From a virus (Duplodnaviria; Caudoviricetes): a stretch of DNA of 60,113 bases. Shown here in pieces: positions 1 through 60,113 of this stretch (positions within the stretch are counted from its first letter, which is position 1; each line of letters opens with the position of its first letter). The translations under genes and the position numbers were made by a program. The notes under the pieces were generated by a model. That model was not told the origin of the DNA. It made no database searches and saw only the letters and a list, made by a program, of their open reading frames with translations. The stretch spans positions 1 through 60,113 of IMG/VR virus record IMGVR_UViG_3300042466_000580; one strand, 5' to 3'.

Positions 1-983
1 ATGTTGGCAGGGCCTCCAATTCTCTGGACTACCTGCCGGTCTTTGTCGAGAAACTCAAACTCAATGCTGACCTTATCTCGCGCTTCCTGATCGGATTCAT
101 AGCACCCCTCTGGTGGAGTCCATTGAGCGGTCGCCAAGACGCACACCTGCTCGTCCTTGACCTCCAGCTTGAGGCTGGTGATTCCGGGTATTGGGACGCA
201 GTCTCCGCATGGAGGCGGCGGCTCAGGCTTGCACTGGTAGATTCGCCAGACGGGCTTTCCGTCCTCTTCGTCGGCTATGCAACCCTCTCCAATACTGCTG
301 CACCACACGCAGTCGCCATCGTCCTTGCGGGGGATCGTGATGCTCTTGGCGGGGTCGAAGTCAATGCCGCCGGGGCAACAGCCCACAACGGTTCGCATGG
401 TTGAGCCGTCGCACTGGCAGCAATCGCTTGTGTCTTCATGCGCAAACTCGTAGCCCTGCTCCTGCTGGGCGTCCTTGATCCCGTCGAGGCAGCCAGAGAA
501 ATCGTTCTCGGAGCAGTCGAAGTTAGAGCAATTGACGAGAACTGAGGGGGAGTCGCCGCAAACGTCCGGGGGTACGGAACACTGCTGACTACAGCATCCT
601 TCCTCTAAGTCTTCCTTGTTGGGGGTGCCGCCGTTATTCACGCAGTCTTGGGTGTAGGCAGGCTTGTTGACCGGAGTTCCCTTTTCGCAGTACCAGCAAT
701 CACAGAGGGGATTGGGGTGCTGCTCGTACCACTGATTGCAGGCTTGTTCGCTGCGGCAATCGTATGGAGCATCGCCGCACTGGCTTTCAAGGAATGGGTT
801 GTCATCTATCCGGTCTGGCTGGCACTTGCCGGTAGAGCATGGATCAGGGGGAATCCATGTGCAGTATTTACCGGGAGGGCAGGGGCCGTCACCACAGCAT
901 GAGCATTCCGCAATGTTGTCAGTCTTGACAAACTTGCCGTCCTTCTTCAGGAACTTGCCGTCCTTCTTGACCAGCTTAGACAT
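1..983 (-). CDS. Cysteine-rich putative virion protein, N-terminal part (runs off the left end; absent from the ORF track)
   Basis: ATG at 983 overlaps the TGA of the upstream gene. Manual translation is open to base 1: MSKLVKKDGKFLKKDGKFVKTDNIAECSCCGDGPCPPGKYCTWIPPDPC... Confidence 0.85.
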   Translation of the reverse strand, partial: MSKLVKKDGKFLKKDGKFVKTDNIAECSCCGDGPCPPGKYCTWIPPDPCSTGKCQPDRIDDNPFLESQCGDAPYDCRSEQACNQWYEQHPNPLCDCWYCEKGTPVNKPAYTQDCVNNGGTPNKEDLEEGCCSQQCSVPPDVCGDSPSVLVNCSNFDCSENDFSGCLDGIKDAQQEQGYEFAHEDTSDCCQCDGSTMRTVVGCCPGGIDFDPAKSITIPRKDDGDCVWCSSIGEGCIADEEDGKPVWRIYQCKPEPPPPCGDCVPIPGITSLKLEVKDEQVCVLATAQWTPPEGCYESDQEARDKVSIEFEFLDKDRQVVQRIGGPAN

Positions 984-1615
984 CAGCAATCCACCGTGTC
1001 TTTGAGTTGCTTCTCAATGGCTTTTACCCTGTCTTCTAGGTCTGTAATTTTAGTTCGCTGTTTGTCTAGCTCCTTGGCCTGCTGGTCAAGGATTGAACAT
1101 ACATCTTGACCAGCGTACTTGCCGGTGCTGCACTTCCCCGCAGATGACTTACTTGAGCCGCATGGGTCTGAGCAAATGCCGCATGACTTGAGGAGCGACT
1201 TCAGGATTGCACATTGCGTCGTGTTCCCTACGGGGGGCAGGAAAACTTGGACACCACCACCGCCGCCGTTGCCACCGCCGCCGTCAGTGCCACTGCCGTC
1301 ACCCCCATCCCCGTCCTTGCCGTCCTTGCCAGCTTTGCCTACCGCCCACGCCCATTTGCCATTGGCCCCGGCTGCACCGGCTGCCCCGGGAGTGCCGCCC
1401 GAATACTCCTCAGGGGAACGGAAGGCATCCTGAAACGAGGAGCTTGATGCAGAGTCGGAACTGACTTCTTGGGAGTTCGACTGACTCTCCCTAAAGTCAT
1501 AGTATTCCGACATAGCCGCAGTGAATCGTGACACTATGTCTTGGGCATGGTTGGTCGGCACCCCGCCCTGAGTGAGCAAGCCCTGCACTTCGTTTAATGC
1601 ACGTTGCCAACTCAT
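983..1615 (-). CDS. Hypothetical tail-associated protein (Gly-rich/collagen-like linker, Cys cluster, C-terminal coiled coil)
   Basis: 210-aa ORF coupled to both neighbours; GKAGKDGKDG repeats; C-terminal heptads. Confidence 0.7.
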   Translation of the reverse strand: MSWQRALNEVQGLLTQGGVPTNHAQDIVSRFTAAMSEYYDFRESQSNSQEVSSDSASSSSFQDAFRSPEEYSGGTPGAAGAAGANGKWAWAVGKAGKDGKDGDGGDGSGTDGGGGNGGGGGVQVFLPPVGNTTQCAILKSLLKSCGICSDPCGSSKSSAGKCSTGKYAGQDVCSILDQQAKELDKQRTKITDLEDRVKAIEKQLKDTVDC

Positions 1616-4533
1616 TAACCAGCCCCTTGCACACCGTTGACGCTGATTTCGTGAAGGATAATCGGACCAGCCTCGCTCTGTTCACCCTTTAGTCTAACAC
1701 TTACATGGGTGTCGTTGCCGGAAAATGCTGTAATTGTTTTACCTGCAAAGAGCGCACGGGCAATCCCATTTACTGGGGCACCCTCAAACAGTTGGCCCTT
1801 CATGTTCATAAAACTGGAGGGGTCTGCATCATCTGCGGTAAAGCCAGCCGAACCAAAGACCTCACGGCGGGCTACGTTCTGGCGGGGAACTTCTGAGGCA
1901 TTGTAAAACAACTCCAGCCGCACCAAGGAATCGCCCGCTGTTGGCGTGTAAAGCACCGAGATTCCACGGCTGTTCTGTTGAGCCCCTGTCTTGGAGGACT
2001 GGTCATCTTCGTATGCCATGTTCCCAGTACGGAAGGCATAAAGTACAGGTTTGCCGTCATCAGTAAGGCCGTTGGCAAGGATGTGAATCCCAGACTCGCT
2101 GGCAACTACGGGCTGCACGAATCCGTCTTCTGTCCTTATCTCTGAACCAGCACTAAAAACATAGGGATAAGACTCCACCCAAAAAGCCTTGGAGTCAGGG
2201 TCGTAGACAATCTGCCTTGTGGGGAAAGTGCCTTCGTCGCCAACGAAAGAAACGTGGATTCTGATTACGCCCAAGTTCTTGTCAGCCCGCACGAACCAAA
2301 ACTTCCTCTTGGCAAAGTCCAAAGTCTTATCCAGAGGGTCTTCGCTGGTGCAGAAGAGCGTGGCTATGGCATCGCTCACATCCTCGACGCTGCCCTGCTG
2401 ATCCATCTTGTAGAAACCATGATCATCCAGCACATAGCAGGTGCCCATCCAGATATCCCAGCACCGCTGATTCAGGCAGCCGCGATAGGCAACCAGCGCA
2501 GCCGTGGTGTCGATCTCGGGCCTACTAACAAAGTTCAGCCGGTAGCAGTGTTTGGCCTGCATGACCATCAGTGCCCCGGCAAACGGGATCAGGGCCGTGA
2601 TGTAATCGGAATCCCTAACGTTCTGCTGAAGAATGATCTCGTTGACCTCGGGTATCGACTCGGGCCGGTCTTGCTCACTGAAGAGCAGGGTGTTGGGCCG
2701 CTTCCCGGTTGTGTCTACAGCGAGGAATGCCCGGTCCTGAAACACTGCCCCAACAGCAAAGTCGGAGCTGGGAGTCCCGTAGGCATTGAGTTGCAGTCTG
2801 CCGTCAGATAGCAGGATGCTCTTGGCATCAAAGTCCGCTCTCTTCGGGTCACGAACGTCCTTGTCGTGGATCGTGTCTTCGTAGGTCGTGGTTCCGACAG
2901 GCAGCCGCACTAGCCGAAACAGGGTGGTGGCCTGATTTGCGTCTGACCGCCATAGCTCTATGTGGGTGGCACTGTCTGGCGCAGTGGCTGGCAGGGTCCA
3001 AGTGAACTTCTTGGCGCAGTCACCGGCATCCACCTCGTTGACGGGAGAAAGATTGCTGTAAAGCGGCCCGCCCTGTTCTTTAGTCACCGTGTCATTGGCA
3101 TACCTGTAGTAGCACTGGTATTTACCACGGAAGTTGGGCCTGACGATTGCCAGTGCCCGTGCCCCACCAACATCCCCGTCTGTGTTCACAACTTTGGGGG
3201 GAAACAAGTAGAGCTTGCCCGGTTCTTGGAGCTTGATTTCAGTGACTGCCCCATCACAGTTGATCTCTGTTTCAATCACATCCCCGTCTTCGGTGACGAA
3301 TGTGGGGGGAGTGAGATAGCCAGAGCCACCATTTGTGATAGTTGTCTTGATTTTCCGCTGTTTGTACGGATTGCTGTTGGTGATGGTCAGTTCGTCGGGA
3401 CCCTTGGGGTCATATCTTGTGTACCCCCTAGCCCGCAATTGGCATTCTTGCGTGGTGTTGCACACCGGGCCTGTTGTTACCCCGGCCCCTGCCTGCCATG
3501 CGTTGGCAGTGTGGAGGGTTGCTACAACTTCCTCTCCGGGTTTGTAGCCAGAGCCAAAATTGTAGACCTGCACAGTGACTCCTTGATTTGTCAGGTCTGT
3601 GCCGTCCGAATCCTGCTTGTAGCAGTTGCCGTTGTACAGTGAATCAAAGAAGAAGATTGCACTTGCACCTCTGCCTGAGCCCCCGCTTACCGGAACAATG
3701 TAGCCGTTGCCCTCTTTTTGGTATTCGTTGAGGCAAAGCCAGAACCAAGTGGGTAGCTCTGAAATCTCAAAGAACACAATGCCCGTGTCAGGGTCACCTT
3801 CGGCATGGCCGTCCTCTAGCTCAATGACTGCTGATGCACCAGTGCCAGTGGCTGGTCCGTTAGGCGTGTCGGTGAGCGTGACGCATGGCACTTTGTCATA
3901 GCCAGCACCACCATCAGTCACCTCTATGGCAGAAACACGCGCGTCAGCAATCCTAGAGAGGGCAACTGCCTGCCTGCCGCCAGCGGGAGGTGCCGCTATA
4001 GAGACTGTGGGTGGCAGGTGATAGCCGTTGCCTACATCAGTAAGGTCAATGCGGGCAACGTAGTAGCTGGCACTGGAATCAATGGCGATCTCGGGCTTGT
4101 TGGCCGGGGGGTCAAGACCAACGGGAGTAGTGAAGCCCTCGCCATCTGCCCCCTTACGCCACACCAAACCACGCTTGCCATAGCCCTGATAGATGTAGAC
4201 CTCACCCCTACGGCCTTGTGAGAAGGTCACGGGATGATCGCCAGTAAAGCTGCCAGTGCTTAGGGTGGTTTCTTCTGTCCCATCAAACTGAACTATGTCT
4301 CCAGCGTCCGACTGACCCAAGATGATGTCGGTCTTGCCTGAGCCGGTGGACAGGCCCCAGAGTTCAATCATCCGCTGGCTGGTGGGGATGATCTTCTTGG
4401 AGCCACCACGGGCAGATAGCTGGCCCGGGACGAAGGTGGTGAGGTTCACTTGCTCGACAGCACCGCCCGGTGGCAGCAGATACCGAGAGAAGGAAGGCAC
4501 CCAGCCTTTCCACTGATTGATCTTGATGCTCAT
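1615..4533 (-). CDS. Putative tail nozzle / tail tubular protein B-like protein with GxGY repeat insert
   Basis: About 970 aa; follows an adaptor-like gene; beta-propeller-like character (FQDRAFLA, LLFSEQDRPES); repeated 'ITNGGSGY..PP' motifs; ATG at 4533 overlaps the upstream stop. Confidence 0.6.
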   Translation of the reverse strand: MSIKINQWKGWVPSFSRYLLPPGGAVEQVNLTTFVPGQLSARGGSKKIIPTSQRMIELWGLSTGSGKTDIILGQSDAGDIVQFDGTEETTLSTGSFTGDHPVTFSQGRRGEVYIYQGYGKRGLVWRKGADGEGFTTPVGLDPPANKPEIAIDSSASYYVARIDLTDVGNGYHLPPTVSIAAPPAGGRQAVALSRIADARVSAIEVTDGGAGYDKVPCVTLTDTPNGPATGTGASAVIELEDGHAEGDPDTGIVFFEISELPTWFWLCLNEYQKEGNGYIVPVSGGSGRGASAIFFFDSLYNGNCYKQDSDGTDLTNQGVTVQVYNFGSGYKPGEEVVATLHTANAWQAGAGVTTGPVCNTTQECQLRARGYTRYDPKGPDELTITNSNPYKQRKIKTTITNGGSGYLTPPTFVTEDGDVIETEINCDGAVTEIKLQEPGKLYLFPPKVVNTDGDVGGARALAIVRPNFRGKYQCYYRYANDTVTKEQGGPLYSNLSPVNEVDAGDCAKKFTWTLPATAPDSATHIELWRSDANQATTLFRLVRLPVGTTTYEDTIHDKDVRDPKRADFDAKSILLSDGRLQLNAYGTPSSDFAVGAVFQDRAFLAVDTTGKRPNTLLFSEQDRPESIPEVNEIILQQNVRDSDYITALIPFAGALMVMQAKHCYRLNFVSRPEIDTTAALVAYRGCLNQRCWDIWMGTCYVLDDHGFYKMDQQGSVEDVSDAIATLFCTSEDPLDKTLDFAKRKFWFVRADKNLGVIRIHVSFVGDEGTFPTRQIVYDPDSKAFWVESYPYVFSAGSEIRTEDGFVQPVVASESGIHILANGLTDDGKPVLYAFRTGNMAYEDDQSSKTGAQQNSRGISVLYTPTAGDSLVRLELFYNASEVPRQNVARREVFGSAGFTADDADPSSFMNMKGQLFEGAPVNGIARALFAGKTITAFSGNDTHVSVRLKGEQSEAGPIILHEISVNGVQGAG

Positions 4534-5600
4534 GTGATTGGGTTCCCGCATGAGTCATAGACCGTATCGGAGGAGCCACCAAAGACTTCTCCGGGGATGT
4601 TGCAGGTGCCTTCAGCGTTTGGCCCGCCGGTTGTGCCGCAGTTGGTTCCCTGATCCACGCCCGGTCGGAGATACCAGAGAGCGTAGTAGCCGCCACCACC
4701 AGCTTGGCCGCCGTTGTGGTTTCTCTGACCAGAAAGAACGGCAATGGCATCAGACTCAAACGCCATTCGCAGATCACGCCCGTAGATGCCGGTGGCTCCC
4801 TCAATGTTCTTGCCCATAAGGCGGGCCATCCAGACTTCAGAGCCCGCAAGCAAAGCCGTGTACATCCCGGGCGAAATGTCGAGGTAGTCAGTGATTACGA
4901 ACTTAGTGCCCTCTGGGTAAGCCATCTTGCCAGCCGGGGAATAGGCATACAGCTTGCCTGTGTTGGCAACCCCGTAAATCAAGCCCTCGTCGCTGTAGGC
5001 ATTCATGCCGGTTAGGGATTCGGGGTGCTTCCTGGGGTCAGCACTCACTCGGATGACGCTGCCAACCATCAGGTTGGTGAAGGTAGTGCCATTACCAAAA
5101 GCCTCTTGGCCGGTCCAAGAAATCGTGCCGTTTCGTGCCTGAGGCTCCCAGCCCGTAAACCTGAGATCACGGGGGCGGCGACGGTAGGTGACCGACACAC
5201 AGCTATCAGATGCCCAGCCGTTGTAGACAATGAGGTCAAATCGGTCAGGGACCTGGGTGGAAGGGGCGACCGTCCAGGCAATTCGGGCGAACCCCCGGAA
5301 CTGCAAATGAACCAGACGGTTGAACTCGGTGGGACTCAGGTACTCAGCGATCACGCCGGTCTGCGGCAACATAAACGAATCTACGGAAGTCACGCCCCAC
5401 GGCAGGGTATGCCGGGAAATGGTGTCCTGCCCACAGATGTCGATCTGCTCCTCGGCCTGATACCACCGCCAATCCCGCACAGACACTAAGTCTCTGTAGG
5501 CACTGAAGAGAGCCTGCCTCAGGACCCGGTTCTCTTGGTCTTGGGCACCGCCACCAGTGGAATCCATTAGGTAGCTGATTGCGTCAAAAGCCGAATACAT
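4530..5600 (-). CDS. Putative head-tail adaptor / tail tubular protein A-like
   Basis: 356 aa; N-terminal helical region ending DWRWY; position upstream of the nozzle candidate. Confidence 0.55.
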   Translation of the reverse strand: MYSAFDAISYLMDSTGGGAQDQENRVLRQALFSAYRDLVSVRDWRWYQAEEQIDICGQDTISRHTLPWGVTSVDSFMLPQTGVIAEYLSPTEFNRLVHLQFRGFARIAWTVAPSTQVPDRFDLIVYNGWASDSCVSVTYRRRPRDLRFTGWEPQARNGTISWTGQEAFGNGTTFTNLMVGSVIRVSADPRKHPESLTGMNAYSDEGLIYGVANTGKLYAYSPAGKMAYPEGTKFVITDYLDISPGMYTALLAGSEVWMARLMGKNIEGATGIYGRDLRMAFESDAIAVLSGQRNHNGGQAGGGGYYALWYLRPGVDQGTNCGTTGGPNAEGTCNIPGEVFGGSSDTVYDSCGNPIT

Positions 5601-6721
5601 CAAGTCACCGTGAGTGTGGCCGGGTTGGAGTTTTCAGTGCCGTTCGGGATTGGCTTGTAATTGCCAATGATCACGGTCGGGTAAGATTGGATGACAGTCC
5701 CTGTCTCAGCCGACACAACACACCGGAATTGCCTGCCGTTTCCTTCAGTGCGGGCAACAAAAGAAAGGACTGCCGAAGCCGTGTATCCGTTCTGACTGCC
5801 AGACGCACCGTCGATGTCCAGCCAAGAGCTTGAGTCCCAGCCGCCAGCCGAGCCCTCGGCAGAAGCCTGCCACTTCCATGAAACCCGGGCAAGCGACACC
5901 TTTGTGCCCGTATGCACCGTAGCCGTCATTCGGAAGATGGCCGTGCTTCCTGCCGAAACACTGGTATCAAAGGGCTGGGAGTCAAACTGGACTGCATCTG
6001 ATGCCTGAGGTGCAACAAACAGCATGGCCGTGCCGCTGGTTACGGAAAGGCTGTCGGCTGTGGCGATGCACCTGTAGGATCGCCCGCTCAATGCAATGTC
6101 CGCAGTGATCCTAAGGGAGCTTGTGGGCGGGGCTGCTAGGTCAGCCCACTTCGTCTGGTCAGAAGTGTTGGCAGGGAGGGACTGCCACTTGTAAGAAATC
6201 AACGCTCCCGAAGAGTGGATGGCTTCCGCAATAAACACAACAGCATCCCCGTCTGTCACGGACTCGTCTTCCGGCTGCACGGCAAATTTTAGGGTTGATC
6301 CAGTTCCGCCTCCGCTTCCGTTTCCGGTGCTGCTAACAGGCAAGACAAGATGCAAGACTTGATTGGGAGGGCTGCCGGTAATGGTGGCACTGGCAGTAGT
6401 GCCGGTAGTCACGGTGCCAATAGTCAGAGAGCAGGGGGCTCCCGGCTGACCGTTGACGCCACTAGGCCCAACTGGCCCTTGCGGCCCGACCGACCCATTA
6501 ACACCGGACTCAGATTGATAGCTTAATTCTGCATACCTGCTGATGCCGTCACCGATCTTCCACTTGCCGGTGTCGGACTCATAGGCAGTCGCCCCCGCAC
6601 TAAGCACGGGGTTAGATATGAACCACTCCGAAGAGGTCTTGGAGGGCATAGCGAACGGGGATGGAGAGCCGCAGCCGCAGCCAGAAGGGGTGCCGGTGCA
6701 GGTGCTTGGGACAAAGCTCAT
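5600..6721 (-). CDS. Tail fibre/appendage protein: Mtd-N-like anchor, short collagen segment, two Ig-like domains
   Basis: 'WFISNPVLSAGATAYESDTGKWKIGDG' motif; G-X-Y triplets; two 'QP.D.SV..G....F...YKWQ...YRC' Ig-like repeats. Confidence 0.75.
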   Translation of the reverse strand: MSFVPSTCTGTPSGCGCGSPSPFAMPSKTSSEWFISNPVLSAGATAYESDTGKWKIGDGISRYAELSYQSESGVNGSVGPQGPVGPSGVNGQPGAPCSLTIGTVTTGTTASATITGSPPNQVLHLVLPVSSTGNGSGGGTGSTLKFAVQPEDESVTDGDAVVFIAEAIHSSGALISYKWQSLPANTSDQTKWADLAAPPTSSLRITADIALSGRSYRCIATADSLSVTSGTAMLFVAPQASDAVQFDSQPFDTSVSAGSTAIFRMTATVHTGTKVSLARVSWKWQASAEGSAGGWDSSSWLDIDGASGSQNGYTASAVLSFVARTEGNGRQFRCVVSAETGTVIQSYPTVIIGNYKPIPNGTENSNPATLTVT

Positions 6722-6981
6722 TGTTGCTCCTCAGTTGTCAGTGCCGCCCGGTACGCATCACACTCTGCCTTGACTGCCGCCAGTGCCGCATCTTGCTCGG
6801 CAGCGAGAGCAGCCTCATCGACTCTGAGTTGATCCATCTCTGCCTGAACTTGCGCTTGCTTGTCCTGTGCGGCTTTGTCCTGTGCCTGCAACTCGGCCTG
6901 CCGCTTGGCCTGTTCGGCTGCGGCCATGTCGATGACGGGCTCGGCCACAGTGTCGGTCACTACTTCGTTTTCAGTTGTCAT
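6718..6981 (-). CDS. Small Ala/Gln-rich coiled-coil protein (possible fibre chaperone)
   Basis: 87-aa helical ORF directly after a fibre gene. Confidence 0.6.
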   Translation of the reverse strand: MTTENEVVTDTVAEPVIDMAAAEQAKRQAELQAQDKAAQDKQAQVQAEMDQLRVDEAALAAEQDAALAAVKAECDAYRAALTTEEQQ

Positions 6982-6989
6982 GCTGCTAC

Positions 6990-8627
6990 CTAAAAGGTTC
7001 CCTGCACTTCCGTAGACCAGTTGCTATTTTCCGTTGCGGTGTAGTACCGGATTGAAAATTTGGTGCCTGTTATGTTCGTATCGACGCTAGTGAAAACACA
7101 GGCGTGTCTTTCATCTGCCCCAAGAGCCATCGACACCCAGCCCGAGTATGTGGCAACGCCGCCTACAAACATCTTGGTGGTGGTATTCACCTTGCCAAGA
7201 AGAAGCGATTGTGCAGGGTTGATTGAGGTATTTATGTATCCCTGCAAACCAGTAATCGTCGCACTGGCGACAGGTGCGGTGGACATGACGGCGCACGCCT
7301 TACCGGCATCTGTTTGCCCGTTGGCAAGTCCAAACACCTTGAATATGGAAGGTGCGTTAATCGTTGGGTTGGTTTGCGTTCCAGACAGGTCGGAGAAGTT
7401 GAGCTTGGCGTTGACAAAGGCTGTGCCGTTGTATCGAAGGACTTGCCCTGCGGCGGGAGTGGTGACCGTAACGTCAGTCAGGTCATCCGCCTTAAGGGTG
7501 GGCACTCCATTGATGGCCGAAGCCGGAATGGACTTGGCAGCAAAGTTATGGGCGGTGCCAGCACTGGTGATGTTGCCAACTACCTCTAGGGTAGACCGCA
7601 GCTTGGCGGCCCCACCGACCTCTAGGGCGACGGCAGGAGTAGACCAGCCTATGCCAACATTGCTCTTGAAGTAGGAGTCAGCATCCCCCTGAAACTGCAC
7701 GGCATAAGAGCCAGATGCTTTCGGAACATCCACATAGAGGCCGCAGTTGCGGGTGCCGCCACTGACGATAGCTTGCAGGCCAAAGTTCTGCGTAGCGGTG
7801 GCGGTGACGTTGCCGATGACCCCAATGCCCGTGCTGACCGTGCCGGTAACGTCGCCCCGCACGCCCGTTACACCGCCAGAGGTTGCGGACGTACCGACAC
7901 CGGCCCCGTAAAACCCAATGGCCGTAACGCTGTCGCCCGCCGTGACAGTTGATTTGGCTTGGGTATCATTGACGATGAAGTCGCCGCCAGAGGCGGTTAT
8001 GTTGCCAGAGGCGGTGATGGCAAAGTTGTCGGCTGTGCACTCAAAAGTTCTGCCAGTGGCTACTGTGTTCCTGAGTGTGATCGCCGTTGCGGTAGTGGCT
8101 ACGTTTGCCGCCTGCACGCTGATCTGCATGAAAGAGTCGCAGCCAGTGGCAGTTCCGTCCGCAGCGGCAGTTACGCCGATCACGCCAGCCGTCCGCTCGC
8201 CCGTCCCATTCGGCACCGCGAACCGCACTTGACCCAACTGGTCATTCGCCTTGACCGGAGTAGGTGCAGCAAGAGTGCCCCGATCCTTGCGGAGAGTAAG
8301 GAACGGCCCATACGGGTCTTCGTTTGCGTTCGTAATGCGGGCAATAGCGCGACCTGTTTCCGCAGCTACCGTAACGAGGCTGGAGACTGTGGCCGTGCCC
8401 GCAGGCTGCGGAGCCTTAACCGTGAGCGGGCCGGTCATGTTGTCGCCAGCCAAGTTGACATAGATCGCATCTAGGTCTGGCTGAGAGACAAGGAGCTTCC
8501 CGTCTGTGCCGATTCTTGCGAGGTTCTTGGCATCGGCACTAACTACGGTCGGGCCTTCTGCCCCATCGGCTCCCTGAAGGGGTAGCCACTTGGTGCCGTC
8601 GAAGATGTGTGGTTTTGGATCAGCCAT
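6990..8627 (-). CDS. Tail fibre protein
   Basis: 545 aa, Thr/Gly/Ala-rich; 'YVNLAGDNMTGPL', 'NVGIGWSTP' and 'DDLTDV...AGQVLRYNGT' fibre motifs. Confidence 0.75.
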   Translation of the reverse strand: MADPKPHIFDGTKWLPLQGADGAEGPTVVSADAKNLARIGTDGKLLVSQPDLDAIYVNLAGDNMTGPLTVKAPQPAGTATVSSLVTVAAETGRAIARITNANEDPYGPFLTLRKDRGTLAAPTPVKANDQLGQVRFAVPNGTGERTAGVIGVTAAADGTATGCDSFMQISVQAANVATTATAITLRNTVATGRTFECTADNFAITASGNITASGGDFIVNDTQAKSTVTAGDSVTAIGFYGAGVGTSATSGGVTGVRGDVTGTVSTGIGVIGNVTATATQNFGLQAIVSGGTRNCGLYVDVPKASGSYAVQFQGDADSYFKSNVGIGWSTPAVALEVGGAAKLRSTLEVVGNITSAGTAHNFAAKSIPASAINGVPTLKADDLTDVTVTTPAAGQVLRYNGTAFVNAKLNFSDLSGTQTNPTINAPSIFKVFGLANGQTDAGKACAVMSTAPVASATITGLQGYINTSINPAQSLLLGKVNTTTKMFVGGVATYSGWVSMALGADERHACVFTSVDTNITGTKFSIRYYTATENSNWSTEVQGTF

Positions 8628-8691
8628 TGAATTGCCCTAGTGTTCTTGGCCGGGAGGCGAGATTGCCATCCCGGCAGTGACCGATGCCTCG

Positions 8692-9300
8692 TTACGGAAT
8701 CTGGAACCAGATGGCTCCCTTAGCAGCACCGACCGGCTCATCAGCTTGCGGCCCGTACACCTCCTGAGACTTGCCATCAGCACCGTCCGCACCATCGGCA
8801 CCAGCTTCACCCTTCTCGCCGGGATCACCCTTCGCTCCATCGGCACCGGCAACTCCGTCCGCACCGTCAGCACCAGCGGGGCCTTGCGGGCCAACCGGGC
8901 CGCGAATCGGGCCGACGTTACTGTACGTCGTGCCGTCGTACACAATGCCGTCACCGGGCAGGGCTGGGCCGGTTGCGCTTGCGGGAGTGCCGACCGGAAC
9001 AGGATCGGACACAATAAACATATCACCCGCCTCTACCGGGACGGTGATCGGCCATTCGGTCAGGGGGCCGACAATGGTTACGCCGGAACCGGCATCGCCC
9101 TTCTCACCGGGCACGCCTTGCTCACCCGGATCGCCTTTCGGGCCAGCCTCACCCGGCGCACCCGGCTGACCCGGCGGGCCTTCATTTCCAGACGGGCCGG
9201 GATCGCCCTTCGCGCCGTCAGCACCGGGCTGACCATCCGCACCAGCGGGGCCACGCAGAGACAGCCATTCAGTTCCGTTGTAAACAAGGACATCAGCCAT
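8692..9300 (-). CDS. Collagen-like fibre protein
   Basis: Two long G-X-Y tracts. Confidence 0.85.
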   Translation of the reverse strand: MADVLVYNGTEWLSLRGPAGADGQPGADGAKGDPGPSGNEGPPGQPGAPGEAGPKGDPGEQGVPGEKGDAGSGVTIVGPLTEWPITVPVEAGDMFIVSDPVPVGTPASATGPALPGDGIVYDGTTYSNVGPIRGPVGPQGPAGADGADGVAGADGAKGDPGEKGEAGADGADGADGKSQEVYGPQADEPVGAAKGAIWFQIP

Positions 9301-9313
9301 AGTCAGGTTCCTT

Positions 9314-9565
9314 TCAAGTTAAGTCATCAAGAGTTCGGTAGGTCTTCACTTGGTCGAGAGTTCGATAAACCTTCTTCACACCTTCGTTAATCCAGTGGTC
9401 ACCCACGCTGGCAGTGGTGGGCATGGTGGCCTGAACGAAGACGTTGATTGATTTGCCATCAGCACCAGCGGGACCGGCTGGGCCCTGTGGGCCAACACTG
9501 CCGCCGCCACCCGTTGAGATCGGCTGCCAGCCTGTGCCGTCAAAGTAGTAGAGGTTGTTTGCCAT
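9314..9565 (-). CDS. Small collagen-like fibre/adaptor protein
   Basis: 83 aa; GPQGPAGPAGADG; N-terminus resembles that of the neighbouring fibre gene. Confidence 0.75.
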   Translation of the reverse strand: MANNLYYFDGTGWQPISTGGGGSVGPQGPAGPAGADGKSINVFVQATMPTTASVGDHWINEGVKKVYRTLDQVKTYRTLDDLT

Positions 9566-11280
9566 TACGCAACCTTTGCTTTGAGTTCTGCAATGTCAGC
9601 TTGTGCTTGCGTGAGTGCCGCCCGCAATGCCGTCAACTCGTCCACTAGGGTCAACTCATCAGCCACGAACTTTGGAGCAAAGTTGCCGTCAACGTAGTCC
9701 TTGCGGGTCAGGTGACTGGCTGCCGTAGGGGCCGCAGCGGTGGACTCCACGTTCGCGGAAATAGACACAACGCCAGAGGCATTGGTTACGGTCGGGCCAC
9801 CTGAGCCAAACCGAATGGCTGTACCAGTTGCCCGCACCTCAAGCAGCACCACCGCCGCAACGCTGGTAGTGGTCATAAGCAGCAAGTTGGAGTTGTTGTT
9901 GCGGAAAGCAACGCCACCGCTGGAGCCAAAGATGTTATAGGTCGAGGCCCAAGTCATCGTGTTGACTGCGGTCGGGGCCACGATGGTGCCCGTCATAGTC
10001 CCGCCGGTAGTCTTCAGGAATGCCGTACTTCCTGAGACAGCCCCATCAACGTACTTCTTGTTTGTGAGGTCGTTGTCTACGGCTGGGGCGAAGGGGGTCT
10101 GTGGGTTGGCACCGAGAAACTGCACTTGCGCAGTGTCGGGAGCGGCAACAAAAGCCTGCTTACCACCCGGCATATACAGCCGGTAATAGGCCCCATCGTA
10201 GTAGGTATATACGTCAGTGCCATTGAATCCGGCGGGGCCAGCGTTTGGCGCGTACCGCAGGGGGCCGTTCATGACATCCCCTGCCTTGTTGACATAGTTG
10301 CCAGCAAGGGAAGCCGTGCAAACTCCATTGGCATCAATTGCCAAGCCAGTGCCAATCTTGATGCCACCCAGAATTGCAGCACTGGCCTTAGGCAAAACAT
10401 AGTCACTACCAGCACTTGCACTGATGGTGCCGTCAGCCGTGACCGTGATTCCACTACCAATCTTCACCCCACCAAGAACAGTGGCAGTGGCAATAGCGGT
10501 AGGGCCAGCGGGTCCGACTTCACCCTGCGGCCCAGCGGGGCCAGTGACAGAATCACCCTTGGGGCCAGCAACCCCGGGTTCTCCCTGAATGCCTTGAATG
10601 CCTTGGGGACCCGCCACGCCTTGTGGGCCTTGCACTGGGCCAGAGTCTTGCCATGCTGCCTTAGTGTCATCCCAAACAAAACCCCTAGCTGGCTCGGGGG
10701 TCGAGACAACATAGAGGTCGCCCTGAGTGGCAGAAGCTGGGAGGTCGCCTTGGGTGGCAACTGTGCCTGCATACCTAATCCCAAGGCCCGGGGGTCCTTG
10801 AATACCTTGAGGACCCTGAACGCCTTCTGGGCCTTGAATGCCCTGCTCGCCCTGAGGGCCAGCTTCACCAGCCACGCCGGGATCACCCTTCGGACCAGCA
10901 ACTCCCGCCTCACCCTGCGGACCAGCGGGACCAGCTACACCGGCTTCGCCATTCACACCGGGCAAGCCCTGCGGAATCTTGAATGACAGGGATGCTTTGT
11001 TCTCGTTACCGACATTGATCACTTCGGCTGGGAGTCCACCTTCAATCGTGATCGTTTCGGCTACTTCGATTGTGGCAGCAAGGCCCGGTTCGCCTTGGGG
11101 GCCGGGTTCACCTTCACCCGGAGAGCCGGGAGGTGCAGTGCCATTGGGCTGAATCCACAAGTCACCAACAGCCGCCGGGGTGGTGGGCATGGTGTCAGAG
11201 ACAATGTGTGCGGAGTCAGAGCCGCCACCTGTGGAGATGGGGAGCCACTCAGTGCCTGACCAGTAATACATCGCAGCCAT
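9565..11280 (-). CDS. Collagen-like tail fibre protein
   Basis: 571 aa; G-X-Y tracts; '[12 protein letters not shown]' repeats; 'NKKYVD' and 'TRKDYVD' fibre motifs; C-terminal coiled coil. Confidence 0.85.
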
Positions 11281-11456
11281 TACTTGTACTTCTCCTCATC
11301 TTCACGGAGTTGTCGAATGTGTTCTTCAAGCCACTTCTGAAGGGCCCGATGCTCTGCGTCCATCCACCAGCCAATGGCTAGGCCGACTAGGTATCCAGAG
11401 ATGAATAGCCCGCCTAGGACAATGACTGCCCAGACGATAACTGTGTCGATCTGCAT
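11280..11456 (-). CDS. Small single-TM membrane protein (58 aa; below the ORF-track cutoff)
   Basis: Manual translation [58 protein letters not shown]; start and stop overlap both neighbours. Confidence 0.7.
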
Positions 11457-12790
11457 CAGTAGGCTGCCTTCCAGCGAATGCCTGAGAAGTTAGCCTCGTT
11501 TGACTTTGCGCCGGGACTCACCCTGATGTCGCGGTTCTTGCTGCTCACTGAACAGAATCCGTATGTCACCGCTGTGCCGGTAAGCCGCATGGCAAGCGGG
11601 TAGTTTGCGTCGAGGTCTGCAAGAGGGAACTGCGGCGGCAGTCGCAGCGGATTCCACTCGGCAGCACCCGCCAGAAATGTCAGTGTGCCCCTGAGTTCAA
11701 TGAACCCGCCAAGCATCCTCGCCTGAATCTCCGTTGAAGGAGTTTCTTTTGTCCCGTCCATGCGGATGATCGGAGTCCAGTCAATGTCTGGCGGCGGCAT
11801 TTTCGTACCACCGACAAGCATCAACTTCACAGCGTCGAGGATGGAGGTCTTGAAACCAGCCAGTGCTGGATCGTTGATCGAATTGGCACCAACAGGACTG
11901 ATTGCCGCCAGCTTGTCATCGACTTGCTTGCGGGAGTACAGCATCAGGGCCATCTGGTTATCAAAGTCAACCTTGCTGAATGCTTGGTCAATCCGCATAA
12001 AGCGGTCATCAACCTGCTTCTGGGTGTAAACGTCGGCCTGATAGGCGAACCGATCAATATCCACAAGCGTCAGAAACTTCGCATCGCACTCAGCCTTCGT
12101 GTAGGCATCAATCGTCGGAGCAGCCTTGCTCTCAAGGGCATCCATGCGGGACTTGAGGGGATCGAAGTCAGACTTCATCACCACATATTCGATGCTCGAC
12201 ACAGTAGCCAGCACCAGCCGCTCGCCGTAGCCCTCTCCCGTGTCTGTGTAGGTAAGGGCGACGGGCGGCTCGTTCTTGTCACCGAATCCGTAGCCCTGTG
12301 CCGTAACAACTTTGGCTAGAAGGTTCTGCGTGTTGTCACTGATCTTGGCATAGGCAGTCAGGTCAACCGGGCCAACCTGAGAGATGATTTCAGTGATCTG
12401 CTCTGGGGTAAGCTGACCGCTGATGGAGTCGCCAATGGCCTCGTCAACTTCAGCTTTGGTGTAGGTCGTGGCCTTGTCGGCCTTGAGGTCGAGTTTGGCG
12501 GCGGTCTGGATGCCGATCTGTTCTGCAACGAAAGGGATTTGGTCGGCAACACCCTGCACTCCAAGATTGGAATCATCCAAGCCTTGCTGAAGGGCCGCAA
12601 CCTTTGCATCCACCTCTTGCTTGGTGTACCGCTCCGTGAAGGCAACCGTGGCAGCGGCTTTGATCTCGTCTGTCTGACCATCGACATACTCGGTGGTTGC
12701 ATAGGCAGACAGGTCAGCATCAGTGCCGCCGCCCAGAGGGATGGCAACCCACTCCTGCTTGTCCTTGTCGAAGTAATTCAGGCTTGGCAT
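11456..12790 (-). CDS. Tail fibre protein with YTKxEVD repeats
   Basis: 444 aa; multiple YTK.EVD helical repeats; C-terminal 'GFIELRG...LPPQFP' beta domain. Confidence 0.75.
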   Translation of the reverse strand: MPSLNYFDKDKQEWVAIPLGGGTDADLSAYATTEYVDGQTDEIKAAATVAFTERYTKQEVDAKVAALQQGLDDSNLGVQGVADQIPFVAEQIGIQTAAKLDLKADKATTYTKAEVDEAIGDSISGQLTPEQITEIISQVGPVDLTAYAKISDNTQNLLAKVVTAQGYGFGDKNEPPVALTYTDTGEGYGERLVLATVSSIEYVVMKSDFDPLKSRMDALESKAAPTIDAYTKAECDAKFLTLVDIDRFAYQADVYTQKQVDDRFMRIDQAFSKVDFDNQMALMLYSRKQVDDKLAAISPVGANSINDPALAGFKTSILDAVKLMLVGGTKMPPPDIDWTPIIRMDGTKETPSTEIQARMLGGFIELRGTLTFLAGAAEWNPLRLPPQFPLADLDANYPLAMRLTGTAVTYGFCSVSSKNRDIRVSPGAKSNEANFSGIRWKAAY

Positions 12791-12792
12791 GG

Positions 12793-13518
12793 CTATCCCT
12801 TTGGATTGATCCAGATACTAGAGGTGGTCGTTGGGGCTAGGTCAGACACCACAAACGGCGGCTCGACAGTGGGAGCAACGCCGCCACCAGCCGGGTTCAG
12901 CCAGAGCGTGGAGAGGTTGCCCGGTGCGGTGGTGCCAACGTAGATGTTGCCGGTGTTGGCAAGCACCCACTCTTCGGTGGCTATGCTCTCCTCGACAATG
13001 CCCTTGAGTGGAGTGCCGTCCACCCGGAGTGAGAGCTTGGCAGTGCCGTCTGGATTGGCAGTGATAAAGAGGGTGTTGGGGCCGTCCAAGTCGATGGCCT
13101 TGGGGGCAATGACCTTGCCGCGAATCGCAGCCAGAACGTCGATGTTCGCAGCTTCGATGTCGGCTGTGGGGTCAATCCACAGGTCACCGATCTCTTGCCC
13201 GGGTGGCGGCTCGACCTCGGAGACAATGTGCAGGGCATCGTGGCCGGGAGGGCCTTCTGGACCGGCTGGACCCTGTGGCCCGGGAGTGCCAGCGGTGCCG
13301 TCACCACTCGCTATCCAAGGTAGCTGGGACCATCTCACCCACCCGTCGCCTACCTTGAGGTTCGGCCCCTCGGTGGCACCAATAACGTAACCCATCTCGC
13401 CAGAGGCAAGGATCGGGTCATTCTTCAGCCAGTTGGCAGCCGTGTCCTGACGGAACCTGATCCGCTGGTAGCCCCTCTCATCAGAGGCGCAGTTGGGATG
13501 GGTGCTAGGCGTGGACAT
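12793..13518 (-). CDS. Fibre anchor protein with Mtd-N-like domain and collagen segment
   Basis: 'RIRFRQDTAANWLKNDPILASGEMGY...KVGDG..RWSQLPW' motif; AGGAG before ATG 13518 (alternative GTG at 13533). Confidence 0.75.
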   Translation of the reverse strand: MSTPSTHPNCASDERGYQRIRFRQDTAANWLKNDPILASGEMGYVIGATEGPNLKVGDGWVRWSQLPWIASGDGTAGTPGPQGPAGPEGPPGHDALHIVSEVEPPPGQEIGDLWIDPTADIEAANIDVLAAIRGKVIAPKAIDLDGPNTLFITANPDGTAKLSLRVDGTPLKGIVEESIATEEWVLANTGNIYVGTTAPGNLSTLWLNPAGGGVAPTVEPPFVVSDLAPTTTSSIWINPKG

Positions 13519-13533
13519 AGAATGCTCCTGCAC

Positions 13534-13547
13534 TATTTATGTCCCGG
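13534..13547 (-). promoter_or_regulatory. Candidate late-promoter motif CGGGACATAARTA, copy 1
   Basis: Same motif at 28338-28351 and 59304-59316, each just upstream of a minus-strand gene start. Confidence 0.55.
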
Positions 13548-13565
13548 CCAGACAAAACTGAACCG

Positions 13566-14105
13566 CTACTTGCCACGTTTCCAGGCAGGCGCGTGCTTGT
13601 CCTTGACCTGACGAACAGCTTCCTGGCGGGTCAGCTTGGGGTTACTCGCCATAGCCTGCTTGGCCAGCTTGTCCACGATCTTGGCATTTAGGGCTGGCTT
13701 GACTGGCTCGACCTCATGCCCCTCCACATTCACGATCCCACTGACGTTGAGGTTACGCGCCTTGGCTACCCGCTTGATGTCGCTTACAGAATCCACCCAA
13801 GCACCTGGGTCCATGTGCCCGCGTTTGTCAGCCAGCCCGCCCAAGTAATACTTGCCGTTGATGTTGATGCCCGCCGCCTTGGCTTCCCGTGCCATCTTCT
13901 TGGCCATCCTTGCCGGGATGCCGTCCATCCAGTTGCCGTCGAGCCGCCCCTGCATGAAGGCCCGGTCAGTGCCTTGGGTGCCGGGTGGCTGTTGTAGTGC
14001 CGCCATTTCCGCAAATCGCGGTGTCTGCCCTGCATTGATCATGCGGATGTAATGCTCTCGGACCTCCAAGCTGGCCCGCTGAATGTCAAAGGGAAGGTTC
14101 ATCAT
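13566..14105 (-). CDS. Hypothetical phage protein
   Basis: About 180-aa ORF coupled to the HNH gene. Confidence 0.7.
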   Translation of the reverse strand: MMNLPFDIQRASLEVREHYIRMINAGQTPRFAEMAALQQPPGTQGTDRAFMQGRLDGNWMDGIPARMAKKMAREAKAAGININGKYYLGGLADKRGHMDPGAWVDSVSDIKRVAKARNLNVSGIVNVEGHEVEPVKPALNAKIVDKLAKQAMASNPKLTRQEAVRQVKDKHAPAWKRGK

Positions 14106-14578
14106 GCAATCCTCCAAGTAGTGCCGCTGGCAACGCCGCTAACGGTACTGCGAGAAACTCCAAACCATTTGACAAGGAATGTCCGTAACCCAGCGGTGCG
14201 GCTCTGGTGGCGGCGATACATTTCACGGATCGACCGAACGTCGGACTCACGCAGCTTGGACTGGGGCAGAGCCTCGCCTTTAAGGGTCCCCTGCCTGCCC
14301 TTTGCCACCTTGTCTTCCGCGTTTGACTTGTCCGTACCAAGGAACAAGTGATCTGGGCGAACGCACTTGGGGTTGTCGCACAGGTGCAGGACTAAAGCAC
14401 CTTCGGTTATTGGGCCGTTATGAAGCTCCCACGACACGCGATGGCTTGCCACCGTTTTGCCACTGTCCTTTATCTTTCCATAGCCGTCATGGTTACAGCA
14501 CCCAGTCCACTCCCAGCATCCATTCGGGGCACCGGAATCGACCTTCAACCAGAACCGCTCCTCCAAGCTGTCGCTCAT
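14102..14578 (-). CDS. HNH homing endonuclease
   Basis: 'CWEWTG...GYG...SHRVSW...LHLCDNPKCVRPDHLFLGT..N' plus C-terminal HTH. Confidence 0.9.
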   Translation of the reverse strand: MSDSLEERFWLKVDSGAPNGCWEWTGCCNHDGYGKIKDSGKTVASHRVSWELHNGPITEGALVLHLCDNPKCVRPDHLFLGTDKSNAEDKVAKGRQGTLKGEALPQSKLRESDVRSIREMYRRHQSRTAGLRTFLVKWFGVSRSTVSGVASGTTWRIA

Positions 14579-16671
14579 GGCTGTAGCTCCTGTGGGACTT
14601 GCTGGGGTTCAGAAACCTCCCCGCCACCTTCCGGGGCCGGGGAGGCGGCATCGGCTGGTCCGGCTGGTGGCTGGGGAGGCTGCGGCGGTGGCTCGGGGAT
14701 CATGTAAGGCGTGTAATCAACGTCGATGGCCTCGCAGTAATCCCTCAGAAGGGCATTCATCGGCCCCGGCATCCCCTGCATCACAAGTGGCTGGAGGACC
14801 GGGCCCAGCGTCTGGAGAGCGATCTGGAGGGCTTCGATACGCCCAGCCTTGTTCGGCTTCCTCGCGCTGCCCGCCTCAATGCGGTAGTCGTAGTTCATGG
14901 CAAGCTGGCCCAAGCTCACCTGATCTTGGAGACTCTTCCAGACAGACGCACCGATGGGACCAAGCACGGGAGCGATGTCCTCTTCTTGGAGTAACCAGCG
15001 GGCTGCCAGAGCTTCACGGCGGGCCAGCATGGACATAGCGTCCTCCAGCACGTTCGCCATATCGTCTGGCCTGACCGAAATCTGTTCCGACTTCACCTGC
15101 GCTTCTGCGGCACTTCTATAAGAATTTCTCGTCATACCGTAAGTGAGTTCTGTGAGTCCGACTCTTTTGTCGAACATCTCCGAAACGGCTTGAACGATTT
15201 GCCATAACTCAGGCGTGACCTGCGGAAGCTGTAGCACAGACACGATGTCATTCACTGACCGTCCAAGAGTCTCGGACAACTCAATGAGCGAGAACCCTGA
15301 TTGCTCATGTCGGAGCAACTGTTCCTTGATGTCATCCCCCGCCGCCTTGCTCACACCCACCATCGTCTTAGACGAGATCATCACCCGGGTGGCAAGGAAG
15401 GAAAGTGCCCAGTTCAGGAACTTCAATTCCGGCATCCCCGGTTTCATGTGACTGATCGGCCACACTGACCCAGGCTTACGGTGACACTGGAACGGGGTAA
15501 AAGGCCAGCCGTTGTGATCCGCATAAAACGGGATGGGCCAACGAGTTCGCGTGAACAAGCTATTGGGAAGACCTGTCTCGTCTGGCTCCTCCAGTGCAAT
15601 AGCCTTTGGGACATTCAGTGGGTAATCCACACCCTCTGCCACCACCAGATAACAGTTCGGGCCCAGCCCATCGAACATCTGGGCGTATTCTTTCGGGGAA
15701 CCCTTCAAGTTGTGCCCGAATCCAGTCTTCGACCAGATTTTCCAGTAGACGATCAGGTCGTTCGTCTTGCCGTTCTTTTTCTTCATCTTGTAGCCACGGT
15801 CTTCTTCCATAGACCGGGCGACAAAGCTCTCCATGTGCCCCTTCAGTTCCGACCGCTCCAAGCCGTACTTCTCAGCCACCTCGGCAATCGGGTGAACACA
15901 GCGACGGGCACACCACAGGATGTCCTCCTGCTCGTCCGCGTCAGGGTCCAGAAGCAGGTTGTCCACGTTGTCGTGGAATGAACCGATGAGCCCAACCGGC
16001 GGGCCATCCTCGCCACCCATCTCAATCAATTCGGTCCACCACACACCCATGCCTTTGAGAATGCCCTCGTCCACCACCTTGCGGGTGTGTTCCTTCAGGT
16101 TCAACTGGCCGGGGGTGTAGTTCAAGTACGCACTGATGATCTCAGAGAACGCTTCCCGCTGTTGCTCGACCATGCCAATCTGTTGGCTGGCCTGGATGTA
16201 CTGCTCAATCTCCGGGGGAAGGATCGGCTGCCCAGTCATCGGGTCAGTCTGGGGTTGCTGGTTCGTGTCGATCCCAACAGCTTCAGGCGGGACGGCTGGG
16301 AACTTCTTTGCCGTCACCGTCCGCACTGGGTTGCGAGAATAGATGACTGAGCCAATGAGCTTCACAGCCTCAAAAGCCCGGTTCACAGTCATCCGAAAGC
16401 TGGGCGGTGAAATCTTGGAGTATGGGGCCGCACCCTCTTTCCAGAAGAAGTTCTCTCCACCGTCGAAGAAATTCATCGCTTCCCGGGCATCGTCCGAAAA
16501 AGCCTTCTTTGCCTTGCGGGCTAGGTCCAGCTTTCGCAGCCAGCCGGTGGAGATGCTTCTGAGGGCATCCTCCATCTGACGCTGGGGCACAACATCCGGT
16601 GGCGGATCGGCCAGTTGGCTGGGATCACCACCGGACATGGGAACGTCTGGGTCGATGTTAGCTTCGCTCAT
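14575..16671 (-). CDS. Portal protein
   Basis: 698 aa near the terminase; 'FDKRVGLTEL.YG...SAAEAQVK' portal-type motif; Pro/Gln-rich tail. Confidence 0.8.
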   Translation of the reverse strand: MSEANIDPDVPMSGGDPSQLADPPPDVVPQRQMEDALRSISTGWLRKLDLARKAKKAFSDDAREAMNFFDGGENFFWKEGAAPYSKISPPSFRMTVNRAFEAVKLIGSVIYSRNPVRTVTAKKFPAVPPEAVGIDTNQQPQTDPMTGQPILPPEIEQYIQASQQIGMVEQQREAFSEIISAYLNYTPGQLNLKEHTRKVVDEGILKGMGVWWTELIEMGGEDGPPVGLIGSFHDNVDNLLLDPDADEQEDILWCARRCVHPIAEVAEKYGLERSELKGHMESFVARSMEEDRGYKMKKKNGKTNDLIVYWKIWSKTGFGHNLKGSPKEYAQMFDGLGPNCYLVVAEGVDYPLNVPKAIALEEPDETGLPNSLFTRTRWPIPFYADHNGWPFTPFQCHRKPGSVWPISHMKPGMPELKFLNWALSFLATRVMISSKTMVGVSKAAGDDIKEQLLRHEQSGFSLIELSETLGRSVNDIVSVLQLPQVTPELWQIVQAVSEMFDKRVGLTELTYGMTRNSYRSAAEAQVKSEQISVRPDDMANVLEDAMSMLARREALAARWLLQEEDIAPVLGPIGASVWKSLQDQVSLGQLAMNYDYRIEAGSARKPNKAGRIEALQIALQTLGPVLQPLVMQGMPGPMNALLRDYCEAIDVDYTPYMIPEPPPQPPQPPAGPADAASPAPEGGGEVSEPQQVPQELQP

Positions 16672-17006
16672 CTGCTACCGTACCTTCTGCAACAGTACCA
16701 CTGACCGCTCGGGCTCTGTGCGTAACCAACGTCAACGTCAGGCATCCCTGAGGTGGCGTAACAACAATTTCGATAGGCCGCATCTGGCGAGGAGCCCATG
16801 CCCAGACCCTCTGGGCCAGAGTTACCACCCAAGTGCTGGAGCCGCCCCATGCGGGCACAGGCTTCCGCGACACCCTGAGCGGTGTTGGTAGCAGCCCGTG
16901 CCATGTTCTGGACCGGCTGGCCTTGCTGGTACTGGCGACGAGGCTTTGCGTGAGCCACCCCCGTCAAGATCGAACACATAGCGAAAGCCGTAAGAAGGCG
17001 ACTCAT
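16668..17006 (-). CDS. Secreted CAP/SCP-like small protein
   Basis: Signal peptide; 'H.GG..GPEGLG.G...VDVGYAQ..SGQWYCC' resembles a minimal CAP fold. Confidence 0.55.
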   Translation of the reverse strand: MSRLLTAFAMCSILTGVAHAKPRRQYQQGQPVQNMARAATNTAQGVAEACARMGRLQHLGGNSGPEGLGMGSSPDAAYRNCCYATSGMPDVDVGYAQSPSGQWYCCRRYGSR

Positions 17007-17410
17007 TCGGACACCTCCACTTCCACAGCTTCTTCCTTGCGGGGGCGACCTGGGCCACGGCGAACCGGCTCCTCACTGGGGGTGCGGGCCTCGGCCATCT
17101 TGAGCTTTGTCAAGAAAGGCTTGAGTTCCTTGAGGATTTCGGTGGTCGGATGGACGGTGAAGCAGCCCCACTGAATCCAGTTACCAGCGATCTCAGACTC
17201 CCGCCAGAACGGATCGTCCCTGTGGCGAACGCTCTTCTTCTCGACAAGCCCTGAGTTCTCAGAAAACATCAGGATGGAGATTGTCTCTCTGCCCTTCTGA
17301 ATGACCCAACCCAGGCTGGGCGGATTTGAGCTAGAGAGCGGGTCATCGTGCCACAGGACGAGATCACCGACAGACAAGTCGGCAATAATCTGGACTGAAA
17401 CAATCTGCAT
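17003..17410 (-). CDS. Hypothetical protein with C-terminal AT-hook-like motif
   Basis: 135 aa; RRGPGRPRK; GGAGG RBS. Confidence 0.7.
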   Translation of the reverse strand: MQIVSVQIIADLSVGDLVLWHDDPLSSSNPPSLGWVIQKGRETISILMFSENSGLVEKKSVRHRDDPFWRESEIAGNWIQWGCFTVHPTTEILKELKPFLTKLKMAEARTPSEEPVRRGPGRPRKEEAVEVEVSE

Positions 17411-17445
17411 GGTTTTGCCTCCACCACGGGGAATGATCTGGCCGT

Positions 17446-17482
17446 AGCCTACTGACCCCTAGAGGGCGGGCAATAGTTACGC
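17446..17482 (-). promoter_or_regulatory. Candidate promoter TTGCCC-N16-TAGGCT
   Basis: 18-mer GCGTAACTATTGCCCGCC is identical at 25553-25570; intergenic. Confidence 0.55.
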
Positions 17483-17487
17483 CAGTG

Positions 17488-19149
17488 TTACGCAACGTAG
17501 GTCTGGGAGGTGTAACTTGAGGGGGCTAGGTAAACCACGCTCGCGTCCTCGCCACGCTCCCGCCGCCTCTTAGCAAGCCAGGGTTCCCACCACGCAACCT
17601 CGGCCTTAACCTCTGGCTTGTGGTACTTGGGGTCTGCGGCAAATATGTAGCGCATACAGTCCATCAAGTGAGACACCGACCGTGGGTGGGGCTTGTCGAG
17701 GACGATTGAGTGACCACCGACCACCGTGGACTGCCTCTTGTAACGCTTGATCTCTCGGATGAAGTTGGGCATGGCCCCTTCAAGGACCCGGAGGTAAGGG
17801 GTTCCCTTCGACCGGATGTGCATGGCATTACGGACGCTCTCAATGCCGGACATGATGTCATCCGACCCGTGCATGAAGGACGAGCCGGTGGCCTTTGACC
17901 GCACCCCCAATAACTCAAGCTGTTCCGCGTACTGTTGGCCGGGGGACTTGCCGCCGCCGATGTCGGTCAGGCGGGCACCATGCGAGTCGATAATGAAGGC
18001 ATAGAACTGGGGCTGCCCTGCCAGCTTGGCCGCGAACTTCTCGGCAAACACCACGGCGGAACAGTTAGGGATATAGAGTTCGTCATAGATCAGGACGAAA
18101 TCCCCGGAGGGCGGGACTGCCACGAACATCACCGCACAGATCGCATGGCCTGGGTCAATCGCCGCATACCGGCACCAGTCTGCGGGAATCTGACCTTCCG
18201 GCAGTTCTTTGCGAGAAAAGCCGTGGATGCCCATGTTGAACGAACCGTACATCAAAACAGAGTCGAAGGTGAACTCGCCCTCCGCTCTCATCCTCAGGAC
18301 TTCCTCGCCCTGCGCGGCCCACTGCTCCACGGCCAATGCACGGGCCTCTTTGGAGATGTGTTCGTTGTCGAGGAACCTCAGGACGAACTTCTTGGGATTG
18401 TCCCTACCCTCTTCTGCCGCCTTATCCGCACGCTCGCACAGGCCGAAGAGTGCGTCATTCTTGGAGTGCGGGGTTGCCGACCAGATCAGCCTTCCTTTGT
18501 AGTCCGCAAGACGGGCTTGTAACTCAGCCAACCAAGTGCTTTCGGATGACAAGTCCTCGTCAATCCACGCAAGATGGGCCCGGTAGCCCTGAGGAGGATC
18601 GCCCTCAGACGAGAAAAAATAAATCTGCCAGCCGTTCGTCAGTTCGCATGACTGCATATACCCCGCAGACTTCAGCACCCAGCTAATGTTTTTGATCATC
18701 CTGGGCGGAATCAGCGGAGGGGCAGGCTTGGCATCGGCCTCTCGGTCTTTGTCCGCTACCGGGTCATACGCGCGCCACTCTTTAGTATGGGCATCTTGGA
18801 TGATCTTAAATGCCCCAGACTTAAATAAGCCCTTCACGCACACCATGCCGATGTGCCGCCAGTCGGCCCCTACCACCACCGCTGTGCCGTTTTCTTTTGG
18901 GTACTTACCCTCCACTGGGTGCGTCCCGGTGACAGCCCAGGCGAACTCAAGCATGGCAGCCGTAGTCTTGCCGCTCCGATTTCCTCCCAGGACAACGCGC
19001 TCGCTGGCCATGTCCGCGTGAAAAGGTTGCTGATTGGCGTTAGGACGGTAGAGCCGGACAGACTCAAGCTGGCGAGATGCCAACTCCCGCTGGAGGTCGA
19101 GCATCTCCTGACGCGCGTGCTGGCTTACTCGGTCGAGAGGATTACTCAC
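17488..19149 (-). CDS. terL: Terminase large subunit
   Basis: Walker A GGNRSGKT, Walker B WIDE, motif III SATP, nuclease AIDPG and HLMDCMRY. Confidence 0.95.
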   Translation of the reverse strand: MSNPLDRVSQHARQEMLDLQRELASRQLESVRLYRPNANQQPFHADMASERVVLGGNRSGKTTAAMLEFAWAVTGTHPVEGKYPKENGTAVVVGADWRHIGMVCVKGLFKSGAFKIIQDAHTKEWRAYDPVADKDREADAKPAPPLIPPRMIKNISWVLKSAGYMQSCELTNGWQIYFFSSEGDPPQGYRAHLAWIDEDLSSESTWLAELQARLADYKGRLIWSATPHSKNDALFGLCERADKAAEEGRDNPKKFVLRFLDNEHISKEARALAVEQWAAQGEEVLRMRAEGEFTFDSVLMYGSFNMGIHGFSRKELPEGQIPADWCRYAAIDPGHAICAVMFVAVPPSGDFVLIYDELYIPNCSAVVFAEKFAAKLAGQPQFYAFIIDSHGARLTDIGGGKSPGQQYAEQLELLGVRSKATGSSFMHGSDDIMSGIESVRNAMHIRSKGTPYLRVLEGAMPNFIREIKRYKRQSTVVGGHSIVLDKPHPRSVSHLMDCMRYIFAADPKYHKPEVKAEVAWWEPWLAKRRRERGEDASVVYLAPSSYTSQTYVA

Positions 19150-19774
19150 GGGGCGGCTCCGCTAGGCGGGCCATTGCGGCAGCTTGATCAAGGTCTATTG
19201 AGGAGAGGTTTGCCAGGGGAATCTCAACCTCGCTCGTCTGGTTCAGGTACTCCAGATTCTTCTGGGACTCCGCAGCCAGGGCAATCTTCTGGGCAAGCCG
19301 TGCCTCTAGCTCGTCATCGCTCATCAGCGAGACAGGCTTCTGCACCGCGCCGCTCTCAGCCACGTTGTTTGTCAGCCGGACTACAGACTCCAGAATGCTG
19401 GTGCGAATCCGCCCGCCTGGAGGGGCTGAGTGGTAGGTGTGGGCCAGTTCGTTGGCTAGACCGTTCACGCCACCAAAGAGCGTATAGATCGACTCAAGTA
19501 GCTCTGTGCTGTGCGGGATATTGCTGCCGCCCCTGCGGACCACGGGGGCCTGCATGAACGATTCCGCTGCCCGCCGGGAGGTGGACTCGACCTTCTGCCT
19601 GTGCCGGACCAGCTTGTAGCACTGCTTGCAGATCGGCTGAAGGGTGTGCTGGGTCCCGGGGACCAGGGGCCACCGCCGCCGGTCGAGAGGCTTGACAATG
19701 CCGCACATTTCGCAGGCACGGCTATTCACCAGAGGACCGTCCGGGTCAACGTCTGGGATGTCGATCTCTTCCAT
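19142..19774 (-). CDS. Zn-finger protein; terminase small subunit candidate
   Basis: CxxC...CxxC; 'MSDDELEARL' C-terminal motif; directly upstream of terL. Confidence 0.55.
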   Translation of the reverse strand: MEEIDIPDVDPDGPLVNSRACEMCGIVKPLDRRRWPLVPGTQHTLQPICKQCYKLVRHRQKVESTSRRAAESFMQAPVVRRGGSNIPHSTELLESIYTLFGGVNGLANELAHTYHSAPPGGRIRTSILESVVRLTNNVAESGAVQKPVSLMSDDELEARLAQKIALAAESQKNLEYLNQTSEVEIPLANLSSIDLDQAAAMARLAEPPRE

Positions 19775-19777
19775 GCT

Positions 19778-19993
19778 TCACCTATCAAGCTGGAGCGAAG
19801 ACACGCTGGGGTCAGGTCGGACACCAGAAGCCATCTTCTGCATCTTCACCAGAGGGCTCTCTTCCTCAGGTGGCTGGCCGTCTTGTCGGGCCATCAGGTC
19901 GCCAACGCTCTGACCAGTCAGGAAGTTCCCAAGACCAGCTACCGCATCAGAGGGCAGCCGGGAGTCGAGGAGCTTGCGGATCATGTCGCTCAT
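19778..19993 (-). CDS. Hypothetical protein
   Basis: 71-aa ORF in operon. Confidence 0.6.
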   Translation of the reverse strand: MSDMIRKLLDSRLPSDAVAGLGNFLTGQSVGDLMARQDGQPPEEESPLVKMQKMASGVRPDPSVSSLQLDR

Positions 19994-20463
19994 TCGATCC
20001 CGTTCTCCCTTCCCTTGCGGCGGGCATACTCTTCGTCTGTTTCCTGTCGGAGAAAGCCGTAGCCGCCGTTGTTGTTCTGCTGCTTCTTCCTGAGCAAGGC
20101 ATCATCAAGAACGAGCGGGTCCTTCTTGGGGTAGTACGGCTGCGGCATCATGTACTGGTTGGGCTGCCCTGCCCCGGGGACAGGCTTTTGGGGACGATAT
20201 GGCATCGGCATAACGTCAGGGCCAGCGTTCGGGTCAACCGGCTGATTGATGTACGGCATCTTCCTGATAGTGCCATCGTCATTCTCAAGGTCACGGAGCC
20301 GCTGCTTGTGAAGCTCCTGTCCCAACAGGGCGCGAATGCGATCCTCTGTGGTGGTTGCCTTGGGCTGCTTGAGATATTGCTCGTATGGATTCGGCATGGC
20401 CTTGACCCTCGGAAGATTACCGTGAAACCTTGCGTAAAGGCCGGGGGGAGTGGCGTGACTCAC
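19990..20463 (-). CDS. Hypothetical Pro/Gln-rich protein
   Basis: 157-aa ORF in operon. Confidence 0.6.
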   Translation of the reverse strand: MSHATPPGLYARFHGNLPRVKAMPNPYEQYLKQPKATTTEDRIRALLGQELHKQRLRDLENDDGTIRKMPYINQPVDPNAGPDVMPMPYRPQKPVPGAGQPNQYMMPQPYYPKKDPLVLDDALLRKKQQNNNGGYGFLRQETDEEYARRKGRENGIE

Positions 20464-20496
20464 TCACCCCCGGCCCCCACACAACACACACTCAGA

Positions 20497-20919
20497 TCAG
20501 TTACCGAAGAAAGCCTTGGCAGTCACGCCTTCCGCAGCCGCAGCACCGGCAGCTTCCTGAGCCTTGGCCGCAGCCTTGGCAGCCTTGCGACCAGCCGAGG
20601 CTTCCTCACGCATAGCCTTGGCAACCTTCTTCGATGCCTTGTGGGCACCACGGCGGCTCATCGGGGCCTTGCCAGCCGGGGAGCCTTCGCCCACCGACAC
20701 CTCTTCGGTCACGGTCACATCACCGGCACCATCGACCTCGACAGTTTCCTTGACCTTGACACCGGGGGTCACGGTCACATCCTGCTCGACTTCGACAGCC
20801 ACCGGGGCAGCGACGGTCTTCTTGGTCTTCTTGCCGTGGCAGCCCGTACCGGCGTTGACAACACCGGAGGTAAGACAGCCGAGGAGGAAGGCAAGGGTGA
20901 ACACAACAAACTTATTCAT
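20497..20919 (-). CDS. Exported low-complexity protein with Lys/Ala-rich tail
   Basis: Signal-peptide-like N-terminus; V/E/T-rich middle; KAAK repeats. Confidence 0.7.
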   Translation of the reverse strand: MNKFVVFTLAFLLGCLTSGVVNAGTGCHGKKTKKTVAAPVAVEVEQDVTVTPGVKVKETVEVDGAGDVTVTEEVSVGEGSPAGKAPMSRRGAHKASKKVAKAMREEASAGRKAAKAAAKAQEAAGAAAAEGVTAKAFFGN

Positions 20920-20947
20920 GGGAGCAATTCCTAGGGAGGGGAGGGGA

Positions 20948-21400
20948 CTAACGGAAGACCTGGGTGTAAGACGCGCCTACCTGACCGACACCAATCGTAG
21001 TATAGCGGCTACTTAGTATGTTTCTGCGGTGACCGGGAGAGTGCATCCAAGCTCTTACTGTTGCTTCTGGGCTGGGGTAACCCTTTGCGACGTTCTCCCC
21101 ATAGGGGCCTTTACTGTGGTGCATCCTGCCTGCATTCATTACTGCCGACCAGTTACGAGCGAACCGCATCATCTCGGGCACGGGTTTCAACGAGGCAAGA
21201 CCGTGTTTGTTTCTCTCAATGTTGGTGAGCCGGATTACATCCATCTCGCACTGATTACCGATTGGCGGCGGCTTCTTAACTACCTTCTTGGGAGGCGGGC
21301 AAGCTACGGGCTCTGGGACCAGTAAGGGGACAACTTGGTTGAGGCATAGCAACGCAAAGGCTGCCATAGCCAATCCGAATGCCGCTCTCAGCGGAGTCAT
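20948..21400 (-). CDS. CAP (SCP) domain protein, membrane-anchored
   Basis: 'LTNIERNKHGL...ARNWS..M...HH...GENVAKG...WMHSPGHRRNIL...IGVG...YTQVF'. Confidence 0.9.
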   Translation of the reverse strand: MTPLRAAFGLAMAAFALLCLNQVVPLLVPEPVACPPPKKVVKKPPPIGNQCEMDVIRLTNIERNKHGLASLKPVPEMMRFARNWSAVMNAGRMHHSKGPYGENVAKGYPSPEATVRAWMHSPGHRRNILSSRYTTIGVGQVGASYTQVFR

Positions 21401-21693
21401 TTTGGATTACTTTCCAGCTTGAACTTCTCCATCTTCTCTGGCGGCTTGGCATCGTAGATCACCGCATACACAAGGTCACGGGTTACATTGGCCGCAACAT
21501 CACACCCCTGTCGCTCCAGGCTGTTCTTGAGTTCCAGTAGTTGAATCACCGTTCCGATCTCACGGGACTGTTCTCGGTTTCTTTTCCACAGGAGAGAGGA
21601 CAGCCACAAGCTGATTGTCTTGGTGACAAACGGGCTCGTCAGGAGCAATACGCCAACGATCAAGATCAGGTTCTGTGGTGTGGCCCAGTCCAT
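21397..21693 (-). CDS. Small membrane protein (holin candidate)
   Basis: 98 aa; N-terminal hydrophobic helix and charged tail. Confidence 0.55.
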   Translation of the reverse strand: MDWATPQNLILIVGVLLLTSPFVTKTISLWLSSLLWKRNREQSREIGTVIQLLELKNSLERQGCDVAANVTRDLVYAVIYDAKPPEKMEKFKLESNPK

Positions 21694-21694
21694 C

Positions 21695-22480
21695 TTATTC
21701 CTTTGTTAGGGAGGCGAATCTGTCCGACTGCCATTCGATGAAGTTGGAGAGGTTCTGGATGTCCGCGTAATCGGGGTCACGCTTCTTGACCACGGACAAC
21801 ATCACCCGGCAGTACCTCTCCATCTCCCTGGCAAAGTCTTCAGTCTCGCTACGTTTCTCCCATCCAAGTTGGCGGCGGGCAATAGTTCCCGTGATGTAGG
21901 CATTCCACTCGTCCAGCAAATAGATCGGACTCTTGTTCCAGTCCCTCCGTTGCTCGACCATGTAGAGCTTGTAGATCGGCCCCCGCTGGTTCTTGGGGAC
22001 CGTGTTGGCTACCTGTTCGATGGTTATCTCTGGGTGCCTGAGGACGATCCCCTTGCCGCCCCCTACATAAATGCCGTGTTTGACCGTACTGGCGTGGAGT
22101 CTGTTGGATACCCCGTGGTTCATTTCGTGCGCCCAGGTCACCAGATCACCGGGCTCTGTGGGGTCAGCCCAGTAATGTGGGTTCTCCAGGCGGCAGTAGA
22201 GGTCAGTAAGAACGTCGCACTTCTGCGGTGTTGGTTTCCTGAGGGGCGGGCAGATTCCAGTGACAAAGGGAAGGTCCGGCTTGACCAGCACCGACACAGT
22301 TTTGGGTTTGGGCGGGGGTGGGTCAGGAAGCCGGACTTGAGTTGGTTCTGTCCTCAGTTGGTAGGGCTGAAAAGATTTCGGCTGGCGGGGAGTTTTAGGC
22401 TCATCCCGCCAGCCGAAGATCGCAAGCACTAGGCCAACCAGAATGGCAATCCGCCCAGCGGTGATTGCTAGGGATTCCAT
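21695..22480 (-). CDS. Membrane-anchored putative zinc metallopeptidase
   Basis: N-terminal TM; Pro-rich linker; HEMNH (HExxH) with downstream 'LDEWNAY' glutamate. Confidence 0.6.
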   Translation of the reverse strand: MESLAITAGRIAILVGLVLAIFGWRDEPKTPRQPKSFQPYQLRTEPTQVRLPDPPPPKPKTVSVLVKPDLPFVTGICPPLRKPTPQKCDVLTDLYCRLENPHYWADPTEPGDLVTWAHEMNHGVSNRLHASTVKHGIYVGGGKGIVLRHPEITIEQVANTVPKNQRGPIYKLYMVEQRRDWNKSPIYLLDEWNAYITGTIARRQLGWEKRSETEDFAREMERYCRVMLSVVKKRDPDYADIQNLSNFIEWQSDRFASLTKE

Positions 22481-22491
22481 TCTTGGGTTGG

Positions 22492-23253
22492 TCAGACAGT
22501 GGGCTCAGGCGTGACAGCCGGATCGACAACCGGGTCCACCACCGGGTCCACCACCGGAGCAACTTCCGGGGCAACAACCGGCTCGACCACCGGGGCCGGG
22601 GCAGTCTCGACCACTGGCTCAACCGCCGTGGAAGGGGCAGCCGCCGGATCGGTTGCAACAGCCGGATCAGCGGCAGCGTCCTCAGTCGCAGGAGCTTCCT
22701 CGTCGGCACCCTTCGTCACCGGCACCACCGAAGCACCAGCTTGCACGTTGACGAGCGTCCGAACCTTGCCCTTCACAACGGGCGAGATCGCAACGCCAAT
22801 CGAAGTACCAGCCGCACCAGCAGCCGCAGTACCACCAGCACCGATGCCCACCAGCGCACCGGGGGCAAAGGTAGCCGAGGTCATGATGGCAGTCGGGCCA
22901 ACGGTCACCAGCCAGAAGATGTCACCAACGGCAACACCTGCGGGCGGGAGATACTCGTCAACCACACCAATCGGAGCGTCGGCAACCGAAGTCGCTGGGC
23001 CGTCCACCTCGTCAAGGATGGCACTCTTCTTGAACTTGACAACCGTGCCCGCGAGGAGCGGACCAGCCGAGGTGTTGCGAACCGCGATGCAGGTCACCAG
23101 ACGGTTACTAAGGAACGAACCGGCATTGCTCGTCCGGGGGTCGGTGTCGGTGAACACCTTGGACGATCCAACAACGGCACCACCCTGCAAGGGGTTAGTA
23201 ACACCGAGAGTCTGACCCCGGCCAAACCAAGGATCGGCACTGATAATGGACAT
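22492..23253 (-). CDS. Capsid decoration/cement protein with acidic Pro-Val tail
   Basis: Directly after the MCP gene; 'GVVDEYLP..GV..GDIFWLVT.GP'; PVVD/PVVE repeats. Confidence 0.65.
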   Translation of the reverse strand: MSIISADPWFGRGQTLGVTNPLQGGAVVGSSKVFTDTDPRTSNAGSFLSNRLVTCIAVRNTSAGPLLAGTVVKFKKSAILDEVDGPATSVADAPIGVVDEYLPPAGVAVGDIFWLVTVGPTAIMTSATFAPGALVGIGAGGTAAAGAAGTSIGVAISPVVKGKVRTLVNVQAGASVVPVTKGADEEAPATEDAAADPAVATDPAAAPSTAVEPVVETAPAPVVEPVVAPEVAPVVDPVVDPVVDPAVTPEPTV

Positions 23254-23282
23254 TGCTTTCTACTTTCAGGTGAGGGTTGGGA

Positions 23283-24416
23283 TCAGGCAATCGCTTGCAG
23301 CTTAAAGAAGTTACGCGGGGATTTCAGCTTCATGTTCCCGAGAACACTCACGACGTACCTGTACGCCTGTGTATCCTCATTATAGAACGGGCCCTCGCTT
23401 GTCAGGAGGTTCCCTTCCATGCAGTACAGTTCCATGTTGGCGACTGACAATCCGTAACCACAGCCTGCCGGGACGGCATACTCAGTCGTAACGTCGCAGC
23501 CGTCCTGCATGAAGGAGTCATTGAAGCCGTACTGCTTCAGACCCGTGTTACTGGAGATGAGAGCCCGCTCCTTGCTGTCGAGCTTGTTCATGTAGCTGAT
23601 GTACAGCTTACGATCAAGCACAACCATGTCGATCTGGCTCTCCTTAGTATCATTGCGTTTTGCCTGTTGAATGCCCTCGCGGACAGCCTGAACGCACTGA
23701 TCATCCCAGGTGAACGAATCCGTGCCATCAGCCTTCTTACCCTTGAAGTAACGGCTGGTGTAGTTGACCACAATCGGCGACCAGTGATCATACTCAGGAT
23801 CAGCCACACCGTTGGGCCACGAACCCTCAAGCTGCGAACCAGCCACAGCACCAAGGCCAGTGCTGAGTCCAGCGTAGTTGTCGGATGGCCAGCCAAACGG
23901 ATCGTCAGGGTTCGCAGTCCGCTTGCTACCATCGGTGATGTTGACCGTGCCGTCGATGGCGAACATGGACTCAAGGCCGTGGAACCGAAGTTCGTTACCA
24001 GCCTTGTTGCCGTCGATGTAGATTTCCTTGGACAGATGCTCGCTCATCGACTCCTCAAGCCGCGTGGCCATGCCACCAGCGACGTTGATAAGTGCGGCCT
24101 GACCACGGTTCTCAAGCATTTCACGCTTGTAAATCGAATCTGTGACCTGATACCCACGGTACGGGAGGGTCGCGGTCGAGAAGAGATTCTGCCTTGCGAA
24201 AACGCGAGGAGTTTCTCCATTGTTGCCTGAAACAGGCTGATTTCTCATGCGGACTTGCCAGTTGAGATTGAGGCCAGCACTGTTCATAACAACATTGCCT
24301 GAGCCTTCCAGCATGGCGAAGACTTTAAAGCGACGGAACGTGGTCTGCTCAGTCTCCCGAAGGTAGTTCTGGATCGTAGTCTGAATAACCCGGGCCCAGT
24401 CAGTGCTATTAGCCAT
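23283..24416 (-). CDS. Major capsid protein
   Basis: 377 aa; follows the scaffold-like gene; 'LEESMSEHLSKEIYIDG...FHGLES' and C-terminal 'GNMKLKSPR' capsid-type pattern. Confidence 0.85.
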   Translation of the reverse strand: MANSTDWARVIQTTIQNYLRETEQTTFRRFKVFAMLEGSGNVVMNSAGLNLNWQVRMRNQPVSGNNGETPRVFARQNLFSTATLPYRGYQVTDSIYKREMLENRGQAALINVAGGMATRLEESMSEHLSKEIYIDGNKAGNELRFHGLESMFAIDGTVNITDGSKRTANPDDPFGWPSDNYAGLSTGLGAVAGSQLEGSWPNGVADPEYDHWSPIVVNYTSRYFKGKKADGTDSFTWDDQCVQAVREGIQQAKRNDTKESQIDMVVLDRKLYISYMNKLDSKERALISSNTGLKQYGFNDSFMQDGCDVTTEYAVPAGCGYGLSVANMELYCMEGNLLTSEGPFYNEDTQAYRYVVSVLGNMKLKSPRNFFKLQAIA

Positions 24417-24430
24417 TTGGCTCTCCTAGT

Positions 24431-25501
24431 TCAGATGTAACCGGCGGCATTAAGGTTTTCCGCCAACATTTGCTCAAAAGTAAGTTTCTGCTTCGGCTGT
24501 CGCGGATCGTTGTTGGCGGCACCGGCTGACCGACTTGGATTTCGGCTGGCTTCCCGGCGTAAGTAACTCATGTTCTGCTGGGCAAGGTCTTGAGGTGCTG
24601 GTGCTTGGGCCACGGGGGCTTGCTGCACTGGCGGTGCCGCCTGGGGTGGTTGGGGCTGGTACTGCGGCTGGGGTGGGGCAGAGTCAAGTGAGTACCGTTG
24701 CCGGAACAACTCAAGCTCTACCTTCTCAACCGCGTAGTCAGCCCGATCCTTACCGGGCGGAATACCTCTCGCTCTTGCTTCGTCTATATACTTATGGAGT
24801 AGTAATCCAGCCGGTGAAACGCTACCTGTGTTCTGGTCATACAACCAGTCAGCGTTTTCTTTCTCAAAAGTATCGACATAAGCCTCGCGGTCGCGGGTGG
24901 CAAGCTGCTCTTGGATAATCTCCTGAGCCTGCTTTTGAGCCATTTCCGCAACCATCGGACCAATGGCATCCTCTGGGTTACTCAGAAACTTCTGGGCAAA
25001 GTCGGCCCGGTAGTTCTGCCACTCAGAGAGAGCCAGCCTCGCGTCATACGGGGCATCAGGATGGATTACATCCCGGCCACTCTCGTCCTTGGTGAGGTAA
25101 CGCTTGTAGCTTTCCTTCAGTTCTGGCGGGTTCCACCACTTCTTGGCCTGGGGGGCAGCCTGTTGCGGAGCTTGCTGTTGGGGCTGTTGCTGCGCCTGTT
25201 GCTGGGATTCAAGCCACTTCTGGTACTGGGGCCGATTGGAGATGTACTCCTGGGTAATCGGCATGATCGACTGGTACTGTTGCAACTGGCGGGTAGCAGC
25301 TTGCTCCCGCTGCATAGCCTGATAGAGGCTCGTTGCTATTGCCCGGTCATCTTGGCCCTGAAACTGGGGCAGTTGCTTGAAGCTGTCCCAAGGCGAGTGT
25401 GCGACTTCAGCCTGGGGAGCGGAGTGCGATTCCGGCTGCGAGTCCGCAACAGGAGCATCATTCTCAACGGGAACGGAATTCTGCTCAATGTCTTCTGACA
25501 T
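24431..25501 (-). CDS. Capsid scaffolding protein (putative)
   Basis: Acidic, Q/P-rich and helical; upstream of MCP; GGAGG RBS before ATG 25501. Confidence 0.7.
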   Translation of the reverse strand: MSEDIEQNSVPVENDAPVADSQPESHSAPQAEVAHSPWDSFKQLPQFQGQDDRAIATSLYQAMQREQAATRQLQQYQSIMPITQEYISNRPQYQKWLESQQQAQQQPQQQAPQQAAPQAKKWWNPPELKESYKRYLTKDESGRDVIHPDAPYDARLALSEWQNYRADFAQKFLSNPEDAIGPMVAEMAQKQAQEIIQEQLATRDREAYVDTFEKENADWLYDQNTGSVSPAGLLLHKYIDEARARGIPPGKDRADYAVEKVELELFRQRYSLDSAPPQPQYQPQPPQAAPPVQQAPVAQAPAPQDLAQQNMSYLRREASRNPSRSAGAANNDPRQPKQKLTFEQMLAENLNAAGYI

Positions 25502-25533
25502 GGTGGCCTCCATTTAAGAAGTAAGACCACCGA

Positions 25534-25570
25534 ATTGTGTCAAGGGTCTGGCGGCGGGCAATAGTTACGC
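25534..25570 (-). promoter_or_regulatory. Candidate promoter TTGCCC-N16-CACAAT for the capsid operon
   Basis: Shares the 18-mer with 17465-17482; intergenic. Confidence 0.55.
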
Positions 25571-25577
25571 GGAGTAA

Positions 25578-26924
25578 TTACTTAGAGAGTAATCCGCCAA
25601 GCCAGTTGCCAGCCTTGGTTACATTGGTCTGGGGACGTACTATCTGGCCGTTGATGTTCTCTAGCTGCTTGATTGATTGCTGGCGACCGGCCTCTTCTGT
25701 GTGCTGGTCGGCCTGCCACTGAGAGTTACTGCGAGGGTCGTTCGTCATCAACTCAGCCCCTAGCTCGACTAAGTTAGTTGCATCCCCCGCCTCGTCTGTG
25801 AGGTGAGCGGTAGCGCGACCTCTCCACGTTGGCCTAGCAGTAAGATTCTTGGTGATCTCGTTTGCAGTGCTGCGAGCAAAGCGAGACACCCCAGGAACTC
25901 CCGCCTTTGCAACACCAGTGGCCACGCCACGAACCGCAGTGGGAACAGCCTTCATGGAGCCCACCGCGCCCGTCCCGTCGAGCATCCCGTTGCCAAAGCT
26001 AAGGGCTGCGTTGACTACGGGCTGGGCGTAACCCAACTGGCCGTTCATATGCTCTGGGAGAATGTGGTTGCCTATCGACCGGAACGTGTCTCCTGCGGTC
26101 ATTCCCTCAGAAGCGGCATGTGCATCTCGGCCTTGCTGGATCAAAGCGTCGTTTGCCCGCCAGCCATTGTCCGCTGCCAAGGCCGGATTCGTGCGGTGGA
26201 AGTCAGAACCCTGAGAGCGGACGGCGGCATCACCAATCGCCGTCATTGGATCGGTCTGTACCCCGTTTGCTTTCCTAAGAAGGGCAGTCCCGATGAGACT
26301 CGCCCCATCCGAAACAGCCCCACCCATCTTGGTAGTGAAGCTGCCGACAAAGTTCTCGGGATTCAATATCTCCCCAATCCCACCCTCGGGGATGCCAGGG
26401 AACATCGTGCCGGGGCCGGAACCAGGGAGGTAGGCGTATTTCCTATCAAGCTGTTGAGCGTAGAGCTTGGCGGCACCATCCCTCTGGCTTGAACCTGTGT
26501 CCGCGCTCCCTGCCCAGGCGGATGGCCCCGGCATCCCGAACCAACCCTGGTCGGTTGACTTGGGCTCCTGGGGATCGAATGCCTCATAAAGCCGCTTCCG
26601 GCTATCAAGCTGGTCGAGATACTGACCACCGGGGGAGAGTTCGTAGGAGCCGGGAGTCCTTCCCTTGAGTTGGTCCGGTGTCCACCCCTTGCCTGTGTAC
26701 CCACTGAGCATCTGGTCTTGAAGGGCCCGCTCTTCGTCATTCTGCGGCTGGTAGCTGGGGTGGCCAATCGCCATGTTGCGGCGGAATCTCTCCATTGCAG
26801 GCGTGGATTTGCCAGCCATGTGGGCAGCCGCCATAGCCTTTGCATTGAACCTAAGCTGCTGCTCCTGGGGAAGGCGGGCAATATCCGCCTCGTAAGCGTG
26901 AATGAGTGCTTCTTCAGGTGTCAT
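25578..26924 (-). CDS. Hypothetical virion/ejection-like protein
   Basis: 448 aa, Gly/Ala-rich. Confidence 0.65.
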   Translation of the reverse strand: MTPEEALIHAYEADIARLPQEQQLRFNAKAMAAAHMAGKSTPAMERFRRNMAIGHPSYQPQNDEERALQDQMLSGYTGKGWTPDQLKGRTPGSYELSPGGQYLDQLDSRKRLYEAFDPQEPKSTDQGWFGMPGPSAWAGSADTGSSQRDGAAKLYAQQLDRKYAYLPGSGPGTMFPGIPEGGIGEILNPENFVGSFTTKMGGAVSDGASLIGTALLRKANGVQTDPMTAIGDAAVRSQGSDFHRTNPALAADNGWRANDALIQQGRDAHAASEGMTAGDTFRSIGNHILPEHMNGQLGYAQPVVNAALSFGNGMLDGTGAVGSMKAVPTAVRGVATGVAKAGVPGVSRFARSTANEITKNLTARPTWRGRATAHLTDEAGDATNLVELGAELMTNDPRSNSQWQADQHTEEAGRQQSIKQLENINGQIVRPQTNVTKAGNWLGGLLSK

Positions 26925-28180
26925 GCGAGTAATGCCGTCCGTAGGCTGGGATTGGTGGAGCTAGTCTTGAAGTTCATGTTTGTCTCAAAGTCATTCGCCC
27001 CGTCCGGCCCGTGGGCCTTCATGATTTGCTGCAAAGTCTCAATCTGCTTCTCAAGACCATGAGCGGGGGAGCCGTAATTGGGGTGGCCTTCAAGATTGAT
27101 GATCGGATCACGCCCAGTCATCTTGTAGTTGCGGATGTAATCCAGCACGTTGTCGAGCGTGGCCTGGGTGGCACCAACATCCCGCATCCCCGGCTGAACG
27201 GTTTCGATGAGCCGCTTCGTGTGGAACAGGAGATTCCCCATCTCCAGCCCATTGCTAGATAAATACTGAGCCTCGGGAGTGGTCAGAAGAGAACGGTTGA
27301 TGTCACCAATCGCGGGCCGCTCTAAGGGGTTTCCCCGCAATCTCGGGCCACTCTGCCGCAGGATGTAATCAAAGCTGGGCACAGAGTGATGGAGGACACC
27401 GTGCCCACCTCCTTCATGCTGTCCTACGTTGATTCCCCTGGTGACAGGCTGAAACTTCCCAGCCGCCATCTGATCGCCGCTGCGATTCAGGAAGATGGAC
27501 TGGGTTGCCATGTCCGCAAACCCTTGGGAAGTAGACTCGTCAAACCCATCCTTCTGGCCCCGATAAACCATCCACGGGCGATTCATTTGCTCTTGGATGT
27601 CATCTAGGTGGTATATCTCCGCATTCCCCATGCCGTGAGGGAGGTTGCGGTCAACAAGCCTGCCTACGATGCGGTCTGAATGGGGTCGATTGCCGGTGAG
27701 TCCATCCAGCATCCTCCAAGGAGTTGTCCGCGTAACGGCAACATCCTCAGAGAAACCCATAGCTCCATCAGCAAAGTCTGGCTTCTTGGAGGTATGGATC
27801 GTTCCCGGGTAGGTGTAAGTCGGGGAATCACCAGTGAGGGTGTCCCGAAACATATTCGTTCTCTTGCCTTCAGCCTTAATGGCCTCAAAGAGAGCGTTGT
27901 TGGTTACGGTCGAGGCATCTGGATCGCCCGTGGCGGCAATGGCTTCACGGGCAACCGACATGGGAGCCAAGTCCCCACCAGTCGTGTAGTTCCGGTCATC
28001 CAGCCGCTCCTCGACAACCTTCTCCGCTGCCGACATGGGGCGGGGGTTCTCAATAGCATAATCGTCAATCAGCTTGGCGTTCTGGTAGTTCTTCAGCCGC
28101 AGATCGTTCGCCTCTGGTATGGAGAGGACACGGGCGGGGGCCTGCAAGACTTTCCGAATGTTGTCTACGTTGCGGCCCAT
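26921..28180 (-). CDS. Hypothetical protein
   Basis: 419-aa ORF; GGAGG RBS; coupled to the next gene. Confidence 0.7.
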   Translation of the reverse strand: MGRNVDNIRKVLQAPARVLSIPEANDLRLKNYQNAKLIDDYAIENPRPMSAAEKVVEERLDDRNYTTGGDLAPMSVAREAIAATGDPDASTVTNNALFEAIKAEGKRTNMFRDTLTGDSPTYTYPGTIHTSKKPDFADGAMGFSEDVAVTRTTPWRMLDGLTGNRPHSDRIVGRLVDRNLPHGMGNAEIYHLDDIQEQMNRPWMVYRGQKDGFDESTSQGFADMATQSIFLNRSGDQMAAGKFQPVTRGINVGQHEGGGHGVLHHSVPSFDYILRQSGPRLRGNPLERPAIGDINRSLLTTPEAQYLSSNGLEMGNLLFHTKRLIETVQPGMRDVGATQATLDNVLDYIRNYKMTGRDPIINLEGHPNYGSPAHGLEKQIETLQQIMKAHGPDGANDFETNMNFKTSSTNPSLRTALLA

Positions 28181-28201
28181 CAGCCACCTCCACCGATCAG
28201 G

Positions 28202-28333
28202 TCACTCACGGGGCTCTTTCCACCGGGCGACAAGCTCGGCAATCCCGCCTACGAGCGCAACGCCACCCACAACAAAAGCGAGGTAGCACACCATCGCGTA
28301 AGTCAGGTCAACAACGAAGCGGGCGGGTTCCAT
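28202..28333 (-). CDS. Small hydrophobic protein (43 aa)
   Basis: Manual translation MEPARFVVDLTYAMVCYLAFVVGGVALVGGIAELVARWKEPRE; directly after the promoter motif. Confidence 0.5.
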   Translation of the reverse strand: MEPARFVVDLTYAMVCYLAFVVGGVALVGGIAELVARWKEPRE

Positions 28334-28337
28334 GCCC

Positions 28338-28351
28338 TACTTATGTCCCGG
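28338..28351 (-). promoter_or_regulatory. Candidate late-promoter motif, copy 2 (CCGGGACATAAGTA)
   Basis: Repeat of the 13534 and 59304 motif. Confidence 0.5.
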
Positions 28352-28547
28352 CTTGATTACCCTTGGCCCGCTTCTTACGCGCCCGGTAGTCCTTCATGTA
28401 GGCAGCCTTGGCAGCTAGGTGTTCCTTGTGAGCCACAGGGTCCATCCGCAGCACCCGCATCCGCTCATGGTAAGTCTCCCGATCAGACTCCCGGTGACGA
28501 TCCTTCGTGATCTGATCAAAAACCGGACTGTTCTTCGGCCTGCCCAT
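28341..28547 (-). CDS. Small basic protein
   Basis: MGRPKNS...; GGAG RBS; resembles the divergent neighbour. Confidence 0.65.
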   Translation of the reverse strand: MGRPKNSPVFDQITKDRHRESDRETYHERMRVLRMDPVAHKEHLAAKAAYMKDYRARKKRAKGNQAGT

Positions 28548-28696
28548 GAACGTGTCTCCTAATGGGTGTAATCGAACCGCCCTGATTACAAACACCTTCA
28601 GAGAGGCGGGCAATCCTTTGGACAAGCAATGGACAAGTGACTTGTCTACTGTCCACTGACCATTGCCCGCTGGTGTACTCACTGGATACTCAGGGC

Positions 28697-29113
28697 ATGA
28701 GCAAGTCCAACACTCAGAAGGTGCGTGAGTACAGAGAGCGGCTCAAGGCAGACCCAGAGAGGTGGGCTGCATATCGGGCAAAGCAGTCTGGCTACCAACG
28801 CACCTGCCGACAGAAAGGCAGCGTGAGTACACCAGTGAGTACACCAAGGAAGCCAACCCAGGAGGAACGTGCGGCATTGCTGGCTGCGTTCGATGAGCCT
28901 GCCCCGTCAGTAGCGCACCTCGGCGGCAAACACGCAGCCCCAGCCACCGTCTACCACGGCATCCCACCTGACGCACTCATCAAGCAATACCAAGAACACC
29001 ACGCCAAGCAGCTTCCCGTGCCCCTAGCCGATCACCCCTTCATCAAAGCCCTCCAAGAGAGACTGCCATGCACCCTAGTCAAGGAACTGCCCCCCAAGGA
29101 GAAACCGAAGTGA
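28697..29113 (+). CDS. Basic hypothetical protein
   Basis: MSKSNTQKVREYRERLKADPERW...; follows TTGCCC-N16-GATACT. Confidence 0.65.
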   Translation: MSKSNTQKVREYRERLKADPERWAAYRAKQSGYQRTCRQKGSVSTPVSTPRKPTQEERAALLAAFDEPAPSVAHLGGKHAAPATVYHGIPPDALIKQYQEHHAKQLPVPLADHPFIKALQERLPCTLVKELPPKEKPK

Positions 29114-29379
29114 GCAACCCAGAGCATGAGATCACCAAGCTGCGGTGGGCCCTGAAGACAAAACAGAACATCATCGACCGGCTCAAAGAAGGTATCCGCC
29201 GCCTAGCCGACCAAGATGCCACCCTGTCCATAGAGGGCGGGAGTGTGACCGTGACGATGGATGCCACCCTCACCGCAGAGGAACGGGAAGCGATTAAAGA
29301 AGGTGCAGATGCCCTATATGGGATCGGGCACGACGATGAAGCTGCCACCCTCAGGAAGCTACTGGAGAGACTGTCATGA
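29110..29379 (+). CDS. Hypothetical phage protein
   Basis: GTG overlaps the upstream stop; 'LTAEEREAI...AATLRKLLERL'. Confidence 0.7.
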   Translation: MSNPEHEITKLRWALKTKQNIIDRLKEGIRRLADQDATLSIEGGSVTVTMDATLTAEEREAIKEGADALYGIGHDDEAATLRKLLERLS

Positions 29380-29504
29380 CCTCCGCAATCCTGCAAACCT
29401 GTTCCGTAGTGCTGGTAGTGAGCATCACCGCGATGGTGGCCACAGGTAGCTTCTGCATGGTGTGCATGATGATCCGGGTTCTTGTGGGGAAAGACACAGA
29501 CTGA
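29376..29504 (+). CDS. Small hydrophobic protein (42 aa)
   Basis: ATGA overlap; manual translation MTSAILQTCSVVLVVSITAMVATGSFCMVCMMIRVLVGKDTD. Confidence 0.45.
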   Translation: MTSAILQTCSVVLVVSITAMVATGSFCMVCMMIRVLVGKDTD

Positions 29505-29520
29505 CTGGTTTCTGGCAGGG

Positions 29521-29787
29521 AGGGGTGTAATCCAGTTCTGGGATGGGGAAAAAGTCCGGGGGGGGAACTAACAGATAGGTGCGGGGGCGCGGGGGGGCTC
29601 GGGGGCCGCACACGCGATCACACGCCCGCGTTTCTTCGCCCGTGCGGGGATAGCCGCGAGCCTCCGCAAGCCCGCAGAACCGCAGCCACGGGCCTTGGCG
29701 GGCATTCCAGCGGGCGGGCGCGAGGGACCGCAGGGGAATCGTTGCCCCGTGGAACACTGTGGCAAGTTTTCGGCAGATTACACCCCT
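29521..29787. repeat. 12-bp inverted repeat AGGGGTGTAATC flanking a G-run-rich non-coding tract
   Basis: 29521-29532 is the exact reverse complement of 29776-29787. Confidence 0.7.
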
Positions 29788-29920
29788 TTCGGCTGACTAT
29801 CATCACCACCCCGATCATCATGCCCATCATTGTCGGCATGGTTTTCTGCCCGGTATCTGGCATGGTTTGGCTGGTATCGGCCAGACCATGATCGGAATCG
29901 GCCATCGTGCTTGGGTGCCT

Positions 29921-30028
29921 GCGCGGTGCTTTCCTGGGCTTGCCCGTGCGGTTCCTCATGGGCCTGTGCGGTGTCTTCCCCGGTTGGGTGTGCGGTGTCT
30001 TTCGTGCCCTCTCGCGTGCGCTGTCTTC
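29921..30028 (+). repeat. Five degenerate direct repeats, consensus GTGCGGTGTCTT
   Basis: Copies start at 29921, 29946, 29966, 29990 and 30016. Confidence 0.6.
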
Positions 30029-30044
30029 GTGTGTGTGTGCGCCT

Positions 30045-30079
30045 GGAATCTCCGGAGGAGATTTCGCCCTGTTGGTTGG
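30045..30079 (+). repeat. CGGAG-hairpin + CCCTGTTGG element, copy 1
   Basis: GGAATCTC-CGGAG-GAGATTTC-GCCCTGTTGGTTGG. Confidence 0.85.
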
Positions 30080-30134
30080 TGTCGGCAATCGACCACTCCG
30101 GTCGGTGCGGCAACCACAATCGGGGAGCGATGCA

Positions 30135-30479
30135 ATGCGGATCATTGAGCAACGGCTATGCGATGCGGTGAGAGCGGGGCGACCATTTCGGTCTGGCAAC
30201 ACTGTGGCCCGGGTCATGGTGACGGGTGGCTTTCGGGTGGAACTGCACGGGAATGCGATTGCTTGGGCGGCGGGGCGAAAGCCTGACGGGACGTTCCACG
30301 GTGTGACCATCGACCACTGTGGGTGGAAGACTGCGACCACCAAAAGCCGGATCAATGCCCTTCTGAGCGGCATCGGCATCAACAAGCGGGTCTATCAACG
30401 CGACGGGGCTTGGTTCATTTCCGACTTCGGCCTGCGGGGGCATTCGGACACTCCATTCGACCGCTATCACACGCTGTAG
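30135..30479 (+). CDS. Early hypothetical protein
   Basis: MRIIEQRL...ELHGNAIA...CGWKTATTKSRINALL; GGAG RBS. Confidence 0.8.
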   Translation: MRIIEQRLCDAVRAGRPFRSGNTVARVMVTGGFRVELHGNAIAWAAGRKPDGTFHGVTIDHCGWKTATTKSRINALLSGIGINKRVYQRDGAWFISDFGLRGHSDTPFDRYHTL

Positions 30480-30491
30480 TCACGCCCGCCT

Positions 30492-30524
30492 ACTCCACGG
30501 AGTGGAGTTCGCCCTGTTGGTTGG
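30492..30524 (+). repeat. CGGAG-hairpin element, copy 2
   Basis: ACTCCA-CGGAG-TGGAGT-TCGCCCTGTTGGTTGG. Confidence 0.85.
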
Positions 30525-30559
30525 CATCACCCCGAATTGGCCGATGGGGTTACTCGGCT

Positions 30560-30602
30560 CCCCCGGTGGATCACGTTGATTCACCGGGGGTTTTCTTTTC
30601 TT
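30560..30602 (+). terminator. Intrinsic terminator
   Basis: CCCCCGGTGGATC/GATTCACCGGGGG stem followed by TTTTCTTTTCTT. Confidence 0.75.
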
Positions 30603-30620
30603 CACGCAAAGGGATCACGC

Positions 30621-30860
30621 ATGTACCACGACATCATCACTGACGATCAGGACATCATCGGCACGGTCGAAATCTTCAAGTTCGACGGTGTGCGGGTTTG
30701 CGAGGGCGATTGCTGGGCTGACGAAGACGGCGAAACCCTCCCCGCCGGTTGGTACTGGTGGACCTGCGTCCCCGGTTGCCTGCCCGATTCTGACCCATTC
30801 GGCCCCTTCGCCACGAAGACGAAAGCAATGGACGCCGCGGAGCGTTCCTATCTGGACTGA
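30621..30860 (+). CDS. Early hypothetical protein
   Basis: 'GWYWWTCVPGCLPDSDPFGPF'; RBS present. Confidence 0.75.
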   Translation: MYHDIITDDQDIIGTVEIFKFDGVRVCEGDCWADEDGETLPAGWYWWTCVPGCLPDSDPFGPFATKTKAMDAAERSYLD

Positions 30861-30869
30861 CGCCCGCAT

Positions 30870-30903
30870 GACTCTCCGGAGGAGAGTTCACCCTGTTGGA
30901 TGG
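30870..30903 (+). repeat. CGGAG-hairpin element, copy 3
   Basis: GACTCTC-CGGAG-GAGAGTT-CACCCTGTTGGATGG. Confidence 0.85.
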
Positions 30904-30905
30904 TG

Positions 30906-30954
30906 GCGGTTGGCTGACGGAAGCCTTTCCCCGGTTCGACTCCGGGGCACCGCA
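30906..30954 (+). ncRNA. tRNA-like element lacking an anticodon arm
   Basis: GCGGT/ACCGC closing stem; GGCT-GACGGA-AGCC arm; CCCCGG-TTCGACT-CCGGGG T-arm. Confidence 0.55.
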
Positions 30955-30991
30955 CTGGTTACGGGTTCGATTACACACTGAGGGCACCATC

Positions 30992-31297
30992 ATGGGCAAA
31001 ATCACGCTTGATACCGACGTTTGCGGCGGGGCTTACTGCCTCATCGTCAATGACGATGGTTCGGACATTCTCATTCAGTCCGATTGGGACTTGCCAGGGG
31101 TTGCTTCCACGTTTGGGTGGAGCGTTCGGGATGTGAAAACGCCGGGACGGGACTGCGACCACCACGGGACTGACGGCACGGTGGATTGCCCAGAGTGCGG
31201 GCTGAAAGCCGGGACATTCATCAGCGAAGCTGGCGACTGGATCAACAGTAACGACGGTGCGTCCGTTGATGACCCGGGCTATTTCGATGGCGAGTAA
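30992..31297 (+). CDS. Early hypothetical protein (Cys/His motif)
   Basis: MGKITLD...CDHHGTDGTVDCPECG. Confidence 0.75.
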   Translation: MGKITLDTDVCGGAYCLIVNDDGSDILIQSDWDLPGVASTFGWSVRDVKTPGRDCDHHGTDGTVDCPECGLKAGTFISEAGDWINSNDGASVDDPGYFDGE

Positions 31298-31300
31298 CCA

Positions 31301-31353
31301 AGCCGAAACCGGGGAAACCCGGTCTGTCCGTAATGCGGGCACTGAAGATGGCT
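31301..31353 (+). ncRNA. Hammerhead ribozyme, type II (extra U after A9)
   Basis: AGCC-GAAA-CCGGG(GAAA)CCCGG-TC^-TGTCCG(TAATG)CGGGCA-CTGAAGA-T-GGCT; predicted cleavage after C31324. Confidence 0.85.
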
Positions 31354-31376
31354 ACACACACACAAGGGGTATCACA

Positions 31377-31784
31377 ATGGCTGAAACGCTGACGATTGGC
31401 GACGTTACCATCACGGTCTGCGGGCAGGATCGGGATTACGAGGGCCGCACTTGCTACGAGGTGTCGATTGCCTTCCCAGAGGGCTATTCCTACACCGACA
31501 AGCAGGGGGAAACGCAGTTTATCGACCGGGGTTTTATTCACCGGGAACGTGACCTGCGATCTGGCTGCCAAGGCGGGACTGAGCGGGAGGGGATGGAAAG
31601 CCTGCTTTCCTTCCTGACGGCGGCGGCGGAAGCCTACCGCTACACCATGCGGACGGGCCGCGAGAGCGACAACAGCGACCTTTTCCCGGCCTTCATCGTG
31701 GAATGGGCACACCAAAACGACAGCGAAATTCAGTCTGTCCAGTGCATGTACGAGTTCGACCGCTCGGGTGAAAGCCTCGCGTAA
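31377..31784 (+). CDS. Early hypothetical protein
   Basis: MAETLTIGD...; AAGGGG RBS. Confidence 0.75.
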   Translation: MAETLTIGDVTITVCGQDRDYEGRTCYEVSIAFPEGYSYTDKQGETQFIDRGFIHRERDLRSGCQGGTEREGMESLLSFLTAAAEAYRYTMRTGRESDNSDLFPAFIVEWAHQNDSEIQSVQCMYEFDRSGESLA

Positions 31785-31815
31785 TCAACGGAGTTGATTT
31801 CACCCTGTTGGATGG
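31783..31815 (+). repeat. CGGAG-hairpin element, copy 4
   Basis: AATCAA-CGGAG-TTGATT-TCACCCTGTTGGATGG. Confidence 0.85.
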
Positions 31816-31816
31816 C

Positions 31817-31863
31817 AGCGACGTTGGTTGACCGCAAAGTGGGTTCGATTCCCACTTGTCGCT
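31817..31863 (+). ncRNA. tRNA-like element lacking an anticodon arm
   Basis: 7-bp AGCGACG/TGTCGCT acceptor-like stem; short TTG..CAA arm; AGTGGG-TTCGATT-CCCACT T-arm. Confidence 0.6.
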
Positions 31864-31897
31864 CTGGTTCGATTGTTCACACCCTTGGAGAGCGACC

Positions 31898-32278
31898 ATG
31901 ACAAAGCGAGAAGAAATCGACGCGGTGAAAGCGTTCGTTGCCAGCCTGCCCCGGGATTCCTATGCCCGGGATGCACTGGAGCCGTTCCTGATGGAGTTTG
32001 AGAAGGGTGTCTATGCGGACTACGTTCCGACCGTTCACGACTCATGGCGGCACCGCCGGGAGGCTGACGAGGAAGCCGGTCAAGCGAGGAAGGTGCTGGC
32101 TGCGGTCAAGGAAGAAATCAAGCAGGCCAAAGCACGACTGCGTAATTGCTGCGTCGGCATGGGCACCCTGCTCGACCGGGCGAAGCAACTTCAGCACTCC
32201 ATCGACAACACGGCGGAAACCCTGAAGGGGCTGCACGGTGCGGCGGATGCACTCAACGAACGGATCGCCAGCATATAG
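31898..32278 (+). CDS. Early coiled-coil hypothetical protein
   Basis: MTKREEIDAV...; GGAG RBS. Confidence 0.75.
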   Translation: MTKREEIDAVKAFVASLPRDSYARDALEPFLMEFEKGVYADYVPTVHDSWRHRREADEEAGQARKVLAAVKEEIKQAKARLRNCCVGMGTLLDRAKQLQHSIDNTAETLKGLHGAADALNERIASI

Positions 32279-32327
32279 CGAAACCGGGGAAACCCGGTCT
32301 GTGGGTGTGACCCACACTGATGAGCTA
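32276..32327 (+). ncRNA. Hammerhead ribozyme, type II (canonical core)
   Basis: TAGC-GAAA-CCGGG(GAAA)CCCGG-TC^-TGTGGG(TGTGA)CCCACA-CTGATGA-GCTA; predicted cleavage after C32299. Confidence 0.92.
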
Positions 32328-32345
32328 CACACAAAAGGATCAACC

Positions 32346-32738
32346 ATGAAATTCGACCGGAAATTCGCCCAGTTTGTATGCGTTGGGGACACGATCAAGG
32401 CAGACGTTACTGACAAGTTGCAACTCGTTGCCACTCTCGTCTTCGACAGCGACTGCGACCCGCAAAACGAGGGCTGGTATGACGAGCCAGACGTTGAGCG
32501 GTGGAAGAATGACGAGTGGCATTTCGTGGGGGTTGTGTTGTCCGTTCAATCGCACGACGGCACGATCAAGAGGAACCTCGGCTCCCTCTGGGGAAACGAG
32601 GCCAACCTCAGGGACAATAACGACCACCTGACAGACGTTGCCAATGAGTTGATTGACGAGCGGGAAATCGTGGCCGCACTGCGGGAGATTTACGAGCCCG
32701 TAACCCGGGCGATTAAGACTCTCACACACACAGCCTAA
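32346..32738 (+). CDS. Early acidic hypothetical protein
   Basis: MKFDRKF...WKNDEWHFVGVVL...SLWG; AAGGA RBS. Confidence 0.75.
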   Translation: MKFDRKFAQFVCVGDTIKADVTDKLQLVATLVFDSDCDPQNEGWYDEPDVERWKNDEWHFVGVVLSVQSHDGTIKRNLGSLWGNEANLRDNNDHLTDVANELIDEREIVAALREIYEPVTRAIKTLTHTA

Positions 32739-32765
32739 CGGAGTTAGGCACGACCCTCTGGTTGG
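32733..32765 (+). repeat. CGGAG-hairpin element, copy 5 (variant)
   Basis: GCCTAA-CGGAG-TTAGGC-ACGACCCTCTGGTTGG. Confidence 0.75.
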
Positions 32766-32781
32766 TATCGGTTGGATGACG

Positions 32782-32813
32782 GCCCCGGCAATTTCGCCGG
32801 GGCTTTTCTTTTT
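32782..32813 (+). terminator. Intrinsic terminator
   Basis: GCCCCGGC-AATTTC-GCCGGGGC followed by TTTTCTTTTT. Confidence 0.8.
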
Positions 32814-32826
32814 CACGGGGCACACC

Positions 32827-33105
32827 ATGCAAACGCAATGGGAATGGACACGGGTCAACAACGACACGAACGGCAATGGCCGGTTCGTCTGCCACTTCCT
32901 GCCACTGGTGCGGGACATGGCTGGCAAGGGATGGGGCACCAACAGCTTGTACAAGCTGGCCTGCAAGCGGGCCAACAAGCTGGGCGGTCGCAAGTACCAC
33001 ACGAAATCGTTCGGTGGTGGGGTGGTTTTCCAAGCGTATTCCAGCACGTTGCCGGACTTGGAGCGACGGATTCTTGAACTGCAAACCGAAGGGGGTGACG
33101 CATGA
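32827..33105 (+). CDS. Early hypothetical phage protein
   Basis: 'RVNNDTNGNGRFVCHFL...GGRKYHTKSFGGGVVFQ'. Confidence 0.75.
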   Translation: MQTQWEWTRVNNDTNGNGRFVCHFLPLVRDMAGKGWGTNSLYKLACKRANKLGGRKYHTKSFGGGVVFQAYSSTLPDLERRILELQTEGGDA

Positions 33106-33608
33106 GCAGCATGGCATATGACGAACTGACCGAAATCGCCGGGGAGTATGGGCTGACACTCACGTTTGAGTTCATGCCACAGGTCTTCCCCGAAGACACC
33201 AAGTCCACGGACATGAGCATGAAATGGCTGGTGACTGTGCGGCATCGGGGCAACCCGTTGCTGGCCACCACCTACACCCAAGGGGTGGCTCACTGCCCGT
33301 CCTATTCGGGCGTCAAGTGGGGACGGGGCCTGACCGTTGCCCAGCTTGAGAACCTGCGGCGTGACTGTGCCAGCCCGCAGCCCAAGGGTGGGCCGAAGGA
33401 ACCGCTGACCGCTCTGTGGTGCATCGCTTCCGACTGCCAGACGGTGATGGACGGTGGATCGTTTGAGGGATGGGCCCGTGAGCTTGGCTATGACACGGAC
33501 TCCCGCAAGGCGGAAGGCATCTATGACGAGTGCGTTCGCCAGTACCTGAAGCTGAAGCAGGCCATCGGTGACGAGGGCATCCTGACTCTGGCTGCGGTCG
33601 AACTGTGA
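33102..33608 (+). CDS. Early hypothetical protein
   Basis: 'SFEGWARELGYDTDSRKAE.IY..C'; ATGA overlap. Confidence 0.8.
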   Translation: MSSMAYDELTEIAGEYGLTLTFEFMPQVFPEDTKSTDMSMKWLVTVRHRGNPLLATTYTQGVAHCPSYSGVKWGRGLTVAQLENLRRDCASPQPKGGPKEPLTALWCIASDCQTVMDGGSFEGWARELGYDTDSRKAEGIYDECVRQYLKLKQAIGDEGILTLAAVEL

Positions 33609-33690
33609 CGGCACCCTGCCACCCCCTCTGTTCAGAGCAGAGGGGAGAGTTGGGGATCGTTTGAGTTACACACACGAAAGGAAACGCACG

Positions 33691-33870
33691 ATGATTCTCG
33701 GGAAAAGCAGTGAACTGCGGAACTACAGGGGCTTTGTTTATGACGGCGGGCACGGCGGGCCGTATTGGATTGTCGGCTGCTTGTCGGCGGGCACGTTCAG
33801 CAACCTCGCTGACCTTCGCCGGTACGTTGACGAGAACCTTTGGGTCTGCCCAAGAAATGCTGGCGGCTGA
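33691..33870 (+). CDS. Small early protein
   Basis: AAGGA RBS; MILGKSSE... Confidence 0.6.
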   Translation: MILGKSSELRNYRGFVYDGGHGGPYWIVGCLSAGTFSNLADLRRYVDENLWVCPRNAGG

Positions 33871-33905
33871 CTGAACACACATCCCATTACACGACGAGGT
33901 GACGA

Positions 33906-34124
33906 ATGACCCTGAAAACGACGGTCGAACTGACGAGGGGTGAGCTTGGCATCCTTGCCGCTGCCACCCTTGGCGAGTGGACAGAGGCGGATAGGTTGCG
34001 GATAGATGGCAACCGCGACGGTTGGTATGACAAGAAAGCGAAGGAGCGGGTGGAAGTCCACCTGTACGAGACTGACAAGCTGTTCAACAAACTTAGGAAC
34101 CTAATCAAGGAGATGGACGCATGA
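33906..34124 (+). CDS. Small early protein
   Basis: GAGGTG RBS; 72 aa. Confidence 0.7.
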   Translation: MTLKTTVELTRGELGILAAATLGEWTEADRLRIDGNRDGWYDKKAKERVEVHLYETDKLFNKLRNLIKEMDA

Positions 34125-34405
34125 GCAAGCACACACCGGGACCGTGGGATACTGGGGCGGGCGACATGACTGTTCGCCTCAACCGTCTGGCCGATGAGAT
34201 TGCCAATCGGTTTGGCGACCACTCTGACCGTCAGGTCGAGGGCAATGCTGCCCTGCTCTTGGCTGCCCCCGAGCTACTGGCTGCGCTGAAGGAGGTGGCA
34301 GAAGGTTGTGAGTCCAGACTGCGAAAGGGCAAGGACAGCGGCGATCTGGAAACGCTGCGTCTGTGCCGTGCCGCAATCAACAAGGCAGAAGGGAGGGGTG
34401 AGTGA
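34121..34405 (+). CDS. Phage protein of the 'HTPGPW...NA.L.AAAPELL' type
   Basis: Motifs at both ends are typical of a widespread phage hypothetical family. Confidence 0.8.
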   Translation: MSKHTPGPWDTGAGDMTVRLNRLADEIANRFGDHSDRQVEGNAALLLAAPELLAALKEVAEGCESRLRKGKDSGDLETLRLCRAAINKAEGRGE

Positions 34406-34475
34406 GCGACAACCTATGGGCCTTGCTAGTGGCGGGCCTGATGGTGCTGCACCTCATGTGTAGTGAGTGACACAC

Positions 34476-34509
34476 GACTGTTCGGAGAACAGTTCACCCT
34501 GTTGGTTGG
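34476..34509 (+). repeat. CGGAG-hairpin element, copy 6
   Basis: GACTGTT-CGGAG-AACAGTT-CACCCTGTTGGTTGG. Confidence 0.85.
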
Positions 34510-34515
34510 TATCGA

Positions 34516-34548
34516 CCCTCGGCAATTCCGCCGGGGGTTTTTCTTTTT
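34516..34548 (+). terminator. Intrinsic terminator
   Basis: CCCTCGGC-AATTCC-GCCGGGGG followed by TTTTTCTTTTT. Confidence 0.8.
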
Positions 34549-34565
34549 CACAAAGGAACTTTGAC

Positions 34566-34979
34566 ATGGCGACGAGCGACATCATTGCGGCGATGGCAGC
34601 GGGCACCACGGCGACGGCAACCAAGACGGTGGGCAAGGGTAAGCGGGCGGTCGAGGTGACCATCACCCGTACTGCCCCGGCGGTGGTGGTGGTGGACGAG
34701 ACTGTGACCGACGAGCCGGTCAGCTACACCGGCAAGCTGCCAGTGGATGAGGGCAAGGTGGTAACCGAAATCCTCCCCGGCTTGTCTCTTGTCCGGTACT
34801 CGCGTGGCTACACGGCACTGCGGGTGAAGGGCAAGGCATGGGGTGGTAACAAGGTGACGATTGGCAGGCCGCTCTGGCGGGAAGACTTGCTCGCCCTTGG
34901 CCGTGCCCTCCTGGCGGATGCAGAGGGAGCCCTGTCCTACGATGAGGCCCACGGCAAAGAAGAAGTTGTGCCGTTCTGA
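34566..34979 (+). CDS. Hypothetical protein
   Basis: MATSDII...; AAGGA RBS; acidic C-terminus ending PF. Confidence 0.75.
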   Translation: MATSDIIAAMAAGTTATATKTVGKGKRAVEVTITRTAPAVVVVDETVTDEPVSYTGKLPVDEGKVVTEILPGLSLVRYSRGYTALRVKGKAWGGNKVTIGRPLWREDLLALGRALLADAEGALSYDEAHGKEEVVPF

Positions 34980-35003
34980 ACACATACCACAAGGAGATTC
35001 GAC

Positions 35004-35495
35004 ATGGCAGCGTTAGACCCAAGGCCGGTGAAGGAAAGGATTCTGTCCAGCATCTCCAAGCCTGACGGGGAGGGCGGGTGCTGGGTTTGGCAGGGAGTAA
35101 CACTTCCCCGTGGGTACGGTCAGATCAGCGTCCACTCTCAAAGGCATTACGCCCATCGACTGTCTTACGAGACTTTTGTTGGGCCTATCCCTGACGGCTT
35201 GGACATCATGCACCTGTGCGACAACCCGTCTTGCGTCAACCCGGCTCATCTGACACCGGGTACACGCAAGAGAAACATGAATGACGCATCTTTGAAGGGA
35301 CGAGTCCCGCATGGGGAGAGGCACTGGGGTGCAAAGCTGACAGAAGACAAAGCGCGTGAGTTGATTGCGGTCAGGGATCGGGACGGTCTGTCTTACAGAA
35401 ATCTGGCCAAGCTGTTTGGCATCAGCACGATGCAGGCTTGCCGGATATGCACGGGAAAGAGGTGGGCTGGTCTTTCAAGAAAGGAGGACGAGTAA
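35004..35495 (+). CDS. HNH homing endonuclease
   Basis: 'CWVWQG...GYGQI...AHRLSY...MHLCDNPSCVNPAHL..GT...N' plus HTH. Confidence 0.9.
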   Translation: MAALDPRPVKERILSSISKPDGEGGCWVWQGVTLPRGYGQISVHSQRHYAHRLSYETFVGPIPDGLDIMHLCDNPSCVNPAHLTPGTRKRNMNDASLKGRVPHGERHWGAKLTEDKARELIAVRDRDGLSYRNLAKLFGISTMQACRICTGKRWAGLSRKEDE

Positions 35496-35704
35496 TGATC
35501 CGATTCGATTCCCCCATCCTCACCGCATCACAAGCGGCGAAGGTGGCGGGCTGTTCGGACAACTACATGCGGCGGTTGCTGGATGGCGGCAAGGCCACCG
35601 GGTACTACACCGGAACGGTCTGGCTGATGGAACTGAACGAGGCACTGAGGGTTCGCGGTGAACTTACGGTGCGGTCAATAGGCAAACGAAAGGCAGGCAA
35701 GTGA
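35495..35704 (+). CDS. Excisionase-like helix-turn-helix protein
   Basis: 'ILTASQAAKVAGCSDNYMRRLLDGG...G.VWL'. Confidence 0.7.
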   Translation: MIRFDSPILTASQAAKVAGCSDNYMRRLLDGGKATGYYTGTVWLMELNEALRVRGELTVRSIGKRKAGK

Positions 35705-36048
35705 TGAACGATAGATACAGGATGTGTCACATGACGCCGAAGGTAAGCGTGGAGTTGGAGTCCGGGGACACAGCGGAGCTTACGCTCGGTGACTGCATGA
35801 GGGTGATAAACCAACTCATGCACCACAAGTTCCTACAGTTTGACGTTGACCTGCCGCGAACGCTGATGGGCAGGGATATTGCAGAGTGGGAACAGGTCGG
35901 TGTTCACGGGACTGGTGAGTCTTGCTGGCAGTACGAGGACGATCTCGACAACCTGACCATCACTCTCCAGCTTGACGAGATCACTGCGATTGGTGGCCTG
36001 CCCCGGGAGGAGTTCCGTAACATCCCTAAAGAGAAGGAGGTGGAGTGA
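35701..36048 (+). CDS. Hypothetical protein
   Basis: Coupled ORF, 115 aa. Confidence 0.65.
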   Translation: MMNDRYRMCHMTPKVSVELESGDTAELTLGDCMRVINQLMHHKFLQFDVDLPRTLMGRDIAEWEQVGVHGTGESCWQYEDDLDNLTITLQLDEITAIGGLPREEFRNIPKEKEVE

Positions 36049-36368
36049 TGGCAAAGAAGCCAAGCCGGGGCCGTGAGTACAAGGCGCAGCGTGAGTTCCT
36101 CATGCTGCAAGTACAGCGGGCTTTGATCCGGGGAATCTTGCGGCTGCATGACAAGGGCTGGACCCCCGACGAGATCGCAGCTTCGGTCGATGTGATGATG
36201 AAGGCCATCGGTGACACGATGGTCAAAGACCTTGCAACCAACGGGGAGATTGACCCCAAGACCTACGAGTTCACGATCCGCAGCGTGGAGTCGGTGATCA
36301 GCGCGGACAAGTATGCGGAAACCGTGGCCGATTGCTTTGAGGAAATGAAACGAAAGGAAGGTAAGTGA
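36045..36368 (+). CDS. Hypothetical protein
   Basis: Coupled ORF, 107 aa. Confidence 0.65.
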   Translation: MMAKKPSRGREYKAQREFLMLQVQRALIRGILRLHDKGWTPDEIAASVDVMMKAIGDTMVKDLATNGEIDPKTYEFTIRSVESVISADKYAETVADCFEEMKRKEGK

Positions 36369-36685
36369 TGAGAACGACGATGACTCTGGTGCTGGCACTG
36401 GTAGCTGGCACAGCGTTCGGTCAGTACCCCTATGCCATACCACCGGCATGGGGATACATGAATAAGAACGAGGCCATGAGGCAGCAACAGTTTGAGAATC
36501 AGCGGTGGCAACGTGAGCAGCGGGAGAAGGAAGCGAACTACCTATGGGGCGGCGACCCTATGGAGTACGCAGAGCGAGGTGCCCGCATTCGGATGATGAA
36601 GGAACAGACCCGGACCCTGCGGTTGCAGAATGACTACCGCGAGAAGACGGGGAACTTCCTCATCGACAACAATCCGTTCAGGTAG
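36365..36685 (+). CDS. Secreted hypothetical protein
   Basis: Signal peptide MRTTMTLVLALVAGTAFG. Confidence 0.65.
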   Translation: MMRTTMTLVLALVAGTAFGQYPYAIPPAWGYMNKNEAMRQQQFENQRWQREQREKEANYLWGGDPMEYAERGARIRMMKEQTRTLRLQNDYREKTGNFLIDNNPFR

Positions 36686-36714
36686 TTGACGTATACGCTT
36701 GTATACTGTATCGT
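36686..36714 (+). promoter_or_regulatory. Sigma70-like promoter TTGACG-N17-TATCGT
   Basis: Intergenic, near-consensus; predicted start falls just before hairpin copy 7. Confidence 0.55.
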
Positions 36715-36725
36715 GTGTGTGCGTT

Positions 36726-36756
36726 ACTGTTCGGAGAACAGTTCGCCCTGTTGGTT
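36726..36756 (+). repeat. CGGAG-hairpin element, copy 7
   Basis: ACTGTT-CGGAG-AACAGT-TCGCCCTGTTGGTT. Confidence 0.85.
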
Positions 36757-36775
36757 AGTAGCAACGATGGACTTG

Positions 36776-36813
36776 GCCCCGGCAGCACTTCGCTGTCCGG
36801 GGCTTTTTGTTTT
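36776..36813 (+). terminator. Intrinsic terminator
   Basis: GCCCCGGCAGC/GCTGTCCGGGGC stem followed by TTTTTGTTTT. Confidence 0.75.
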
Positions 36814-36833
36814 CACACCCAAAGGAATTGACC

Positions 36834-37703
36834 ATGACCCCTCTGAATAGTTCGATTGTCGAGCGTGTCCGTAACTTCTTTCCCGATGTGACCAAGCAGT
36901 CGCTGTTCTCCCCGGACATGCGGCCCACTCCCCACTGTGGCCTGTTCAGAAATGACACGGGAGCTTGCTTCGGTCCTGCGGTCAGTGCCAACTACGAGCT
37001 TCACACCACCGATGACATCTGTGCCTTGGTGGAAGCGAGCGAGCCGGTGCTGGGTGAGTGCGGCGACGTTCAGTTGGGCTTCCGAGATGGACACTATGTC
37101 TCCATCCAGCCCACCAAGGAGCATCTGTTTACCGTTCACAAGAACGACACGGTGTTCCCCCGGCTGATCGTGACGGCCCGCTATGGCGAGGCTTTCACTG
37201 CCACCATCGGGTTGTTCCGGGTGGTGTGCGGCAACCTCGCCATCTTCCAGAAGGTGGCGGGAACCTCGGTGCGGATCAGGCACACCTACTCCCTCCGCTC
37301 CAAGATGGAAGACCTCATCGAAGACTTCCACTCGCTGCGGAATGGGGTGGGCAACCTTGAGGTGGCGATCAAGGAGATGGCTGACCGCAAGGTGCGGCTG
37401 GCTGATTTCCTCGACGGCATCTACGGCACCCCGCTTGAGAGTGCAACGGAGCGGTCGATCACCATGCACCGCAACCGCACTGAGCAGATCGTGCGGCGGC
37501 TGATGCGTGAGCAGGTTGCATTGGGTGAGCCCACTGCAATCAACGAGGTCAGTGCATGGGCCGCGTTCAATGCGGTACAGGGATTCATCCAGCATGACTC
37601 CCGCCGCAAGGGCAAGCCGGGTGATTTCGACCGGGCAATCATGGCTCTGTCGGACGCGAAGGTTCTTCAGGCCCAGCACTTGGCCATGACGATGGCGGTC
37701 TAG
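36834..37703 (+). CDS. DUF932 family protein
   Basis: 'GLFRVVCGN...VRIRHT' and 'SAWAAFNAVQGFIQH' motifs. Confidence 0.85.
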   Translation: MTPLNSSIVERVRNFFPDVTKQSLFSPDMRPTPHCGLFRNDTGACFGPAVSANYELHTTDDICALVEASEPVLGECGDVQLGFRDGHYVSIQPTKEHLFTVHKNDTVFPRLIVTARYGEAFTATIGLFRVVCGNLAIFQKVAGTSVRIRHTYSLRSKMEDLIEDFHSLRNGVGNLEVAIKEMADRKVRLADFLDGIYGTPLESATERSITMHRNRTEQIVRRLMREQVALGEPTAINEVSAWAAFNAVQGFIQHDSRRKGKPGDFDRAIMALSDAKVLQAQHLAMTMAV

Positions 37704-37768
37704 TCACAAGGCAGTGCGGGGCGGGGAGTGCGTTGCTCCTCGCCCCGCTGGCCACAAGGGGAACGAAC

Positions 37769-38077
37769 ATGAACAGGCTGACCGAATACCGAATGAGCGA
37801 GCGACGGCTACTGAAACCGGGGACACGATTCACCGCGAAGGGCGGGCCGGTCTACCAGTTAGCCGATGGGACTGCCGTGCCACTGGCATCACGCGGACCC
37901 TTTGAGTTCATCGCCTACTGTCAGGCGGATGGGTACGACTTTATCCAGGCACGGGATCGGGACGGGTGTAGTGCGGTGCTGCACCTGACAGGGGAGAGGA
38001 AGACTGCCAGCCCTGAGATTATCGGGCGACCTTACACGTTGGGGAAGGTGTTTCGTAAACAACCAAGGAGGAGGTGA
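37769..38077 (+). CDS. Hypothetical protein
   Basis: AAGGGG RBS; MNRLTEYR... Confidence 0.7.
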   Translation: MNRLTEYRMSERRLLKPGTRFTAKGGPVYQLADGTAVPLASRGPFEFIAYCQADGYDFIQARDRDGCSAVLHLTGERKTASPEIIGRPYTLGKVFRKQPRRR

Positions 38078-38078
38078 A

Positions 38079-38249
38079 ATGTTCAAGTTCAGATACAAGG
38101 ATGGGCTCGCTCAGACTGAGACTGAAATGATTCGTGCCCTGCGTTTGCGGGGCTATGCCGTTGTGGTTGTCAAGTCTGACGCGATGCGGCGAGGCTTTAT
38201 CGAAGAGGCTATGCGGAAGGCAGCAACACAGAAAGAGAGGGCGACATGA
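38079..38249 (+). CDS. Small hypothetical protein (56 aa)
   Basis: GGAGG RBS; manual translation MFKFRYKDGLAQ...; stop overlaps the next ATG. Confidence 0.6.
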   Translation: MFKFRYKDGLAQTETEMIRALRLRGYAVVVVKSDAMRRGFIEEAMRKAATQKERAT

Positions 38250-38503
38250 TCGCACTGATTGAGATCGCGTTTCTATACTACTGGTGTAATACATTCAGCA
38301 CCTCGGCCAACGACGGTGCGACCTACCGGCAGCGGGTCAAGGTGACTGCCGCCATGATCGTGTTCCTCATTGTGGCTGGGCATTCCGCCAGCAAGGATTT
38401 GTTTGCCGTCCTCGCTGGCTGGGCGGTAGCCATAGAGGTGGTGTGTTTTGTCCTGGCGTTCCTTGACTATGACGAGCGACTCTTTCCCCGGGAGGTGAAT
38501 TGA
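38246..38503 (+). CDS. Membrane protein
   Basis: 85 aa with 2-3 hydrophobic segments. Confidence 0.65.
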   Translation: MIALIEIAFLYYWCNTFSTSANDGATYRQRVKVTAAMIVFLIVAGHSASKDLFAVLAGWAVAIEVVCFVLAFLDYDERLFPREVN

Positions 38504-38700
38504 TGGACCCATACGAAGAACGAAGCGTAGCCCCAGTGGACCGCAACTCCCTGGAGTACCGGCTCTACCAGTTGGCTATCGCTTGCTACCGATACCTCGA
38601 CGCGAAGGACCCAAAGCAAGCTGAGTTGAAGCAGCTTTGCAATGACCTACCGCATGAGTACGAAGAGAGAAGATTCCGCGCACACCGAGAGAGGAACTGA
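38503..38700 (+). CDS. Hypothetical protein
   Basis: Coupled ORF. Confidence 0.6.
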   Translation: MDPYEERSVAPVDRNSLEYRLYQLAIACYRYLDAKDPKQAELKQLCNDLPHEYEERRFRAHRERN

Positions 38701-38702
38701 CC

Positions 38703-38933
38703 ATGACCACCGTAACCCTGACTGAGCGGCAGGAAGAAATCCTGCGGTACATTGCCAGCCACATTGACATCAATGGGTTTCAACCCAGCTTCAGAGAGAT
38801 GATGGCACGGTTCAAGATCAGGAGCCCCAACGGAATCAAGGGGCACCTTCAAGCACTGGAACGTAAGGGAATCATTGCGTCGAATTACCAAACCTCACGG
38901 GCAATTTCATTTAACTGGAAGGAGTGGCTGTAA
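38703..38933 (+). CDS. LexA-type DNA-binding-domain-only protein
   Basis: 'LTERQEEILRYI...GFQPSFRE....F.I.SPNG...HLQALERKG.I......SRAI'; no peptidase domain. Confidence 0.9.
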   Translation: MTTVTLTERQEEILRYIASHIDINGFQPSFREMMARFKIRSPNGIKGHLQALERKGIIASNYQTSRAISFNWKEWL

Positions 38934-39802
38934 TGCCCACATGCTTTCTTTATTCCAGGGTGTCAACAGAAGATCAAAATTTGTCGCCCGCTTGGCAAGC
39001 CGAAGTCTGCAAGAACCACTACGAGTTCAGCCTAAAGTCAAAGGGGTACGCACTGCACCCCGAAGTCTTTCATGACCACGGCGTGTCGGCCTATCATGTT
39101 GACTGGCGTGACAGGCCGCGAGCCCGTGAGATGTTCAACCTCGTCAAACCGGGTGACATCATCGTGGTGGCAAAGCAAGATCGTGCCTTCCGATCCAGCC
39201 GAGACAGAGAAAATACTTTCTACTTTCTCAACAAGGTTGGCATCGACATCGTGATACTTGATGCGATGCTCGACACTAGCACTGCCGCCGGGAAGTTTGC
39301 TGCGTCCGTGATAGCAGCGCAGTGCCAGTTTGAGTCTGACGTTAAGAGCGAAAGACAGAAGGCAGCCCACTCCATCCGGCGGCAGCGGAAGACACCGATG
39401 AAAAAGTTGCCACCCCCAGGCTGGAAGCTGGACAAGATGATTGACGAGCTAGTCCCTGACTGGGATGAGCGGCGGCTGATGGCCACGGTCTATGACCAGC
39501 GTGACAAGGGCTATCGCTCGGTGGCGGAAGCGGTGCGGGTACTCAAGGCGGCGGGCACACTGCGGGCCAATGGCTGCAAGTACACGCAGTCATGGTTCAC
39601 CAGGGCCTACTCTGTCTTCCTGAGGAACTTCCCTTGCGAAGGCTACCAATGCCACTGCCGGTCGGAGCATAAGGCAAAGGCTCACATGAAGGTGGGCAAG
39701 CTCGTCAAGAAACGGAAGGACCGGATTGCAAAGCTAGTCCGGCCTCACGACGTAGCTTCCCCAGCTTCGCAGCAAGTAGCTTCGCAGCCTGCCGGGTACT
39801 GA
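38933..39802 (+). CDS. Serine recombinase (resolvase/invertase catalytic domain with C-terminal extension)
   Basis: YSRVST catalytic motif; 'DRAFRS'; 'LDTSTAAGK'; 'PPPGWK'. Confidence 0.9.
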   Translation: MPTCFLYSRVSTEDQNLSPAWQAEVCKNHYEFSLKSKGYALHPEVFHDHGVSAYHVDWRDRPRAREMFNLVKPGDIIVVAKQDRAFRSSRDRENTFYFLNKVGIDIVILDAMLDTSTAAGKFAASVIAAQCQFESDVKSERQKAAHSIRRQRKTPMKKLPPPGWKLDKMIDELVPDWDERRLMATVYDQRDKGYRSVAEAVRVLKAAGTLRANGCKYTQSWFTRAYSVFLRNFPCEGYQCHCRSEHKAKAHMKVGKLVKKRKDRIAKLVRPHDVASPASQQVASQPAGY

Positions 39803-40244
39803 TCCCCTTGGACTTGGCCATCTTGCGGATACTAACCCCCTCTATCACGCTCTCTGTGATCCACTCCCTGTCCTCGCTGGGCAGGGAGTGGAGGGCGGTC
39901 AGTATCTCGCTGGTGATGGGGTCATCTTCCAGCCTCTCGGGTGGCAGCCTTCTTTCAATGGCTGTTATCTGAATTCTGAATGCACTTCCGTTGCGACTAC
40001 GGATTTCTGTGCGGCACGACTTGAGAAGTTCGTGCATGATCGCCCGACTGAAGTAAGCCTTCGGGTCCCGGGCGGGATCGAACGTGCGGGCTGCCATCAC
40101 ACACGCCAGCCTAGCCGCCGACTCCAAATCCTCCCTGTCTACCACCTCTCTAAGACACGGGTAGTTCCCCATGAAGTAGTGCAGGCACGGGGCCACAAAC
40201 TCCAGGGCCCTCTCGGCCATAGCTTGCTGGTCTGGGGTGAGCAT
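39705..40244 (-). CDS. Sigma-70 family RNA polymerase sigma factor (regions 2 and 4)
   Basis: 'EDLESAARLACVMAARTFDP...AYF' region 2; 'ALHSLPSEDRE...EGVSIRKMAKSKGIS' region 4. Confidence 0.8.
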   Translation of the reverse strand: MLTPDQQAMAERALEFVAPCLHYFMGNYPCLREVVDREDLESAARLACVMAARTFDPARDPKAYFSRAIMHELLKSCRTEIRSRNGSAFRIQITAIERRLPPERLEDDPITSEILTALHSLPSEDREWITESVIEGVSIRKMAKSKGISTRQAAKLLAAKLGKLRREAGLALQSGPSVS

Positions 40245-40382
40245 AGTCACAGGCGCGCATGGGTTGCCTCCCGATACGTCCGGCTGCAATGCGATTCATA
40301 GCATTCCCGGCACCGGACATCTTCACTCGGCATACCGTATGGGTCAACATTGACGGTGGCCTTTTTGCCACAGTCAACGCAC

Positions 40383-40727
40383 TCACCAGGGGACTCGGGA
40401 TGGCTTGTTTCTTCGCTTGCCATGCGCGTACTCCTCTATCTTTTTACGGGCCACTTCGGGGGAAACCTGCAACAGTTCGCAGCAATCTTCCATAGTCACT
40501 ATCCCCACCCCACCCTTTAGCCACCGCTCGGCGGCAGCCCAGTCATCCCGCTGCTGCATGGCCCAGGAGCGGCAGGCAAAAGCCTCCACTCCCCGGGCCT
40601 GCCGGAATAGGTTGCGACTCTCGGCTATCTTCTGGGCGGCATCATGCAGGAGCCCCACGCACAGTAACCTCCAGCCCCCTTGCAGGGTCAGGTTGTCGAG
40701 GTGCCGTGTCTCTATGTCGCCAGTCAT
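40383..40727 (-). CDS. Hypothetical protein
   Basis: 114 aa, coupled ORF. Confidence 0.7.
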   Translation of the reverse strand: MTGDIETRHLDNLTLQGGWRLLCVGLLHDAAQKIAESRNLFRQARGVEAFACRSWAMQQRDDWAAAERWLKGGVGIVTMEDCCELLQVSPEVARKKIEEYAHGKRRNKPSRVPW

Positions 40728-41254
40728 TTCTTGGCCTCCGTATCTATCGCCATCAGGAGGTTCGCTGCGGCGTGACCCAGGTGATCCTCTGACTGGTCGC
40801 CAGCCAGGAAGCTGAAGATGTGGGCCAACGCATGGTTCAGTATGTCGTTGACCGGGAACCCACGCTCCCAGTTATTGAGCCCGTACTTCTCCGCACCCTC
40901 TGCCATCGTCAGGGCGACTCGCTTGAGCCCGATGAGGGGGACGAGATCGTACCGCTCGGTGAGGTGTGATCGCCGCGCCCCGGTGTCATAGAGCTTGAAA
41001 GCATCGACACCAGCCGGGGAAGGTCGGTCAACCTCAGTGTGATCAGCCAGTCTGTCCGTTTCTTCTTGTGGCAGACCACGGCTAACTTGCTCATACCAGC
41101 TTCTTGCACGGCTCGCTCCATCGTTGGGTGGATCGATAAGGCTTCCACCATCTTGCTCTCCACATGGAGAAGCGGAACCTCCGCTATCACCAAGTCCGCT
41201 GCCCCCCCCTCCACACAACCGTTGAACTGCTGTGACCGCCTCGCTGATTCCCAT
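40724..41254 (-). CDS. dATP/dGTP diphosphohydrolase-like (DUF5664) protein; start uncertain
   Basis: 'RYDLVP...VALTMAEGAEKYGLNNWERG...NHALAH...EDHLGHAAAN'. Confidence 0.8.
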   Translation of the reverse strand: MGISEAVTAVQRLCGGGGSGLGDSGGSASPCGEQDGGSLIDPPNDGASRARSWYEQVSRGLPQEETDRLADHTEVDRPSPAGVDAFKLYDTGARRSHLTERYDLVPLIGLKRVALTMAEGAEKYGLNNWERGFPVNDILNHALAHIFSFLAGDQSEDHLGHAAANLLMAIDTEAKK

Positions 41255-41334
41255 CCCATTACCTCCCTTAAAGTTTGAGCTAACAACCTTTCCGCACGCG
41301 CCCCCTTGGCTCGACTATTCACCGGCATGGCCAC
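40909..41334 (-). CDS. Holliday junction resolvase-like PD-(D/E)xK nuclease
   Basis: 'NSRAKGARAER...ARRSQQF.G...DL...HVESK'. Confidence 0.8.
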   Translation of the reverse strand: MAMPVNSRAKGARAERLLAQTLREVMGWESARRSQQFNGCVEGGAADLVIAEVPLLHVESKMVEALSIHPTMERAVQEAGMSKLAVVCHKKKRTDWLITLRLTDLPRLVSMLSSSMTPGRGDHTSPSGTISSPSSGSSESP

Positions 41335-41575
41335 CCTCCTTCTCTCGCTTGGCCATTGCCTTCTTTAACCAAGCTGGCAGCTTTGGTTTGTGCCCCAGGA
41401 ACAAGTACCTGTGCTGCACCCGGAGAGTCCCTTGAGTTACCGGACGAAGAACGTGTTGGTAGGTGTAACGCTTGCCCTCAACGTCATAGGTCAGGTAGTC
41501 AACAAGGTCATCCTCTTGCAGCTTCTCTGCCCGCCCGCAAAGCGGACCACCAACGTAGACAACCCTGCGTTTCAT
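41315..41575 (-). CDS. Hypothetical protein
   Basis: 'VGGPLCG' motif; coupled ORF. Confidence 0.65.
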   Translation of the reverse strand: MKRRVVYVGGPLCGRAEKLQEDDLVDYLTYDVEGKRYTYQHVLRPVTQGTLRVQHRYLFLGHKPKLPAWLKKAMAKREKEGGHAGE

Positions 41576-41886
41576 GTATCACCTTCCTTCACAAACACCC
41601 CCTCTTTGGTGAGCGTTCCCTTCCGATCCTTGATCTGTTCGTAAGCCGCAGCCAAACACAACGGCAGTGTTACGCCCGTCAACTTGCAGTAGATGATGAG
41701 CGTTACCACAACGTCACCAACCCCGTCAACCATCCCGGCACTGTCATTCTTCAATGTGGCATCGGCCAGTTCACCTAGCTCCGACATGGTCTTCATAAGC
41801 TGGGCCATAGGTGTGGAGTTGGGGATGATCTGCCTGTCCTTCGCCCACTGTTCCACCAGTTCAATCAGGTAATCCGTAGACTTCAT
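41572..41886 (-). CDS. MazG-like nucleotide pyrophosphohydrolase
   Basis: 'QWAKDR...QLMKTMSELGELA...DGVGDVVVTLII...AYEQIKDRKG'. Confidence 0.9.
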   Translation of the reverse strand: MKSTDYLIELVEQWAKDRQIIPNSTPMAQLMKTMSELGELADATLKNDSAGMVDGVGDVVVTLIIYCKLTGVTLPLCLAAAYEQIKDRKGTLTKEGVFVKEGDT

Positions 41887-42041
41887 GCCTATCTCCTTTC
41901 GATTCGGTACTCGGGACATCCACAGACAACACAGGGCTGGTTGTTTTCTTTGACGGCGTTGCACCGATTGCAGAAGCGAGTGCATCCGCCACGATCCTTC
42001 TCATTGCATTCCGGCAGCGGCAGCAGCAGTTGTCTTGGCAT

Positions 42042-42302
42042 TCAGGCATTCCCCACCTCGGCTACAAAGAGCGGCCCGTGCTGGCCAACGTAGGCACCCA
42101 ACGTGTTGAACTGAAAGAACTCCTCTGCCTCTTCCTCGCTCATGCCATCGCGGTCCATGAGAATCTTGATGCACTTCTCATGGGAGTAGACGGCAACCTG
42201 GGAGTGGTGGTGGTTGCTGGTGACACCGATCAGGGCATCCTCAAGGCCATCAGCCAGGAGCATCTCGGGATTGATCTCAGCCAGTCTGTCTCTGTCCATC
42301 AC
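42042..42302 (-). CDS. Hypothetical phage protein
   Basis: 'ADGLEDALIG...VAVYS...EEAEEFFQFN.LGAYVG'. Confidence 0.75.
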   Translation of the reverse strand: MMDRDRLAEINPEMLLADGLEDALIGVTSNHHHSQVAVYSHEKCIKILMDRDGMSEEEAEEFFQFNTLGAYVGQHGPLFVAEVGNA

Positions 42303-42730
42303 TCACCTCGCTCCATGTAAGGGGCTCGGGATGCCAGGAGTCGAGCGTTCTTCTCACGCTCCTCCGCGATCCATTGAGGTAGCTCGGTGGCAGGGTCTTC
42401 CTTCAGGGCAGCCCTGTTTCTCAGCTTGGCTAGGAAAGCAAGGTCAACCTCCCCGTCCTCCTGCTCCTTACAAAGAAGGACAACAGAGAGGGGGAGTGGC
42501 CTTTCGCTGTGGCCTTGATGGTGGTCGGAGTGGCAGCGGCGGCAGATCAATCCAAGATTTCTGGCATCCCAGTAATCCATACTCCTGCCTCTGCCGCAAA
42601 TGTGGTGAACCTCTAGGGTCCTTTCCCAAGACTTGATGTGCTTACCCCACCAGCACACGAAGCACCTCTCGCACAGGTCAACGTATTCCTTGACCCTTCT
42701 GACGATTCGATCTGACTTCTTGCTGGGCAT
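42299..42730 (-). CDS. HNH-type zinc-binding nuclease
   Basis: CFVC...EVHHI...N...ICRRCH. Confidence 0.75.
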   Translation of the reverse strand: MPSKKSDRIVRRVKEYVDLCERCFVCWWGKHIKSWERTLEVHHICGRGRSMDYWDARNLGLICRRCHSDHHQGHSERPLPLSVVLLCKEQEDGEVDLAFLAKLRNRAALKEDPATELPQWIAEEREKNARLLASRAPYMERGE

Positions 42731-42732
42731 GG

Positions 42733-42921
42733 TTAGCTCCCCAGCTTGGCAGCTTGCCTGGGGGTCAGGCCGATGCGCCCCCCGAAGTCACTCGTCCATC
42801 CCAAGTTGGGGATGATGCCCTTGGTGATCTCAAGGTGGCACTCCATGCACTTGGGGACGTTGACCCCATCCTTCTCTTCATGCCAGACCTCTGCCTTATC
42901 GCCGCACTTGCACTTCATCAT
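42733..42921 (-). CDS. Small Cys-motif protein
   Basis: CKC...CMEC; AGGAG RBS. Confidence 0.6.
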   Translation of the reverse strand: MMKCKCGDKAEVWHEEKDGVNVPKCMECHLEITKGIIPNLGWTSDFGGRIGLTPRQAAKLGS

Positions 42922-42983
42922 GGTTCTCCTTGGTGTATTGAAAGCCGGTTTTGATGGCCCGGGTCCGGCAACCGGGATGCAAA

Positions 42984-43340
42984 CTAGAAAGCGTCATCGA
43001 AGGCGGCGGCTGCGGATGGTGCTGCCTCGCGTTGCTGCCACTTCACCCAGCCATTGCCACTCAGGAAGGAACCATCCTTGCCCTTACGCCTGGGGTACAG
43101 CTTGTTGCCCACTCGGGTCTGGCCAAAGCCAAGCGTGGCACCGCAGTCCTTGCAGACCATTTCGTGGTACACGTTCCCGTCCCTCTCACGAACAGCGGGC
43201 ACGGTGTTGGCACTGTCGCAGGCACCACACACAGAGTTGCTGAACACCTCCACGGCATTGGCCAGTTCAGTGAAACACTCCTTCACATCGCTGCCCTCCA
43301 CCTCAATCTCAAGCCTGTCTGACTTATGTCTAATACGCAT
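42984..43340 (-). CDS. Zinc-ribbon protein
   Basis: CGAC...CKDC; acidic C-terminus FDDAF. Confidence 0.7.
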   Translation of the reverse strand: MRIRHKSDRLEIEVEGSDVKECFTELANAVEVFSNSVCGACDSANTVPAVRERDGNVYHEMVCKDCGATLGFGQTRVGNKLYPRRKGKDGSFLSGNGWVKWQQREAAPSAAAAFDDAF

Positions 43341-43344
43341 TCAA

Positions 43345-43980
43345 TCACCTCTTTCTTGGGCGGTAAACTTTTACAGGTTGGGAGAGTGCCCTTTCTGGCT
43401 CCCAGCCAAGACGAAGACGAGTCCTCAAAGTACGATCCGACATTCCGGCATCTCTCGCCCACTCAGCCAGAGTTTTCTTGGTTCCTTCAACCGAAATAAT
43501 CCGGTTGTTTCTTGTGTTGTTTGCTTGCTGTCGCTTGGTTGCCCAGCGGCAGTTGGTGGGCTCGTAACCAACGCTGTTATTGATGCGATCCAGCGTCATT
43601 CCTTCAGGGCGAAGGCCCATGTCGCTCAAGAAGTTCTCAAACGAATCAAGCCACCTCTGGCACACGGAGATTCCCCTGCCCCCGTATCGGTGGTATTCAG
43701 GCGAATTTCTATTAGTGCAACGCTGAACCATAGACTTGTACGATGCCATTTCACGGCTCTCGGAAAGCCCGTGTGTTATGCGAGACAGTGCCACGCCATG
43801 TCCGCAGGTTTTGGTGGCACCGCACACAACGCTATGGGCAGCGGGCCGCGTGATCTTTCCGCATGAACAAAGACACTTCCATCGAACAAGATTGCCGTCC
43901 CGCTCTACCCCAAGGACATAAAGGTCGCCCCAATATCTTTCGGTTGGGTGCAAAAGACTTCGACGCACACTGGCCTCCAT
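43345..43980 (-). CDS. HNH homing endonuclease
   Basis: 'WKCLCSCG', 'YGGRGISVCQRW..FENF..DMG.RP', 'TLDRINN..GYEP.NCRWAT...QANN'. Confidence 0.85.
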   Translation of the reverse strand: MEASVRRSLLHPTERYWGDLYVLGVERDGNLVRWKCLCSCGKITRPAAHSVVCGATKTCGHGVALSRITHGLSESREMASYKSMVQRCTNRNSPEYHRYGGRGISVCQRWLDSFENFLSDMGLRPEGMTLDRINNSVGYEPTNCRWATKRQQANNTRNNRIISVEGTKKTLAEWARDAGMSDRTLRTRLRLGWEPERALSQPVKVYRPRKR

Positions 43981-43984
43981 CTAT

Positions 43985-44470
43985 TAACCCTATTAGGTCT
44001 ACCCCAGTAGGGTGTATCTAAGTATCTATGTATCTTGTTACTAGGTTGCGCTTGTAGTTGCGCTTGTATTTCAGTGTCCGCTCTTAGGAAACTGGACGGG
44101 TGCAGGGAAAGGTCCTTGCCGGTTTCCCTTTCGGGCAGTACCGGGTCGAACCCTTCCCTCACCGATCATCCAGTTTCCTAAGAAGGGACTATGTTGTGTC
44201 CGCTCTTGAGGTATCCAGTGTCTTCAAGGGTCCCCGATCATCGCACTCACGGGGCTTGCATCTTCCTTTACCATTGCGCTGGTTACTGGCTGGGTCGTTT
44301 GCTTTAGGTCTAACCCTTTGGGTCTTGCCAGTGCCTTCCGTCACCACCACGATTACCCGTGGCCCTCCGTCTGATAACCCTTTAAATGTAAGCCCATCAG
44401 ATCAGGGCCCACATCGACCGACTGCCTTGTTCTCCGTCCCCTTCAGGCGTATGGGGTAGTGTGAATACCA
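43985..44470 (-). other. Structured non-coding locus (ncRNA or replication-origin candidate)
   Basis: 15-bp perfect inverted repeat 44082-44096/44169-44183 enclosing nested stems; 12-bp direct repeats; no credible ORF. Confidence 0.55.
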
Positions 44471-44507
44471 GCGTTACCCTGCCGATGAAAATCGGTCAAT
44501 GGTTTGG

Positions 44508-44981
44508 TCAAAGAAAAATTTCCTCTGGCTTGCAAAATCTGACGCACTCAATTGGCACGACGTAGTAGGTGCAGTCTCGCCCCTGCTTTTTGTCATAGGC
44601 ATCCTTGGTCTTCCACCTGTGCTTGGTGTGACCGTAGACGCAGGCCACGCACTGGCCGTCAGATGATTCGATGAAGTAGGCAAACAGGGCAGACTGTTTG
44701 GCCTTAGCATCCACCTTGTACTTCTCGTCAATGATGATGGTTGGGAATGGGAAGTCTTCCCTGCTTGTGAACTGGATGGTTCTGACTTTGTGTTCGGCTC
44801 GTAGCTGAAGCATCAGGTCGCCGCTATCCGCGTAATCCATGCGGGACTCAACGTCTGGTGTCATCTCGGTTGGTGACAGCCAGACAGACACGTTCTTCCT
44901 GCGAAGCAGGGCAGCGAATCTCTCTACCGCTCGTATGCTTTTGCGGAAATCCTCTAGGAATGCTGCGACTGGTTTCACCAT
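44508..44981 (-). CDS. Hypothetical protein, possible PD-(D/E)xK nuclease
   Basis: 'DSGDL...AEHKVR'; overlaps the helicase stop. Confidence 0.6.
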   Translation of the reverse strand: MVKPVAAFLEDFRKSIRAVERFAALLRRKNVSVWLSPTEMTPDVESRMDYADSGDLMLQLRAEHKVRTIQFTSREDFPFPTIIIDEKYKVDAKAKQSALFAYFIESSDGQCVACVYGHTKHRWKTKDAYDKKQGRDCTYYVVPIECVRFCKPEEIFL

Positions 44982-46552
44982 TGGGCCACCTCCTCTGCCA
45001 GCACTGCCTCACGGCGATCCACCTCTTGCTTCACGGCAGCCGACCACATGGCATTCAGCTTCCCCTCCCTCAACATCCACTGGAGATATGAGAGGGGCAC
45101 CACAGGGTCACGCAGGGGCCTTCCTCGCCATCTGCCAAAGGGCACCCTGAATCCACGCACGGTGGGAGTCTTGGCATCGGGGCGGGCGAACAGGTCACGG
45201 GACCGGCTATCGAACGTCACCCCCACTACCAGTTGCTTGCGCCGCTCCCGCTCGGCCTCCCGTTCCAGCCGCTCCAGTTCTTTCTGTTCATCAATGGCAG
45301 CTTGGATGTCGGCATCCAGTTCCTCCAGGGTCTGCTCCTCGCCGCCCTCGTCCTCGTCCTTGATCTTGTCGATCAGTTCCTTAGGACCCGCCATCAGAAT
45401 GTCGATGGCTGTGATGGGCTGGTGGTAGCGGCTGGTGGAGGTGATGTCATGGAGGTGCCAGTTGGGCTTGGCCGATGCAGCGATGGCAGCCGCCCGCTCC
45501 TCGACCGTGTTCAGACCATCCAGCACCCCTGGCAGGGCGCGTGTGCCCCGGCCCAGCATCTGCATATAGGTGGCCTTGGACTTGGTGGGCCTGCCGTTGA
45601 TGATGCAGCGGACCTCGGGAATATCGACACCCCGACCAAGCACCCGGCAGTTGACGATCAGCCTGCTCTCCCCGGCCTTGAACGCTGCCATCTCAGCCGC
45701 CCGCTCTTCCTCATTCTGGGTGCCGTAGACCAGCGAGGTCTTAACCCCATGCCGCTCCTGCATCATGTCCCGCATGAGGATGGACTGCCTCACGCTGTTG
45801 CAGAACATGACGTTGAACCGCTCGACCATCACTCGGTTAGCCAGGGCGGCAAGGTCATGGAGAACCTGTTCGCTGGTCAGGATGCGGTCGAGTTCATCAG
45901 GGGCGTAATCCACCCTGTTCTTTGACAGGTGGGCAAAGGACACCGACTCCACCCGATGGACCGTCACCAGGGGCTCCACCAGATACGCCAGCTTGAAGGC
46001 ATCCCGTAGCTCCATTGAGTAGCCACAGTCTGTGTAGAACCCAAACAGGCTCTCCTTCTTCTTGGAGCGGAAGGGTGTAGCCGTGATGCCCAGCACCCGT
46101 GCCCCGCCCTCAATGAACTCCTTCAGGATTTCCCGGGCAGTCTTGGAGAAGAACGAATCGCACTCGTCCACGATGATGAGGTCGATCTGCCCGATGAACC
46201 TTCGGAACCGCTCGTTGCTCTGGAGCGTCTGCCATGTGGCTACGATCCAGCCCGTGCCCGCGTCAGCCTTATTGAAAGCCTGTTCGATGTCAGCTACCTG
46301 ACGGCGAAGGTGGCGGATGGTCCCGGCCCACTGCTTCACAAGGTTGTCTTGCTGGCAGATGACCATGACCCTGGCCCCCTCCTTGGGCATACAGACCGTC
46401 GCCGTTGTCTTGCCCATCCCAGTGGGCAGAACCCCAAGGACAGCCTTGTGCCCCGCCCTGAAGCTGGCCCTGCAACCAGAGATGAATCCCTTCTGATAGC
46501 AGCGGAGGATGTCATCGAACAAAGGAAGGTGTTCGTAGCGTGGGTTGTTCAT
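44975..46552 (-). CDS. Superfamily 2 helicase
   Basis: PTGMGKT, IIVDECD, GITATP, GRGVDIP, QMLGRGTR; C-terminal 'PFGRWRG..L...P.SYLQW' module. Confidence 0.95.
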   Translation of the reverse strand: MNNPRYEHLPLFDDILRCYQKGFISGCRASFRAGHKAVLGVLPTGMGKTTATVCMPKEGARVMVICQQDNLVKQWAGTIRHLRRQVADIEQAFNKADAGTGWIVATWQTLQSNERFRRFIGQIDLIIVDECDSFFSKTAREILKEFIEGGARVLGITATPFRSKKKESLFGFYTDCGYSMELRDAFKLAYLVEPLVTVHRVESVSFAHLSKNRVDYAPDELDRILTSEQVLHDLAALANRVMVERFNVMFCNSVRQSILMRDMMQERHGVKTSLVYGTQNEEERAAEMAAFKAGESRLIVNCRVLGRGVDIPEVRCIINGRPTKSKATYMQMLGRGTRALPGVLDGLNTVEERAAAIAASAKPNWHLHDITSTSRYHQPITAIDILMAGPKELIDKIKDEDEGGEEQTLEELDADIQAAIDEQKELERLEREAERERRKQLVVGVTFDSRSRDLFARPDAKTPTVRGFRVPFGRWRGRPLRDPVVPLSYLQWMLREGKLNAMWSAAVKQEVDRREAVLAEEVAQW

Positions 46553-46767
46553 CAGACACCTTCCTTTCTGCGCCGCTCCTCACGTTCTGCTTCAGCCTGC
46601 AACCGACCGTACTTCCCGACCAACTCCTCCCTGAGAATCGTGTACTCGGGGGGCGCGTCGATCCCGATCCGCACGGCACCACCTTGGGTGATGTGCGTGA
46701 CCGTGATCTTGATGTTCCCCGGTTCGATAACGATGGTCTGATTGACCCGGCGTCCTAGTACCAACAT
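46552..46767 (-). CDS. csrA: Carbon storage regulator (RNA-binding translational regulator)
   Basis: MLVLGRRVNQTIVI...I.ITV...VRIGIDAP....ILREEL. Confidence 0.93.
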   Translation of the reverse strand: MLVLGRRVNQTIVIEPGNIKITVTHITQGGAVRIGIDAPPEYTILREELVGKYGRLQAEAEREERRRKEGV

Positions 46768-47324
46768 CACTCACCTCCGTGTGTAATTGGTTCGATTCCC
46801 AACGCTCCATCCAGCACCGATGACCGCTTTGACGGGCGACCACGCCGCTTCTTCACTGCAACATCTGGCTGGCTGCCATCGACAGGTCTGTCTCCTTCTT
46901 GTTGGCGAACCTCCCCACCCACCGGGTTGACCATTCGTGCGTTGTCCACTGGTCTTGAACCCACTTGATCCGCTCGGCCAGATCGTCCGGCACTGGCCTC
47001 ATCAACCCGCTCCTGGCTGACCGGCGGTACTGGGTGTATTGGCTCCGCAGTTCGTGGAGCCTGAGGTCCGGCATCCGCTTCCTGACCTCTAGGAAGTCCA
47101 GCCCCTGCGACACCAGTTCCGACAGAAGCACCTCGTCCTCGTCCGTCATCTCTCTGTAGCCAGCCATCGAAGAAGTTCTCCGCTTGTGCATCCAACGCCG
47201 ACTGCATCGTTCGCAACTCCGCGAACAGCAACGGCAAGACTTTCATTAAGACGTTGGGCAATTCCTGAAGGGTGGCCTTGCACAGGTAACCTTCAAGCTG
47301 GTCTATGTCGGCTTTAGACAGCAC
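46767..47324 (-). CDS. Hypothetical protein with C-terminal KRRGRP motif
   Basis: GGAGG RBS with GTG at 47324; stop overlaps the csrA start. Confidence 0.5.
   Translation of the reverse strand: MLSKADIDQLEGYLCKATLQELPNVLMKVLPLLFAELRTMQSALDAQAENFFDGWLQRDDGRGRGASVGTGVAGAGLPRGQEADAGPQAPRTAEPIHPVPPVSQERVDEASAGRSGRADQVGSRPVDNARMVNPVGGEVRQQEGDRPVDGSQPDVAVKKRRGRPSKRSSVLDGALGIEPITHGGE
46853..47149 (-). CDS. Nested hypothetical protein (possible HTH)
   Basis: MTDEDEVLLSELVSQG...; globular-looking composition, in a different frame inside the previous ORF. Confidence 0.45.
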   Translation of the reverse strand: MTDEDEVLLSELVSQGLDFLEVRKRMPDLRLHELRSQYTQYRRSARSGLMRPVPDDLAERIKWVQDQWTTHEWSTRWVGRFANKKETDLSMAASQMLQ

Positions 47325-48015
47325 CGGCCACCTCCTCTTCCTTGGGGAGAAGGGCACCAAACTGACGGCGAAGTTTGGCAATCTCGTCAGCCGTCAGGTC
47401 ACCTGTCTCAGCCAGCGACTCGGCCTGGGCGAACACCTTGGCAAGCTCGGCGGGCAGCTTGGTCAGGGTCTTGCACTTGTTCTCAACCCGCTTGTACAGA
47501 TCGTTCTTCGCTGCCTTGGGTGCAGGGGCAGGAGCCTTCTCCTTGGCCACCTCGGCGTTGACTTGAGAGTGAGCTTCCTCGGCTTGCTCCAAGTCTTCGG
47601 CACCAACGCTCCAGCCACCGGCAAGCTGGAGGAACAACTGCTTCTTCGTGTAGGTGCTGGCAGCCTCAAGGGACTGGTTGTCCTCACGCCTATTACCATT
47701 TTTGTCGATCATGTCCCGCATCGGGAGGACGCACGACACCCACTCGCCCGTCTTGTGAACGAGGCGACCGACCATCACCAACTCGGTGCCCATGTAGCCT
47801 GTCTGAAACAACGGCATGGGGAAGCCATGCTTGTTCAAGGCAGGGAGCAAGGCAACACAGATGTCACCAAGCGTCGAGTAATCAAACTTGCCGTACTCAT
47901 TACGGCCAGTCTTCTTGATCGGCTTGTACTCCATCTGGGCCAGAGCCAAGGCAGTTACTAGCTGCTTGGTTTCCGGGGATGAGGTTACGCCGCGAATGTA
48001 GTTGTCGATCTCCAT
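47314..48015 (-). CDS. ERF-family ssDNA annealing protein
   Basis: 'ALALAQ...IKK...N.Y..F.YSTL.DI.....PALNKHG', 'LVHKTGEW', 'ASTYTKK'. Confidence 0.85.
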   Translation of the reverse strand: MEIDNYIRGVTSSPETKQLVTALALAQMEYKPIKKTGRNEYGKFDYSTLGDICVALLPALNKHGFPMPLFQTGYMGTELVMVGRLVHKTGEWVSCVLPMRDMIDKNGNRREDNQSLEAASTYTKKQLFLQLAGGWSVGAEDLEQAEEAHSQVNAEVAKEKAPAPAPKAAKNDLYKRVENKCKTLTKLPAELAKVFAQAESLAETGDLTADEIAKLRRQFGALLPKEEEVAGAV

Positions 48016-48032
48016 GTGTTACTCCTTTGTTA

Positions 48033-48995
48033 CTATTCGACCTGTGAAAAAACCCGATCCCCAAAACCAGGCATGGTCAATTCATTAACCTTGCCGTAAC
48101 CGTCCTCCATCCAATCGCCGGTTGCCCTGCGACGAGCGATGTCAGTGAGAAGCTCATCCAGCCTGCGGCGGGCCCAGTCCATGTAGGAGGGCGGCAGGGT
48201 GATGACCTGGGTCAGATATGGGGCGACGGTTTGCGTCACCACAAAGTGCATGGGGGGCTCGGCCAACCCGCTGACCACTGCCCCCTGTTCGTAGAGGGCC
48301 GCACTGATTCCGTACCCGTAAGTCCTTACGGATCGGGCCCAGTCCTTGAGAATGTTCTTCTCAGAGGTGGTCTTGTAGTCCCCCAACTGTCCGCTGTTGC
48401 AGATGAAGTCAGGGCGGCAGCGGGCCATGACCCCAGCCGTGGACTCCCACCGGATTGAGGCTTCCCTATGGAGGATGTCTTCCTCAAGCTCGACTGCCTT
48501 GGGGTTCAGGCCAAAGCGGTCCTGCATCTTCCCAAGAATTTCCCCCATCTCGGGGGACAGGATGATCGCGTCCGAAGCTAGGGTGGCAAGCCACTCCTTG
48601 GTTGCCTTTTTTGTGGACAACCCCCCACTTGCGGTACAATGTTCTTCAGGGGCAGTGACCGCCCGCTCCGAGAACTGGTCGTAACCAATCTCCCTGAGCG
48701 TGTGCCAAGCACTTCCTAGCTGGAGGGCTGCCGACTTGGAGTCGGAACCCCACCCCATCTCCACGTTGTCATGGAAGACCGTGGCTGACTCTGCCAGACG
48801 AATCTGGGTGGAGCCAAGGTGAACCAGATCACCGTGATAGGTGGTGATCGGCTCGTCATAGAGAACTGAAAAGCGGGCGACGAGAGTCGAACTCGCAACA
48901 TCTAGCTTGGGAAGATAGTCACCGCCTGAATTGGGGGAAAAGTTTTTGACTTCCCCAAAAGTGGTGCCATCTTCCTCCTTACTGGAGGTAGTCAT
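48033..48995 (-). CDS. RecE-like (DUF3799) PD-(D/E)xK exonuclease; start uncertain
   Basis: 'LGSAWH', 'EASIRW...RCRPD...DYKTT', 'YGY..SAALY'. Confidence 0.85.
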   Translation of the reverse strand: MTTSSKEEDGTTFGEVKNFSPNSGGDYLPKLDVASSTLVARFSVLYDEPITTYHGDLVHLGSTQIRLAESATVFHDNVEMGWGSDSKSAALQLGSAWHTLREIGYDQFSERAVTAPEEHCTASGGLSTKKATKEWLATLASDAIILSPEMGEILGKMQDRFGLNPKAVELEEDILHREASIRWESTAGVMARCRPDFICNSGQLGDYKTTSEKNILKDWARSVRTYGYGISAALYEQGAVVSGLAEPPMHFVVTQTVAPYLTQVITLPPSYMDWARRRLDELLTDIARRRATGDWMEDGYGKVNELTMPGFGDRVFSQVE

Positions 48996-49851
48996 GGGCT
49001 CTCAAAAGTCCTTTCTTGAAGTGGCGAAACAACACGCAGCCGTCAATGGAGTCGGCAAGGAATACCGGGACCACCTCTTGCGGACGGCGAGAAAGCTGTC
49101 GGCAGCCGGAATAGATTCCGTGGCTACGGTCAATGCTGATCGCATCAACAAACTCCTCGACTCCGTTCAAGGCTCGCCCTCAACAGTGGCCGCGAATCGA
49201 AGGATGGTTTGCACCTTGATTCGTGCCGCCGTGGGGCAACGTGCTGGAAAGATAATCGACGGCATCCGAAGGGTCAAGTGTTCGGTTCCGCCTCCAGTGG
49301 CATGGTCGGAAAAAGAATTGGAGAAGCTGTTGGCGGCTGCCGATGGCATGAAGAGAACACTTTCTTCAGGTTGCCCAGCCTCCCTGTTTTTCCGCGCTTG
49401 GATTCTGACCGGCTACTACACCGGGCTAAGATTTTCGGATCAGTTAAACCTGAAGGTGAATCAGCTTCGCGGCGACCGGCTGCACCATGTCATCAGCAAG
49501 ACATCGCAGCCGTTCACAAAGGTTCTCAGTCAGGAGGTGGTGGCTCTCCTGAGGCAACTGGCAGACCACCCCGCCAACAAGGACGGCAAGACGTTCTTCT
49601 CATGGGCACTGAAGGAACACTGGCTGCGGGTCTGGTTCCGCCGACTGTGCAAGCAGGCTGGGCTGGAGGGCACACCCAAGTGGCTGAGAAGGAGCGGGGC
49701 CACAGCTTGCGAGGCTCAGAGTCCGGGGTCAGCCAGCCGCTATCTCGCGCACCGCTCCCCGGAATTGGCCCTCAAATACTACGTTGATGCCAGCTTGCTG
49801 CCGGATGCCATGCCCACCCCGCCACGGCTACAGCACAAACGGGTTTCCTAG
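48994..49851 (+). CDS. Tyrosine recombinase/integrase
   Basis: YTGLRFSD (R), SKT (K), KWLRRSGAT, LAH, KYY; GGAGG RBS before ATG 48994. Confidence 0.85.
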   Translation: MGSQKSFLEVAKQHAAVNGVGKEYRDHLLRTARKLSAAGIDSVATVNADRINKLLDSVQGSPSTVAANRRMVCTLIRAAVGQRAGKIIDGIRRVKCSVPPPVAWSEKELEKLLAAADGMKRTLSSGCPASLFFRAWILTGYYTGLRFSDQLNLKVNQLRGDRLHHVISKTSQPFTKVLSQEVVALLRQLADHPANKDGKTFFSWALKEHWLRVWFRRLCKQAGLEGTPKWLRRSGATACEAQSPGSASRYLAHRSPELALKYYVDASLLPDAMPTPPRLQHKRVS

Positions 49852-52800
49852 ATCGCCAACTGCCTGAGCCTGAGCTTTCTTCGCCGCCCTGGCTTCCTTC
49901 CGCATCTGGCGGTCGAGCCGGTAGAGGAGAACGTCATCGGGGTTGGCGTATGGCAGCATCTCTTCAGGAATGTAGCGGGACTCAAATTTCTTGATTGCTG
50001 GGGAATCAGAGAGCATATCGGTCAGTTCACGGCTGGCATCCATGCGGGCCGCATCTTCGCTGATGTTCGTGATCTTGCTGCCGGTCAACATATTGAAGGC
50101 ATTCTGGCCCAGCCGCGCCGACAGGTTGGGCACCCGCTCATCGTCCATGAGTCGGTTCGTAAGCTGAAGCACTCGCGGGGCATGGGGCACGAAGTCGAGC
50201 AGCATATTGCTGCCCTTCAACAGGTAGTCCGGTGTGCTGTATGGGTCCACGCCAGCCGCCCGCCCCAGCTTTTGGATCGTGGGCTCAAACTCATTCAGCG
50301 ATTTACCAGTGTGGAGGTTCCGGCCAGACAGTAACTCCACCCCGTCGCGGATGATCGGGTGCATTAGCTGACTGGTAGTATCAAGGAACGTGTTATATGC
50401 ACTGTCCCCGTACTTCACGCTACCATCAAGCCCCTGCTTGATGTTGAACATATTGATAAGACTGCGACCGGGAACGTCGATGCTGTTCAAGAAGCTGTTG
50501 ACACCCGGCGTTTCCGGTGCCAGTGCGTCAATCACACTGCCCAGCCCGGGGACACCACGCAATCCCTCCAGGCTGAACCCTACGCTCTCCTTGATTTGCT
50601 TGGGCGTATAGGAATCATCGGGGTTGTCAGCGTCAGTCTGATTAACAACGGCATCGGGTGCCCGCAGTGCTATGTTTGTGTAAGCACCACCCGGTCGGTT
50701 CCATATCTTCTGTGCTACATATGCACCAATTCTGGAATTGTAACTCCAGAAGGGCACGAAGCTCTTAATGAACCCCTTCTCAAACCTTGTTAGTGAACCG
50801 TAGTCCACCTGAGCCGCCATGATTCTGCGACTCGCCTCTGGCACACTGACCCCTTGAAACATTAAACCGGCGTAACCCCCAACCCGATTGATCGTGTCGG
50901 TAGTGTCACCAAGTTTGGCACCCCACCTCAACAGCGGGTCAGTGAGTTGGCGATCAGCGATGTAGTCAGAGAAGTTCTCGCCACCGAATGGGTTGATCGC
51001 CCCAGCAAACCTTCTGAGAGGGTCTGTGTATGACCTGAGTCCACCTCTATAGAACTCGGAGTAGGCGGCATTGTTCGGGCTGAGAGGGGTTCTGCCGCTC
51101 AGTGCATCACCGACTTGATAGCCAACGGTGGTGACAGGGCTGGCACCAGGGAGGACGGCATCGCGGATCGACTCGCCTGTCTGGCTGCCGGTCCATCGGG
51201 AACCAACGTCTTCGATCCTGCGGCCACCAAGAATCCCAGAGGCACCCAGGTCATCGCGGAACGCTGCGATGGCAGCATCCATGTTGGTTTCAGCCAGCGT
51301 TTTGTAGCGGGGCATCTGGGCGACGAGTGGACCCAGCCGGTCGGTCTGCCCCTGGAGCAAATACTTGGCGGCGGCATACCCGTTCCGCAGATCGTTGACG
51401 TTGCCCACCTCAATGGTGTTGCTGATCGCACCTGAGAACCAGTCACGCGCAAAACGGGCAGGCCATGTGAGGATGCTCGACTTCCACATATTGGTCAGAT
51501 CGTCCATGAATTTCCCAAGGACACCCTGCACTTCGGGCATCGCGTAGTAGTCGGAAATCCTGTTGAATCGGTCAACGATTCTCTGGTCGATTGACACGTT
51601 GGCGAGATCGGCAGCGGTGAGTGTCTGCCCCGTCCCGGCCAGTCGAGCATTGATGCGGTCGAGGATTTGCTGTTGAGCCCCCTGCAACACACCATTGGTA
51701 TTGGTGGTGCGAAGGTCGAGGTCTGTCAGCGTCCGCAGCATGGAGTCATGGCTACCACCCGGGACTTGCAGATAGTTCTCAAGGTTGGCCGATGACCCCA
51801 GAGCGTCATAGAGAACCCGCGACCTACCGATGGCCCGCTCTCTGCCACGCACATACCGGCTGGCATCCTCTAGGAAGTGCCTGTCGAACAGTCCTCGACC
51901 AGACTCCAGAGCTTGGGGGCTCATGGACCGGATGTCCCTGGCCAGCTTGGTCGCCTGGGCCCGCGTGTAGGCAGGGCCAGCACCCACTCGGGAATTGACT
52001 GTCTGAAGAATGTGGTCGGCAGCAATGGCATCGTTGGCCGCGCCGGTGACCGCAGCATCTCGGGACAGTTCATTGATGGTCTGGGTGCCACCCGGAACTT
52101 GGTAGGCCGAATCTCTCGCAAGCTGGTCGCCGGTCATTACAGACCAGTCTTTGCCCGCCTTGCCGCCCATGTTGGGTGCGTTGCGTCCAAACACACCATC
52201 GTCCACACCACGGGGGAAATACTTTGTTCCGTAGGGATCGTTCAGTTCTGCGGAACCAATGCCAGCTTCCCGGCTGCGGGTGATGTAATCGTCGGCTGTC
52301 TGCCGCCACTGGGTAACGAAGTCATCTAGGTTGTTGCTGGTGACGAGTGCTTGGTCGGCAGCGTTGGCTGTTCCCTCAATGACGTTGCGGACGGCAGTCG
52401 AAACCTGGGGGTCACCGAATGCGGCGGGCGAACGCTCTGCCAACTCCCGGGCCATGCGAGTTGTCCACCGGGAAGCTGCCTCGGTGGCCGCTCTGTCAGA
52501 TCGGACAAGACTCTTAGAGAGGATTTGCTGCCCCTCTTCAGTCGCACCCTGCACGTTGTCGCCAAAGATATTGCTGGCAGACACTCCATAGCGACCAAGT
52601 TTCGACCACCGCAGTGCCTGACCAGCCCGGTCAAACAGGGCAGCGGACCCAGCACCTAGAGCCCTGCCGCCAAAGGCATCGGGAATCTGGGCACCCACCG
52701 GGCCACCAAGAACCTTAGGCAGCCACAACCCCACATCGTTGTAGAGCCGGTCGTTTGCCACATCCGCATAGCCCATGCGGTGGTTCTTCTGGAGCCACTG

Positions 52801-53466
52801 TTCGATACCCTCTCGGGCTGCGTCTGGGTTGGCCTGGGCCTCGACCAGTTCTCTGAGCGTGGTGTTCCTGCCTGCCGTGCGACTGCCGACAATCGGGCGG
52901 GACAACAGGTCATCATCGGTCAGGTCTGCGATGCCCTTGCCGAAGTTGTCATGCAGGGAGCGGGTGGCGTTACGGGCGTAACCCATGTCGCCAAGCCGGT
53001 CGATGTCCCTGGCACCACGGGCAACGTCATCGACAAGATTGCGACCGGCAACTCGGGTCACATCGTCTGCGATACCAGCCGCCCTGGCCGCGAGCGTAGC
53101 CTTGCTGGCAGCACCCGCACCAAAGGAAACAAGATTCAGGGGGTCAGTCCCAGCGTCGAAAGCGAACTCTGCGATTGGCCTGCCCCAGCCACCCCAGGCA
53201 TCCTCGCTCGGACGAATGCCATAGGCATCCATCGTTTCGCCAGTCTCTGATCCAGAGAACAGGGGCCGTCCCATCAAGAGGTCATTCTTGAGGGAGTTGG
53301 CCCCGTTCAGCAACCCAAGCAGCTTGCTTGAGGTGGGGCGGGTTCCGCGAGTCAGACCCTCCAGTGCCTCATCCCGCTGCCATGCGGGGAGGTCTGCCAG
53401 TGCAGGCGTGTCATCTGCTATTGGCAAAAACGGATTGCTGTCGAGGAGCGGGTTGCGCCATGCCAT
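49828..53466 (-). CDS. Large internal virion / DNA ejection protein (putative)
   Basis: 1212 aa, helical and Ala/Gly-rich; C-terminal 'DYGSLT.FEK....FVPFWSY' pattern; at the end of the virion operon. Confidence 0.7.
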   Translation of the reverse strand: MAWRNPLLDSNPFLPIADDTPALADLPAWQRDEALEGLTRGTRPTSSKLLGLLNGANSLKNDLLMGRPLFSGSETGETMDAYGIRPSEDAWGGWGRPIAEFAFDAGTDPLNLVSFGAGAASKATLAARAAGIADDVTRVAGRNLVDDVARGARDIDRLGDMGYARNATRSLHDNFGKGIADLTDDDLLSRPIVGSRTAGRNTTLRELVEAQANPDAAREGIEQWLQKNHRMGYADVANDRLYNDVGLWLPKVLGGPVGAQIPDAFGGRALGAGSAALFDRAGQALRWSKLGRYGVSASNIFGDNVQGATEEGQQILSKSLVRSDRAATEAASRWTTRMARELAERSPAAFGDPQVSTAVRNVIEGTANAADQALVTSNNLDDFVTQWRQTADDYITRSREAGIGSAELNDPYGTKYFPRGVDDGVFGRNAPNMGGKAGKDWSVMTGDQLARDSAYQVPGGTQTINELSRDAAVTGAANDAIAADHILQTVNSRVGAGPAYTRAQATKLARDIRSMSPQALESGRGLFDRHFLEDASRYVRGRERAIGRSRVLYDALGSSANLENYLQVPGGSHDSMLRTLTDLDLRTTNTNGVLQGAQQQILDRINARLAGTGQTLTAADLANVSIDQRIVDRFNRISDYYAMPEVQGVLGKFMDDLTNMWKSSILTWPARFARDWFSGAISNTIEVGNVNDLRNGYAAAKYLLQGQTDRLGPLVAQMPRYKTLAETNMDAAIAAFRDDLGASGILGGRRIEDVGSRWTGSQTGESIRDAVLPGASPVTTVGYQVGDALSGRTPLSPNNAAYSEFYRGGLRSYTDPLRRFAGAINPFGGENFSDYIADRQLTDPLLRWGAKLGDTTDTINRVGGYAGLMFQGVSVPEASRRIMAAQVDYGSLTRFEKGFIKSFVPFWSYNSRIGAYVAQKIWNRPGGAYTNIALRAPDAVVNQTDADNPDDSYTPKQIKESVGFSLEGLRGVPGLGSVIDALAPETPGVNSFLNSIDVPGRSLINMFNIKQGLDGSVKYGDSAYNTFLDTTSQLMHPIIRDGVELLSGRNLHTGKSLNEFEPTIQKLGRAAGVDPYSTPDYLLKGSNMLLDFVPHAPRVLQLTNRLMDDERVPNLSARLGQNAFNMLTGSKITNISEDAARMDASRELTDMLSDSPAIKKFESRYIPEEMLPYANPDDVLLYRLDRQMRKEARAAKKAQAQAVGDLGNPFVL

Positions 53467-54833
53467 CAGTCAGCCCACGGGGTAAGGCCACGGATTGCGT
53501 TGCCAATGCCAAATCCAAGGTTGTCGCCAAACTGGGCATACGAAGCGTTCTTCCCAAAGATTCTCTGGAAGTGCTTCTGGTTATCCACCGTGTCGGGCAG
53601 GCCAGCATACTGCATGAACTGGGAATAGCTCATGTTGCCAGCCACCTGTTGGAGTTCAGACAACTCATCCGGGGAGAGCTTGTCCAGCCGCTTCGCCATG
53701 TCTCGGACGATGGGCTGGTAGTGGTTCTCCACTGCCTTCTTTGCTGCCGCCGCATCACCGTTGCTTCTCTGCATGTGCAGGGTTTCAATGGCAGTTTTGC
53801 GTCCTTGCCCAGGAGGCATCGCGGCAATCTCCTTCATGCCCTTGTCCACAGACTCCAATGCTGTCGGAGGTACTGGCTTCTGGGAGGCGAGTTCACCCTT
53901 CGCCTTCTCGGAAGCATTGTGCTGATCGGTCATGTTGCGGGCGGCATAGAGGAAGCTCTGCCCGTAAATCTGTCCGTACATGGCAGCCTTCGCACTGGCA
54001 TCGGCTAGGTCGCCCCGTGCCGCACTGGCAGACACATCCTCCATAGCCATGATGTAGCCGCGAGGTACACCCATCTGCCGTGCAATGTTGTTCTGCTTGG
54101 CTTGGTTGTCCACGTTGATGCCGATCTGGGCAGCCTTCTGGGCATCCAGATGATCGGTCAATGCACGGGTGGCTACAGCCCTGGCCGAATGACCGCCATT
54201 AGTCTGGTCATAAGAAGCCGCCATGTCTGTGTACAGCGCAGGATTCTTGGCGATTTCATCCCGGTAGCGATTAGCTTGCTGCTTCAGAAACATCTTCCTG
54301 CGGTAGTCATCGGGCACGCCCATGCCATTGGTTCGTGGCTGCGGCGCACCTTCCCCTGTCTTGACCCACCCGCCACCGTAGTCTCGGTAGCCAGCCGCCA
54401 GCATCTCTTCCCTTGTTGCCGTCTTGGGATCGACCGTGGGAAGGGGAGGGGGGGGTGGTGCCGATGGCTGCGGGGGAGCCGGGGCAGGCTGCGGATCACC
54501 ACCACCAATTCCATTGAGTACAGTGCCAAGCCCATAGCCGCCAGCCGCCACTGCGGCAGCGATCTGAGCCGCCCTCTGCCAGCCACTCACGCCAGGAGCC
54601 CGGGGTGTTGGCGTTGGAGGGGCTGTCGGCCCGGGGAGATTTCTAGTCGGGGGAGGCGACGGCAGGTTGCGGCCAGTGGGAGTAGGCGCAGCAGGGGTAG
54701 GGGCTGCGGGAGTAGGTGGCACAACGCCGGGGCGACCGGCTGGAGTTCCGGGGCCAGGGAACGGTGACGGCGACACAGCACCATTGGCGAGATCGTTAAG
54801 CCACTTGATTCCATTTCTGATCGTTCGGCTCAT
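53466..54833 (-). CDS. Putative ejection protein (Pro-rich, one hydrophobic helix)
   Basis: 455 aa; coupled to the large virion gene. Confidence 0.65.
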   Translation of the reverse strand: MSRTIRNGIKWLNDLANGAVSPSPFPGPGTPAGRPGVVPPTPAAPTPAAPTPTGRNLPSPPPTRNLPGPTAPPTPTPRAPGVSGWQRAAQIAAAVAAGGYGLGTVLNGIGGGDPQPAPAPPQPSAPPPPPLPTVDPKTATREEMLAAGYRDYGGGWVKTGEGAPQPRTNGMGVPDDYRRKMFLKQQANRYRDEIAKNPALYTDMAASYDQTNGGHSARAVATRALTDHLDAQKAAQIGINVDNQAKQNNIARQMGVPRGYIMAMEDVSASAARGDLADASAKAAMYGQIYGQSFLYAARNMTDQHNASEKAKGELASQKPVPPTALESVDKGMKEIAAMPPGQGRKTAIETLHMQRSNGDAAAAKKAVENHYQPIVRDMAKRLDKLSPDELSELQQVAGNMSYSQFMQYAGLPDTVDNQKHFQRIFGKNASYAQFGDNLGFGIGNAIRGLTPWAD

Positions 54834-54836
54834 GCG

Positions 54837-57614
54837 TCACCTCGTCCAGTTCTGGAGAATTTGCGTGTTGGGATTCAGGCTCATGTTGAAGTTACGGAGG
54901 GCACGAATCCGGTCCTCGGGCTTGGCACCCAGGTCTTGGCTTCCCTCGCCGCCACGGGGAACGTAGGGGAAGGGGAATCCCTCTGGGCCTTGAGGTCCCA
55001 TCGGCGGGATGTTGCCCGGGGGTGGCGGCTCAATGCCACCACCAACCGGCGGCTGCCCACCACCAACTGGAGGTTGCCCGCCACGAATCAGGAGTTCACG
55101 AATCCCCAACGCGCCACCAACAAGCCCAGCCCGCTTGGCCCATTTCTTCCACTGAGGCTCGGCCTGCGGCGTTGCATCAGGGGTGTGTACGGACGGGTCC
55201 TCAGGACGGTTGATTACCACATCTTCTAGGTCTGGCTCTCTCTTAACCTCAACCGGATCAGGCTCTCGCTTGATCTCAAACTCTGCATCAATCGGCTCGT
55301 TGTTGAGGTCGAGGTCCCTGCGGGGCGGCAGCACCTCAACGGGATCAATGGGTGTGGTCGATGCCGCCAGCTTGCCACCCTGAAGGTCGGCAGTAGTGCT
55401 GGGGATCAACGCACCACCTGGGGCAGTATCCTGACTACCGGGCACCATAGAGCCACCGGCAGAGCTTGGGTTAGCCGGTGTGACAGGAATCAAGTCTCCC
55501 CCGGTCTGGGCCGGAAAGGGATTGAACGGACGGTTCAGGGTGCCAGCCTCGCGGTCCATCGTCTGCATGGAGTTGATGCCAGACATGGAGTCCAGCCGCT
55601 CTGCCAACACCAGCCGTCGCTGGAGTTCGGCAATCTTGCTGGCCTTCGCCGCCGCAGCACTGGTGCCTGGGGCCTCGGGCTCATTGGACTCCAAGAGTTC
55701 CCGAAGCTGCTGACGCAAGACAGAGGAACGCTCCATCTCGTTCCCAACCGTCTTGTTGAACTCAGCCTGGAACTGCCGTCGCCGCTCTAGGTCGGAGTCG
55801 CTGACCATCCGGTTCTCCCGGTTGTAGGCAGCAAAAGGACGGTCGCCGTCAGGGATATACTTTTTCTTCCCGTCCTCGTCATACACAACCGCGTTGTAAG
55901 ACCCTGGCTTGTTGCCGGGGAGTTCCTTGGCAGGCTTGCTGTTCACCCCACGGCGGTCACCCAAGTCTCGGCCAAGGGCAAAGTTGGGGTCCACCTCTTC
56001 GGTCGAGATCGGCTCACCTTCACCACTCAATCGCTGTTGCAGATCGGCAAGCTCTTCGGGGCCAACCTCGTCACCAAGCTCCATGCCGGGATTGCCTTGA
56101 GCGATTACTTGCTTCGGGGCAGGAGCCTCGCCACGCACGTTCGGAGTGCCAAGGTTGGGGACGTTGGCTGGGTCCTGAGTGGTGGAAACCCCATCACCAA
56201 TGCCACCAGCCGGGGCCGCAGGGCTGCCGTCACCAGGGCGGGTGCTTGGCTTGTAGTTCTCGCCCCATCCTTGATGCCCGAAAATGTCCTCAAACTTGCG
56301 GGTAAGGGAAGCAATCGTTTGCTCCATCATCAGTGCCCGCTCTGCCGTCTGTGCGGCCTTCACTGAGTCAGGCATATTCTGACGAAGAAGCGGGCCAGCC
56401 TTCTTCTCTGACATCTGACCAGGGGGAATGTCGCCGCCGTTCATCCGGTCAACAGGGAAGTCAGGATCGTGGTTGTAATCCTGAAGCAACTCAGTCGCAT
56501 CCGCTCGCTCGCCTGCCGTGACGGGCGTGACGTTCATGCTCTCTTTGTTCGTAGTGGAAACGAAATCACGGGCGAACTCTTCTGCGGAACTGTACTGTTG
56601 GTTGGGGGTAGTGAAGTCGCCCCTCTTCACTGTGCGGAAAGCATCAAGTGCATCGCTGTGGTCGGCAGGCCGGACACTCGTAACGTGTCTCTTCATTTTG
56701 CTGCCGGTGTTACCCGGAGCAAAGACGCTAGGGTTGTCTTGTCTGCTATCCGCAGTGTCGAACATCAGCGGATCGCTTGCCCGCTTGCTGTCGATTACGT
56801 CATGGGCATTGCTGTTTTCAGCAAGCCTGTTCATTAGCGCGGTGGCTTTCTGCTTTGGGGTCTGAGTGCCTGCGGCCAGAGCCCTGCCTGGGGGACGCGG
56901 ATTGACTCCCGATCCCCGTGGAGTGTTGGCGGCATCGTCATAGACAGGGCCAACACGAAGTCCCTCTTTGGCTCGCTCAATAGCCCGCCGAGTCTGGGGG
57001 TCAGTGTTCTCGTCTGTGTACTTGGGGTAGTAGACGGTGTTGCCGTCCTTGTCCTTGCCCTTCCTCAGACCAAGCTCACCACGATTGCTCGTAACGTCCT
57101 TCAGAACCTTGGGGTCTTCCGATGGATTCTCTGGCTGGAACGGTTTTGGCTCCATCCCTGCCTGTGCATCAATACCGTCCAGGCGAACGCCACCGCCAGG
57201 AGTGGCAGGCTTGTTCTGAATCCAAGAGGCATCCGGGTCCACCCCATTGAACACCGCATCGACCAGCATCTTGCCTTCTTCGGTAAGCTCAATCGGGCGG
57301 GGCTTCTTGGTCGCGGGGTCAATGCCAGCCACCTGGGGATTGCGTGTTTCCGCCGTGATGGTTCGCAAGAGCTTGTCTTGCTCATCGGGGGACATGTTGT
57401 CCACGATCTTGCGAAGCTGTGCCAAGTCCTCGGGCGCACCGCTGTAGATCAGGTTGCGAACAAAACTGAGAGGAAGGGCAGTGTCTACGTTGTGACCAGC
57501 CTTGTTCGGGTTCTGGGCCAGGGCCTTGCGCGCGGCCCCTTCGCCAGTCTTTACGCGAGGTGCGTCAGGCACATTGTCGGCCTCTCCAAGCAGCTTGCGA
57601 ATTGTGCGGCTCAT
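54837..57614 (-). CDS. Putative ejection protein (low complexity, C-terminal hydrophobic helix)
   Basis: 925 aa; starts MSRTIR like the next gene. Confidence 0.65.
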   Translation of the reverse strand: MSRTIRKLLGEADNVPDAPRVKTGEGAARKALAQNPNKAGHNVDTALPLSFVRNLIYSGAPEDLAQLRKIVDNMSPDEQDKLLRTITAETRNPQVAGIDPATKKPRPIELTEEGKMLVDAVFNGVDPDASWIQNKPATPGGGVRLDGIDAQAGMEPKPFQPENPSEDPKVLKDVTSNRGELGLRKGKDKDGNTVYYPKYTDENTDPQTRRAIERAKEGLRVGPVYDDAANTPRGSGVNPRPPGRALAAGTQTPKQKATALMNRLAENSNAHDVIDSKRASDPLMFDTADSRQDNPSVFAPGNTGSKMKRHVTSVRPADHSDALDAFRTVKRGDFTTPNQQYSSAEEFARDFVSTTNKESMNVTPVTAGERADATELLQDYNHDPDFPVDRMNGGDIPPGQMSEKKAGPLLRQNMPDSVKAAQTAERALMMEQTIASLTRKFEDIFGHQGWGENYKPSTRPGDGSPAAPAGGIGDGVSTTQDPANVPNLGTPNVRGEAPAPKQVIAQGNPGMELGDEVGPEELADLQQRLSGEGEPISTEEVDPNFALGRDLGDRRGVNSKPAKELPGNKPGSYNAVVYDEDGKKKYIPDGDRPFAAYNRENRMVSDSDLERRRQFQAEFNKTVGNEMERSSVLRQQLRELLESNEPEAPGTSAAAAKASKIAELQRRLVLAERLDSMSGINSMQTMDREAGTLNRPFNPFPAQTGGDLIPVTPANPSSAGGSMVPGSQDTAPGGALIPSTTADLQGGKLAASTTPIDPVEVLPPRRDLDLNNEPIDAEFEIKREPDPVEVKREPDLEDVVINRPEDPSVHTPDATPQAEPQWKKWAKRAGLVGGALGIRELLIRGGQPPVGGGQPPVGGGIEPPPPGNIPPMGPQGPEGFPFPYVPRGGEGSQDLGAKPEDRIRALRNFNMSLNPNTQILQNWTR

Positions 57615-57892
57615 GCGTCTTCCTTCTTCTTCTTGCGGCGGAACGGCAGGTCTTTCTCAGCAACCAGATCGTCCTCTTCCACCTTGGGGGTCTTGGGCTT
57701 GCCGTTCTTGGACTCCTTCAAGTCAGCGAGGGAGTTGGACTCTTCTTCGTCCTTCTCCGCGTGCTTCTCCTTCTCCTCGTCGGTCTTCTTGCCGTAGGGG
57801 AGTTGGTTGCGGACAAGCCCATTCAGCACCTTCCTAAGCTGCTTAGGGGTGAGGTCATCCAGATCAAGGCCCGAAATCGCTTGGTGGCTCAT
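57611..57892 (-). CDS. Small charged protein
   Basis: 93 aa K/E-rich; GGAG RBS. Confidence 0.7.
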   Translation of the reverse strand: MSHQAISGLDLDDLTPKQLRKVLNGLVRNQLPYGKKTDEEKEKHAEKDEEESNSLADLKESKNGKPKTPKVEEDDLVAEKDLPFRRKKKKEDA

Positions 57893-57901
57893 CGCTAACT
57901 C

Positions 57902-58360
57902 CTATGCAAGACCCTTGCCCAACATGGCAAGACGCAGCCTTAACGCTGCCTGATTGCGAGCGTTTGCAATGGACGCTCGGTTGGTTGTTTTGTTGAAGTC
58001 GTACCCAAATCTCGCGTCGTTCTTTTCGGTCCTCTGGCCGTAATCAAACGCCATAGCCCCCTGTCGGAGCATCTGGTTGTCGAACGTGGCCTGACTGTTG
58101 AACTGTTGATCCTCGGCCTCAATGCCCGCCCGCTTCTGGGCACCGGCGGCATTACCGGCAGCCTCTTGCTGGTTGGCATACATGGCTTGGCTGGCACCGG
58201 AGGAGACACCGCGATTGCCAGTGTTCCTTGTGTCGGTGGCGGCGGTCTGCGATTTCTGAACTTCACCTGCGTAGACGTTTGCCGCCATGTCCTGAGTTGC
58301 AGAGTCTGCGACCAGCTTTGGTGGCTTGATACGGAACGGGGTGTTGTCTGCACTAAACAT
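57902..58360 (-). CDS. Putative small ejection protein
   Basis: Q/A/N-rich helical ORF. Confidence 0.65.
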   Translation of the reverse strand: MFSADNTPFRIKPPKLVADSATQDMAANVYAGEVQKSQTAATDTRNTGNRGVSSGASQAMYANQQEAAGNAAGAQKRAGIEAEDQQFNSQATFDNQMLRQGAMAFDYGQRTEKNDARFGYDFNKTTNRASIANARNQAALRLRLAMLGKGLA

Positions 58361-58362
58361 GA

Positions 58363-58779
58363 TTACCCAATCAATCCGATATGGCCGGTCTGCCAATCAC
58401 TCTGCAACCCTATCTGTTGCTCAAGCAGCTTGGCGGCGAATGAAGACTGTTGGTTGCGCTGGCCCATCAACTGCTTGTATCTGCCCATCTGAGCCTGCCG
58501 CCATTGCTGGTTCATCTGCTCGCCCTGCTGCATCTGCTTGTTGCCCATCTCGGCATTGGACTTAGAGACATCTCGGTCAACCTGCGCGGCGTTTGAGAAC
58601 GCGAGTCCCTTTGATAAATCATCAACGGCCCGGTCCCCCGTCGCTGTGCCAGTGCGAGGAGTGAAGGCGGAACCCTGGAGCAAGGATTGCTTTATGGAGC
58701 CAGCGTTGACCCCCTGCCTATTGGTGGGCATCTTGGGTGCAGACGATGGGGTAGGTGCTTTCGGTAGCGGAGAGTTCAT
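58363..58779 (-). CDS. Putative small ejection protein
   Basis: Q-rich, 138 aa. Confidence 0.65.
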   Translation of the reverse strand: MNSPLPKAPTPSSAPKMPTNRQGVNAGSIKQSLLQGSAFTPRTGTATGDRAVDDLSKGLAFSNAAQVDRDVSKSNAEMGNKQMQQGEQMNQQWRQAQMGRYKQLMGQRNQQSSFAAKLLEQQIGLQSDWQTGHIGLIG

Positions 58780-58782
58780 GGA

Positions 58783-59298
58783 TTACCCCAGCATTAATCT
58801 GGCCAGGGGGCTCTGGTACGGGTGCGGGGTTCGCTTGCCGTTTTGGATTCGGTAGCCACCAAGACCCGCCATGTTCAGGAGCGAGCGATTGCGGGCCTGA
58901 CGGGCGGCATCTGACGGGGGAGAGCCGTATCCGCCCTGAGGTTCAGCCTGGGCCCTCTGGTTCGCCCCCTGTTGCCGCATGGCCTCTAGCTGGTACTGGT
59001 GCTGCCGCTCCCGCTCGTCCTCTACCTGCCTCTTGCGGGAAGCCAACTCGCTGGCCCACGCCGCATTGGTTGCCGCGTACATATCCTTTTGCATCGCAGC
59101 GTGTTCTTGAAACATATTCATGCTGTTCTGCGGCTTTCGGGAGGGGGCAGCCTGGACAGCCTGCGGTCGAGGCTGGGCGGCTGGCTGCGGTGCCTCTTTC
59201 TCGTCTTCCTTCTTGTCATCCGCTGGCTTGGCAGGGGCAGGCTGTGCGCCACCCCAGTTGAAGCTGCCAAGAACGGAGTTGGCCCAAGGGTTTTTCAT
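58783..59298 (-). CDS. Hypothetical virion protein
   Basis: Q/A-rich; preceded by the promoter motif. Confidence 0.65.
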   Translation of the reverse strand: MKNPWANSVLGSFNWGGAQPAPAKPADDKKEDEKEAPQPAAQPRPQAVQAAPSRKPQNSMNMFQEHAAMQKDMYAATNAAWASELASRKRQVEDERERQHQYQLEAMRQQGANQRAQAEPQGGYGSPPSDAARQARNRSLLNMAGLGGYRIQNGKRTPHPYQSPLARLMLG

Positions 59299-59303
59299 CA
59301 CCT

Positions 59304-59316
59304 TATTTATGTCCCG
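59304..59316 (-). promoter_or_regulatory. Candidate late-promoter motif, copy 3 (CGGGACATAAATA)
   Basis: Repeat of the 13534 and 28338 motif. Confidence 0.55.
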
Positions 59317-59322
59317 CTCGCG

Positions 59323-59748
59323 TCAAACTGAAACGCTACTTTGGGCTTTTCTCTCAGCAAGCGTGACCGCAGCCATGACCAAGCCCCTCCCGGCCATGCG
59401 GACAAACGGCAGGCCTCTCTTTGCTGACTCTTCCCCTAGCCAATCAACCACTGTCTCAATGTTATCCTTAACCCACTGGCATCCCATCTTGTCCATGTGG
59501 GCAGCCCTGGAGTTACAGCTACAGGTGGGGGTAGCCGTAATGCCAATCTTCTTTAGCAACCCCTTGAGTTGGGTTCCGGCTAGGCACTCTGGCGGCTTGG
59601 GTTCACGGGAGTGTGGGAAGCTGGGGTGGGTTTCGTCTATCGTCCACATATCCCCTGCCTGCTTGACTACGCAGGGCATAACCTCGGGCAGGGAGTAACC
59701 ACGCTCTCGGCATCTGGCTATCAGGTGGTCTTTGTTGCAGGTAATCAT
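59323..59748 (-). CDS. Cys-containing hypothetical protein
   Basis: ATG 59748 overlaps the upstream stop; 'GTQLKGLLKKIGI...CSCNSRA..MD..G..W'. Confidence 0.75.
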   Translation of the reverse strand: MITCNKDHLIARCRERGYSLPEVMPCVVKQAGDMWTIDETHPSFPHSREPKPPECLAGTQLKGLLKKIGITATPTCSCNSRAAHMDKMGCQWVKDNIETVVDWLGEESAKRGLPFVRMAGRGLVMAAVTLAERKAQSSVSV

Positions 59749-60113
59749 GGGAGGGGGTTGTCTCCTTGTCGCCCCACGCAGGGAGGATTCGGGTTGGCCT
59801 GTAGCCATGCTTCGCAAGCCGCCTTGCTTGTGCAGTCATACGGACGGGGCGCACAATAGGCTGGGGGTAATGGGTCTGAGTCATCCCATACGGCATCAAG
59901 CCAGCACTCACCATCACCGCAATCAGGCGGCGACCATGTGCATGTTGCATTTGGCGGGCAGGGGTCGGGGGGCGGCGGCTTGCAGGCAGCTTGGCACTCC
60001 TCCATCGTGGCGTAGACTTCCGGCTGGCCCGCGCACTCGTTGCACGGAGCACACTCCCAGATTTGCGAGAACGGCCCCTGACAAATGTAGCCATCGGGCT
60101 GCGGCGGCTTGCA
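59745..60113 (-). CDS. Cysteine-rich protein, C-terminal part (5' truncated by the window end)
   Basis: Frame open from 60113: CKPPQPDGYICQGPFSQIWECAPCNECAGQPEVYATMEECQAACKPPPPDPCPP... Confidence 0.85.
   Translation of the reverse strand, partial: CKPPQPDGYICQGPFSQIWECAPCNECAGQPEVYATMEECQAACKPPPPDPCPPNATCTWSPPDCGDGECWLDAVWDDSDPLPPAYCAPRPYDCTSKAACEAWLQANPNPPCVGRQGDNPLP

Follow-up and report, generated by a model that had tools for sequence, protein, structure and literature searches.

Does a short hairpin that recurs in front of the early genes of an uncultured lake-water phage act as RNA or as DNA, and what does it do there? The phage is represented by its complete genome of 60.1 kb, which is the window of this study (the whole stretch of DNA analysed, 60,113 nucleotides). 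A sequence-only reading of the window had reported seven copies of a hairpin followed by a conserved tail, and had offered four explanations without choosing among them, i.e. a cis-acting antitermination signal, a family of small RNAs, a hairpin promoter, and a recombination anchor. The TerL and MCP of the phage show no relation to Schitoviridae, and related MCPs occur in MAG bins spread over several phyla. The genome also encodes a protein of 1212 aa similar to polyvalent LPD-type virion proteins, and a low-complexity protein of 925 aa.

Seven copies of the element in the window

Both strands were scanned for C-GGA-G on a stem with a minimum length of 5 bp. The scan returned exactly seven matches, all on the + strand and every one with a perfect 7-bp stem (30047-36742), which confirmed the repeated hairpin and tail as well as their reported number and strand, whereas some of the reported starts were off by 1-2 nt. 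Each copy consists of the 7-bp stem with a GGA triloop, and then a 16-nt tail (NNR...CYSTGGWTGG). What had been described as a CGGAG loop on a stem of 6-8 bp is really a C:G closing pair with a GGA triloop, and all stems are 7 bp long.

Copy 1 (30047..30079; hairpin AATCTCC-GGA-GGAGATT at 30047-30063, tail TCGCCCTGTTGGTTGG) is located in the divergent control region, where the − strand structural operon starts at about 29757, and heads the + strand operon with an ATG at 30135, 71 nt further on. Copy 2 (30492..30524; ACTCCAC-GGA-GTGGAGT, 30492-30508) has a stem and then a terminator at 30560-30590 on its 3' side, while copy 3 (30871..30903; ACTCTCC-GGA-GGAGAGT, 30871-30887) and copy 4 (31783..31815; AATCAAC-GGA-GTTGATT, 31783-31799) are each followed by a tRNA-like module. 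A terminator is found 3' of copy 5 (32733..32765; GCCTAAC-GGA-GTTAGGC, 32733-32749), copy 6 (34477..34509; ACTGTTC-GGA-GAACAGT, 34477-34493) and copy 7 (36726..36758; hairpin 36726-36742, tail TCGCCCTGTTGGTTAG), at 32781-32804, 34514-34539 and 36775-36803, respectively. Copies 6 and 7 share one stem, and the seven copies thus present six distinct stems. The variant tail of copy 5, ACGACCCTCTGGTTGG, had been pointed out before and was borne out, since its pattern matched once in the window and not once in 100 shuffles; it is of the type common in the relatives G007 and G008.

In the window as well as in relatives the element is always intergenic and co-oriented with the flanking genes, and in the window the distance to the start codon (ATG) is 71-112 nt. 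In copy 4 the 5' arm overlaps with the upstream stop codon, a TAA, and in copy 5 such a TAA lies inside the arm. Of the five internal copies, at least four have the upstream stop in the 5' arm or at most 13 nt away.

The exact hairpin-plus-tail pattern occurs six times in the forward and never in the reverse direction, and a reversed-pattern control gave no match. The window contains 11 perfect palindromes with arms of 7 bp or longer around a 3-nt spacer, versus about 3.7 expected (60113/4^7); the elements account for seven of these, and stem I of a hammerhead ribozyme for one more. When one mismatch was allowed, the 9-mer CCCTGTTGG showed no enrichment (27 matches versus 25.6 expected), and only its exact form joined to the hairpin was enriched. 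The covariance models of Rfam 15 gave no match at gathering score in the whole window, in agreement with the earlier statement that no named family was recognised, and at E values up to 10 only noise overlapped the elements. The element was also tried, and rejected, as an intrinsic terminator: its tail (TCRCCCTG) has no T-run, and a terminator scan calls the downstream hairpins instead.

Covariation and conserved positions in related phages

Relatives hold four to eight copies each. A set of 39 distinct copies was collected from 12 loci, comprising the window and pieces of about ten related phage records. Pairing is retained in 98.5% of the 273 stem cells, compared to 30-49% in slid controls, and double changes occur at all seven pairs (110 cells). 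The stem covariation noted within the window is hence present in related phages also, and RNAalifold independently recovers the same helix. The stem is 7 bp in 35 of the 39 copies and 6 bp in four, all its columns vary freely, and there are 26 distinct 5' arms. G-U pairs are nearly absent (1/273), as compared to 18/183 in stems predicted by RNAfold for leaders that come after elements and bear a terminator (Fisher p = 5e-7; 15 leaders, not all unique).

Within the loop G13 and A15 are present in 39/39 copies, the central base is a purine throughout (28 G, 11 A), and the closing pair is C:G in 36/39. The loop invariance described earlier accordingly holds within the genome of the window, but not among relatives, which use GAA, rarely AAA or TAAC, plus other closing pairs. 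The AAA and TAAC loops belong to bona fide copies in the more distant locus L142, and the GNA loop is thus preferred and not obligatory. The third tail base, 11 nt from the loop centre, is G in 33/39 and A in 5/39 copies, and a T-G-G located 10-12 nt past the stem is invariant.

Tail-only searches recovered the hairpin at 6/7 (G000) and 8/8 (G001) sites for tail type A, and at 5/6 (G007) and 6/6 (G008) sites for type B. Among 119 matches to the loop-plus-tail pattern in metagenome loci, three had 7/7 pairs and 116 had at most five. Tail variants are uniform inside a genome and different between close relatives. No conserved hexamers were found upstream of the elements or at a fixed distance downstream, and no antisense partner or complementary target of the tail was found in the phage genomes.

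Gene order and mobility

The HNH gene adjoining TerL has a copy of the element at its 5' side in two different insertion sites, with the order TerS-element-HNH-TerL in G001 and TerL-element-HNH in L126. Judging from these gene orders, the element travels with the downstream mobile HNH gene. Comparison of the window with G001 revealed gene-sized replacements, with homology breaking at approximately 30977/31292, 31921/32327 and 32816/33605, at or beside intergenic modules, and the modules recombine freely, with either the element or a hammerhead in first place, and with a tRNA-like module, a terminator or no further module after it.

Both observations, together with a serine recombinase gene at 38924-39802, would suit conserved intergenic cassettes that mainly promote gene shuffling, in the manner of PeSLs or attC sites. 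We nevertheless regard such a recombination anchor as improbable. The hypervariable stems lower the homology between copies, and homologous exchange needs neither strict pairing nor a GNA loop. Furthermore, no tyrosine integrase or HUH enzyme was found in Pfam scans, and serine recombinases act on duplex sites, whose conserved half-sites could not be provided by arms as variable as these. The earlier proposal of an anchor was right in that replacements end at conserved intergenic modules, but this looks like a consequence, and there is no hairpin-specific recombinase.

Primase start sites can consist of a DNA hairpin with a CTG-containing box on its 3' side. The element, a stable DNA hairpin followed by such a box, resembles these, and if the origin is in the divergent region all copies, including that in the late operon, would be on the lagging-strand template. 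Priming or replication signals (G4-type ssi sites) are still a very remote prospect, as the copies are confined to a 7-kb stretch plus one mobile gene and occur without exception between genes, with a fixed spacing to the start codon, and as tail type C has no CTG.

Modules surrounding the element

The second structured module previously described after each copy was found in all seven cases, with terminators after four, tRNA-like acceptor/T-arm modules after two, and another stem after one. All four strong sense terminators of the early region of the window come 10-45 nt after a copy and before the gene. That after copy 2 (30560..30602, +) is intrinsic with a 14-bp stem and a T-run, and those after copies 5 (32781-32815, +), 6 (34514-34550, +) and 7 (36775-36813, +) are similar. 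The tRNA-like module after copy 3 (about 30904..30954, +) has a T-arm CCCCGGTTCGACTCCGGGG and an acceptor-like stem, and a second one follows copy 4 (about 31817-31863, +); ARAGORN calls neither. In relatives most copies are followed by the tRNA-like module and not by a terminator.

A type II hammerhead ribozyme (31301..31360, +) occupies an intergenic gap without element, and a second hammerhead is found at 32276-32333 (+). The leader of copy 2 (stem, terminator, CTTCACGC-AAGG) is in G007 preceded by a hammerhead in place of the element. The hammerhead is an alternative upstream module of the same operon.

Copy 7 directly follows a sigma70-like promoter, as had been noted (TTGACG-17-TATCGT at 36686..36714, +, ending 11 nt before the hairpin), and starts about 4-10 nt past the predicted start of transcription; the DUF932 gene (36834-37703) is downstream of this copy and its terminator. 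The promoter is the sole such match in 11.5 kb and is kept as TTGACR-17-TAnnnT in three relatives (G001, G006, G007), and by eye in G008.

The layout of hairpin, tail and terminator in copies 2, 5, 6 and 7, the last with its own promoter, brings to mind small RNAs of about 70-110 nt in which the tail would serve as seed. This earlier proposal could hold for copies with a terminator only, since three of the seven copies here and most of those in relatives have none. The SD of the next gene begins about 10 nt beyond the T-run, and the tail has no complementary target in the phage genomes, which makes a small RNA family highly improbable.

The main competing explanation, an RNA leader element with a cis effect on host RNAP or the transcript, is possible though doubtful. 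It could be a nut/put-like or pause signal for passing terminators, or a determinant of processing or stability by which an RNA end is defined or protected. The co-orientation with transcription is consistent with such a role, as are the four terminators after copies and the location of copy 7 between a conserved sigma70 promoter and a terminator, a layout similar to pR'-6S-tR'. The hairpin followed by a conserved linear box is reminiscent of rrn leaders, where boxB is followed by boxA, and the invariant T-G-G has the 10-12 nt spacing after the stem that is typical of hairpin-stabilised pauses. In addition, the phage seems to depend on host RNAP, and the operon is rich in RNA-level modules (hammerheads, tRNA-like elements).

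On the other hand, G-U pairs are rare in the element compared to about 10% in neighbouring RNA stems, and the positions conserved in the loop and closing pair match those of a DNA mini-hairpin. Cleavage at the tRNA-like module that follows most copies in relatives would sever a nut-like RNA from the polymerase. In G007 the hammerhead replaces the element before the same terminator-bearing leader, and that terminator therefore does not need the element. Because the upstream stop of at least four internal copies is in or close to the 5' arm, the hairpin would there be covered by a ribosome that terminates. Conservation does not extend to the first gene after copy 1, with no N-like gene at that place, and the lack of an antisense partner for the tail also counts against an RNA role. 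The antitermination proposal thus accounts for the four strong terminators, but not for most copies in relatives, which precede none, nor for the replacement in G007.

A possible transcription start or entry signal

Our best, albeit tentative, explanation is that the element constitutes a structure-dependent, orientation-specific transcription start or entry signal marking the 5' end of early cassettes. The hairpin, its covariation and conserved positions, its orientation and location and its exchange with other modules were observed, whereas its action as DNA and the starting or re-setting of transcription are inferred. The core would be a small DNA hairpin of the N4 early-promoter type, able to extrude from supercoiled DNA. 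At the conserved purine (third tail base) transcription would start, or a transcribing polymerase would be loaded or re-set, and the new RNA would first cover the leader module, whether a tRNA-like element, an attenuator-terminator or a stem, and then the gene. As the GNA hairpin is on the non-template strand, unlike that of N4, the polymerase would be host RNAP with a phage factor, or an unrecognised phage enzyme.

The near-absence of G-U pairs and the N4-like loop and closing positions were taken as a DNA-like signature. A hammerhead is a device that creates a new RNA 5' end, and its presence in place of the element in G007 speaks for a start signal, as both would make an RNA 5' end. The tail variation between close relatives points in the same direction, since promoter types behave alike among phages that have their own transcription specificity. 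The intergenic and co-oriented position ahead of start codons, the place of copy 1 at the head of the operon, the 11-nt spacing of the tail purine and the travelling with the HNH gene likewise favour a start signal.

Other observations speak against a start signal. The GNA is on the coding strand, and searches of 60 ORFs with Pfam and 20 with PHROGs brought up no RNA polymerase, sigma factor or primase. No DxDGD motif was found in a long ORF, and N4 vRNAP and RNAPII as tblastn and phmmer queries gave only noise, although a very divergent enzyme could escape. Strong terminators between four of the seven copies and their genes are odd for a promoter, the location of copy 7 just past the predicted sigma70 start is expected of a leader RNA element, and the AAA and TAAC loops in L142 also count against this explanation.

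Alternatively, the copies may be promoters of true N4 polarity. The + strand GNA hairpin would then be on the template strand, as used by N4 vRNAP, and transcription would run leftward, antisense to the early genes and into the − strand structural operon, at which copy 1 points. N4 needs +1C, and a C is present 11 nt left of the loop centre in 17/35 copies, yet the left flank is otherwise unconserved whereas the right tail is conserved. Moreover, transcription from the late-operon copy would be antisense to TerS or TerL, although this copy travels with the downstream HNH gene, and no vRNAP was found; we thus consider this polarity quite unlikely.

Comparison with known systems

Lambda-type nut and rrn sites have a hairpin with a purine-rich loop, a free stem and an adjoining conserved linear box. 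The element has the same parts and may share the leader position, past a promoter in copy 7 and ahead of terminators in 4/7 (copies 2, 5, 6 and 7); copies 1, 3 and 4 and most copies in relatives precede none, and in G007 a hammerhead takes its place before one such terminator. It differs in having a triloop with a covarying closing pair, not a GNRA-like pentaloop of the kind bound by an N protein, and in its number, four to eight copies per genome compared to two nut sites. A terminator follows only a minority of the copies, G-U pairs hardly occur, and there is no N-like gene at a conserved place.

The PeSLs (promoter-early stem-loops) of T4-type phages are composite cassettes that recur between genes, on the flanks of small variable early genes and at indel and replacement boundaries (PMC4122927). 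The element is similar in being repeated and intergenic, beside small variable early genes, and in coinciding with replacement boundaries. However, in a PeSL the stem-loop is a terminator and a sigma70 early promoter comes directly after it, whereas the element has no conserved -35/-10 on either side (one sigma70-like site, upstream of copy 7), its stem is hypervariable, and the terminator, if any, is downstream. With integron attC sites it has in common the conservation of structure over sequence, strand specificity, a place among co-oriented cassettes and DNA-like pairing. The attC sites are long imperfect hairpins with extrahelical bases, located 3' of each cassette and requiring the IntI tyrosine recombinase, and none of these features applies to the element.

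The element falls outside every described family, and in anatomy it looks most like the N4 DNA-hairpin promoters, P1 (GTTGC-GAA-GCAAC) and P2 (AAGAAGC-GGA-GCTTCTT). The element and these promoters alike combine a 5-7-bp stem of free sequence with a 3-nt G-R-A loop and a C:G closing pair. A review of N4 gives the closing pair, along with the 5'G and the 3'A in the loop, as required for extrusion, and a central purine as required for recognition (PMC4496689); the positions that the element conserves in its loop and closing pair are these extrusion determinants. The tail purine is 11 nt from the loop centre, equal to the N4 -11/+1 distance. For LUZ7, nine early TSSs are described, most with hairpins, with starts at G 13-14 nt from the hairpin centre (PMC9163698). 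N4 and LUZ7 also have several copies ahead of small early genes.

In contrast to N4, the element has no conserved -8G in the stem, all columns of which vary, and it has a conserved downstream box of 16 nt where N4 has none. N4 encodes vRNAP and RNAPII, and neither gene was found in this phage, which has a serine recombinase. The earlier caveat on polarity was correct: in P1 and P2 the GNA is on the − strand, upstream of + strand genes, and hence on the template strand, whereas in the element it is on the coding strand of all flanking genes. To our knowledge no promoter has a GNA loop on the coding strand. The proposed hairpin promoter fits the anatomy best, but with the strand opposite to N4 and without a polymerase found. 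We consider it somewhat unlikely that N4-type extruded DNA hairpins serve as transcription signals outside Schitoviridae, in a phage without virion polymerase, with the hyperstable non-template GNA hairpin holding the template open and host RNAP or an unrecognised enzyme starting at the fixed purine 11 nt away. If true, the element would represent a new, mirror-image class of structure-dependent promoter.

Seven hairpin elements in the early region

When both strands were scanned for C-GGA-G with a closing stem, exactly seven sites were obtained, starting at 30047, 30492, 30871, 31783, 32733, 34477 and 36726, all on the + strand and all with perfect 7-bp stems. The sequence-only reading had described seven intergenic copies with paired stems of 6-8 bp; number and pairing stand, and the length range gives way to a constant 7 bp. 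The window contains 11 perfect palindromes of at least 7 bp with a 3-nt spacer (about 3.7 expected), seven of which are the elements, and a covariance model recovered the same seven sites and no others.

The tail following the hairpin reads TC-R-CCCTGTTGG-WTRG in six copies and ACGACCCTCTGGTTGG in one, and the next start codon lies 71-112 nt from the first base after the hairpin. A further module always intervenes before the Shine-Dalgarno sequence (SD), and the types noticed earlier from the sequence were all seen: strong intrinsic terminators 3' of four copies, tRNA-like acceptor/T-arm modules 3' of two and another stem 3' of one. The tRNA-like modules (about 30904-30954 and 31817-31863, +) have a T-arm GGTTCGAnTCC and an acceptor-like stem without an anticodon arm, and ARAGORN made no call on them. 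In related phages the hairpin is paired with this module more often than with any other, and a lone GTTCGATT motif often comes after the module.

A sigma70-like promoter had also been proposed just 5' of copy 7, and such a site was indeed found; it is the only one within 11.5 kb and ends 11 nt before the hairpin. No conserved promoter hexamers were found 5' of the internal copies, and the upstream flanks of the aligned copies show no conservation except S at -4 and -2. Many hairpins have alternating purine-pyrimidine runs (GTGTGTGCG or CACACACA) on their 5' side. No antisense partner of the tail was detected at up to two mismatches; a function as sRNAs is given a smaller probability than the two readings weighed below. 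A GGTTGG-N-GGTTGG pattern lies 3' of 13 of 37 hairpins versus 5-7% of background windows, and GGTTGG-N4-GGTTGG at 32756-32771, with homologous sites in two related phages (G007 and G008), resembles the two-tetrad quadruplex of the thrombin aptamer. Since the pattern is enriched and not universal, a G-quadruplex was rejected as a core feature. Presumed similarities between the tail and two known sequences, the 16S rRNA 3' region and the T7 class II signal, were dropped.

The phage and its relatives

The window is a whole IMG/VR virus record of 60,113 bases, 100% complete according to CheckV, with a G+C content of 58%. Genes on the - strand, from about 29.7 kb down to 1, include tail fibers, portal, TerL and the major head protein. 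Many small + strand genes occupy 30.0-40.4 kb (Kyano_Gp96-like, TreK-like, HNH, DUF932, a LexA-DNA-binding-domain protein, a serine recombinase), and a second - strand block, from 60.1 to 40.4 kb, encodes a helicase, Erf, a PDDEXK exonuclease, MazG/MazZ-like proteins and large virion-type proteins. Among GenBank phages there was no blastn match to the region and no match to the MCP, and TerL matches were remote only (at most 27% identity). The major head protein has 1079 metagenome relatives, all unnamed. The 24 runs listed as containing positions 30000-37000 were all of DNA and none of RNA, and they derive from lake or fresh water. The MAG contigs L200-L206, which carry head-protein relatives (47-74% identity), are assigned to Planctomycetota (4), Crocinitomicaceae (one contig, two copies) and Peribacteria, a binning that points to the host only weakly.

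Two overlapping genes stand at the end of the + strand operon, the first for a 76-aa protein consisting only of a LexA DNA-binding domain (38703-38933, +) and the second, overlapped at its start, for a 292-aa serine recombinase (38924-39802, +), a pair that suggests a temperate or invertible-segment lifestyle. Of two - strand genes, the one at 40724-41254 encodes a dATP/dGTP diphosphohydrolase N-terminal domain (MazZ-like, E = 8e-16) and the one at 41572-41985 a weakly MazG-like protein. Some phages have genes of this sort alongside DNA-base modification, and modified bases, if present, would change the stability of a DNA hairpin. Two copies of TATTTATGTCCCG...CAAACTGAA.CGCTACTT are found between - strand genes (13534-13571 and 59304-59341); their end in the - strand reading is CATAAATA, and they are a candidate signal for the other gene class.

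Covariation of the stem

Related phage records were gathered by pattern and protein searches, and whole-record scans gave eight copies in G001, four in G006, seven in G007 and seven in the partial record G008. In an alignment of 39 distinct copies 98.5% of the 273 stem cells are paired and all seven pairs exhibit changes on both sides (110 cells in total), counts that contain inherited changes because many rows are positional homologues. The covarying stem of the sequence-only reading is thereby borne out. When the partner was slid by 1-3 columns as a control, pairing was 30-49%. RNAalifold predicted the same helix, and there are 26 distinct 5' arms.

Because the copies had first been picked by their hairpin, the count was repeated from the tail alone. 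A perfect 7-bp hairpin was present 5' of 6/7 and 8/8 type A tails, and of 5/6 and 6/6 type B tails, whose lone exception has a G-T pair.

Within the records searched, the family is confined to relatives with a head-protein identity of about 72% or more; scanning seven MAG loci gave no copy, and a metagenome pattern scan yielded three real elements among the 119 matches listed. In a more distant locus (L142) the loops of two copies with the family tail are AAA and TAAC. Two further loci, L137 (~3420-3580) and L144 (~1190-2980, both on the - strand of the locus), carry a repeated intergenic CCCCTTCGG(G/C)G with a G-rich box after it, placed before early genes comparably to the element. This motif still pairs in L144 (a C-TTCG-G hairpin) but not in L137, and it was excluded from the count.

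Conserved positions and genome-specific tails

Across the 39 copies loop bases G13 and A15 are invariant, the loop center is G (28) or A (11), and the closing pair is C:G in 36. The third tail base is G (33) or A (5), T-G-G occupies tail positions 10-12 in 37 copies, and TT comes next in 34-36. The tail variants are uniform per genome, TCRCCCTGTTGG in the window and G001, YTGAGCCTCTGG in G007 and G008, and CAGCCCAGTTGR in G006, and they vary among phages whose structural proteins share 92-98% identity. In the window, copy 5 carries the foreign tail type, and its upstream gene came with it.

The clades of a 419-aa protein (26921-28180, -) track the tail types exactly (97% within a type, 40-47% between types), and only 20 matching clusters exist among 1.84 billion representatives. 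Its invariant H255, E256, H260 and E313 (HE..H + E) form a zinc-metallopeptidase-like pattern; judged by these residues, a linked metallopeptidase is more likely than a trans-factor. Two more uncharacterized proteins, of 137 aa (39888-40301) and 157 aa (44508-44981), also follow tail type. Three other candidates for a trans-factor were rejected: a 113-aa neighbor does not co-vary with the tail types, a 925-aa protein follows them partly but is of low complexity, and the first gene after copy 1 is non-homologous among genomes.

A modular operon

All copies point the same way as the genes beside them. Several relatives have a copy in the late operon, on the strand opposite to the early copies and still co-oriented with its neighbors. 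This late copy adjoins an HNH gene at its 5' side, and the HNH gene precedes TerL in G001 and follows it in L126; the element, found with HNH at two insertion sites, therefore moves with its downstream gene. These two late copies have different stems, and their tail is the one typical of the resident genome. Where gene-sized segments are replaced between the window and G001, the replacements end at the element/leader intergenic modules; a role as recombination anchors is among the readings of smaller probability.

The operon's other intergenic gaps contain hammerhead ribozymes. Type II hammerheads lie at 31301-31360 and 32276-32333 (+) in the window (27.5 and 30.8 bits), and in related loci at L105 5053-5112, L107 4714-4772, 8614-8674 and about 3964-4024, and L108 5386-5444. 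Overall they score 27.5-32.3 bits, just under the Rfam gathering score of 37, in intergenic gaps of the early operon and with intact cores (CUGA-N-GA, GAAA, GUC). ACACAC-SD-ATG stands directly 3' of five of six hammerheads, and a polycistronic early RNA would be cut just 5' of this start of the next gene. (C)ACACAC also occurs directly 5' of the SD of nearly every early gene (window 30-37 kb). In G007 a hammerhead precedes a leader homologous to that of copy 2 (stem, terminator, CTTCACGC-AAGG), so that element and hammerhead are interchangeable upstream modules. Hammerhead action generates a new RNA 5' end.

DNA or RNA

Only 1 of the 273 element stem pairs is G-U, against 18 of 183 in the RNAfold stems of terminator-bearing leaders 3' of elements (15 leaders, not all unique; Fisher p = 5e-7). 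This scarcity speaks against the main rival explanation, which we hold to be slightly less probable than the start-signal reading below, that the element is an RNA leader element acting by antitermination, pausing or processing. The layout of copy 7 fits such a leader, as does the fact that all four strong sense terminators come after a copy. On the other hand, many copies have no terminator, a hammerhead replaces the element in G007, and stop codons are situated within or just 5' of the hairpin.

GNA triloops form unusually stable DNA mini-hairpins. According to a review of N4 (PMC4496689), hairpin extrusion and stability need the C:G closing pair and the loop 5'G and 3'A, exactly the conserved positions of the element, and a central purine serves recognition. 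N4 P1 (GTTGC-GAA-GCAAC) and P2 (AAGAAGC-GGA-GCTTCTT) both lie on the - strand, which is the template for the early genes of the + strand. The GNA strand is thus the template in N4 and the coding strand in the window, as the earlier caveat on polarity had correctly stated. The geometry equals that of N4 in mirror image (7-bp stem, 2-nt spacer, conserved purine 11 nt from the loop center), the conserved purine being C on the template strand. DNA nearest-neighbor folding did not separate the two strands. Leftward promoters of N4 polarity are again a smaller rival, as are priming sites.

Possible mechanism

To our knowledge, DNA hairpins serve as promoters in N4-like phages alone, read there by a dedicated injected polymerase. 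No RNA polymerase of this kind came out of Pfam scans of 60 ORFs of the window, PHROGs scans of 20, or tblastn and phmmer searches with N4 vRNAP and RNAPII; the ESM Atlas neighbors of a 1212-aa protein are LPD-type, the 925-aa protein has none there, and PDB sequence searches were empty.

We tentatively propose that the element is a signal for transcription start or entry that depends on the structure of an extrudable DNA hairpin. Such a signal would account for the DNA-type conservation, the fixed purine, the genome-specific tails, the placement in front of both the operon and a mobile gene, and the interchange with a ribozyme that makes 5' ends. It would also account for the pairing with tRNA-like modules, because a promoter before a tRNA-like unit is a natural arrangement. 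The proposal does not account for the missing polymerase, the polarity, the terminators after four of seven copies or the sigma70 promoter before copy 7. The terminators may halt unmodified host polymerase coming from upstream, and a polymerase started or re-set at the element would pass them, in which case the promoter and antitermination readings converge.

Relation to known systems

Rfam 15 holds no match to the element, in agreement with the earlier impression that it belongs to no named family, and no description of such an element was found in a non-exhaustive set of main texts on N4-type promoters and promoter-early stem-loops (PeSLs). The closest known kinds are the N4/LUZ7 hairpin promoters (PMC4496689, PMC9163698), the PeSLs of T4-type phages (PMC4122927), and the nut and rrn leaders. 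The element is a member of none of these, because it fails a defining test of each.

With hammerheads, tRNA-like modules and attenuators the early operon is strikingly modular and "punctuated", and under either reading the element offers a clean motif with strong covariation by which a large group of uncharacterized phages can be annotated. If it is an RNA element, it would be a new leader motif. Compared with N4, the same physical device with the same conserved positions recurs in an unrelated clade of uncultured freshwater phages, at 4-8 per genome, on the other strand and without such a polymerase found. If the element starts or re-sets transcription, structure-dependent promoters would be wider and more varied than thought, and testable using a 33-nt element.

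Follow-up and report, generated by a model that had tools for sequence, protein, structure and literature searches.

In lambda nut and HK022 put, and between pR' and tR', a conserved-loop hairpin and a linear element lie in the leader between promoter and terminator. In the T7 early region and in mitochondria, structured spacers within one transcript—RNase III sites and tRNAs, respectively—define mRNA ends. The promoter-early stem-loop cassettes (PeSLs) of T4-type phages are linkers that mediate cassette shuffling (PMC2839356, PMC4122927), and in prophages and phages single genes have been described with hammerhead ribozymes at their flanks (Perreault et al. 2011, PMC3088659; Rfam RF02276). 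The window analyzed here, a stretch of 60,113 nucleotides, is the complete genome of a temperate lake phage, in which an earlier note had seen a candidate for an undescribed system of RNA-processing modules. Not all of it is undescribed: the array is a variation on PeSL-like linkers and hammerhead-punctuated phage operons, and both kinds are already known from the sources just cited.

What kind of region carries the array? The block at 30045-39802 contains single genes and short gene groups linked by a few conserved, portable types of folded spacer, and it may be a hyperplastic accessory-gene region, a claim that shares the tentative standing of the whole explanation given below. The phage encodes an integrase, which marks it as temperate, and a relative with terminal repeats has the block placed mid-genome, so the "early" timing once assigned to it was not upheld. 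Pfam and PHROG scans covered 30 proteins of the plus-strand block and its neighbors. The phage gene set includes an ERF recombinase, a PDDEXK nuclease, HNH nucleases, and, at the block end, a serine recombinase; the open reading frame at 39705-40289 is sigma-like, and a 925-aa protein combines a Pro/Gly-rich composition with a membrane segment. For the three largest unknown proteins, no PDB relatives were found. Host assignment was based on one binned contig (L103). By sight, CA-rich runs precede ribosome-binding sites (e.g., 31354-31363, 32325-32334, and 33665-33674).

Sequence reading found all eleven spacers in the places and order previously reported, each on the plus strand. Seven begin with the "CGGAG" element, here termed H17: a hairpin with seven perfect base pairs and a purine triloop, followed by a 17-nt tail. 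H17-1 (30047-30079; spacer 30047-30104), the block's first module, is preceded by a 540-nt noncoding stretch and joins the hairpin AATCTCC/GGA/GGAGATT to the 17-mer TTCGCCCTGTTGGTTGG. Between it and the ribosome-binding site of the first gene (30135-30479) stands a plain stem-loop, CGACC-ACTCC-GGTCG (30090-30104), which is retained in a relative with a G-U change. Intrinsic terminators follow H17-2 (30492-30524; spacer 30492-30600; terminator 30560-30600, with a 14-bp stem and T run), H17-5 (32733-32765; spacer 32733-32814; terminator 32781-32814), H17-6 (34477-34509; spacer 34477-34549; terminator 34514-34549), and H17-7 (36726-36758; spacer 36726-36812; terminator 36775-36812). The tail of H17-5 is of the type found in relatives L016 and L017 (CGACCCTCTGGTTGG). 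H17-3 (30871-30903; spacer 30871-30972) leads into a tRNA-like fold (30903-30972) with an enclosing stem (30903-09/30950-55), an inner hairpin, a T-arm (30929-47, loop TTCGACT), and a second GGGTTCGATT motif at 30963-72. The fold behind H17-4 (31783-31815; spacer 31783-31878) spans 31817-31878, with an enclosing stem (31817-22/31858-63) and a T-arm (31839-55, loop TTCGATT); a second GGTTCGATT motif follows. In both H17-4 and H17-5, the upstream gene's stop codon lies in the stem. The other four spacers are two type II hammerheads and two GC hairpins without a T run. One hairpin (33623-33645) is kept in relatives between differing flanking genes, and the longer one (37715-37747, 13 pairs) closes off a downstream gene of the block, the DUF932 gene at 36834-37703, whose other neighbor is the H17-7 terminator.

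How specific is H17 to this block? The motif CGGAG-N6-TCRCCCTGTTGG occurs six times in the window at zero mismatches, always on the plus strand; shuffled sequences average 0.53 matches with as many as three mismatches allowed, and 0 of 100 shuffles reached six. A seventh, diverged copy at 32731-32769 is H17-5. A covariance model likewise finds seven copies in the window, 7/7 in the block and on the plus strand, and these are the window's only GRA-triloop hairpins with at least six perfect pairs. The same pattern holds in three other whole records. Strong matches in a 4.1-Mb metagenome-assembled genome (MAG) are confined to a 7.6-kb phage-like contig; a different contig has a single weak match (E 0.018). 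Outside the block H17 was found only once, ahead of an HNH gene inserted in the relatives' late operon. Among 24 copies, 168 of 168 stem cells are paired, with both-side changes at all 7 pairs and a covariation score matched by 0 of 500 shuffles. With the window and relatives taken together, 32 distinct copies have 224 stem pairs, of which 223 are Watson-Crick, one is G-U, and none is mismatched; loops are GGA (26), GAA (3), AGA (2), or AAA (1). The stems are AT-rich (36% GC vs. 58% for the genome), start at or overlap the upstream stop codon in many copies, and go with the upstream gene. Tails, which are homogenized within a genome, come in three lineage-specific versions; they are C-rich (CCCT/CCTC), with C at +14 from the loop center in 32/32 copies, a purine at +11 in 31/32, and TGG in 29-30 of 32. 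Every H17 in the window precedes another fold—four terminators, two T-arm tRNA-like folds, and the plain stem—so that three of the seven, along with the copy on the HNH gene, have no terminator behind them. We found no published description of this hairpin-plus-tail signal.

Relatives reveal what happens at the spacers. In five of them, 47 of 58 homology endpoints, which are not independent events, fall within 30 nt of a spacer (24% expected), and homology covers 52-92% of spacers vs. 22-54% of coding sequence. Other strains have contigs in which module 5 is joined to module 6, or module 1 to module 3, and spacers of differing kinds substitute for one another at gene boundaries. Because homology breaks at the spacers, genes are exchanged cassette by cassette, and comparison at the sequence level shows the spacers to be points where relatives swapped, lost, or gained genes. 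Part of what had been proposed is thereby borne out: a limited repertoire of interchangeable structured spacers divides the cassettes, spacer positions are conserved across relatives, and replacement and loss of genes are located there. PeSLs are likewise composite motifs, short and conserved, that lie between genes and include a stem-loop or terminator (PMC2839356); both systems are concentrated in hyperplastic regions rich in small genes of unknown function and sit at insertion, deletion, and replacement breakpoints between close relatives, and in some PeSL subclasses the stem-loop comes between the promoter and the ribosome-binding site, immediately ahead of the latter. Each PeSL, however, has a strong sigma-70-like promoter, which here accompanies one of seven modules, upstream of H17, and the variable perfect arms, fixed purine triloop, and lineage-specific tail of H17 are absent from the PeSL description.

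Both hammerheads (31301-31360 and 32276-32333, with predicted cuts after C31324 and C32299) give full-model matches to Rfam Hammerhead_II (E 0.004 and 0.031), at scores of 30.8 and 27.5 bits that lie below the gathering score of 37. Four distinct copies show compensatory change at five pairs, with 95% of cells paired. Judged by intact core and by these changes in relatives, both are real type II ribozymes, as had been claimed, and part at least of the punctuation would therefore be RNA self-cleavage; they would cleave polycistronic RNA in such a way that every end so created has a hairpin. Phage hammerheads as a phenomenon are already published, and the published ones match ours in type II fold, consensus core, an intergenic position that leaves a few nucleotides to the following ribosome-binding site, several copies per operon, and varying flanking genes. 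Ours differ in alternating within one array with H17 units, tRNA-like folds, and GC hairpins, and in scoring below the Rfam threshold. As in the T7 early region and in mitochondria, structured spacers stand between genes, with cutting here predicted, but H17 has no long double-stranded stems of the RNase III type beside it. Because ARAGORN finds no tRNA genes, the tRNA-like spacers are T-arm mimics; they differ from mitochondrial tRNAs in having no anticodon arm and a gap of 2 nt between T-arm and closing stem. Host tRNA-processing enzymes probably handle these folds, and RNase P may cleave at them.

Is H17 itself transcribed? A genome-wide scan gave eight terminator sites: the four at or below -18 kcal/mol all lie directly behind an H17, and the remaining four (-14.5 to -16.5 kcal/mol) lie inside or antisense to genes. 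A putative sigma-70-type promoter, TTGACG-17-TATCGT (36686-36714), ends 11 nt before the H17-7 stem. The form TTGACR-N17-TAnnnT stands directly 5' of H17-7 in the window, L014, L015, L016, and L017, making five of the six orthologues with upstream sequence (L103 lacks it), and the same promoter type precedes 16S rRNA in 3/3 leaders of the MAG's family. The motif is no rarer in the window than chance predicts (2 found vs. 2.6 expected), and it is conservation that argues for a promoter. An RNA-library contig links a different upstream gene to the hairpin, tail, and terminator (30491-30594) and extends 16 nt beyond them; this evidence consists of contigs, in which DNA carry-over is possible. Like nut and put, H17 combines a conserved-loop hairpin with a conserved linear element in lineage-specific versions. 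It differs in being repeated before each terminator, not placed once per operon, and in that not every copy has a terminator behind it. The 17-mer and the host-family rrn boxA are dissimilar, and no N, Q, or NusG-like protein was recognized here: NusG and Antiterm profiles had no match, and Phage_antitermQ reached only 11.7 bits (cut-off 26), within the sigma-like frame.

What, then, does H17 do? The earlier note took it for RNA-processing punctuation, in which a host or phage endoribonuclease would cut the single-stranded 17-mer, capping the upstream mRNA 3' with the 7-bp hairpin and the downstream one 5' with a stem, terminator, or tRNA-like fold. H17 and hammerhead junctions alike would then yield hairpin-capped ends, the spacer kinds replace one another at gene boundaries, the hairpin often meets the upstream stop codon, and the tail's best-kept core, TGG-W-T, recalls the R-N-cut-W-U preference of RNase E. 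We consider this unlikely. It gives no reason why strong terminators occur only behind H17; a cut at module 7 would just strip the 5' hairpin from a transcript starting there; and lineage-specific tails call for a lineage-specific enzyme, none of which appeared in the scans of 30 proteins. The position of H17, always before a terminator, tRNA-like fold, or stem and once behind a sigma-70-type promoter, better fits control or linkage. Somewhat less probable still is that H17 plus terminator forms a small-RNA unit—5' hairpin, single-stranded 17-nt seed, and terminator with U tail—transcribed from a promoter of its own in module 7 or arising from 3' UTRs in modules 2, 5, and 6, and acting in trans on host or phage mRNAs. 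Promoter, H17, and terminator would make a complete small gene of ~90 nt, the genome's only strong terminators belong to H17 units, and variable stems with a conserved, C-rich tail are as in seed-bearing small RNAs. Yet pairing between tails and downstream ribosome-binding regions does not exceed that of shuffled tails (mean z -0.09 across 21 modules) or of segments drawn at random from the window, terminators are missing from 3/7 copies, and H17 sits in the mRNA leader at the HNH gene and module 1.

Might H17 act as DNA? Its few G-U pairs (1/224 vs. 13/106 in adjoining terminators), AT-rich stems, and C-GRA-G loop, all expected of a DNA hairpin like N4's, argue for DNA-level action and count against our best explanation. 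An extruded-hairpin promoter, as used by the N4 virion RNA polymerase and starting at purine +11, would fit the match to N4 P1-P3, which have 5-7-bp stems with variable arms, CGAAG/CGGAG loops with a central purine and C:G closing pair, a base conserved at a distance of 11 nt from the loop center, and several copies in a block of small genes (PMC4496689, PMC3715699). It would also suit the perfect stems, unlike those of the neighboring RNA terminators, and the placing of H17 before the block's first gene and the HNH gene. In the N4 sequence, however, the loop is on the template strand of the genes that it drives, where ours is on the sense strand, and the conserved sequence is on the hairpin's other side. 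A search that recovers both N4 polymerases gave no T7- or N4-like polymerase domain for either the window or the relative with terminal repeats, and no DxDGD motif lies outside the portal gene; the three largest unknown proteins offer no candidate through PDB relatives, and the 925-aa protein has the Pro/Gly-rich, membrane-segment makeup noted above. Immediately upstream of H17-7 there is a conserved sigma-70-type promoter, and transcripts begun directly before a strong terminator would stop there. We regard such a promoter as improbable. Most improbable is an H17 without any expression role, a recombination linker or selfish cassette end serving, for example, as a cruciform attractive to a structure-specific nuclease or as mere homology. 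Crossovers do map to the modules, stems are perfect palindromes that travel with the upstream gene while tails are homogenized per genome, and recombinases and nucleases are encoded; but fixed orientation, 7-bp length, purine loop, and constant TGG spacing point to recognition by a directional machine, and the strict pairing with terminators and leaders would be left unaccounted for. A site for a sequence-specific dimeric recombinase was ruled out by the variable arms.

Given the strand of the loop, the lack of a recognized phage RNA polymerase, and the sigma-70-type promoter upstream, H17 is most likely a transcribed control site and not a cutting module. Of the RNA-processing system first envisaged, then, the cassettes, interchangeable spacers, and hammerhead cleavage stand, and the commonest module shows no sign of being an RNA cutter. 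Our best explanation as a whole—a cassette block with hammerhead cutting, cis control by H17, and exchange at spacers—falls a little short of an even chance. Under it, H17 would be transcribed and recognized in cis by a lineage-specific factor, on which the passage of polymerase or transcript beyond the next structure would depend, as in nut/put antitermination or attenuation, and would itself be neither nuclease module nor N4-type promoter. Every terminator-bearing cassette would have its own read-through signal, and cassettes would be exchanged through homology between the repeated 17-mers, the part that PeSLs play in T4-type phages.

Where in the phage does the spacer array sit? CheckV estimates the 60,113-base IMG/VR record to be complete, and near-identical DNA is present in many lake-water metagenomes; a DNA search of the "phages" collection matched no close relative of the window. 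The window encodes a P22-like portal, a large terminase, collagen-like tail fibres, an SF2 helicase, an ERF recombinase, and a PDDEXK nuclease, as well as a tyrosine integrase (PF00589; 48931-49851, + strand), which makes the phage temperate. Its genes lie on the - strand throughout, save for a + strand block at ~28.7-39.8 kb that holds the array. The block codes for small proteins without a known function (Kyano_Gp96, TreK-like, DUF932, an HNH nuclease, and several function-less PHROGs), and these accessory genes are likely anti-defence. A 289-aa serine recombinase (Resolvase domain; 38933-39802, + strand) stands at the far end of the block and closes it in every relative extending that far.

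Several features flank the array. Between the - strand operon and the + strand genes, a divergent region (28546-28700) with a palindrome, GACAAGTCACTTGTC, and repeated GGACAAG looks like an operator. A 540-nt, G-rich noncoding stretch (29505-30045) has three GTGCGGTGTCTT-like repeats, and immediately ahead of module 1 is a block (CTCTCGCGTG..GCTGTCTTTCGTGTGTG) kept across lineages. An RNA-library contig spans 29570-29786 within this stretch; the RNA evidence consists of contigs of one metatranscriptome run with 5% of words, which show no transcript ends and in which parts of the block without cover carry no meaning. On the other side, a 194-aa ORF (39705-40289, - strand) has weak matches to Sigma70 regions 2 and 4, matches the PHROG "RNA polymerase sigma factor" (E 2.4e-8), and resembles an ECF-type sigma factor; a subthreshold Phage_antitermQ match falls on the same stretch, and the ORF shares ~98 bp at its 3' end with the convergent gene for the serine recombinase. 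Further along the - strand (40724-41254 and 41572-41985), an N-terminal domain of dATP/dGTP diphosphohydrolase (PF18909, E 8e-16) has a weak MazG domain close by; such enzymes are associated with phages in which the bases of the DNA are modified. Finally, 527 nt at 43981-44507 have no ORF on the gene strand and contain inverted repeats and a T-arm-like GGGTTCGACCC. This gap has no Rfam match and may represent attP or the gene of an RNA.

The earlier note had described the array as gene cassettes separated by interchangeable RNA-processing modules, and all of the spacers it listed between 30045 and 37770 are in place by reading of the sequence: seven modules headed by the "CGGAG" element, which we call H17, two hammerheads, and two GC hairpins. 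This anatomy is real, repeated, and conserved, far beyond chance. H17 consists of a 7-bp stem and a 3-nt loop, followed by TTCRCCCTGTTGGWTGG. Six exact pattern matches and a seventh, diverged copy (H17-1 to H17-7, heading modules 1-7) occur in the window, all on the + strand, against a chance expectation of none. With a covariance model of 24 copies, seven H17 are found in the window, every one inside the block, and a window scan for GRA-triloop hairpins with at least six perfect pairs returned none beyond the H17 copies.

How strictly is the element conserved? We compared 32 distinct copies, drawn from the window, five related virus contigs, a contig of a metagenome-assembled genome (MAG), and metagenome contigs. 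The stem is 7 bp long in 32/32, with 223 Watson-Crick pairs, one G-U, and no mismatch; changes occur on both sides at all seven pairs, and slid or shuffled controls collapse. The neighbouring terminator stems have 13 G-U among 106 predicted pairs. GC content of the six outer H17 pairs is 36%, as against 58% for the genome. The loop is purine-only (GGA in 26 copies, GAA in 3, AGA in 2, AAA in 1), and C:G closes it in 30 of the 32. Spacing in the 17-nt tail is constant, with a purine 11 nt from the loop centre in 31/32 copies and a C three bases further in 32/32; TGG is present in 29-30. The 5' half of the tail has three versions, each uniform per lineage: one in the window, the related contig L014, and the MAG contig L103, one in relatives L016 and L017, and one in relative L015. 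Module 5 of the window has the L016/L017 type, which evidently came in together with its cassette. The arms vary between copies of one genome and often include the upstream gene's stop codon; thus, the hairpin travels with the preceding gene, and the tail is a shared linker.

H17 also occurs outside the window. In relative L008 (4746-5721), and also in L006 and L007, an HNH endonuclease gene with its own H17 and plain stem is inserted between the small and large terminase genes (window 19128/19281); the window does not have this insertion. The distant DUF932 loci L145 and L146 have no H17. L103, a contig of 7.6 kb from the bin of a lake Planctomycetaceae MAG, has five H17 modules and genes homologous to three of the block; the remainder of the 4.1-Mb MAG gave one weak H17 match only (E 0.018), on another contig. 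The binning of L103 is a weak pointer to a Planctomycetaceae host. Among 120 single matches inspected from a motif scan of a genome collection, 119 had no hairpin and represent chance, and one, L103, is a true relative.

A stable fold follows H17 in every case. In four modules (2, 5, 6, and 7) it is a canonical intrinsic terminator, and these are the four strongest in the genome: a genome-wide scan gave eight sites, the remaining four being weak and inside or antisense to genes. The fold of modules 3 and 4 has a covarying T-arm (loop TTCGAYT) and an acceptor-like enclosing stem, and a second GGTTCGATT motif comes after it; module 1 has a plain stem. The T-arm covaries in six copies, the enclosing stem lies 2 nt away from it, and the alifold consensus is weak. 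ARAGORN found 0 tRNA genes in the window, and the sole tRNA-clan match in Rfam was tRNA-Sec (18.5 bits, E 9.2); the tRNA-like folds are not called tRNAs. Their processing by RNase P or RNase Z would be plausible. Directly 5' of H17-6 lies a possible 21-codon hydrophobic mini-ORF (MSDNLWALLVAGLMVLHLMCSE; 34405-34470, + strand).

Are the two hammerheads genuine? Both (31301-31360 and 32276-32333) align over the whole Rfam type II model (RF02276), with E values of 0.004 and 0.031, and four further copies were found in relatives. Scores of 30.8 and 27.5 bits in the window and 27.5-32.3 in relatives all fall below the Rfam gathering threshold of 37 bits. The core CUGANGA ... GAAA and a cleavable GUC are intact in both window copies and the four in relatives, with A, U, or C at position 7. 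Stems I and II show compensatory substitutions at 5 of 16 pairs among four distinct sequences, and 0/500 shuffles reach this covariation score. Across the same four sequences, 95% of cells are paired in three helices with an open stem II, the 3 unpaired cells being a one-column shift of stem II in one row. On this sequence evidence, both spacers are type II hammerheads of a known kind. Cuts are predicted after C31324 and C32299; the upstream RNA would end in stem III, and the downstream RNA would start with stem I, followed by a CA-rich run and then a ribosome-binding site. In the available text of Perreault et al. (PMC3088659), several hammerheads flank single genes of varying identity in prophages and are proposed to process long phage transcripts; the window hammerheads have exactly this arrangement.

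Do the spacers also mark points of genetic exchange? Cassette behaviour at module boundaries, as proposed in the earlier note, is borne out by the relatives. Homology with five of them is patchy, covering 52-92% of the spacers vs. 22-54% of coding sequence. A total of 47/58 homology endpoints lie no more than 30 nt from a spacer, where 24% are expected, although the endpoints share ancestry and a binomial P value therefore overstates their independence; the other endpoints are at overlapping gene boundaries. In lake-metagenome contigs of other strains, the gene at 30992-31297 is replaced, the gene at 31898-32278 is replaced along with hammerhead 2, and modules 5 and 6, like modules 1 and 3, are directly joined.

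This cassette behaviour is that of the PeSLs of T4-type phages, described in the available text of two papers (PMC2839356, PMC4122927) as composite promoter/stem-loop motifs that act as recombination linkers in hyperplastic regions. As with PeSLs so described, the block spacers are indel or replacement breakpoints between relatives and have a stem-loop or terminator within a motif sited between small genes of a hyperplastic region. Unlike PeSLs, which have a sigma-70-like promoter per motif in those accounts, only 1/7 window modules has one, upstream of H17. E. coli-type promoter scans gave counts no higher than those of shuffles in each third of the genome and are powerless here. The spacer array is thus a set of PeSL-like linkers built on a different, structure-defined signal and mixed with hammerheads and tRNA mimics. 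An integron attC array, which has an IntI-type tyrosine recombinase beside it and R''/R' core sites, was considered and rejected: the recombinase closing the block is of the serine type, the tyrosine integrase is 9 kb off, and the perfect 17-bp palindrome of H17 lacks paired core sites. The suggestion in the earlier note that the system is undescribed does not hold in full. Hammerhead operons and PeSL linkers are published, but we found no description of a combined hammerhead/tRNA-like phage processing array in the literature at the level of listings and abstracts.

What, then, does H17 do? Gene-by-gene cutting of early transcripts, the function first proposed for all modules, probably holds for the hammerheads and possibly for the tRNA mimics, but is probably wrong for H17, the commonest module. 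In module 7, a candidate promoter, TTGACR-N17-TAnnnT, ends 11 nt 5' of the H17-7 stem, and H17 and a terminator follow; the other modules come after genes. Both hexamers are kept in the window, L014, L015, L016, and L017 despite diverged surroundings (L103 is without them), and promoters of this type also precede rRNA in the MAG's family (3/3 leaders). This conserved element directly upstream would, if a real promoter, place H17-7 at the very start of a transcript, followed by the terminator and then the DUF932 gene. The promoter spacer (36692-36708) contains repeated GTATAC in the window or ATGTA in relatives, which may be a repressor site. Three features lead us to read H17 as a transcribed cis site: the succession of promoter, H17, terminator, and gene, terminators that are strictly coupled to H17, and tails that differ by lineage. 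A lineage-specific factor would recognise the transcribed element and decide passage through the next structure, as in nut/put antitermination or an attenuator, and each terminator-bearing cassette would carry its own signal. We give this reading somewhat less than even weight, because no N-, Q-, or NusG-like protein is recognisable (NusG and Antiterm profiles gave no match, and Phage_antitermQ scored 11.7 bits vs. a cut-off of 26, within the sigma-like ORF), the tail is unlike the host-family boxA (GATCTTTGACAATT)—so that an rrn boxA mimic was rejected—three window copies have no terminator, and the stems, AT-rich and free of G-U, resemble those of DNA hairpins more than those of RNA hairpins. 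The first gene after module 1 was tried as the lineage-specific factor and dropped; its products are unrelated proteins of 114, 67, and 255 aa, and it is therefore just another swapped cassette.

Other readings of H17 take its hairpin as DNA. An N4-style mini-hairpin on the non-template strand, forming in the opened or negatively supercoiled DNA of the transcribing host polymerase, could recruit a lineage-specific factor and bring about terminator read-through, much as the ops element recruits RfaH. This would explain the perfect, AT-rich, G-U-free stems, the sense-strand purine triloop, the fixed tail spacing, and the strict terminator pairing, and, if true, a portable "hairpin plus terminator" switch would travel with each gene cassette; we nevertheless regard it as improbable. 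A promoter on the hairpin is a long shot to the same degree, for all the striking likeness of H17 to N4 early promoters. These have CGAAG or CGGAG loops and 5-7-bp stems in the available text of PMC4496689, in agreement with three early promoter hairpins in the N4 record we inspected; H17 resembles them in having a 7-bp stem with an RRA loop in every copy and a C:G closing pair in nearly all. In N4, however, the CGRAG loop is on the - strand and the driven genes on the + strand, so that the loop is template, whereas the H17 loop and genes are both on the + strand. A six-frame search for the T7/N4 polymerase family (PF00940) gave 0 matches in the window and in a relative with terminal repeats, vs. 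2 in N4 as positive control. The DxDGD two-barrel polymerase motif was absent outside the portal gene, PDB searches with the three largest unknown proteins returned nothing, an atlas search for a hidden RNA polymerase gave only a lead to polyvalent-protein domains, and homologues of the 925-aa protein carried no names. The conserved sigma-70-type element upstream of H17-7 likewise counts against a hairpin promoter.

A role for H17 as the promoter used by the phage sigma factor was rejected; a different repeated motif, GCGTAACTATTGCCCGCC, precedes late-region genes. It has four - strand copies (25553-25570, 17465-17482, 21874-21891, and 9066-9083), two exact and two with 3 mismatches, where 0.05 are expected; both exact copies fall in gaps ahead of - strand genes, and the motif may be a late promoter or regulator site. 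Among the remaining readings, a nuclease site between two protective hairpins is unlikely, and a small-RNA unit with the tail as seed is doubtful enough to rank as decidedly unlikely, given tail pairing with downstream ribosome-binding regions no better than chance. The tail as a cis anti-Shine-Dalgarno was rejected as well, being not above chance overall and pairing strongly only in "stem" type modules. That H17 is purely a recombination linker is very improbable.

The array sets unrelated RNA or DNA punctuation—ribozymes, tRNA mimics, signal-led terminators, and plain hairpins—side by side as interchangeable cassette joints, and the same joints are crossover points in natural populations. 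H17 is small (~35 nt), structurally sharply defined, and readily testable, and its sequence can be used to trace this phage group in lake metagenomes. Should it prove to be a portable signal for read-through or processing, it would make a new, compact control part and a model for how phage accessory (likely anti-defence) genes can be both exchangeable and correctly expressed.

What the first reader, a model, noticed from the sequence alone, without database searches (positions are those of the whole stretch)
30906..31875. Anticodon-less mini tRNA-like elements attached to the CGGAG leader
Seen: at 30906-30954 and 31817-31863, an acceptor-like stem encloses one short arm and a canonical T-arm (GG-TTCGA(C/T)T-CC). 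There is no anticodon arm and no CCA. The two copies differ in sequence but share the fold. Both follow the CCCTGTTGGATGG variant, and both are followed by CTGGTT and a second GGTTCGATT. Established: RNase P and RNase Z recognise acceptor stem plus T-arm. Inference: these are host-nuclease processing signals, or released ~50-nt tRNA mimics acting as decoys.
Basis: partly seen in the sequence, partly recalled or inferred. Interest (0 to 1): 0.75.

Follow-up and report, generated by a model that had tools for sequence, protein, structure and literature searches.

The report
Anticodon-less tRNA-like elements in phage mRNA leaders
A 60-kb phage carries short RNA elements shaped like a tRNA without its anticodon arm in front of early genes, and related phages have a self-cleaving ribozyme at the same spot, so they are most likely cutting marks for the host's tRNA-processing enzymes.

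Summary
At 30905-30954 (E1) and 31817-31863 (E2), on the sense strand of 5' UTRs, an acceptor-like stem of 5-7 bp stacks on a 6-7 bp T-arm with a tRNA-type T-loop. It encloses one small GG-containing hairpin. There is no anticodon arm and no CCA.

ARAGORN and Rfam (gathering scores) call nothing. A covariance model finds 21 copies (14 distinct, six types) in the window, five related IMG/VR phages and two metagenome fragments, at 44-78 bits against noise of 14 bits or less. Of the cells, 94% pair (76% when shuffled), and 11 of 17 pairs show compensatory changes.

Between the same two orthologous genes, one relative has a tRNA-like element and another has a type II hammerhead ribozyme. The gene downstream of that site is preceded by a hammerhead in 5 of 7 loci and by a tRNA-like element in 2 of 7. 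This favours an RNA-cutting role, RNase P at the 5' side and RNase Z or E at the 3' side, over a decoy role. Cleavage itself is untested.

The closest known analogues are plant mitochondrial t-elements, mascRNA and mitochondrial tRNA punctuation. I found no description of these elements in phage mRNAs. The upstream "CGGAG" hairpin module is real (7 copies), but its role is unresolved.

The parts
30871..30887 (+). Hairpin of the 'CGGAG' module: 7-bp stem with a GGA triloop closed by C:G, starting 8 nt after the stop codon of the upstream gene
30888..30904 (+). Conserved leader (TCA + CCCTGTTGGATGG + T) between the hairpin and E1
30905..30954 (+). E1, tRNA-like three-way junction: acceptor strands 30905-30911/30948-30954, GG-loop hairpin 30912-30925, T-arm 30929-30947 (loop 30935-30941)
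   Evidence: R1 74.6 bits; MFE fold; covariation
30955..30991 (+). Trailer of E1: CTGG, a second GGTTCGATT (30964-30972), CACAC, Shine-Dalgarno sequence; ATG of a 101-aa gene at 30992
31783..31799 (+). Hairpin of the module upstream of E2. It overlaps the TAA stop codon of the upstream gene
31800..31816 (+). Conserved leader upstream of E2
31817..31863 (+). E2, tRNA-like element: acceptor 31817-31823/31857-31863, weak 3-bp hairpin 31825-31834, T-arm 31838-31856 (loop 31844-31850)
   Evidence: R1 57.1 bits; MFE fold
31864..31897 (+). Trailer of E2: CTGG, a second GGTTCGATT (31866-31874), CACAC, Shine-Dalgarno sequence; ATG of a 126-aa gene at 31898
31301..31360 (+). Type II hammerhead ribozyme between two early genes. 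This slot holds a tRNA-like element in relative G002 and in fragment L095
   Evidence: Rfam RF02276 27.5 bits, E 0.024, below gathering score 37; alignment and covariation; swap
32276..32333 (+). Second type II hammerhead ribozyme in the next intergenic spacer
   Evidence: RF02276 30.8 bits, E 0.0032

Best explanation
E1 and E2 belong to a small family of cis-acting 'tRNA punctuation' elements in the early, + strand operon of a 60-kb phage.

Proposed mechanism:
1. Once transcribed, each element folds into a tRNA-like L-shape without an anticodon arm. The acceptor stem stacks on the T-arm, and the T-loop probably docks on the GG loop of the small hairpin.
2. Host RNase P then cuts at the 5' base of the acceptor stem, between 30904 and 30905 and between 31816 and 31817. 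This frees the upstream RNA, which ends in the stable hairpin plus leader.
3. A 3' tRNA-processing nuclease cuts at or near the conserved C-U-G-K tail. This would be RNase Z after the discriminator, or RNase E in the GUUCG-rich trailer.
4. The downstream early gene is left on an mRNA with a defined, short 5' UTR (CACAC + Shine-Dalgarno sequence) that does not depend on what lies upstream.

Shown: the fold, its conservation and covariation, its sense-strand polarity, its position, and its exchange with a self-cleaving ribozyme.
Inferred: the cleavages, the enzymes and the benefit.
For: 1. Features of a tRNA-processing substrate.
- The acceptor and T stems abut with no gap and total 12-13 bp in the 13 copies printed.
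- The T-loop is TTCGAYN (TCCGATT in one type), closed by an invariant G-C pair.
- The base at -1 is a pyrimidine in 19 of 19 copies.
- The tail is CTG(G/T) in 18 of 19 copies.

2. Selection on RNA structure.
- 14 distinct sequences of six types were counted.
- 94.2% of 224 cells pair, against 75.6% in shuffles (0 of 500 shuffles reach this).
- 11 of 17 pairs carry double changes (2 of 500 shuffles reach this).
- The T stem is 100% paired.
- Partners slid by one to three columns give 42-57% paired (the same trend on the MAFFT alignment).
- G.U pairs occur on the + strand reading.

3. Position. All 21 copies lie on the sense strand, 33-40 nt upstream of a start codon.

4. Natural swap.
- G001 and G002 share the upstream gene end and the downstream gene. 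G001 has a hammerhead ribozyme between them and G002 has tRNA-like E5. Homology resumes at CACACAC.
- That downstream gene family is preceded by a hammerhead in 5 of 7 loci and by a tRNA-like element in 2 of 7.

5. The hammerheads look active. The CUGANGA, GAAA and GUC core is invariant except at the one position known to vary, and 5 of 17 pairs show compensatory changes.

6. Precedents.
- Plant mitochondrial t-elements were found through the same GGTTCRANYCC motif, and their ends coincide with mRNA termini (PMC1920247, passages read).
- Hammerheads flank genes in prophages and are thought to cut long phage transcripts into gene-length mRNAs (PMC3088659, passages read).
- One type (G005 28461-28510) gives a sub-threshold match to Rfam mascRNA-menRNA: 32.8 bits against a gathering score of 42.5, E 0.008.
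Against: - No cleavage product was seen. The host is unknown, so its RNase P type, and whether it has RNase Z or CCA-less tRNAs, are unknown.
- The stack is mostly 13 bp, not the canonical 12.
- Five of 14 distinct sequences have a G.A mismatch at the first acceptor pair.
- There is no CCA, so the RNase P RNA-CCA contact would be missing.
- Most copies (all but L018 1709-1763) sit 1 nt after the hairpin-plus-leader module. If that module is a promoter, RNase P would only remove about 15 nt, and the benefit of that is unclear.
- The swap with the ribozyme shows equivalence of some function, not which one. Both elements also leave or form a structured RNA ahead of the same 5' UTR.
- The family is narrow. 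There were no real hits in 18 more distant relatives, including 5 records at least 98% complete. The 34 pattern-matched loci from bacterial genomes held no member.
- Covariation therefore rests on a few paralogue types in closely related genomes.
- The second covariation count was made on a model-fitted alignment.
Confidence: 0.55

Rival explanations
1. Uncleaved cis-acting 5' UTR structure. The tRNA-like fold stays on the mRNA and acts as a stabiliser or insulator, blocking 5' exonuclease or RNase E entry, or as a translation aid. No tRNA-processing enzyme is involved.
For: It always lies 33-40 nt upstream of a start codon on the sense strand. After self-cleavage, the hammerhead at the same slot also leaves a hairpin at the new 5' end. 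Terminator-like GC hairpins occupy the equivalent place after four other modules.
Against: A plain hairpin would do this job. The invariant tRNA-type T-loop, the GG loop and the 12-13 bp stack are unexplained. The equivalent element at the same site is an RNA-cutting ribozyme.
Confidence: 0.15
2. Trans-acting tRNA mimic. The ~50-nt RNA is excised, possibly CCA-tailed, and acts as a decoy or competitor for a host factor that reads the acceptor/T half of tRNAs, such as a defence nuclease or transferase, RNase P or the CCA-adding enzyme.
For: The fold is what the CCA-adding enzyme and other acceptor/T readers need. The elements lie in the early region among small ORFan genes typical of host take-over. 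There are two to four copies per genome. The E1 core (small hairpin and T-stem) is identical in 7 records, while the linker and the neighbouring genes vary.
Against: A hammerhead replaces the element at an orthologous site, which a decoy role does not predict. Stem sequences differ freely between types, so no sequence-specific identity is kept beyond the generic tRNA features. No small RNA data are available.
Confidence: 0.12
3. Transcription-level signal. The structured RNA plus its U/G-rich trailer works like the terminator-like hairpins that follow the other modules, as an attenuator or pause site read through under control of the hairpin-plus-leader module.
For: Four of the 7 modules in the window are followed within about 20-50 nt by a GC hairpin plus T-run. 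E1 and E2 take the same place after two others.
Against: There is no T-run after the acceptor stem; the trailer is CTGGTT... One family member has no module upstream. T-loop conservation is not explained.
Confidence: 0.08
4. Non-functional or DNA-level feature: decayed phage tRNA genes that lost the anticodon arm, or recombination junctions of a mosaic region.
For: The region is mosaic. E1 precedes three gene families, E3 and E4 three each, and E2 two. An HNH endonuclease gene lies nearby.
Against: Compensatory changes keep three helices intact across six types, with G.U pairs only in the sense reading. The same deletion of an anticodon arm would have had to occur in every type.
Confidence: 0.05

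Closest known systems
t-elements of plant mitochondria (Forner et al. 2007, PMC1920247; passages read)
   Same: Non-canonical tRNA-like folds with the GGTTCRANYCC T-arm motif, embedded in mRNA precursors. Their ends coincide with mRNA 5' and 3' termini, and they are thought to direct RNase P and RNase Z cuts.
   Different: t-elements are organellar and derive from tRNA genes in a eukaryotic organelle genome. The elements here are in a bacteriophage early operon, in several paralogous types, mostly fused to a hairpin-plus-leader module, and exchangeable with a hammerhead ribozyme.
mascRNA / menRNA tRNA-like elements (Rfam RF01684)
   Same: A small tRNA-like RNA inside a longer transcript. Its excision by RNase P and RNase Z sets the ends of the flanking RNA (recalled knowledge). 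One type here gives a sub-threshold match: 32.8 bits, gathering score 42.5.
   Different: mascRNA is found in vertebrate nuclear lncRNAs and keeps a cloverleaf with a short anticodon arm. The other types found here gave no such match at E of 1 or less where their loci were scanned, nor at E of 10 or less in the window. This is not homology.
tRNA punctuation of mitochondrial polycistronic transcripts
   Same: tRNA-shaped elements between cistrons serve as cutting marks for RNase P and RNase Z (recalled; titles and abstracts in the search listing).
   Different: There the marks are functional tRNAs. Here they lack the anticodon arm and cannot decode.
Hammerhead ribozymes flanking genes in prophages (Perreault et al. 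2011, PMC3088659; passages read)
   Same: The same genomic logic: small RNA-cutting elements between short phage genes. They are proposed to cut long transcripts into gene-length mRNAs. Type II hammerheads sit in the neighbouring spacers here.
   Different: Those are self-cleaving. The tRNA-like elements would need host enzymes. That paper's main text mentions tRNA only in its reference list and RNase P not at all.
Promoter plus RNase III site pairs of phage T7; RNase P-processed phage RNAs (P1/P7 C4, P4 CI)
   Same: Phage transcripts are trimmed by a host endonuclease right after a phage regulatory signal, which gives uniform mRNA ends. RNase P is known to act on non-tRNA phage RNAs.
   Different: The nuclease signal differs: a long RNase III hairpin in T7. 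C4 and CI are regulatory RNAs, not intercistronic punctuation.

Membership tests
tRNA (Rfam RF00005 / ARAGORN) | Cloverleaf with an anticodon arm and anticodon | tested here: not met
   ARAGORN finds 0 genes in the window and 0 in 7 loci of relatives. There is no RF00005 match at E of 10 or less; the only tRNA-clan match is tRNA-Sec at 18.5 bits, E 7.3. Only 14-17 nt lie between the acceptor and T-arm.
tRNA (Rfam RF00005 / ARAGORN) | T-arm with a 7-nt TTCRANN-type loop closed by G-C, stacked on a 7-bp acceptor stem | tested here: met
   The T stem is 6-7 bp, not 5; the acceptor is 5-7 bp; the stack is 12-13 bp.
tRNA (Rfam RF00005 / ARAGORN) | 3' CCA, encoded or added | tested here: not met
   CCA is not encoded; the tail is CTG(G/T) in 18 of 19 copies. 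Post-transcriptional addition cannot be tested here.
t-element-like processing signal (functional class) | tRNA-like fold with the GGTTCRANYCC motif inside an mRNA precursor | tested here: met
   The motif is GGTTCGAYKCC in five types and GGTCCGATTCC in E5.
t-element-like processing signal (functional class) | RNA ends coincide with the element's boundaries; cleavage by RNase P and/or RNase Z | not testable with these tools
   This needs end mapping or enzyme assays.
mascRNA-menRNA (RF01684) | Score at or above the Rfam gathering score | tested here: not met
   The best score is 32.8 bits against 42.5, for one type only.
Hammerhead ribozyme type II (RF02276), for the neighbouring elements | Conserved catalytic core and three helices with stem II open | tested here: met
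   The core is aligned to the Rfam consensus. The 7-sequence alignment has an invariant core apart from the variable position of CUGANGA, and 5 of 17 pairs show compensatory changes.
Hammerhead ribozyme type II (RF02276), for the neighbouring elements | Score at or above the Rfam gathering score (37 bits) | tested here: not met
   Scores are 27.5-32.3 bits, E 0.003-0.23. Self-cleavage was not tested.
N4-type virion RNA polymerase promoter (for the upstream 'CGGAG' hairpin) | 5-7 bp stem with a 3-nt purine-rich loop closed by C:G | tested here: met
   43 copies, 22 distinct, with GGA or GAA loops; 153 of 154 pairs are Watson-Crick. The N4 features are taken from PMC4496689 (passages read).
N4-type virion RNA polymerase promoter (for the upstream 'CGGAG' hairpin) | The G-purine-A loop lies on the template strand, with the start site on its 5' side | tested here: not met
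   Here the GGA/GAA loop is on the sense strand of the downstream genes, and the conserved flank lies 3' of it.
N4-type virion RNA polymerase promoter (for the upstream 'CGGAG' hairpin) | A phage-encoded virion RNA polymerase | tested here: inconclusive
   No RNA polymerase was found by PHROGs, Pfam or PDB sequence search among the large ORFs. The 1212-aa protein lies nearest to polyvalent-protein clusters. The 925-aa protein is Pro/Gly-rich with one invariant column. No structure was predicted.

The most novel reading that the evidence does not exclude
This phage lineage treats RNA-cutting marks as interchangeable cassettes. It can place either a self-cleaving ribozyme or a mimic of the host's tRNA-processing substrate in front of an early gene. 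The excised, anticodon-less mini-tRNAs are then CCA-tailed and have a second life in trans, for example soaking up a host factor or defence enzyme that reads the acceptor/T half of tRNAs.
Probability: 0.12. Interest if true: 0.85.

Novelty: new variant of a known kind. Interest (0 to 1): 0.66.

Why it matters
If the elements are cut as proposed, bacteriophages use the mitochondrial and t-element solution to operon processing: tRNA-shaped punctuation read by host RNase P and Z. Evolution would also treat such a mark and a hammerhead ribozyme as equivalent parts.

That would give a function to phage intergenic hammerheads, whose purpose the 2011 survey left open (passages read). It would add a compact (~50-nt) natural RNase P/Z substrate for studying minimal recognition. 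It would also provide a natural counterpart to the ribozyme and tRNA 'insulators' used in synthetic operons.

The family is defined by a covariance model and an orthologous swap, so the claim can be tested directly with a few constructs.

Tried and rejected
**RNA evidence**
- One metatranscriptome run (X1) held 6% of the sampled words of 29900-37900.
- Its contigs, 85-99% alike, lay on 30491-30594, 33606-33678, 34470-34511 and 36035-37704. They gave no cover on E1 or E2.
- Nothing can be said about processing from this run.

**Wider family**
- A degenerate E1 pattern in IMG/VR gave 22 stretches. Only 5, in five related genomes, were real; the rest were chance matches.
- The same kind of pattern in bacterial and archaeal genomes gave 34 loci. 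None was real; the best R1 score was 24.8 bits, a partial match.
- A protein-guided scan of metagenome contigs added two fragments.
- 18 phage records with a terminase about 51-53% or 91-96% identical, 5 of them at least 98% complete, gave only one hit, a 21.5-bit match in what reads as coding sequence.
- None of 5 such near-complete or complete genomes had a hammerhead II match at E of 0.1 or less.

**Hairpin module as an N4-type promoter**
- This was rejected on strand polarity.
- I looked for a phage RNA polymerase and found none.
- I ran no further search on the Pro/Gly-rich 925-aa protein.

**Other leads dropped**
- Leader-trailer pairing that would extend the acceptor stem: by eye, only G.U-rich pairing that is not kept between types.
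- GGTTCGATT at 46789: it lies antisense to the 5' UTR of a - strand gene and scores 10 bits with R1. It is not a member.
- GGTTCGATT at 28570 (- strand): no R1 hit.
- A blastn search of 29500-33500 against GenBank phages gave no match.

**Literature**
- I found no paper describing such elements in phage mRNAs in the searches.
- A catalogue of about 8,500 candidate structured RNAs from IMG/VR exists (PMC10690425; passages read).
- Its tRNA-like examples overlap ARAGORN calls, which these elements do not.
- Its supplementary tables could not be seen, so this motif may be listed there.
Full report
**Setting**

The window is a complete 60,113-bp IMG/VR virus record. Head, portal, terminase and tail genes, and a recombination/helicase block, lie on the - strand. 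A block of small genes, mostly ORFans, lies on the + strand from about 30.1 to 39.8 kb. The finding lies in the first 2 kb of that block.

**The observation**

- Reading the sequence and folding it confirms two elements, E1 at 30905-30954 and E2 at 31817-31863.
- In each, an acceptor-like stem closes a three-way junction. The junction holds one small hairpin and a T-arm whose 7-nt loop (TTCGACT or TTCGATT) and closing G-C pair match the tRNA T-loop.
- The acceptor and T stems abut without a gap and give 12-13 stacked pairs.
- There is no anticodon arm. Only 14-17 nt lie between the 5' acceptor strand and the T-arm. There is no CCA; the tail is CTGG.
- ARAGORN calls nothing in the window or in relatives. 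Rfam at gathering scores gives nothing.
- Both elements begin 1 nt after the two exact copies of CCCTGTTGGATGG.
- Both are followed by CTGGTT and a second GGTTCGATT. GGTTCGAYT occurs 6 times against 0.81 expected.

**Relatives and structure conservation**

- Pattern and protein-guided scans found five related IMG/VR genomes, G001-G005, and two metagenome fragments.
- A covariance model was built from 11 distinct sequences. It separates true copies at 43.8-78.1 bits from noise at 14.4 bits or less.
- There are 21 copies, 14 of them distinct. Per genome: 2 in the window, and 2, 3, 3, 3 and 4 in G001-G005.
- They fall into six types (E1-E6) with different stem sequences.
- On the MAFFT alignment, 94.4% of cells pair against 78.2% in shuffles, and 10 of 17 pairs show changes on both sides (0 of 500 shuffles reach this).
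- On the larger, model-fitted alignment the figures are 94.2% against 75.6%, with 11 of 17 pairs (2 of 500 shuffles) and a T stem that is 100% paired. Sliding the 3' partners by one to three columns drops pairing to 42-57%. The second alignment leans towards the model.
- The sequences come from close relatives, so the events are few: in effect six paralogue types plus small variants.
- G.U pairs are present in the + strand reading, which fits an RNA on the sense strand.
- Seven of 7 sequences fold on their own into the same junction.
- The small hairpin loop, or in E2 the linker, always holds GG. In a tRNA this is the partner of the T-loop in the elbow (textbook knowledge; docking was not tested).

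**Context**

Every copy lies 33-40 nt upstream of a start codon. The trailer is CTG(G/T) in 18 of 19 copies, then one or two degenerate GTTCGRKT units, then CACAC and a Shine-Dalgarno sequence.

All copies but one follow a module made of a 7-bp hairpin with a GGA or GAA triloop and a 13-17 nt leader. The leader is genome-specific.
- The window has 7 such modules, at 30047, 30492, 30871, 31783, 32733, 34477 and 36726.
- Four of them are followed by a GC hairpin plus T-run, two by E1 and E2, and one by a long hairpin.

**Neighbouring hammerheads**

A permissive Rfam scan of the block gave two matches to the type II hammerhead ribozyme in spacers that lack a module. They are at 31301-31360 (27.5 bits) and 32276-32333 (30.8 bits), below the gathering score of 37.
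- Matches of the same kind occur in G001, G003 (two), G004, G005 and fragment L094, but not in G002.
- Aligned, the catalytic core is invariant except for the one freely variable position. Stem I covaries.
- The context matches what Perreault et al. described for prophages: hammerheads flanking single genes, proposed to cut long transcripts into gene-length mRNAs (PMC3088659; passages read).

**The key result**

- G001 and G002 share the end of the upstream gene and the start of the downstream gene. Between these, G001 has the hammerhead and G002 has the tRNA-like element E5, with no hairpin module. Homology resumes at CACACAC.
- Over all loci, that downstream gene family is preceded by a hammerhead in 5 of 7 (window, G001, G004, G005, L094). 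It is preceded by a tRNA-like element in 2 of 7 (G002; and L095, there with a module).
- The tRNA-like types also shuffle relative to genes. E1 precedes three gene families, E3 and E4 three each, and E2 two.
- The element is therefore a portable part placed in front of varied cargo. A self-cleaving RNA can take its place.

**Mechanism**

What a hammerhead does is cut RNA. What the retained tRNA features are known to do is recruit RNase P, RNase Z and the CCA-adding enzyme, which read the acceptor/T half of tRNAs (textbook knowledge).

The simplest reading is that E1 and E2 are punctuation marks:
1. RNase P cuts at 30904/30905 and 31816/31817.
2. A 3' nuclease cuts at the conserved C-U-G-K tail or in the trailer.
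3. The early gene is left on an mRNA with a standard short leader.

The upstream RNA would end in the stable hairpin. I put this at 0.55. The fold, its conservation and the swap are shown. The cuts, the enzymes and the benefit are inferred.

Rivals:
- An uncleaved stabiliser or insulator (0.15).
- A released tRNA mimic acting in trans (0.12). This is not exclusive with cutting, but it is not what a ribozyme could replace.
- A transcription-level signal equivalent to the terminator-like hairpins (0.08).
- A relic or DNA-level junction (0.05), which the compensatory changes argue against.

**The 'CGGAG' module**

- The module is real: 43 copies, 22 distinct, and 153 of 154 stem pairs Watson-Crick with one G.U.
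- A G-purine-A triloop closed by C:G recalls the N4 virion polymerase promoter hairpin. In N4, however, that loop is on the template strand (PMC4496689; passages read). Here it is on the sense strand, with the conserved flank on its 3' side.
- I found no RNA polymerase gene.
- At the last module, a sigma-70-like promoter (TTGACG, 17 nt, TATCGT at 36686-36714) ends 11 nt upstream of the hairpin. G002 has an even better match at the same place. The hairpin and leader would therefore form the 5' end of a host-polymerase transcript there.
- Whether the module is a promoter, an antitermination signal, a processing signal or a 3' end protector is open. The near absence of G.U pairs and the alternating purine-pyrimidine tracts upstream hint at a DNA-level role.
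- This matters for E1 and E2 only in deciding whether RNase P would remove a ~15-nt primary leader or separate two cistrons.

**Comparison and novelty**

- The closest functional analogues are plant mitochondrial t-elements (PMC1920247), mascRNA/menRNA (one sub-threshold Rfam match) and mitochondrial tRNA punctuation.
- The elements are not tRNAs. They have no anticodon arm, and no tRNA model or ARAGORN call matches them. They reach no Rfam family's gathering score.
- I found no paper that describes anticodon-less tRNA-like punctuation in phage mRNAs. A large catalogue of IMG/VR structured RNAs exists, and I could not read its supplements.
- The family is narrow. It is absent from 18 more distant relatives, including 5 records at least 98% complete. 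The 34 pattern-matched loci from bacterial genomes held no member.
- I class it as a new variant of a known kind, of fair interest because the orthologous swap with a ribozyme makes the function directly testable.

Noticed in passing
window 31301-31360 and 32276-32333 (+): Two type II hammerhead ribozymes in intergenic spacers of the early operon, each followed by ACACAC and a Shine-Dalgarno sequence. Rfam scores are 27.5 and 30.8 bits, below the gathering score of 37. The core is intact, and stem I covaries among 7 copies from the window and relatives.
   Followed up: yes
window 30047, 30492, 30871, 31783, 32733, 34477, 36726 (+): Seven copies of a module: a 7-bp hairpin with a GGA triloop closed by C:G, followed by a conserved 13-17 nt leader. 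Stems covary. Relatives use GGA or GAA loops and genome-specific leaders. 153 of 154 stem pairs in 22 distinct hairpins are Watson-Crick. The polarity is opposite to N4 virion polymerase promoters. The role is unresolved.
   Followed up: partly
window 30560-30600, 32781-32814, 34514-34549, 36777-36812 (+): Intrinsic-terminator-like GC hairpins with T-runs lie about 20-50 nt downstream of four of the hairpin modules and directly upstream of the next gene's ribosome binding site. The downstream genes therefore need read-through or some other bypass.
   Followed up: partly
window 36686-36714 (+); L018 about 5000-5030: A sigma-70-like promoter (TTGACG, 17 nt, TATCGT; in G002 TTGACA, 17 nt, TAGACT) with a palindromic spacer ends 9-11 nt upstream of the last hairpin module. 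It lies ahead of the DUF932, LexA-like and serine recombinase genes.
   Followed up: partly
window 29900-32400 compared with G001-G005, L094, L095: The early region is a mosaic of single-gene cassettes. The same tRNA-like type precedes different genes, and the same gene follows different types. Several unrelated upstream genes end in the same GTGCGTAA that runs into the hairpin. A relative's metatranscriptome contig becomes alike exactly at the hairpin start (30491).
   Followed up: partly
window 28671-28846: Four copies, two direct in tandem and two inverted, of a 12-15 nt motif (GTGAGTACACCA) lie in the stretch between the - strand late genes and the + strand early block. They may be operator or origin repeats.
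   Followed up: no
window 35004-35495, 38703-38933, 38933-39802 (+): An HNH endonuclease gene lies inside the early block. A LexA-type DNA-binding domain protein and a serine recombinase lie at its end, which suggests a temperate or recombination-prone life style.
   Followed up: no
window 49828-57614 (-): Three large ORFan genes (925, 455 and 1212 aa) follow the tail genes. The 1212-aa protein is nearest to polyvalent-protein (LPD38/LPD3) clusters. The 925-aa protein has only 22 homologues in 1.8 billion representatives and is Pro/Gly-rich. They are probably ejected virion proteins, and none looks like an RNA polymerase.
   Followed up: partly
window 46755-46814: A GGTTCGATT here is not a T-arm. 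On the - strand the stretch reads as a 5' UTR with CACAC, a Shine-Dalgarno sequence and ATG, so the CACAC-SD leader is also used by - strand genes.
   Followed up: partly
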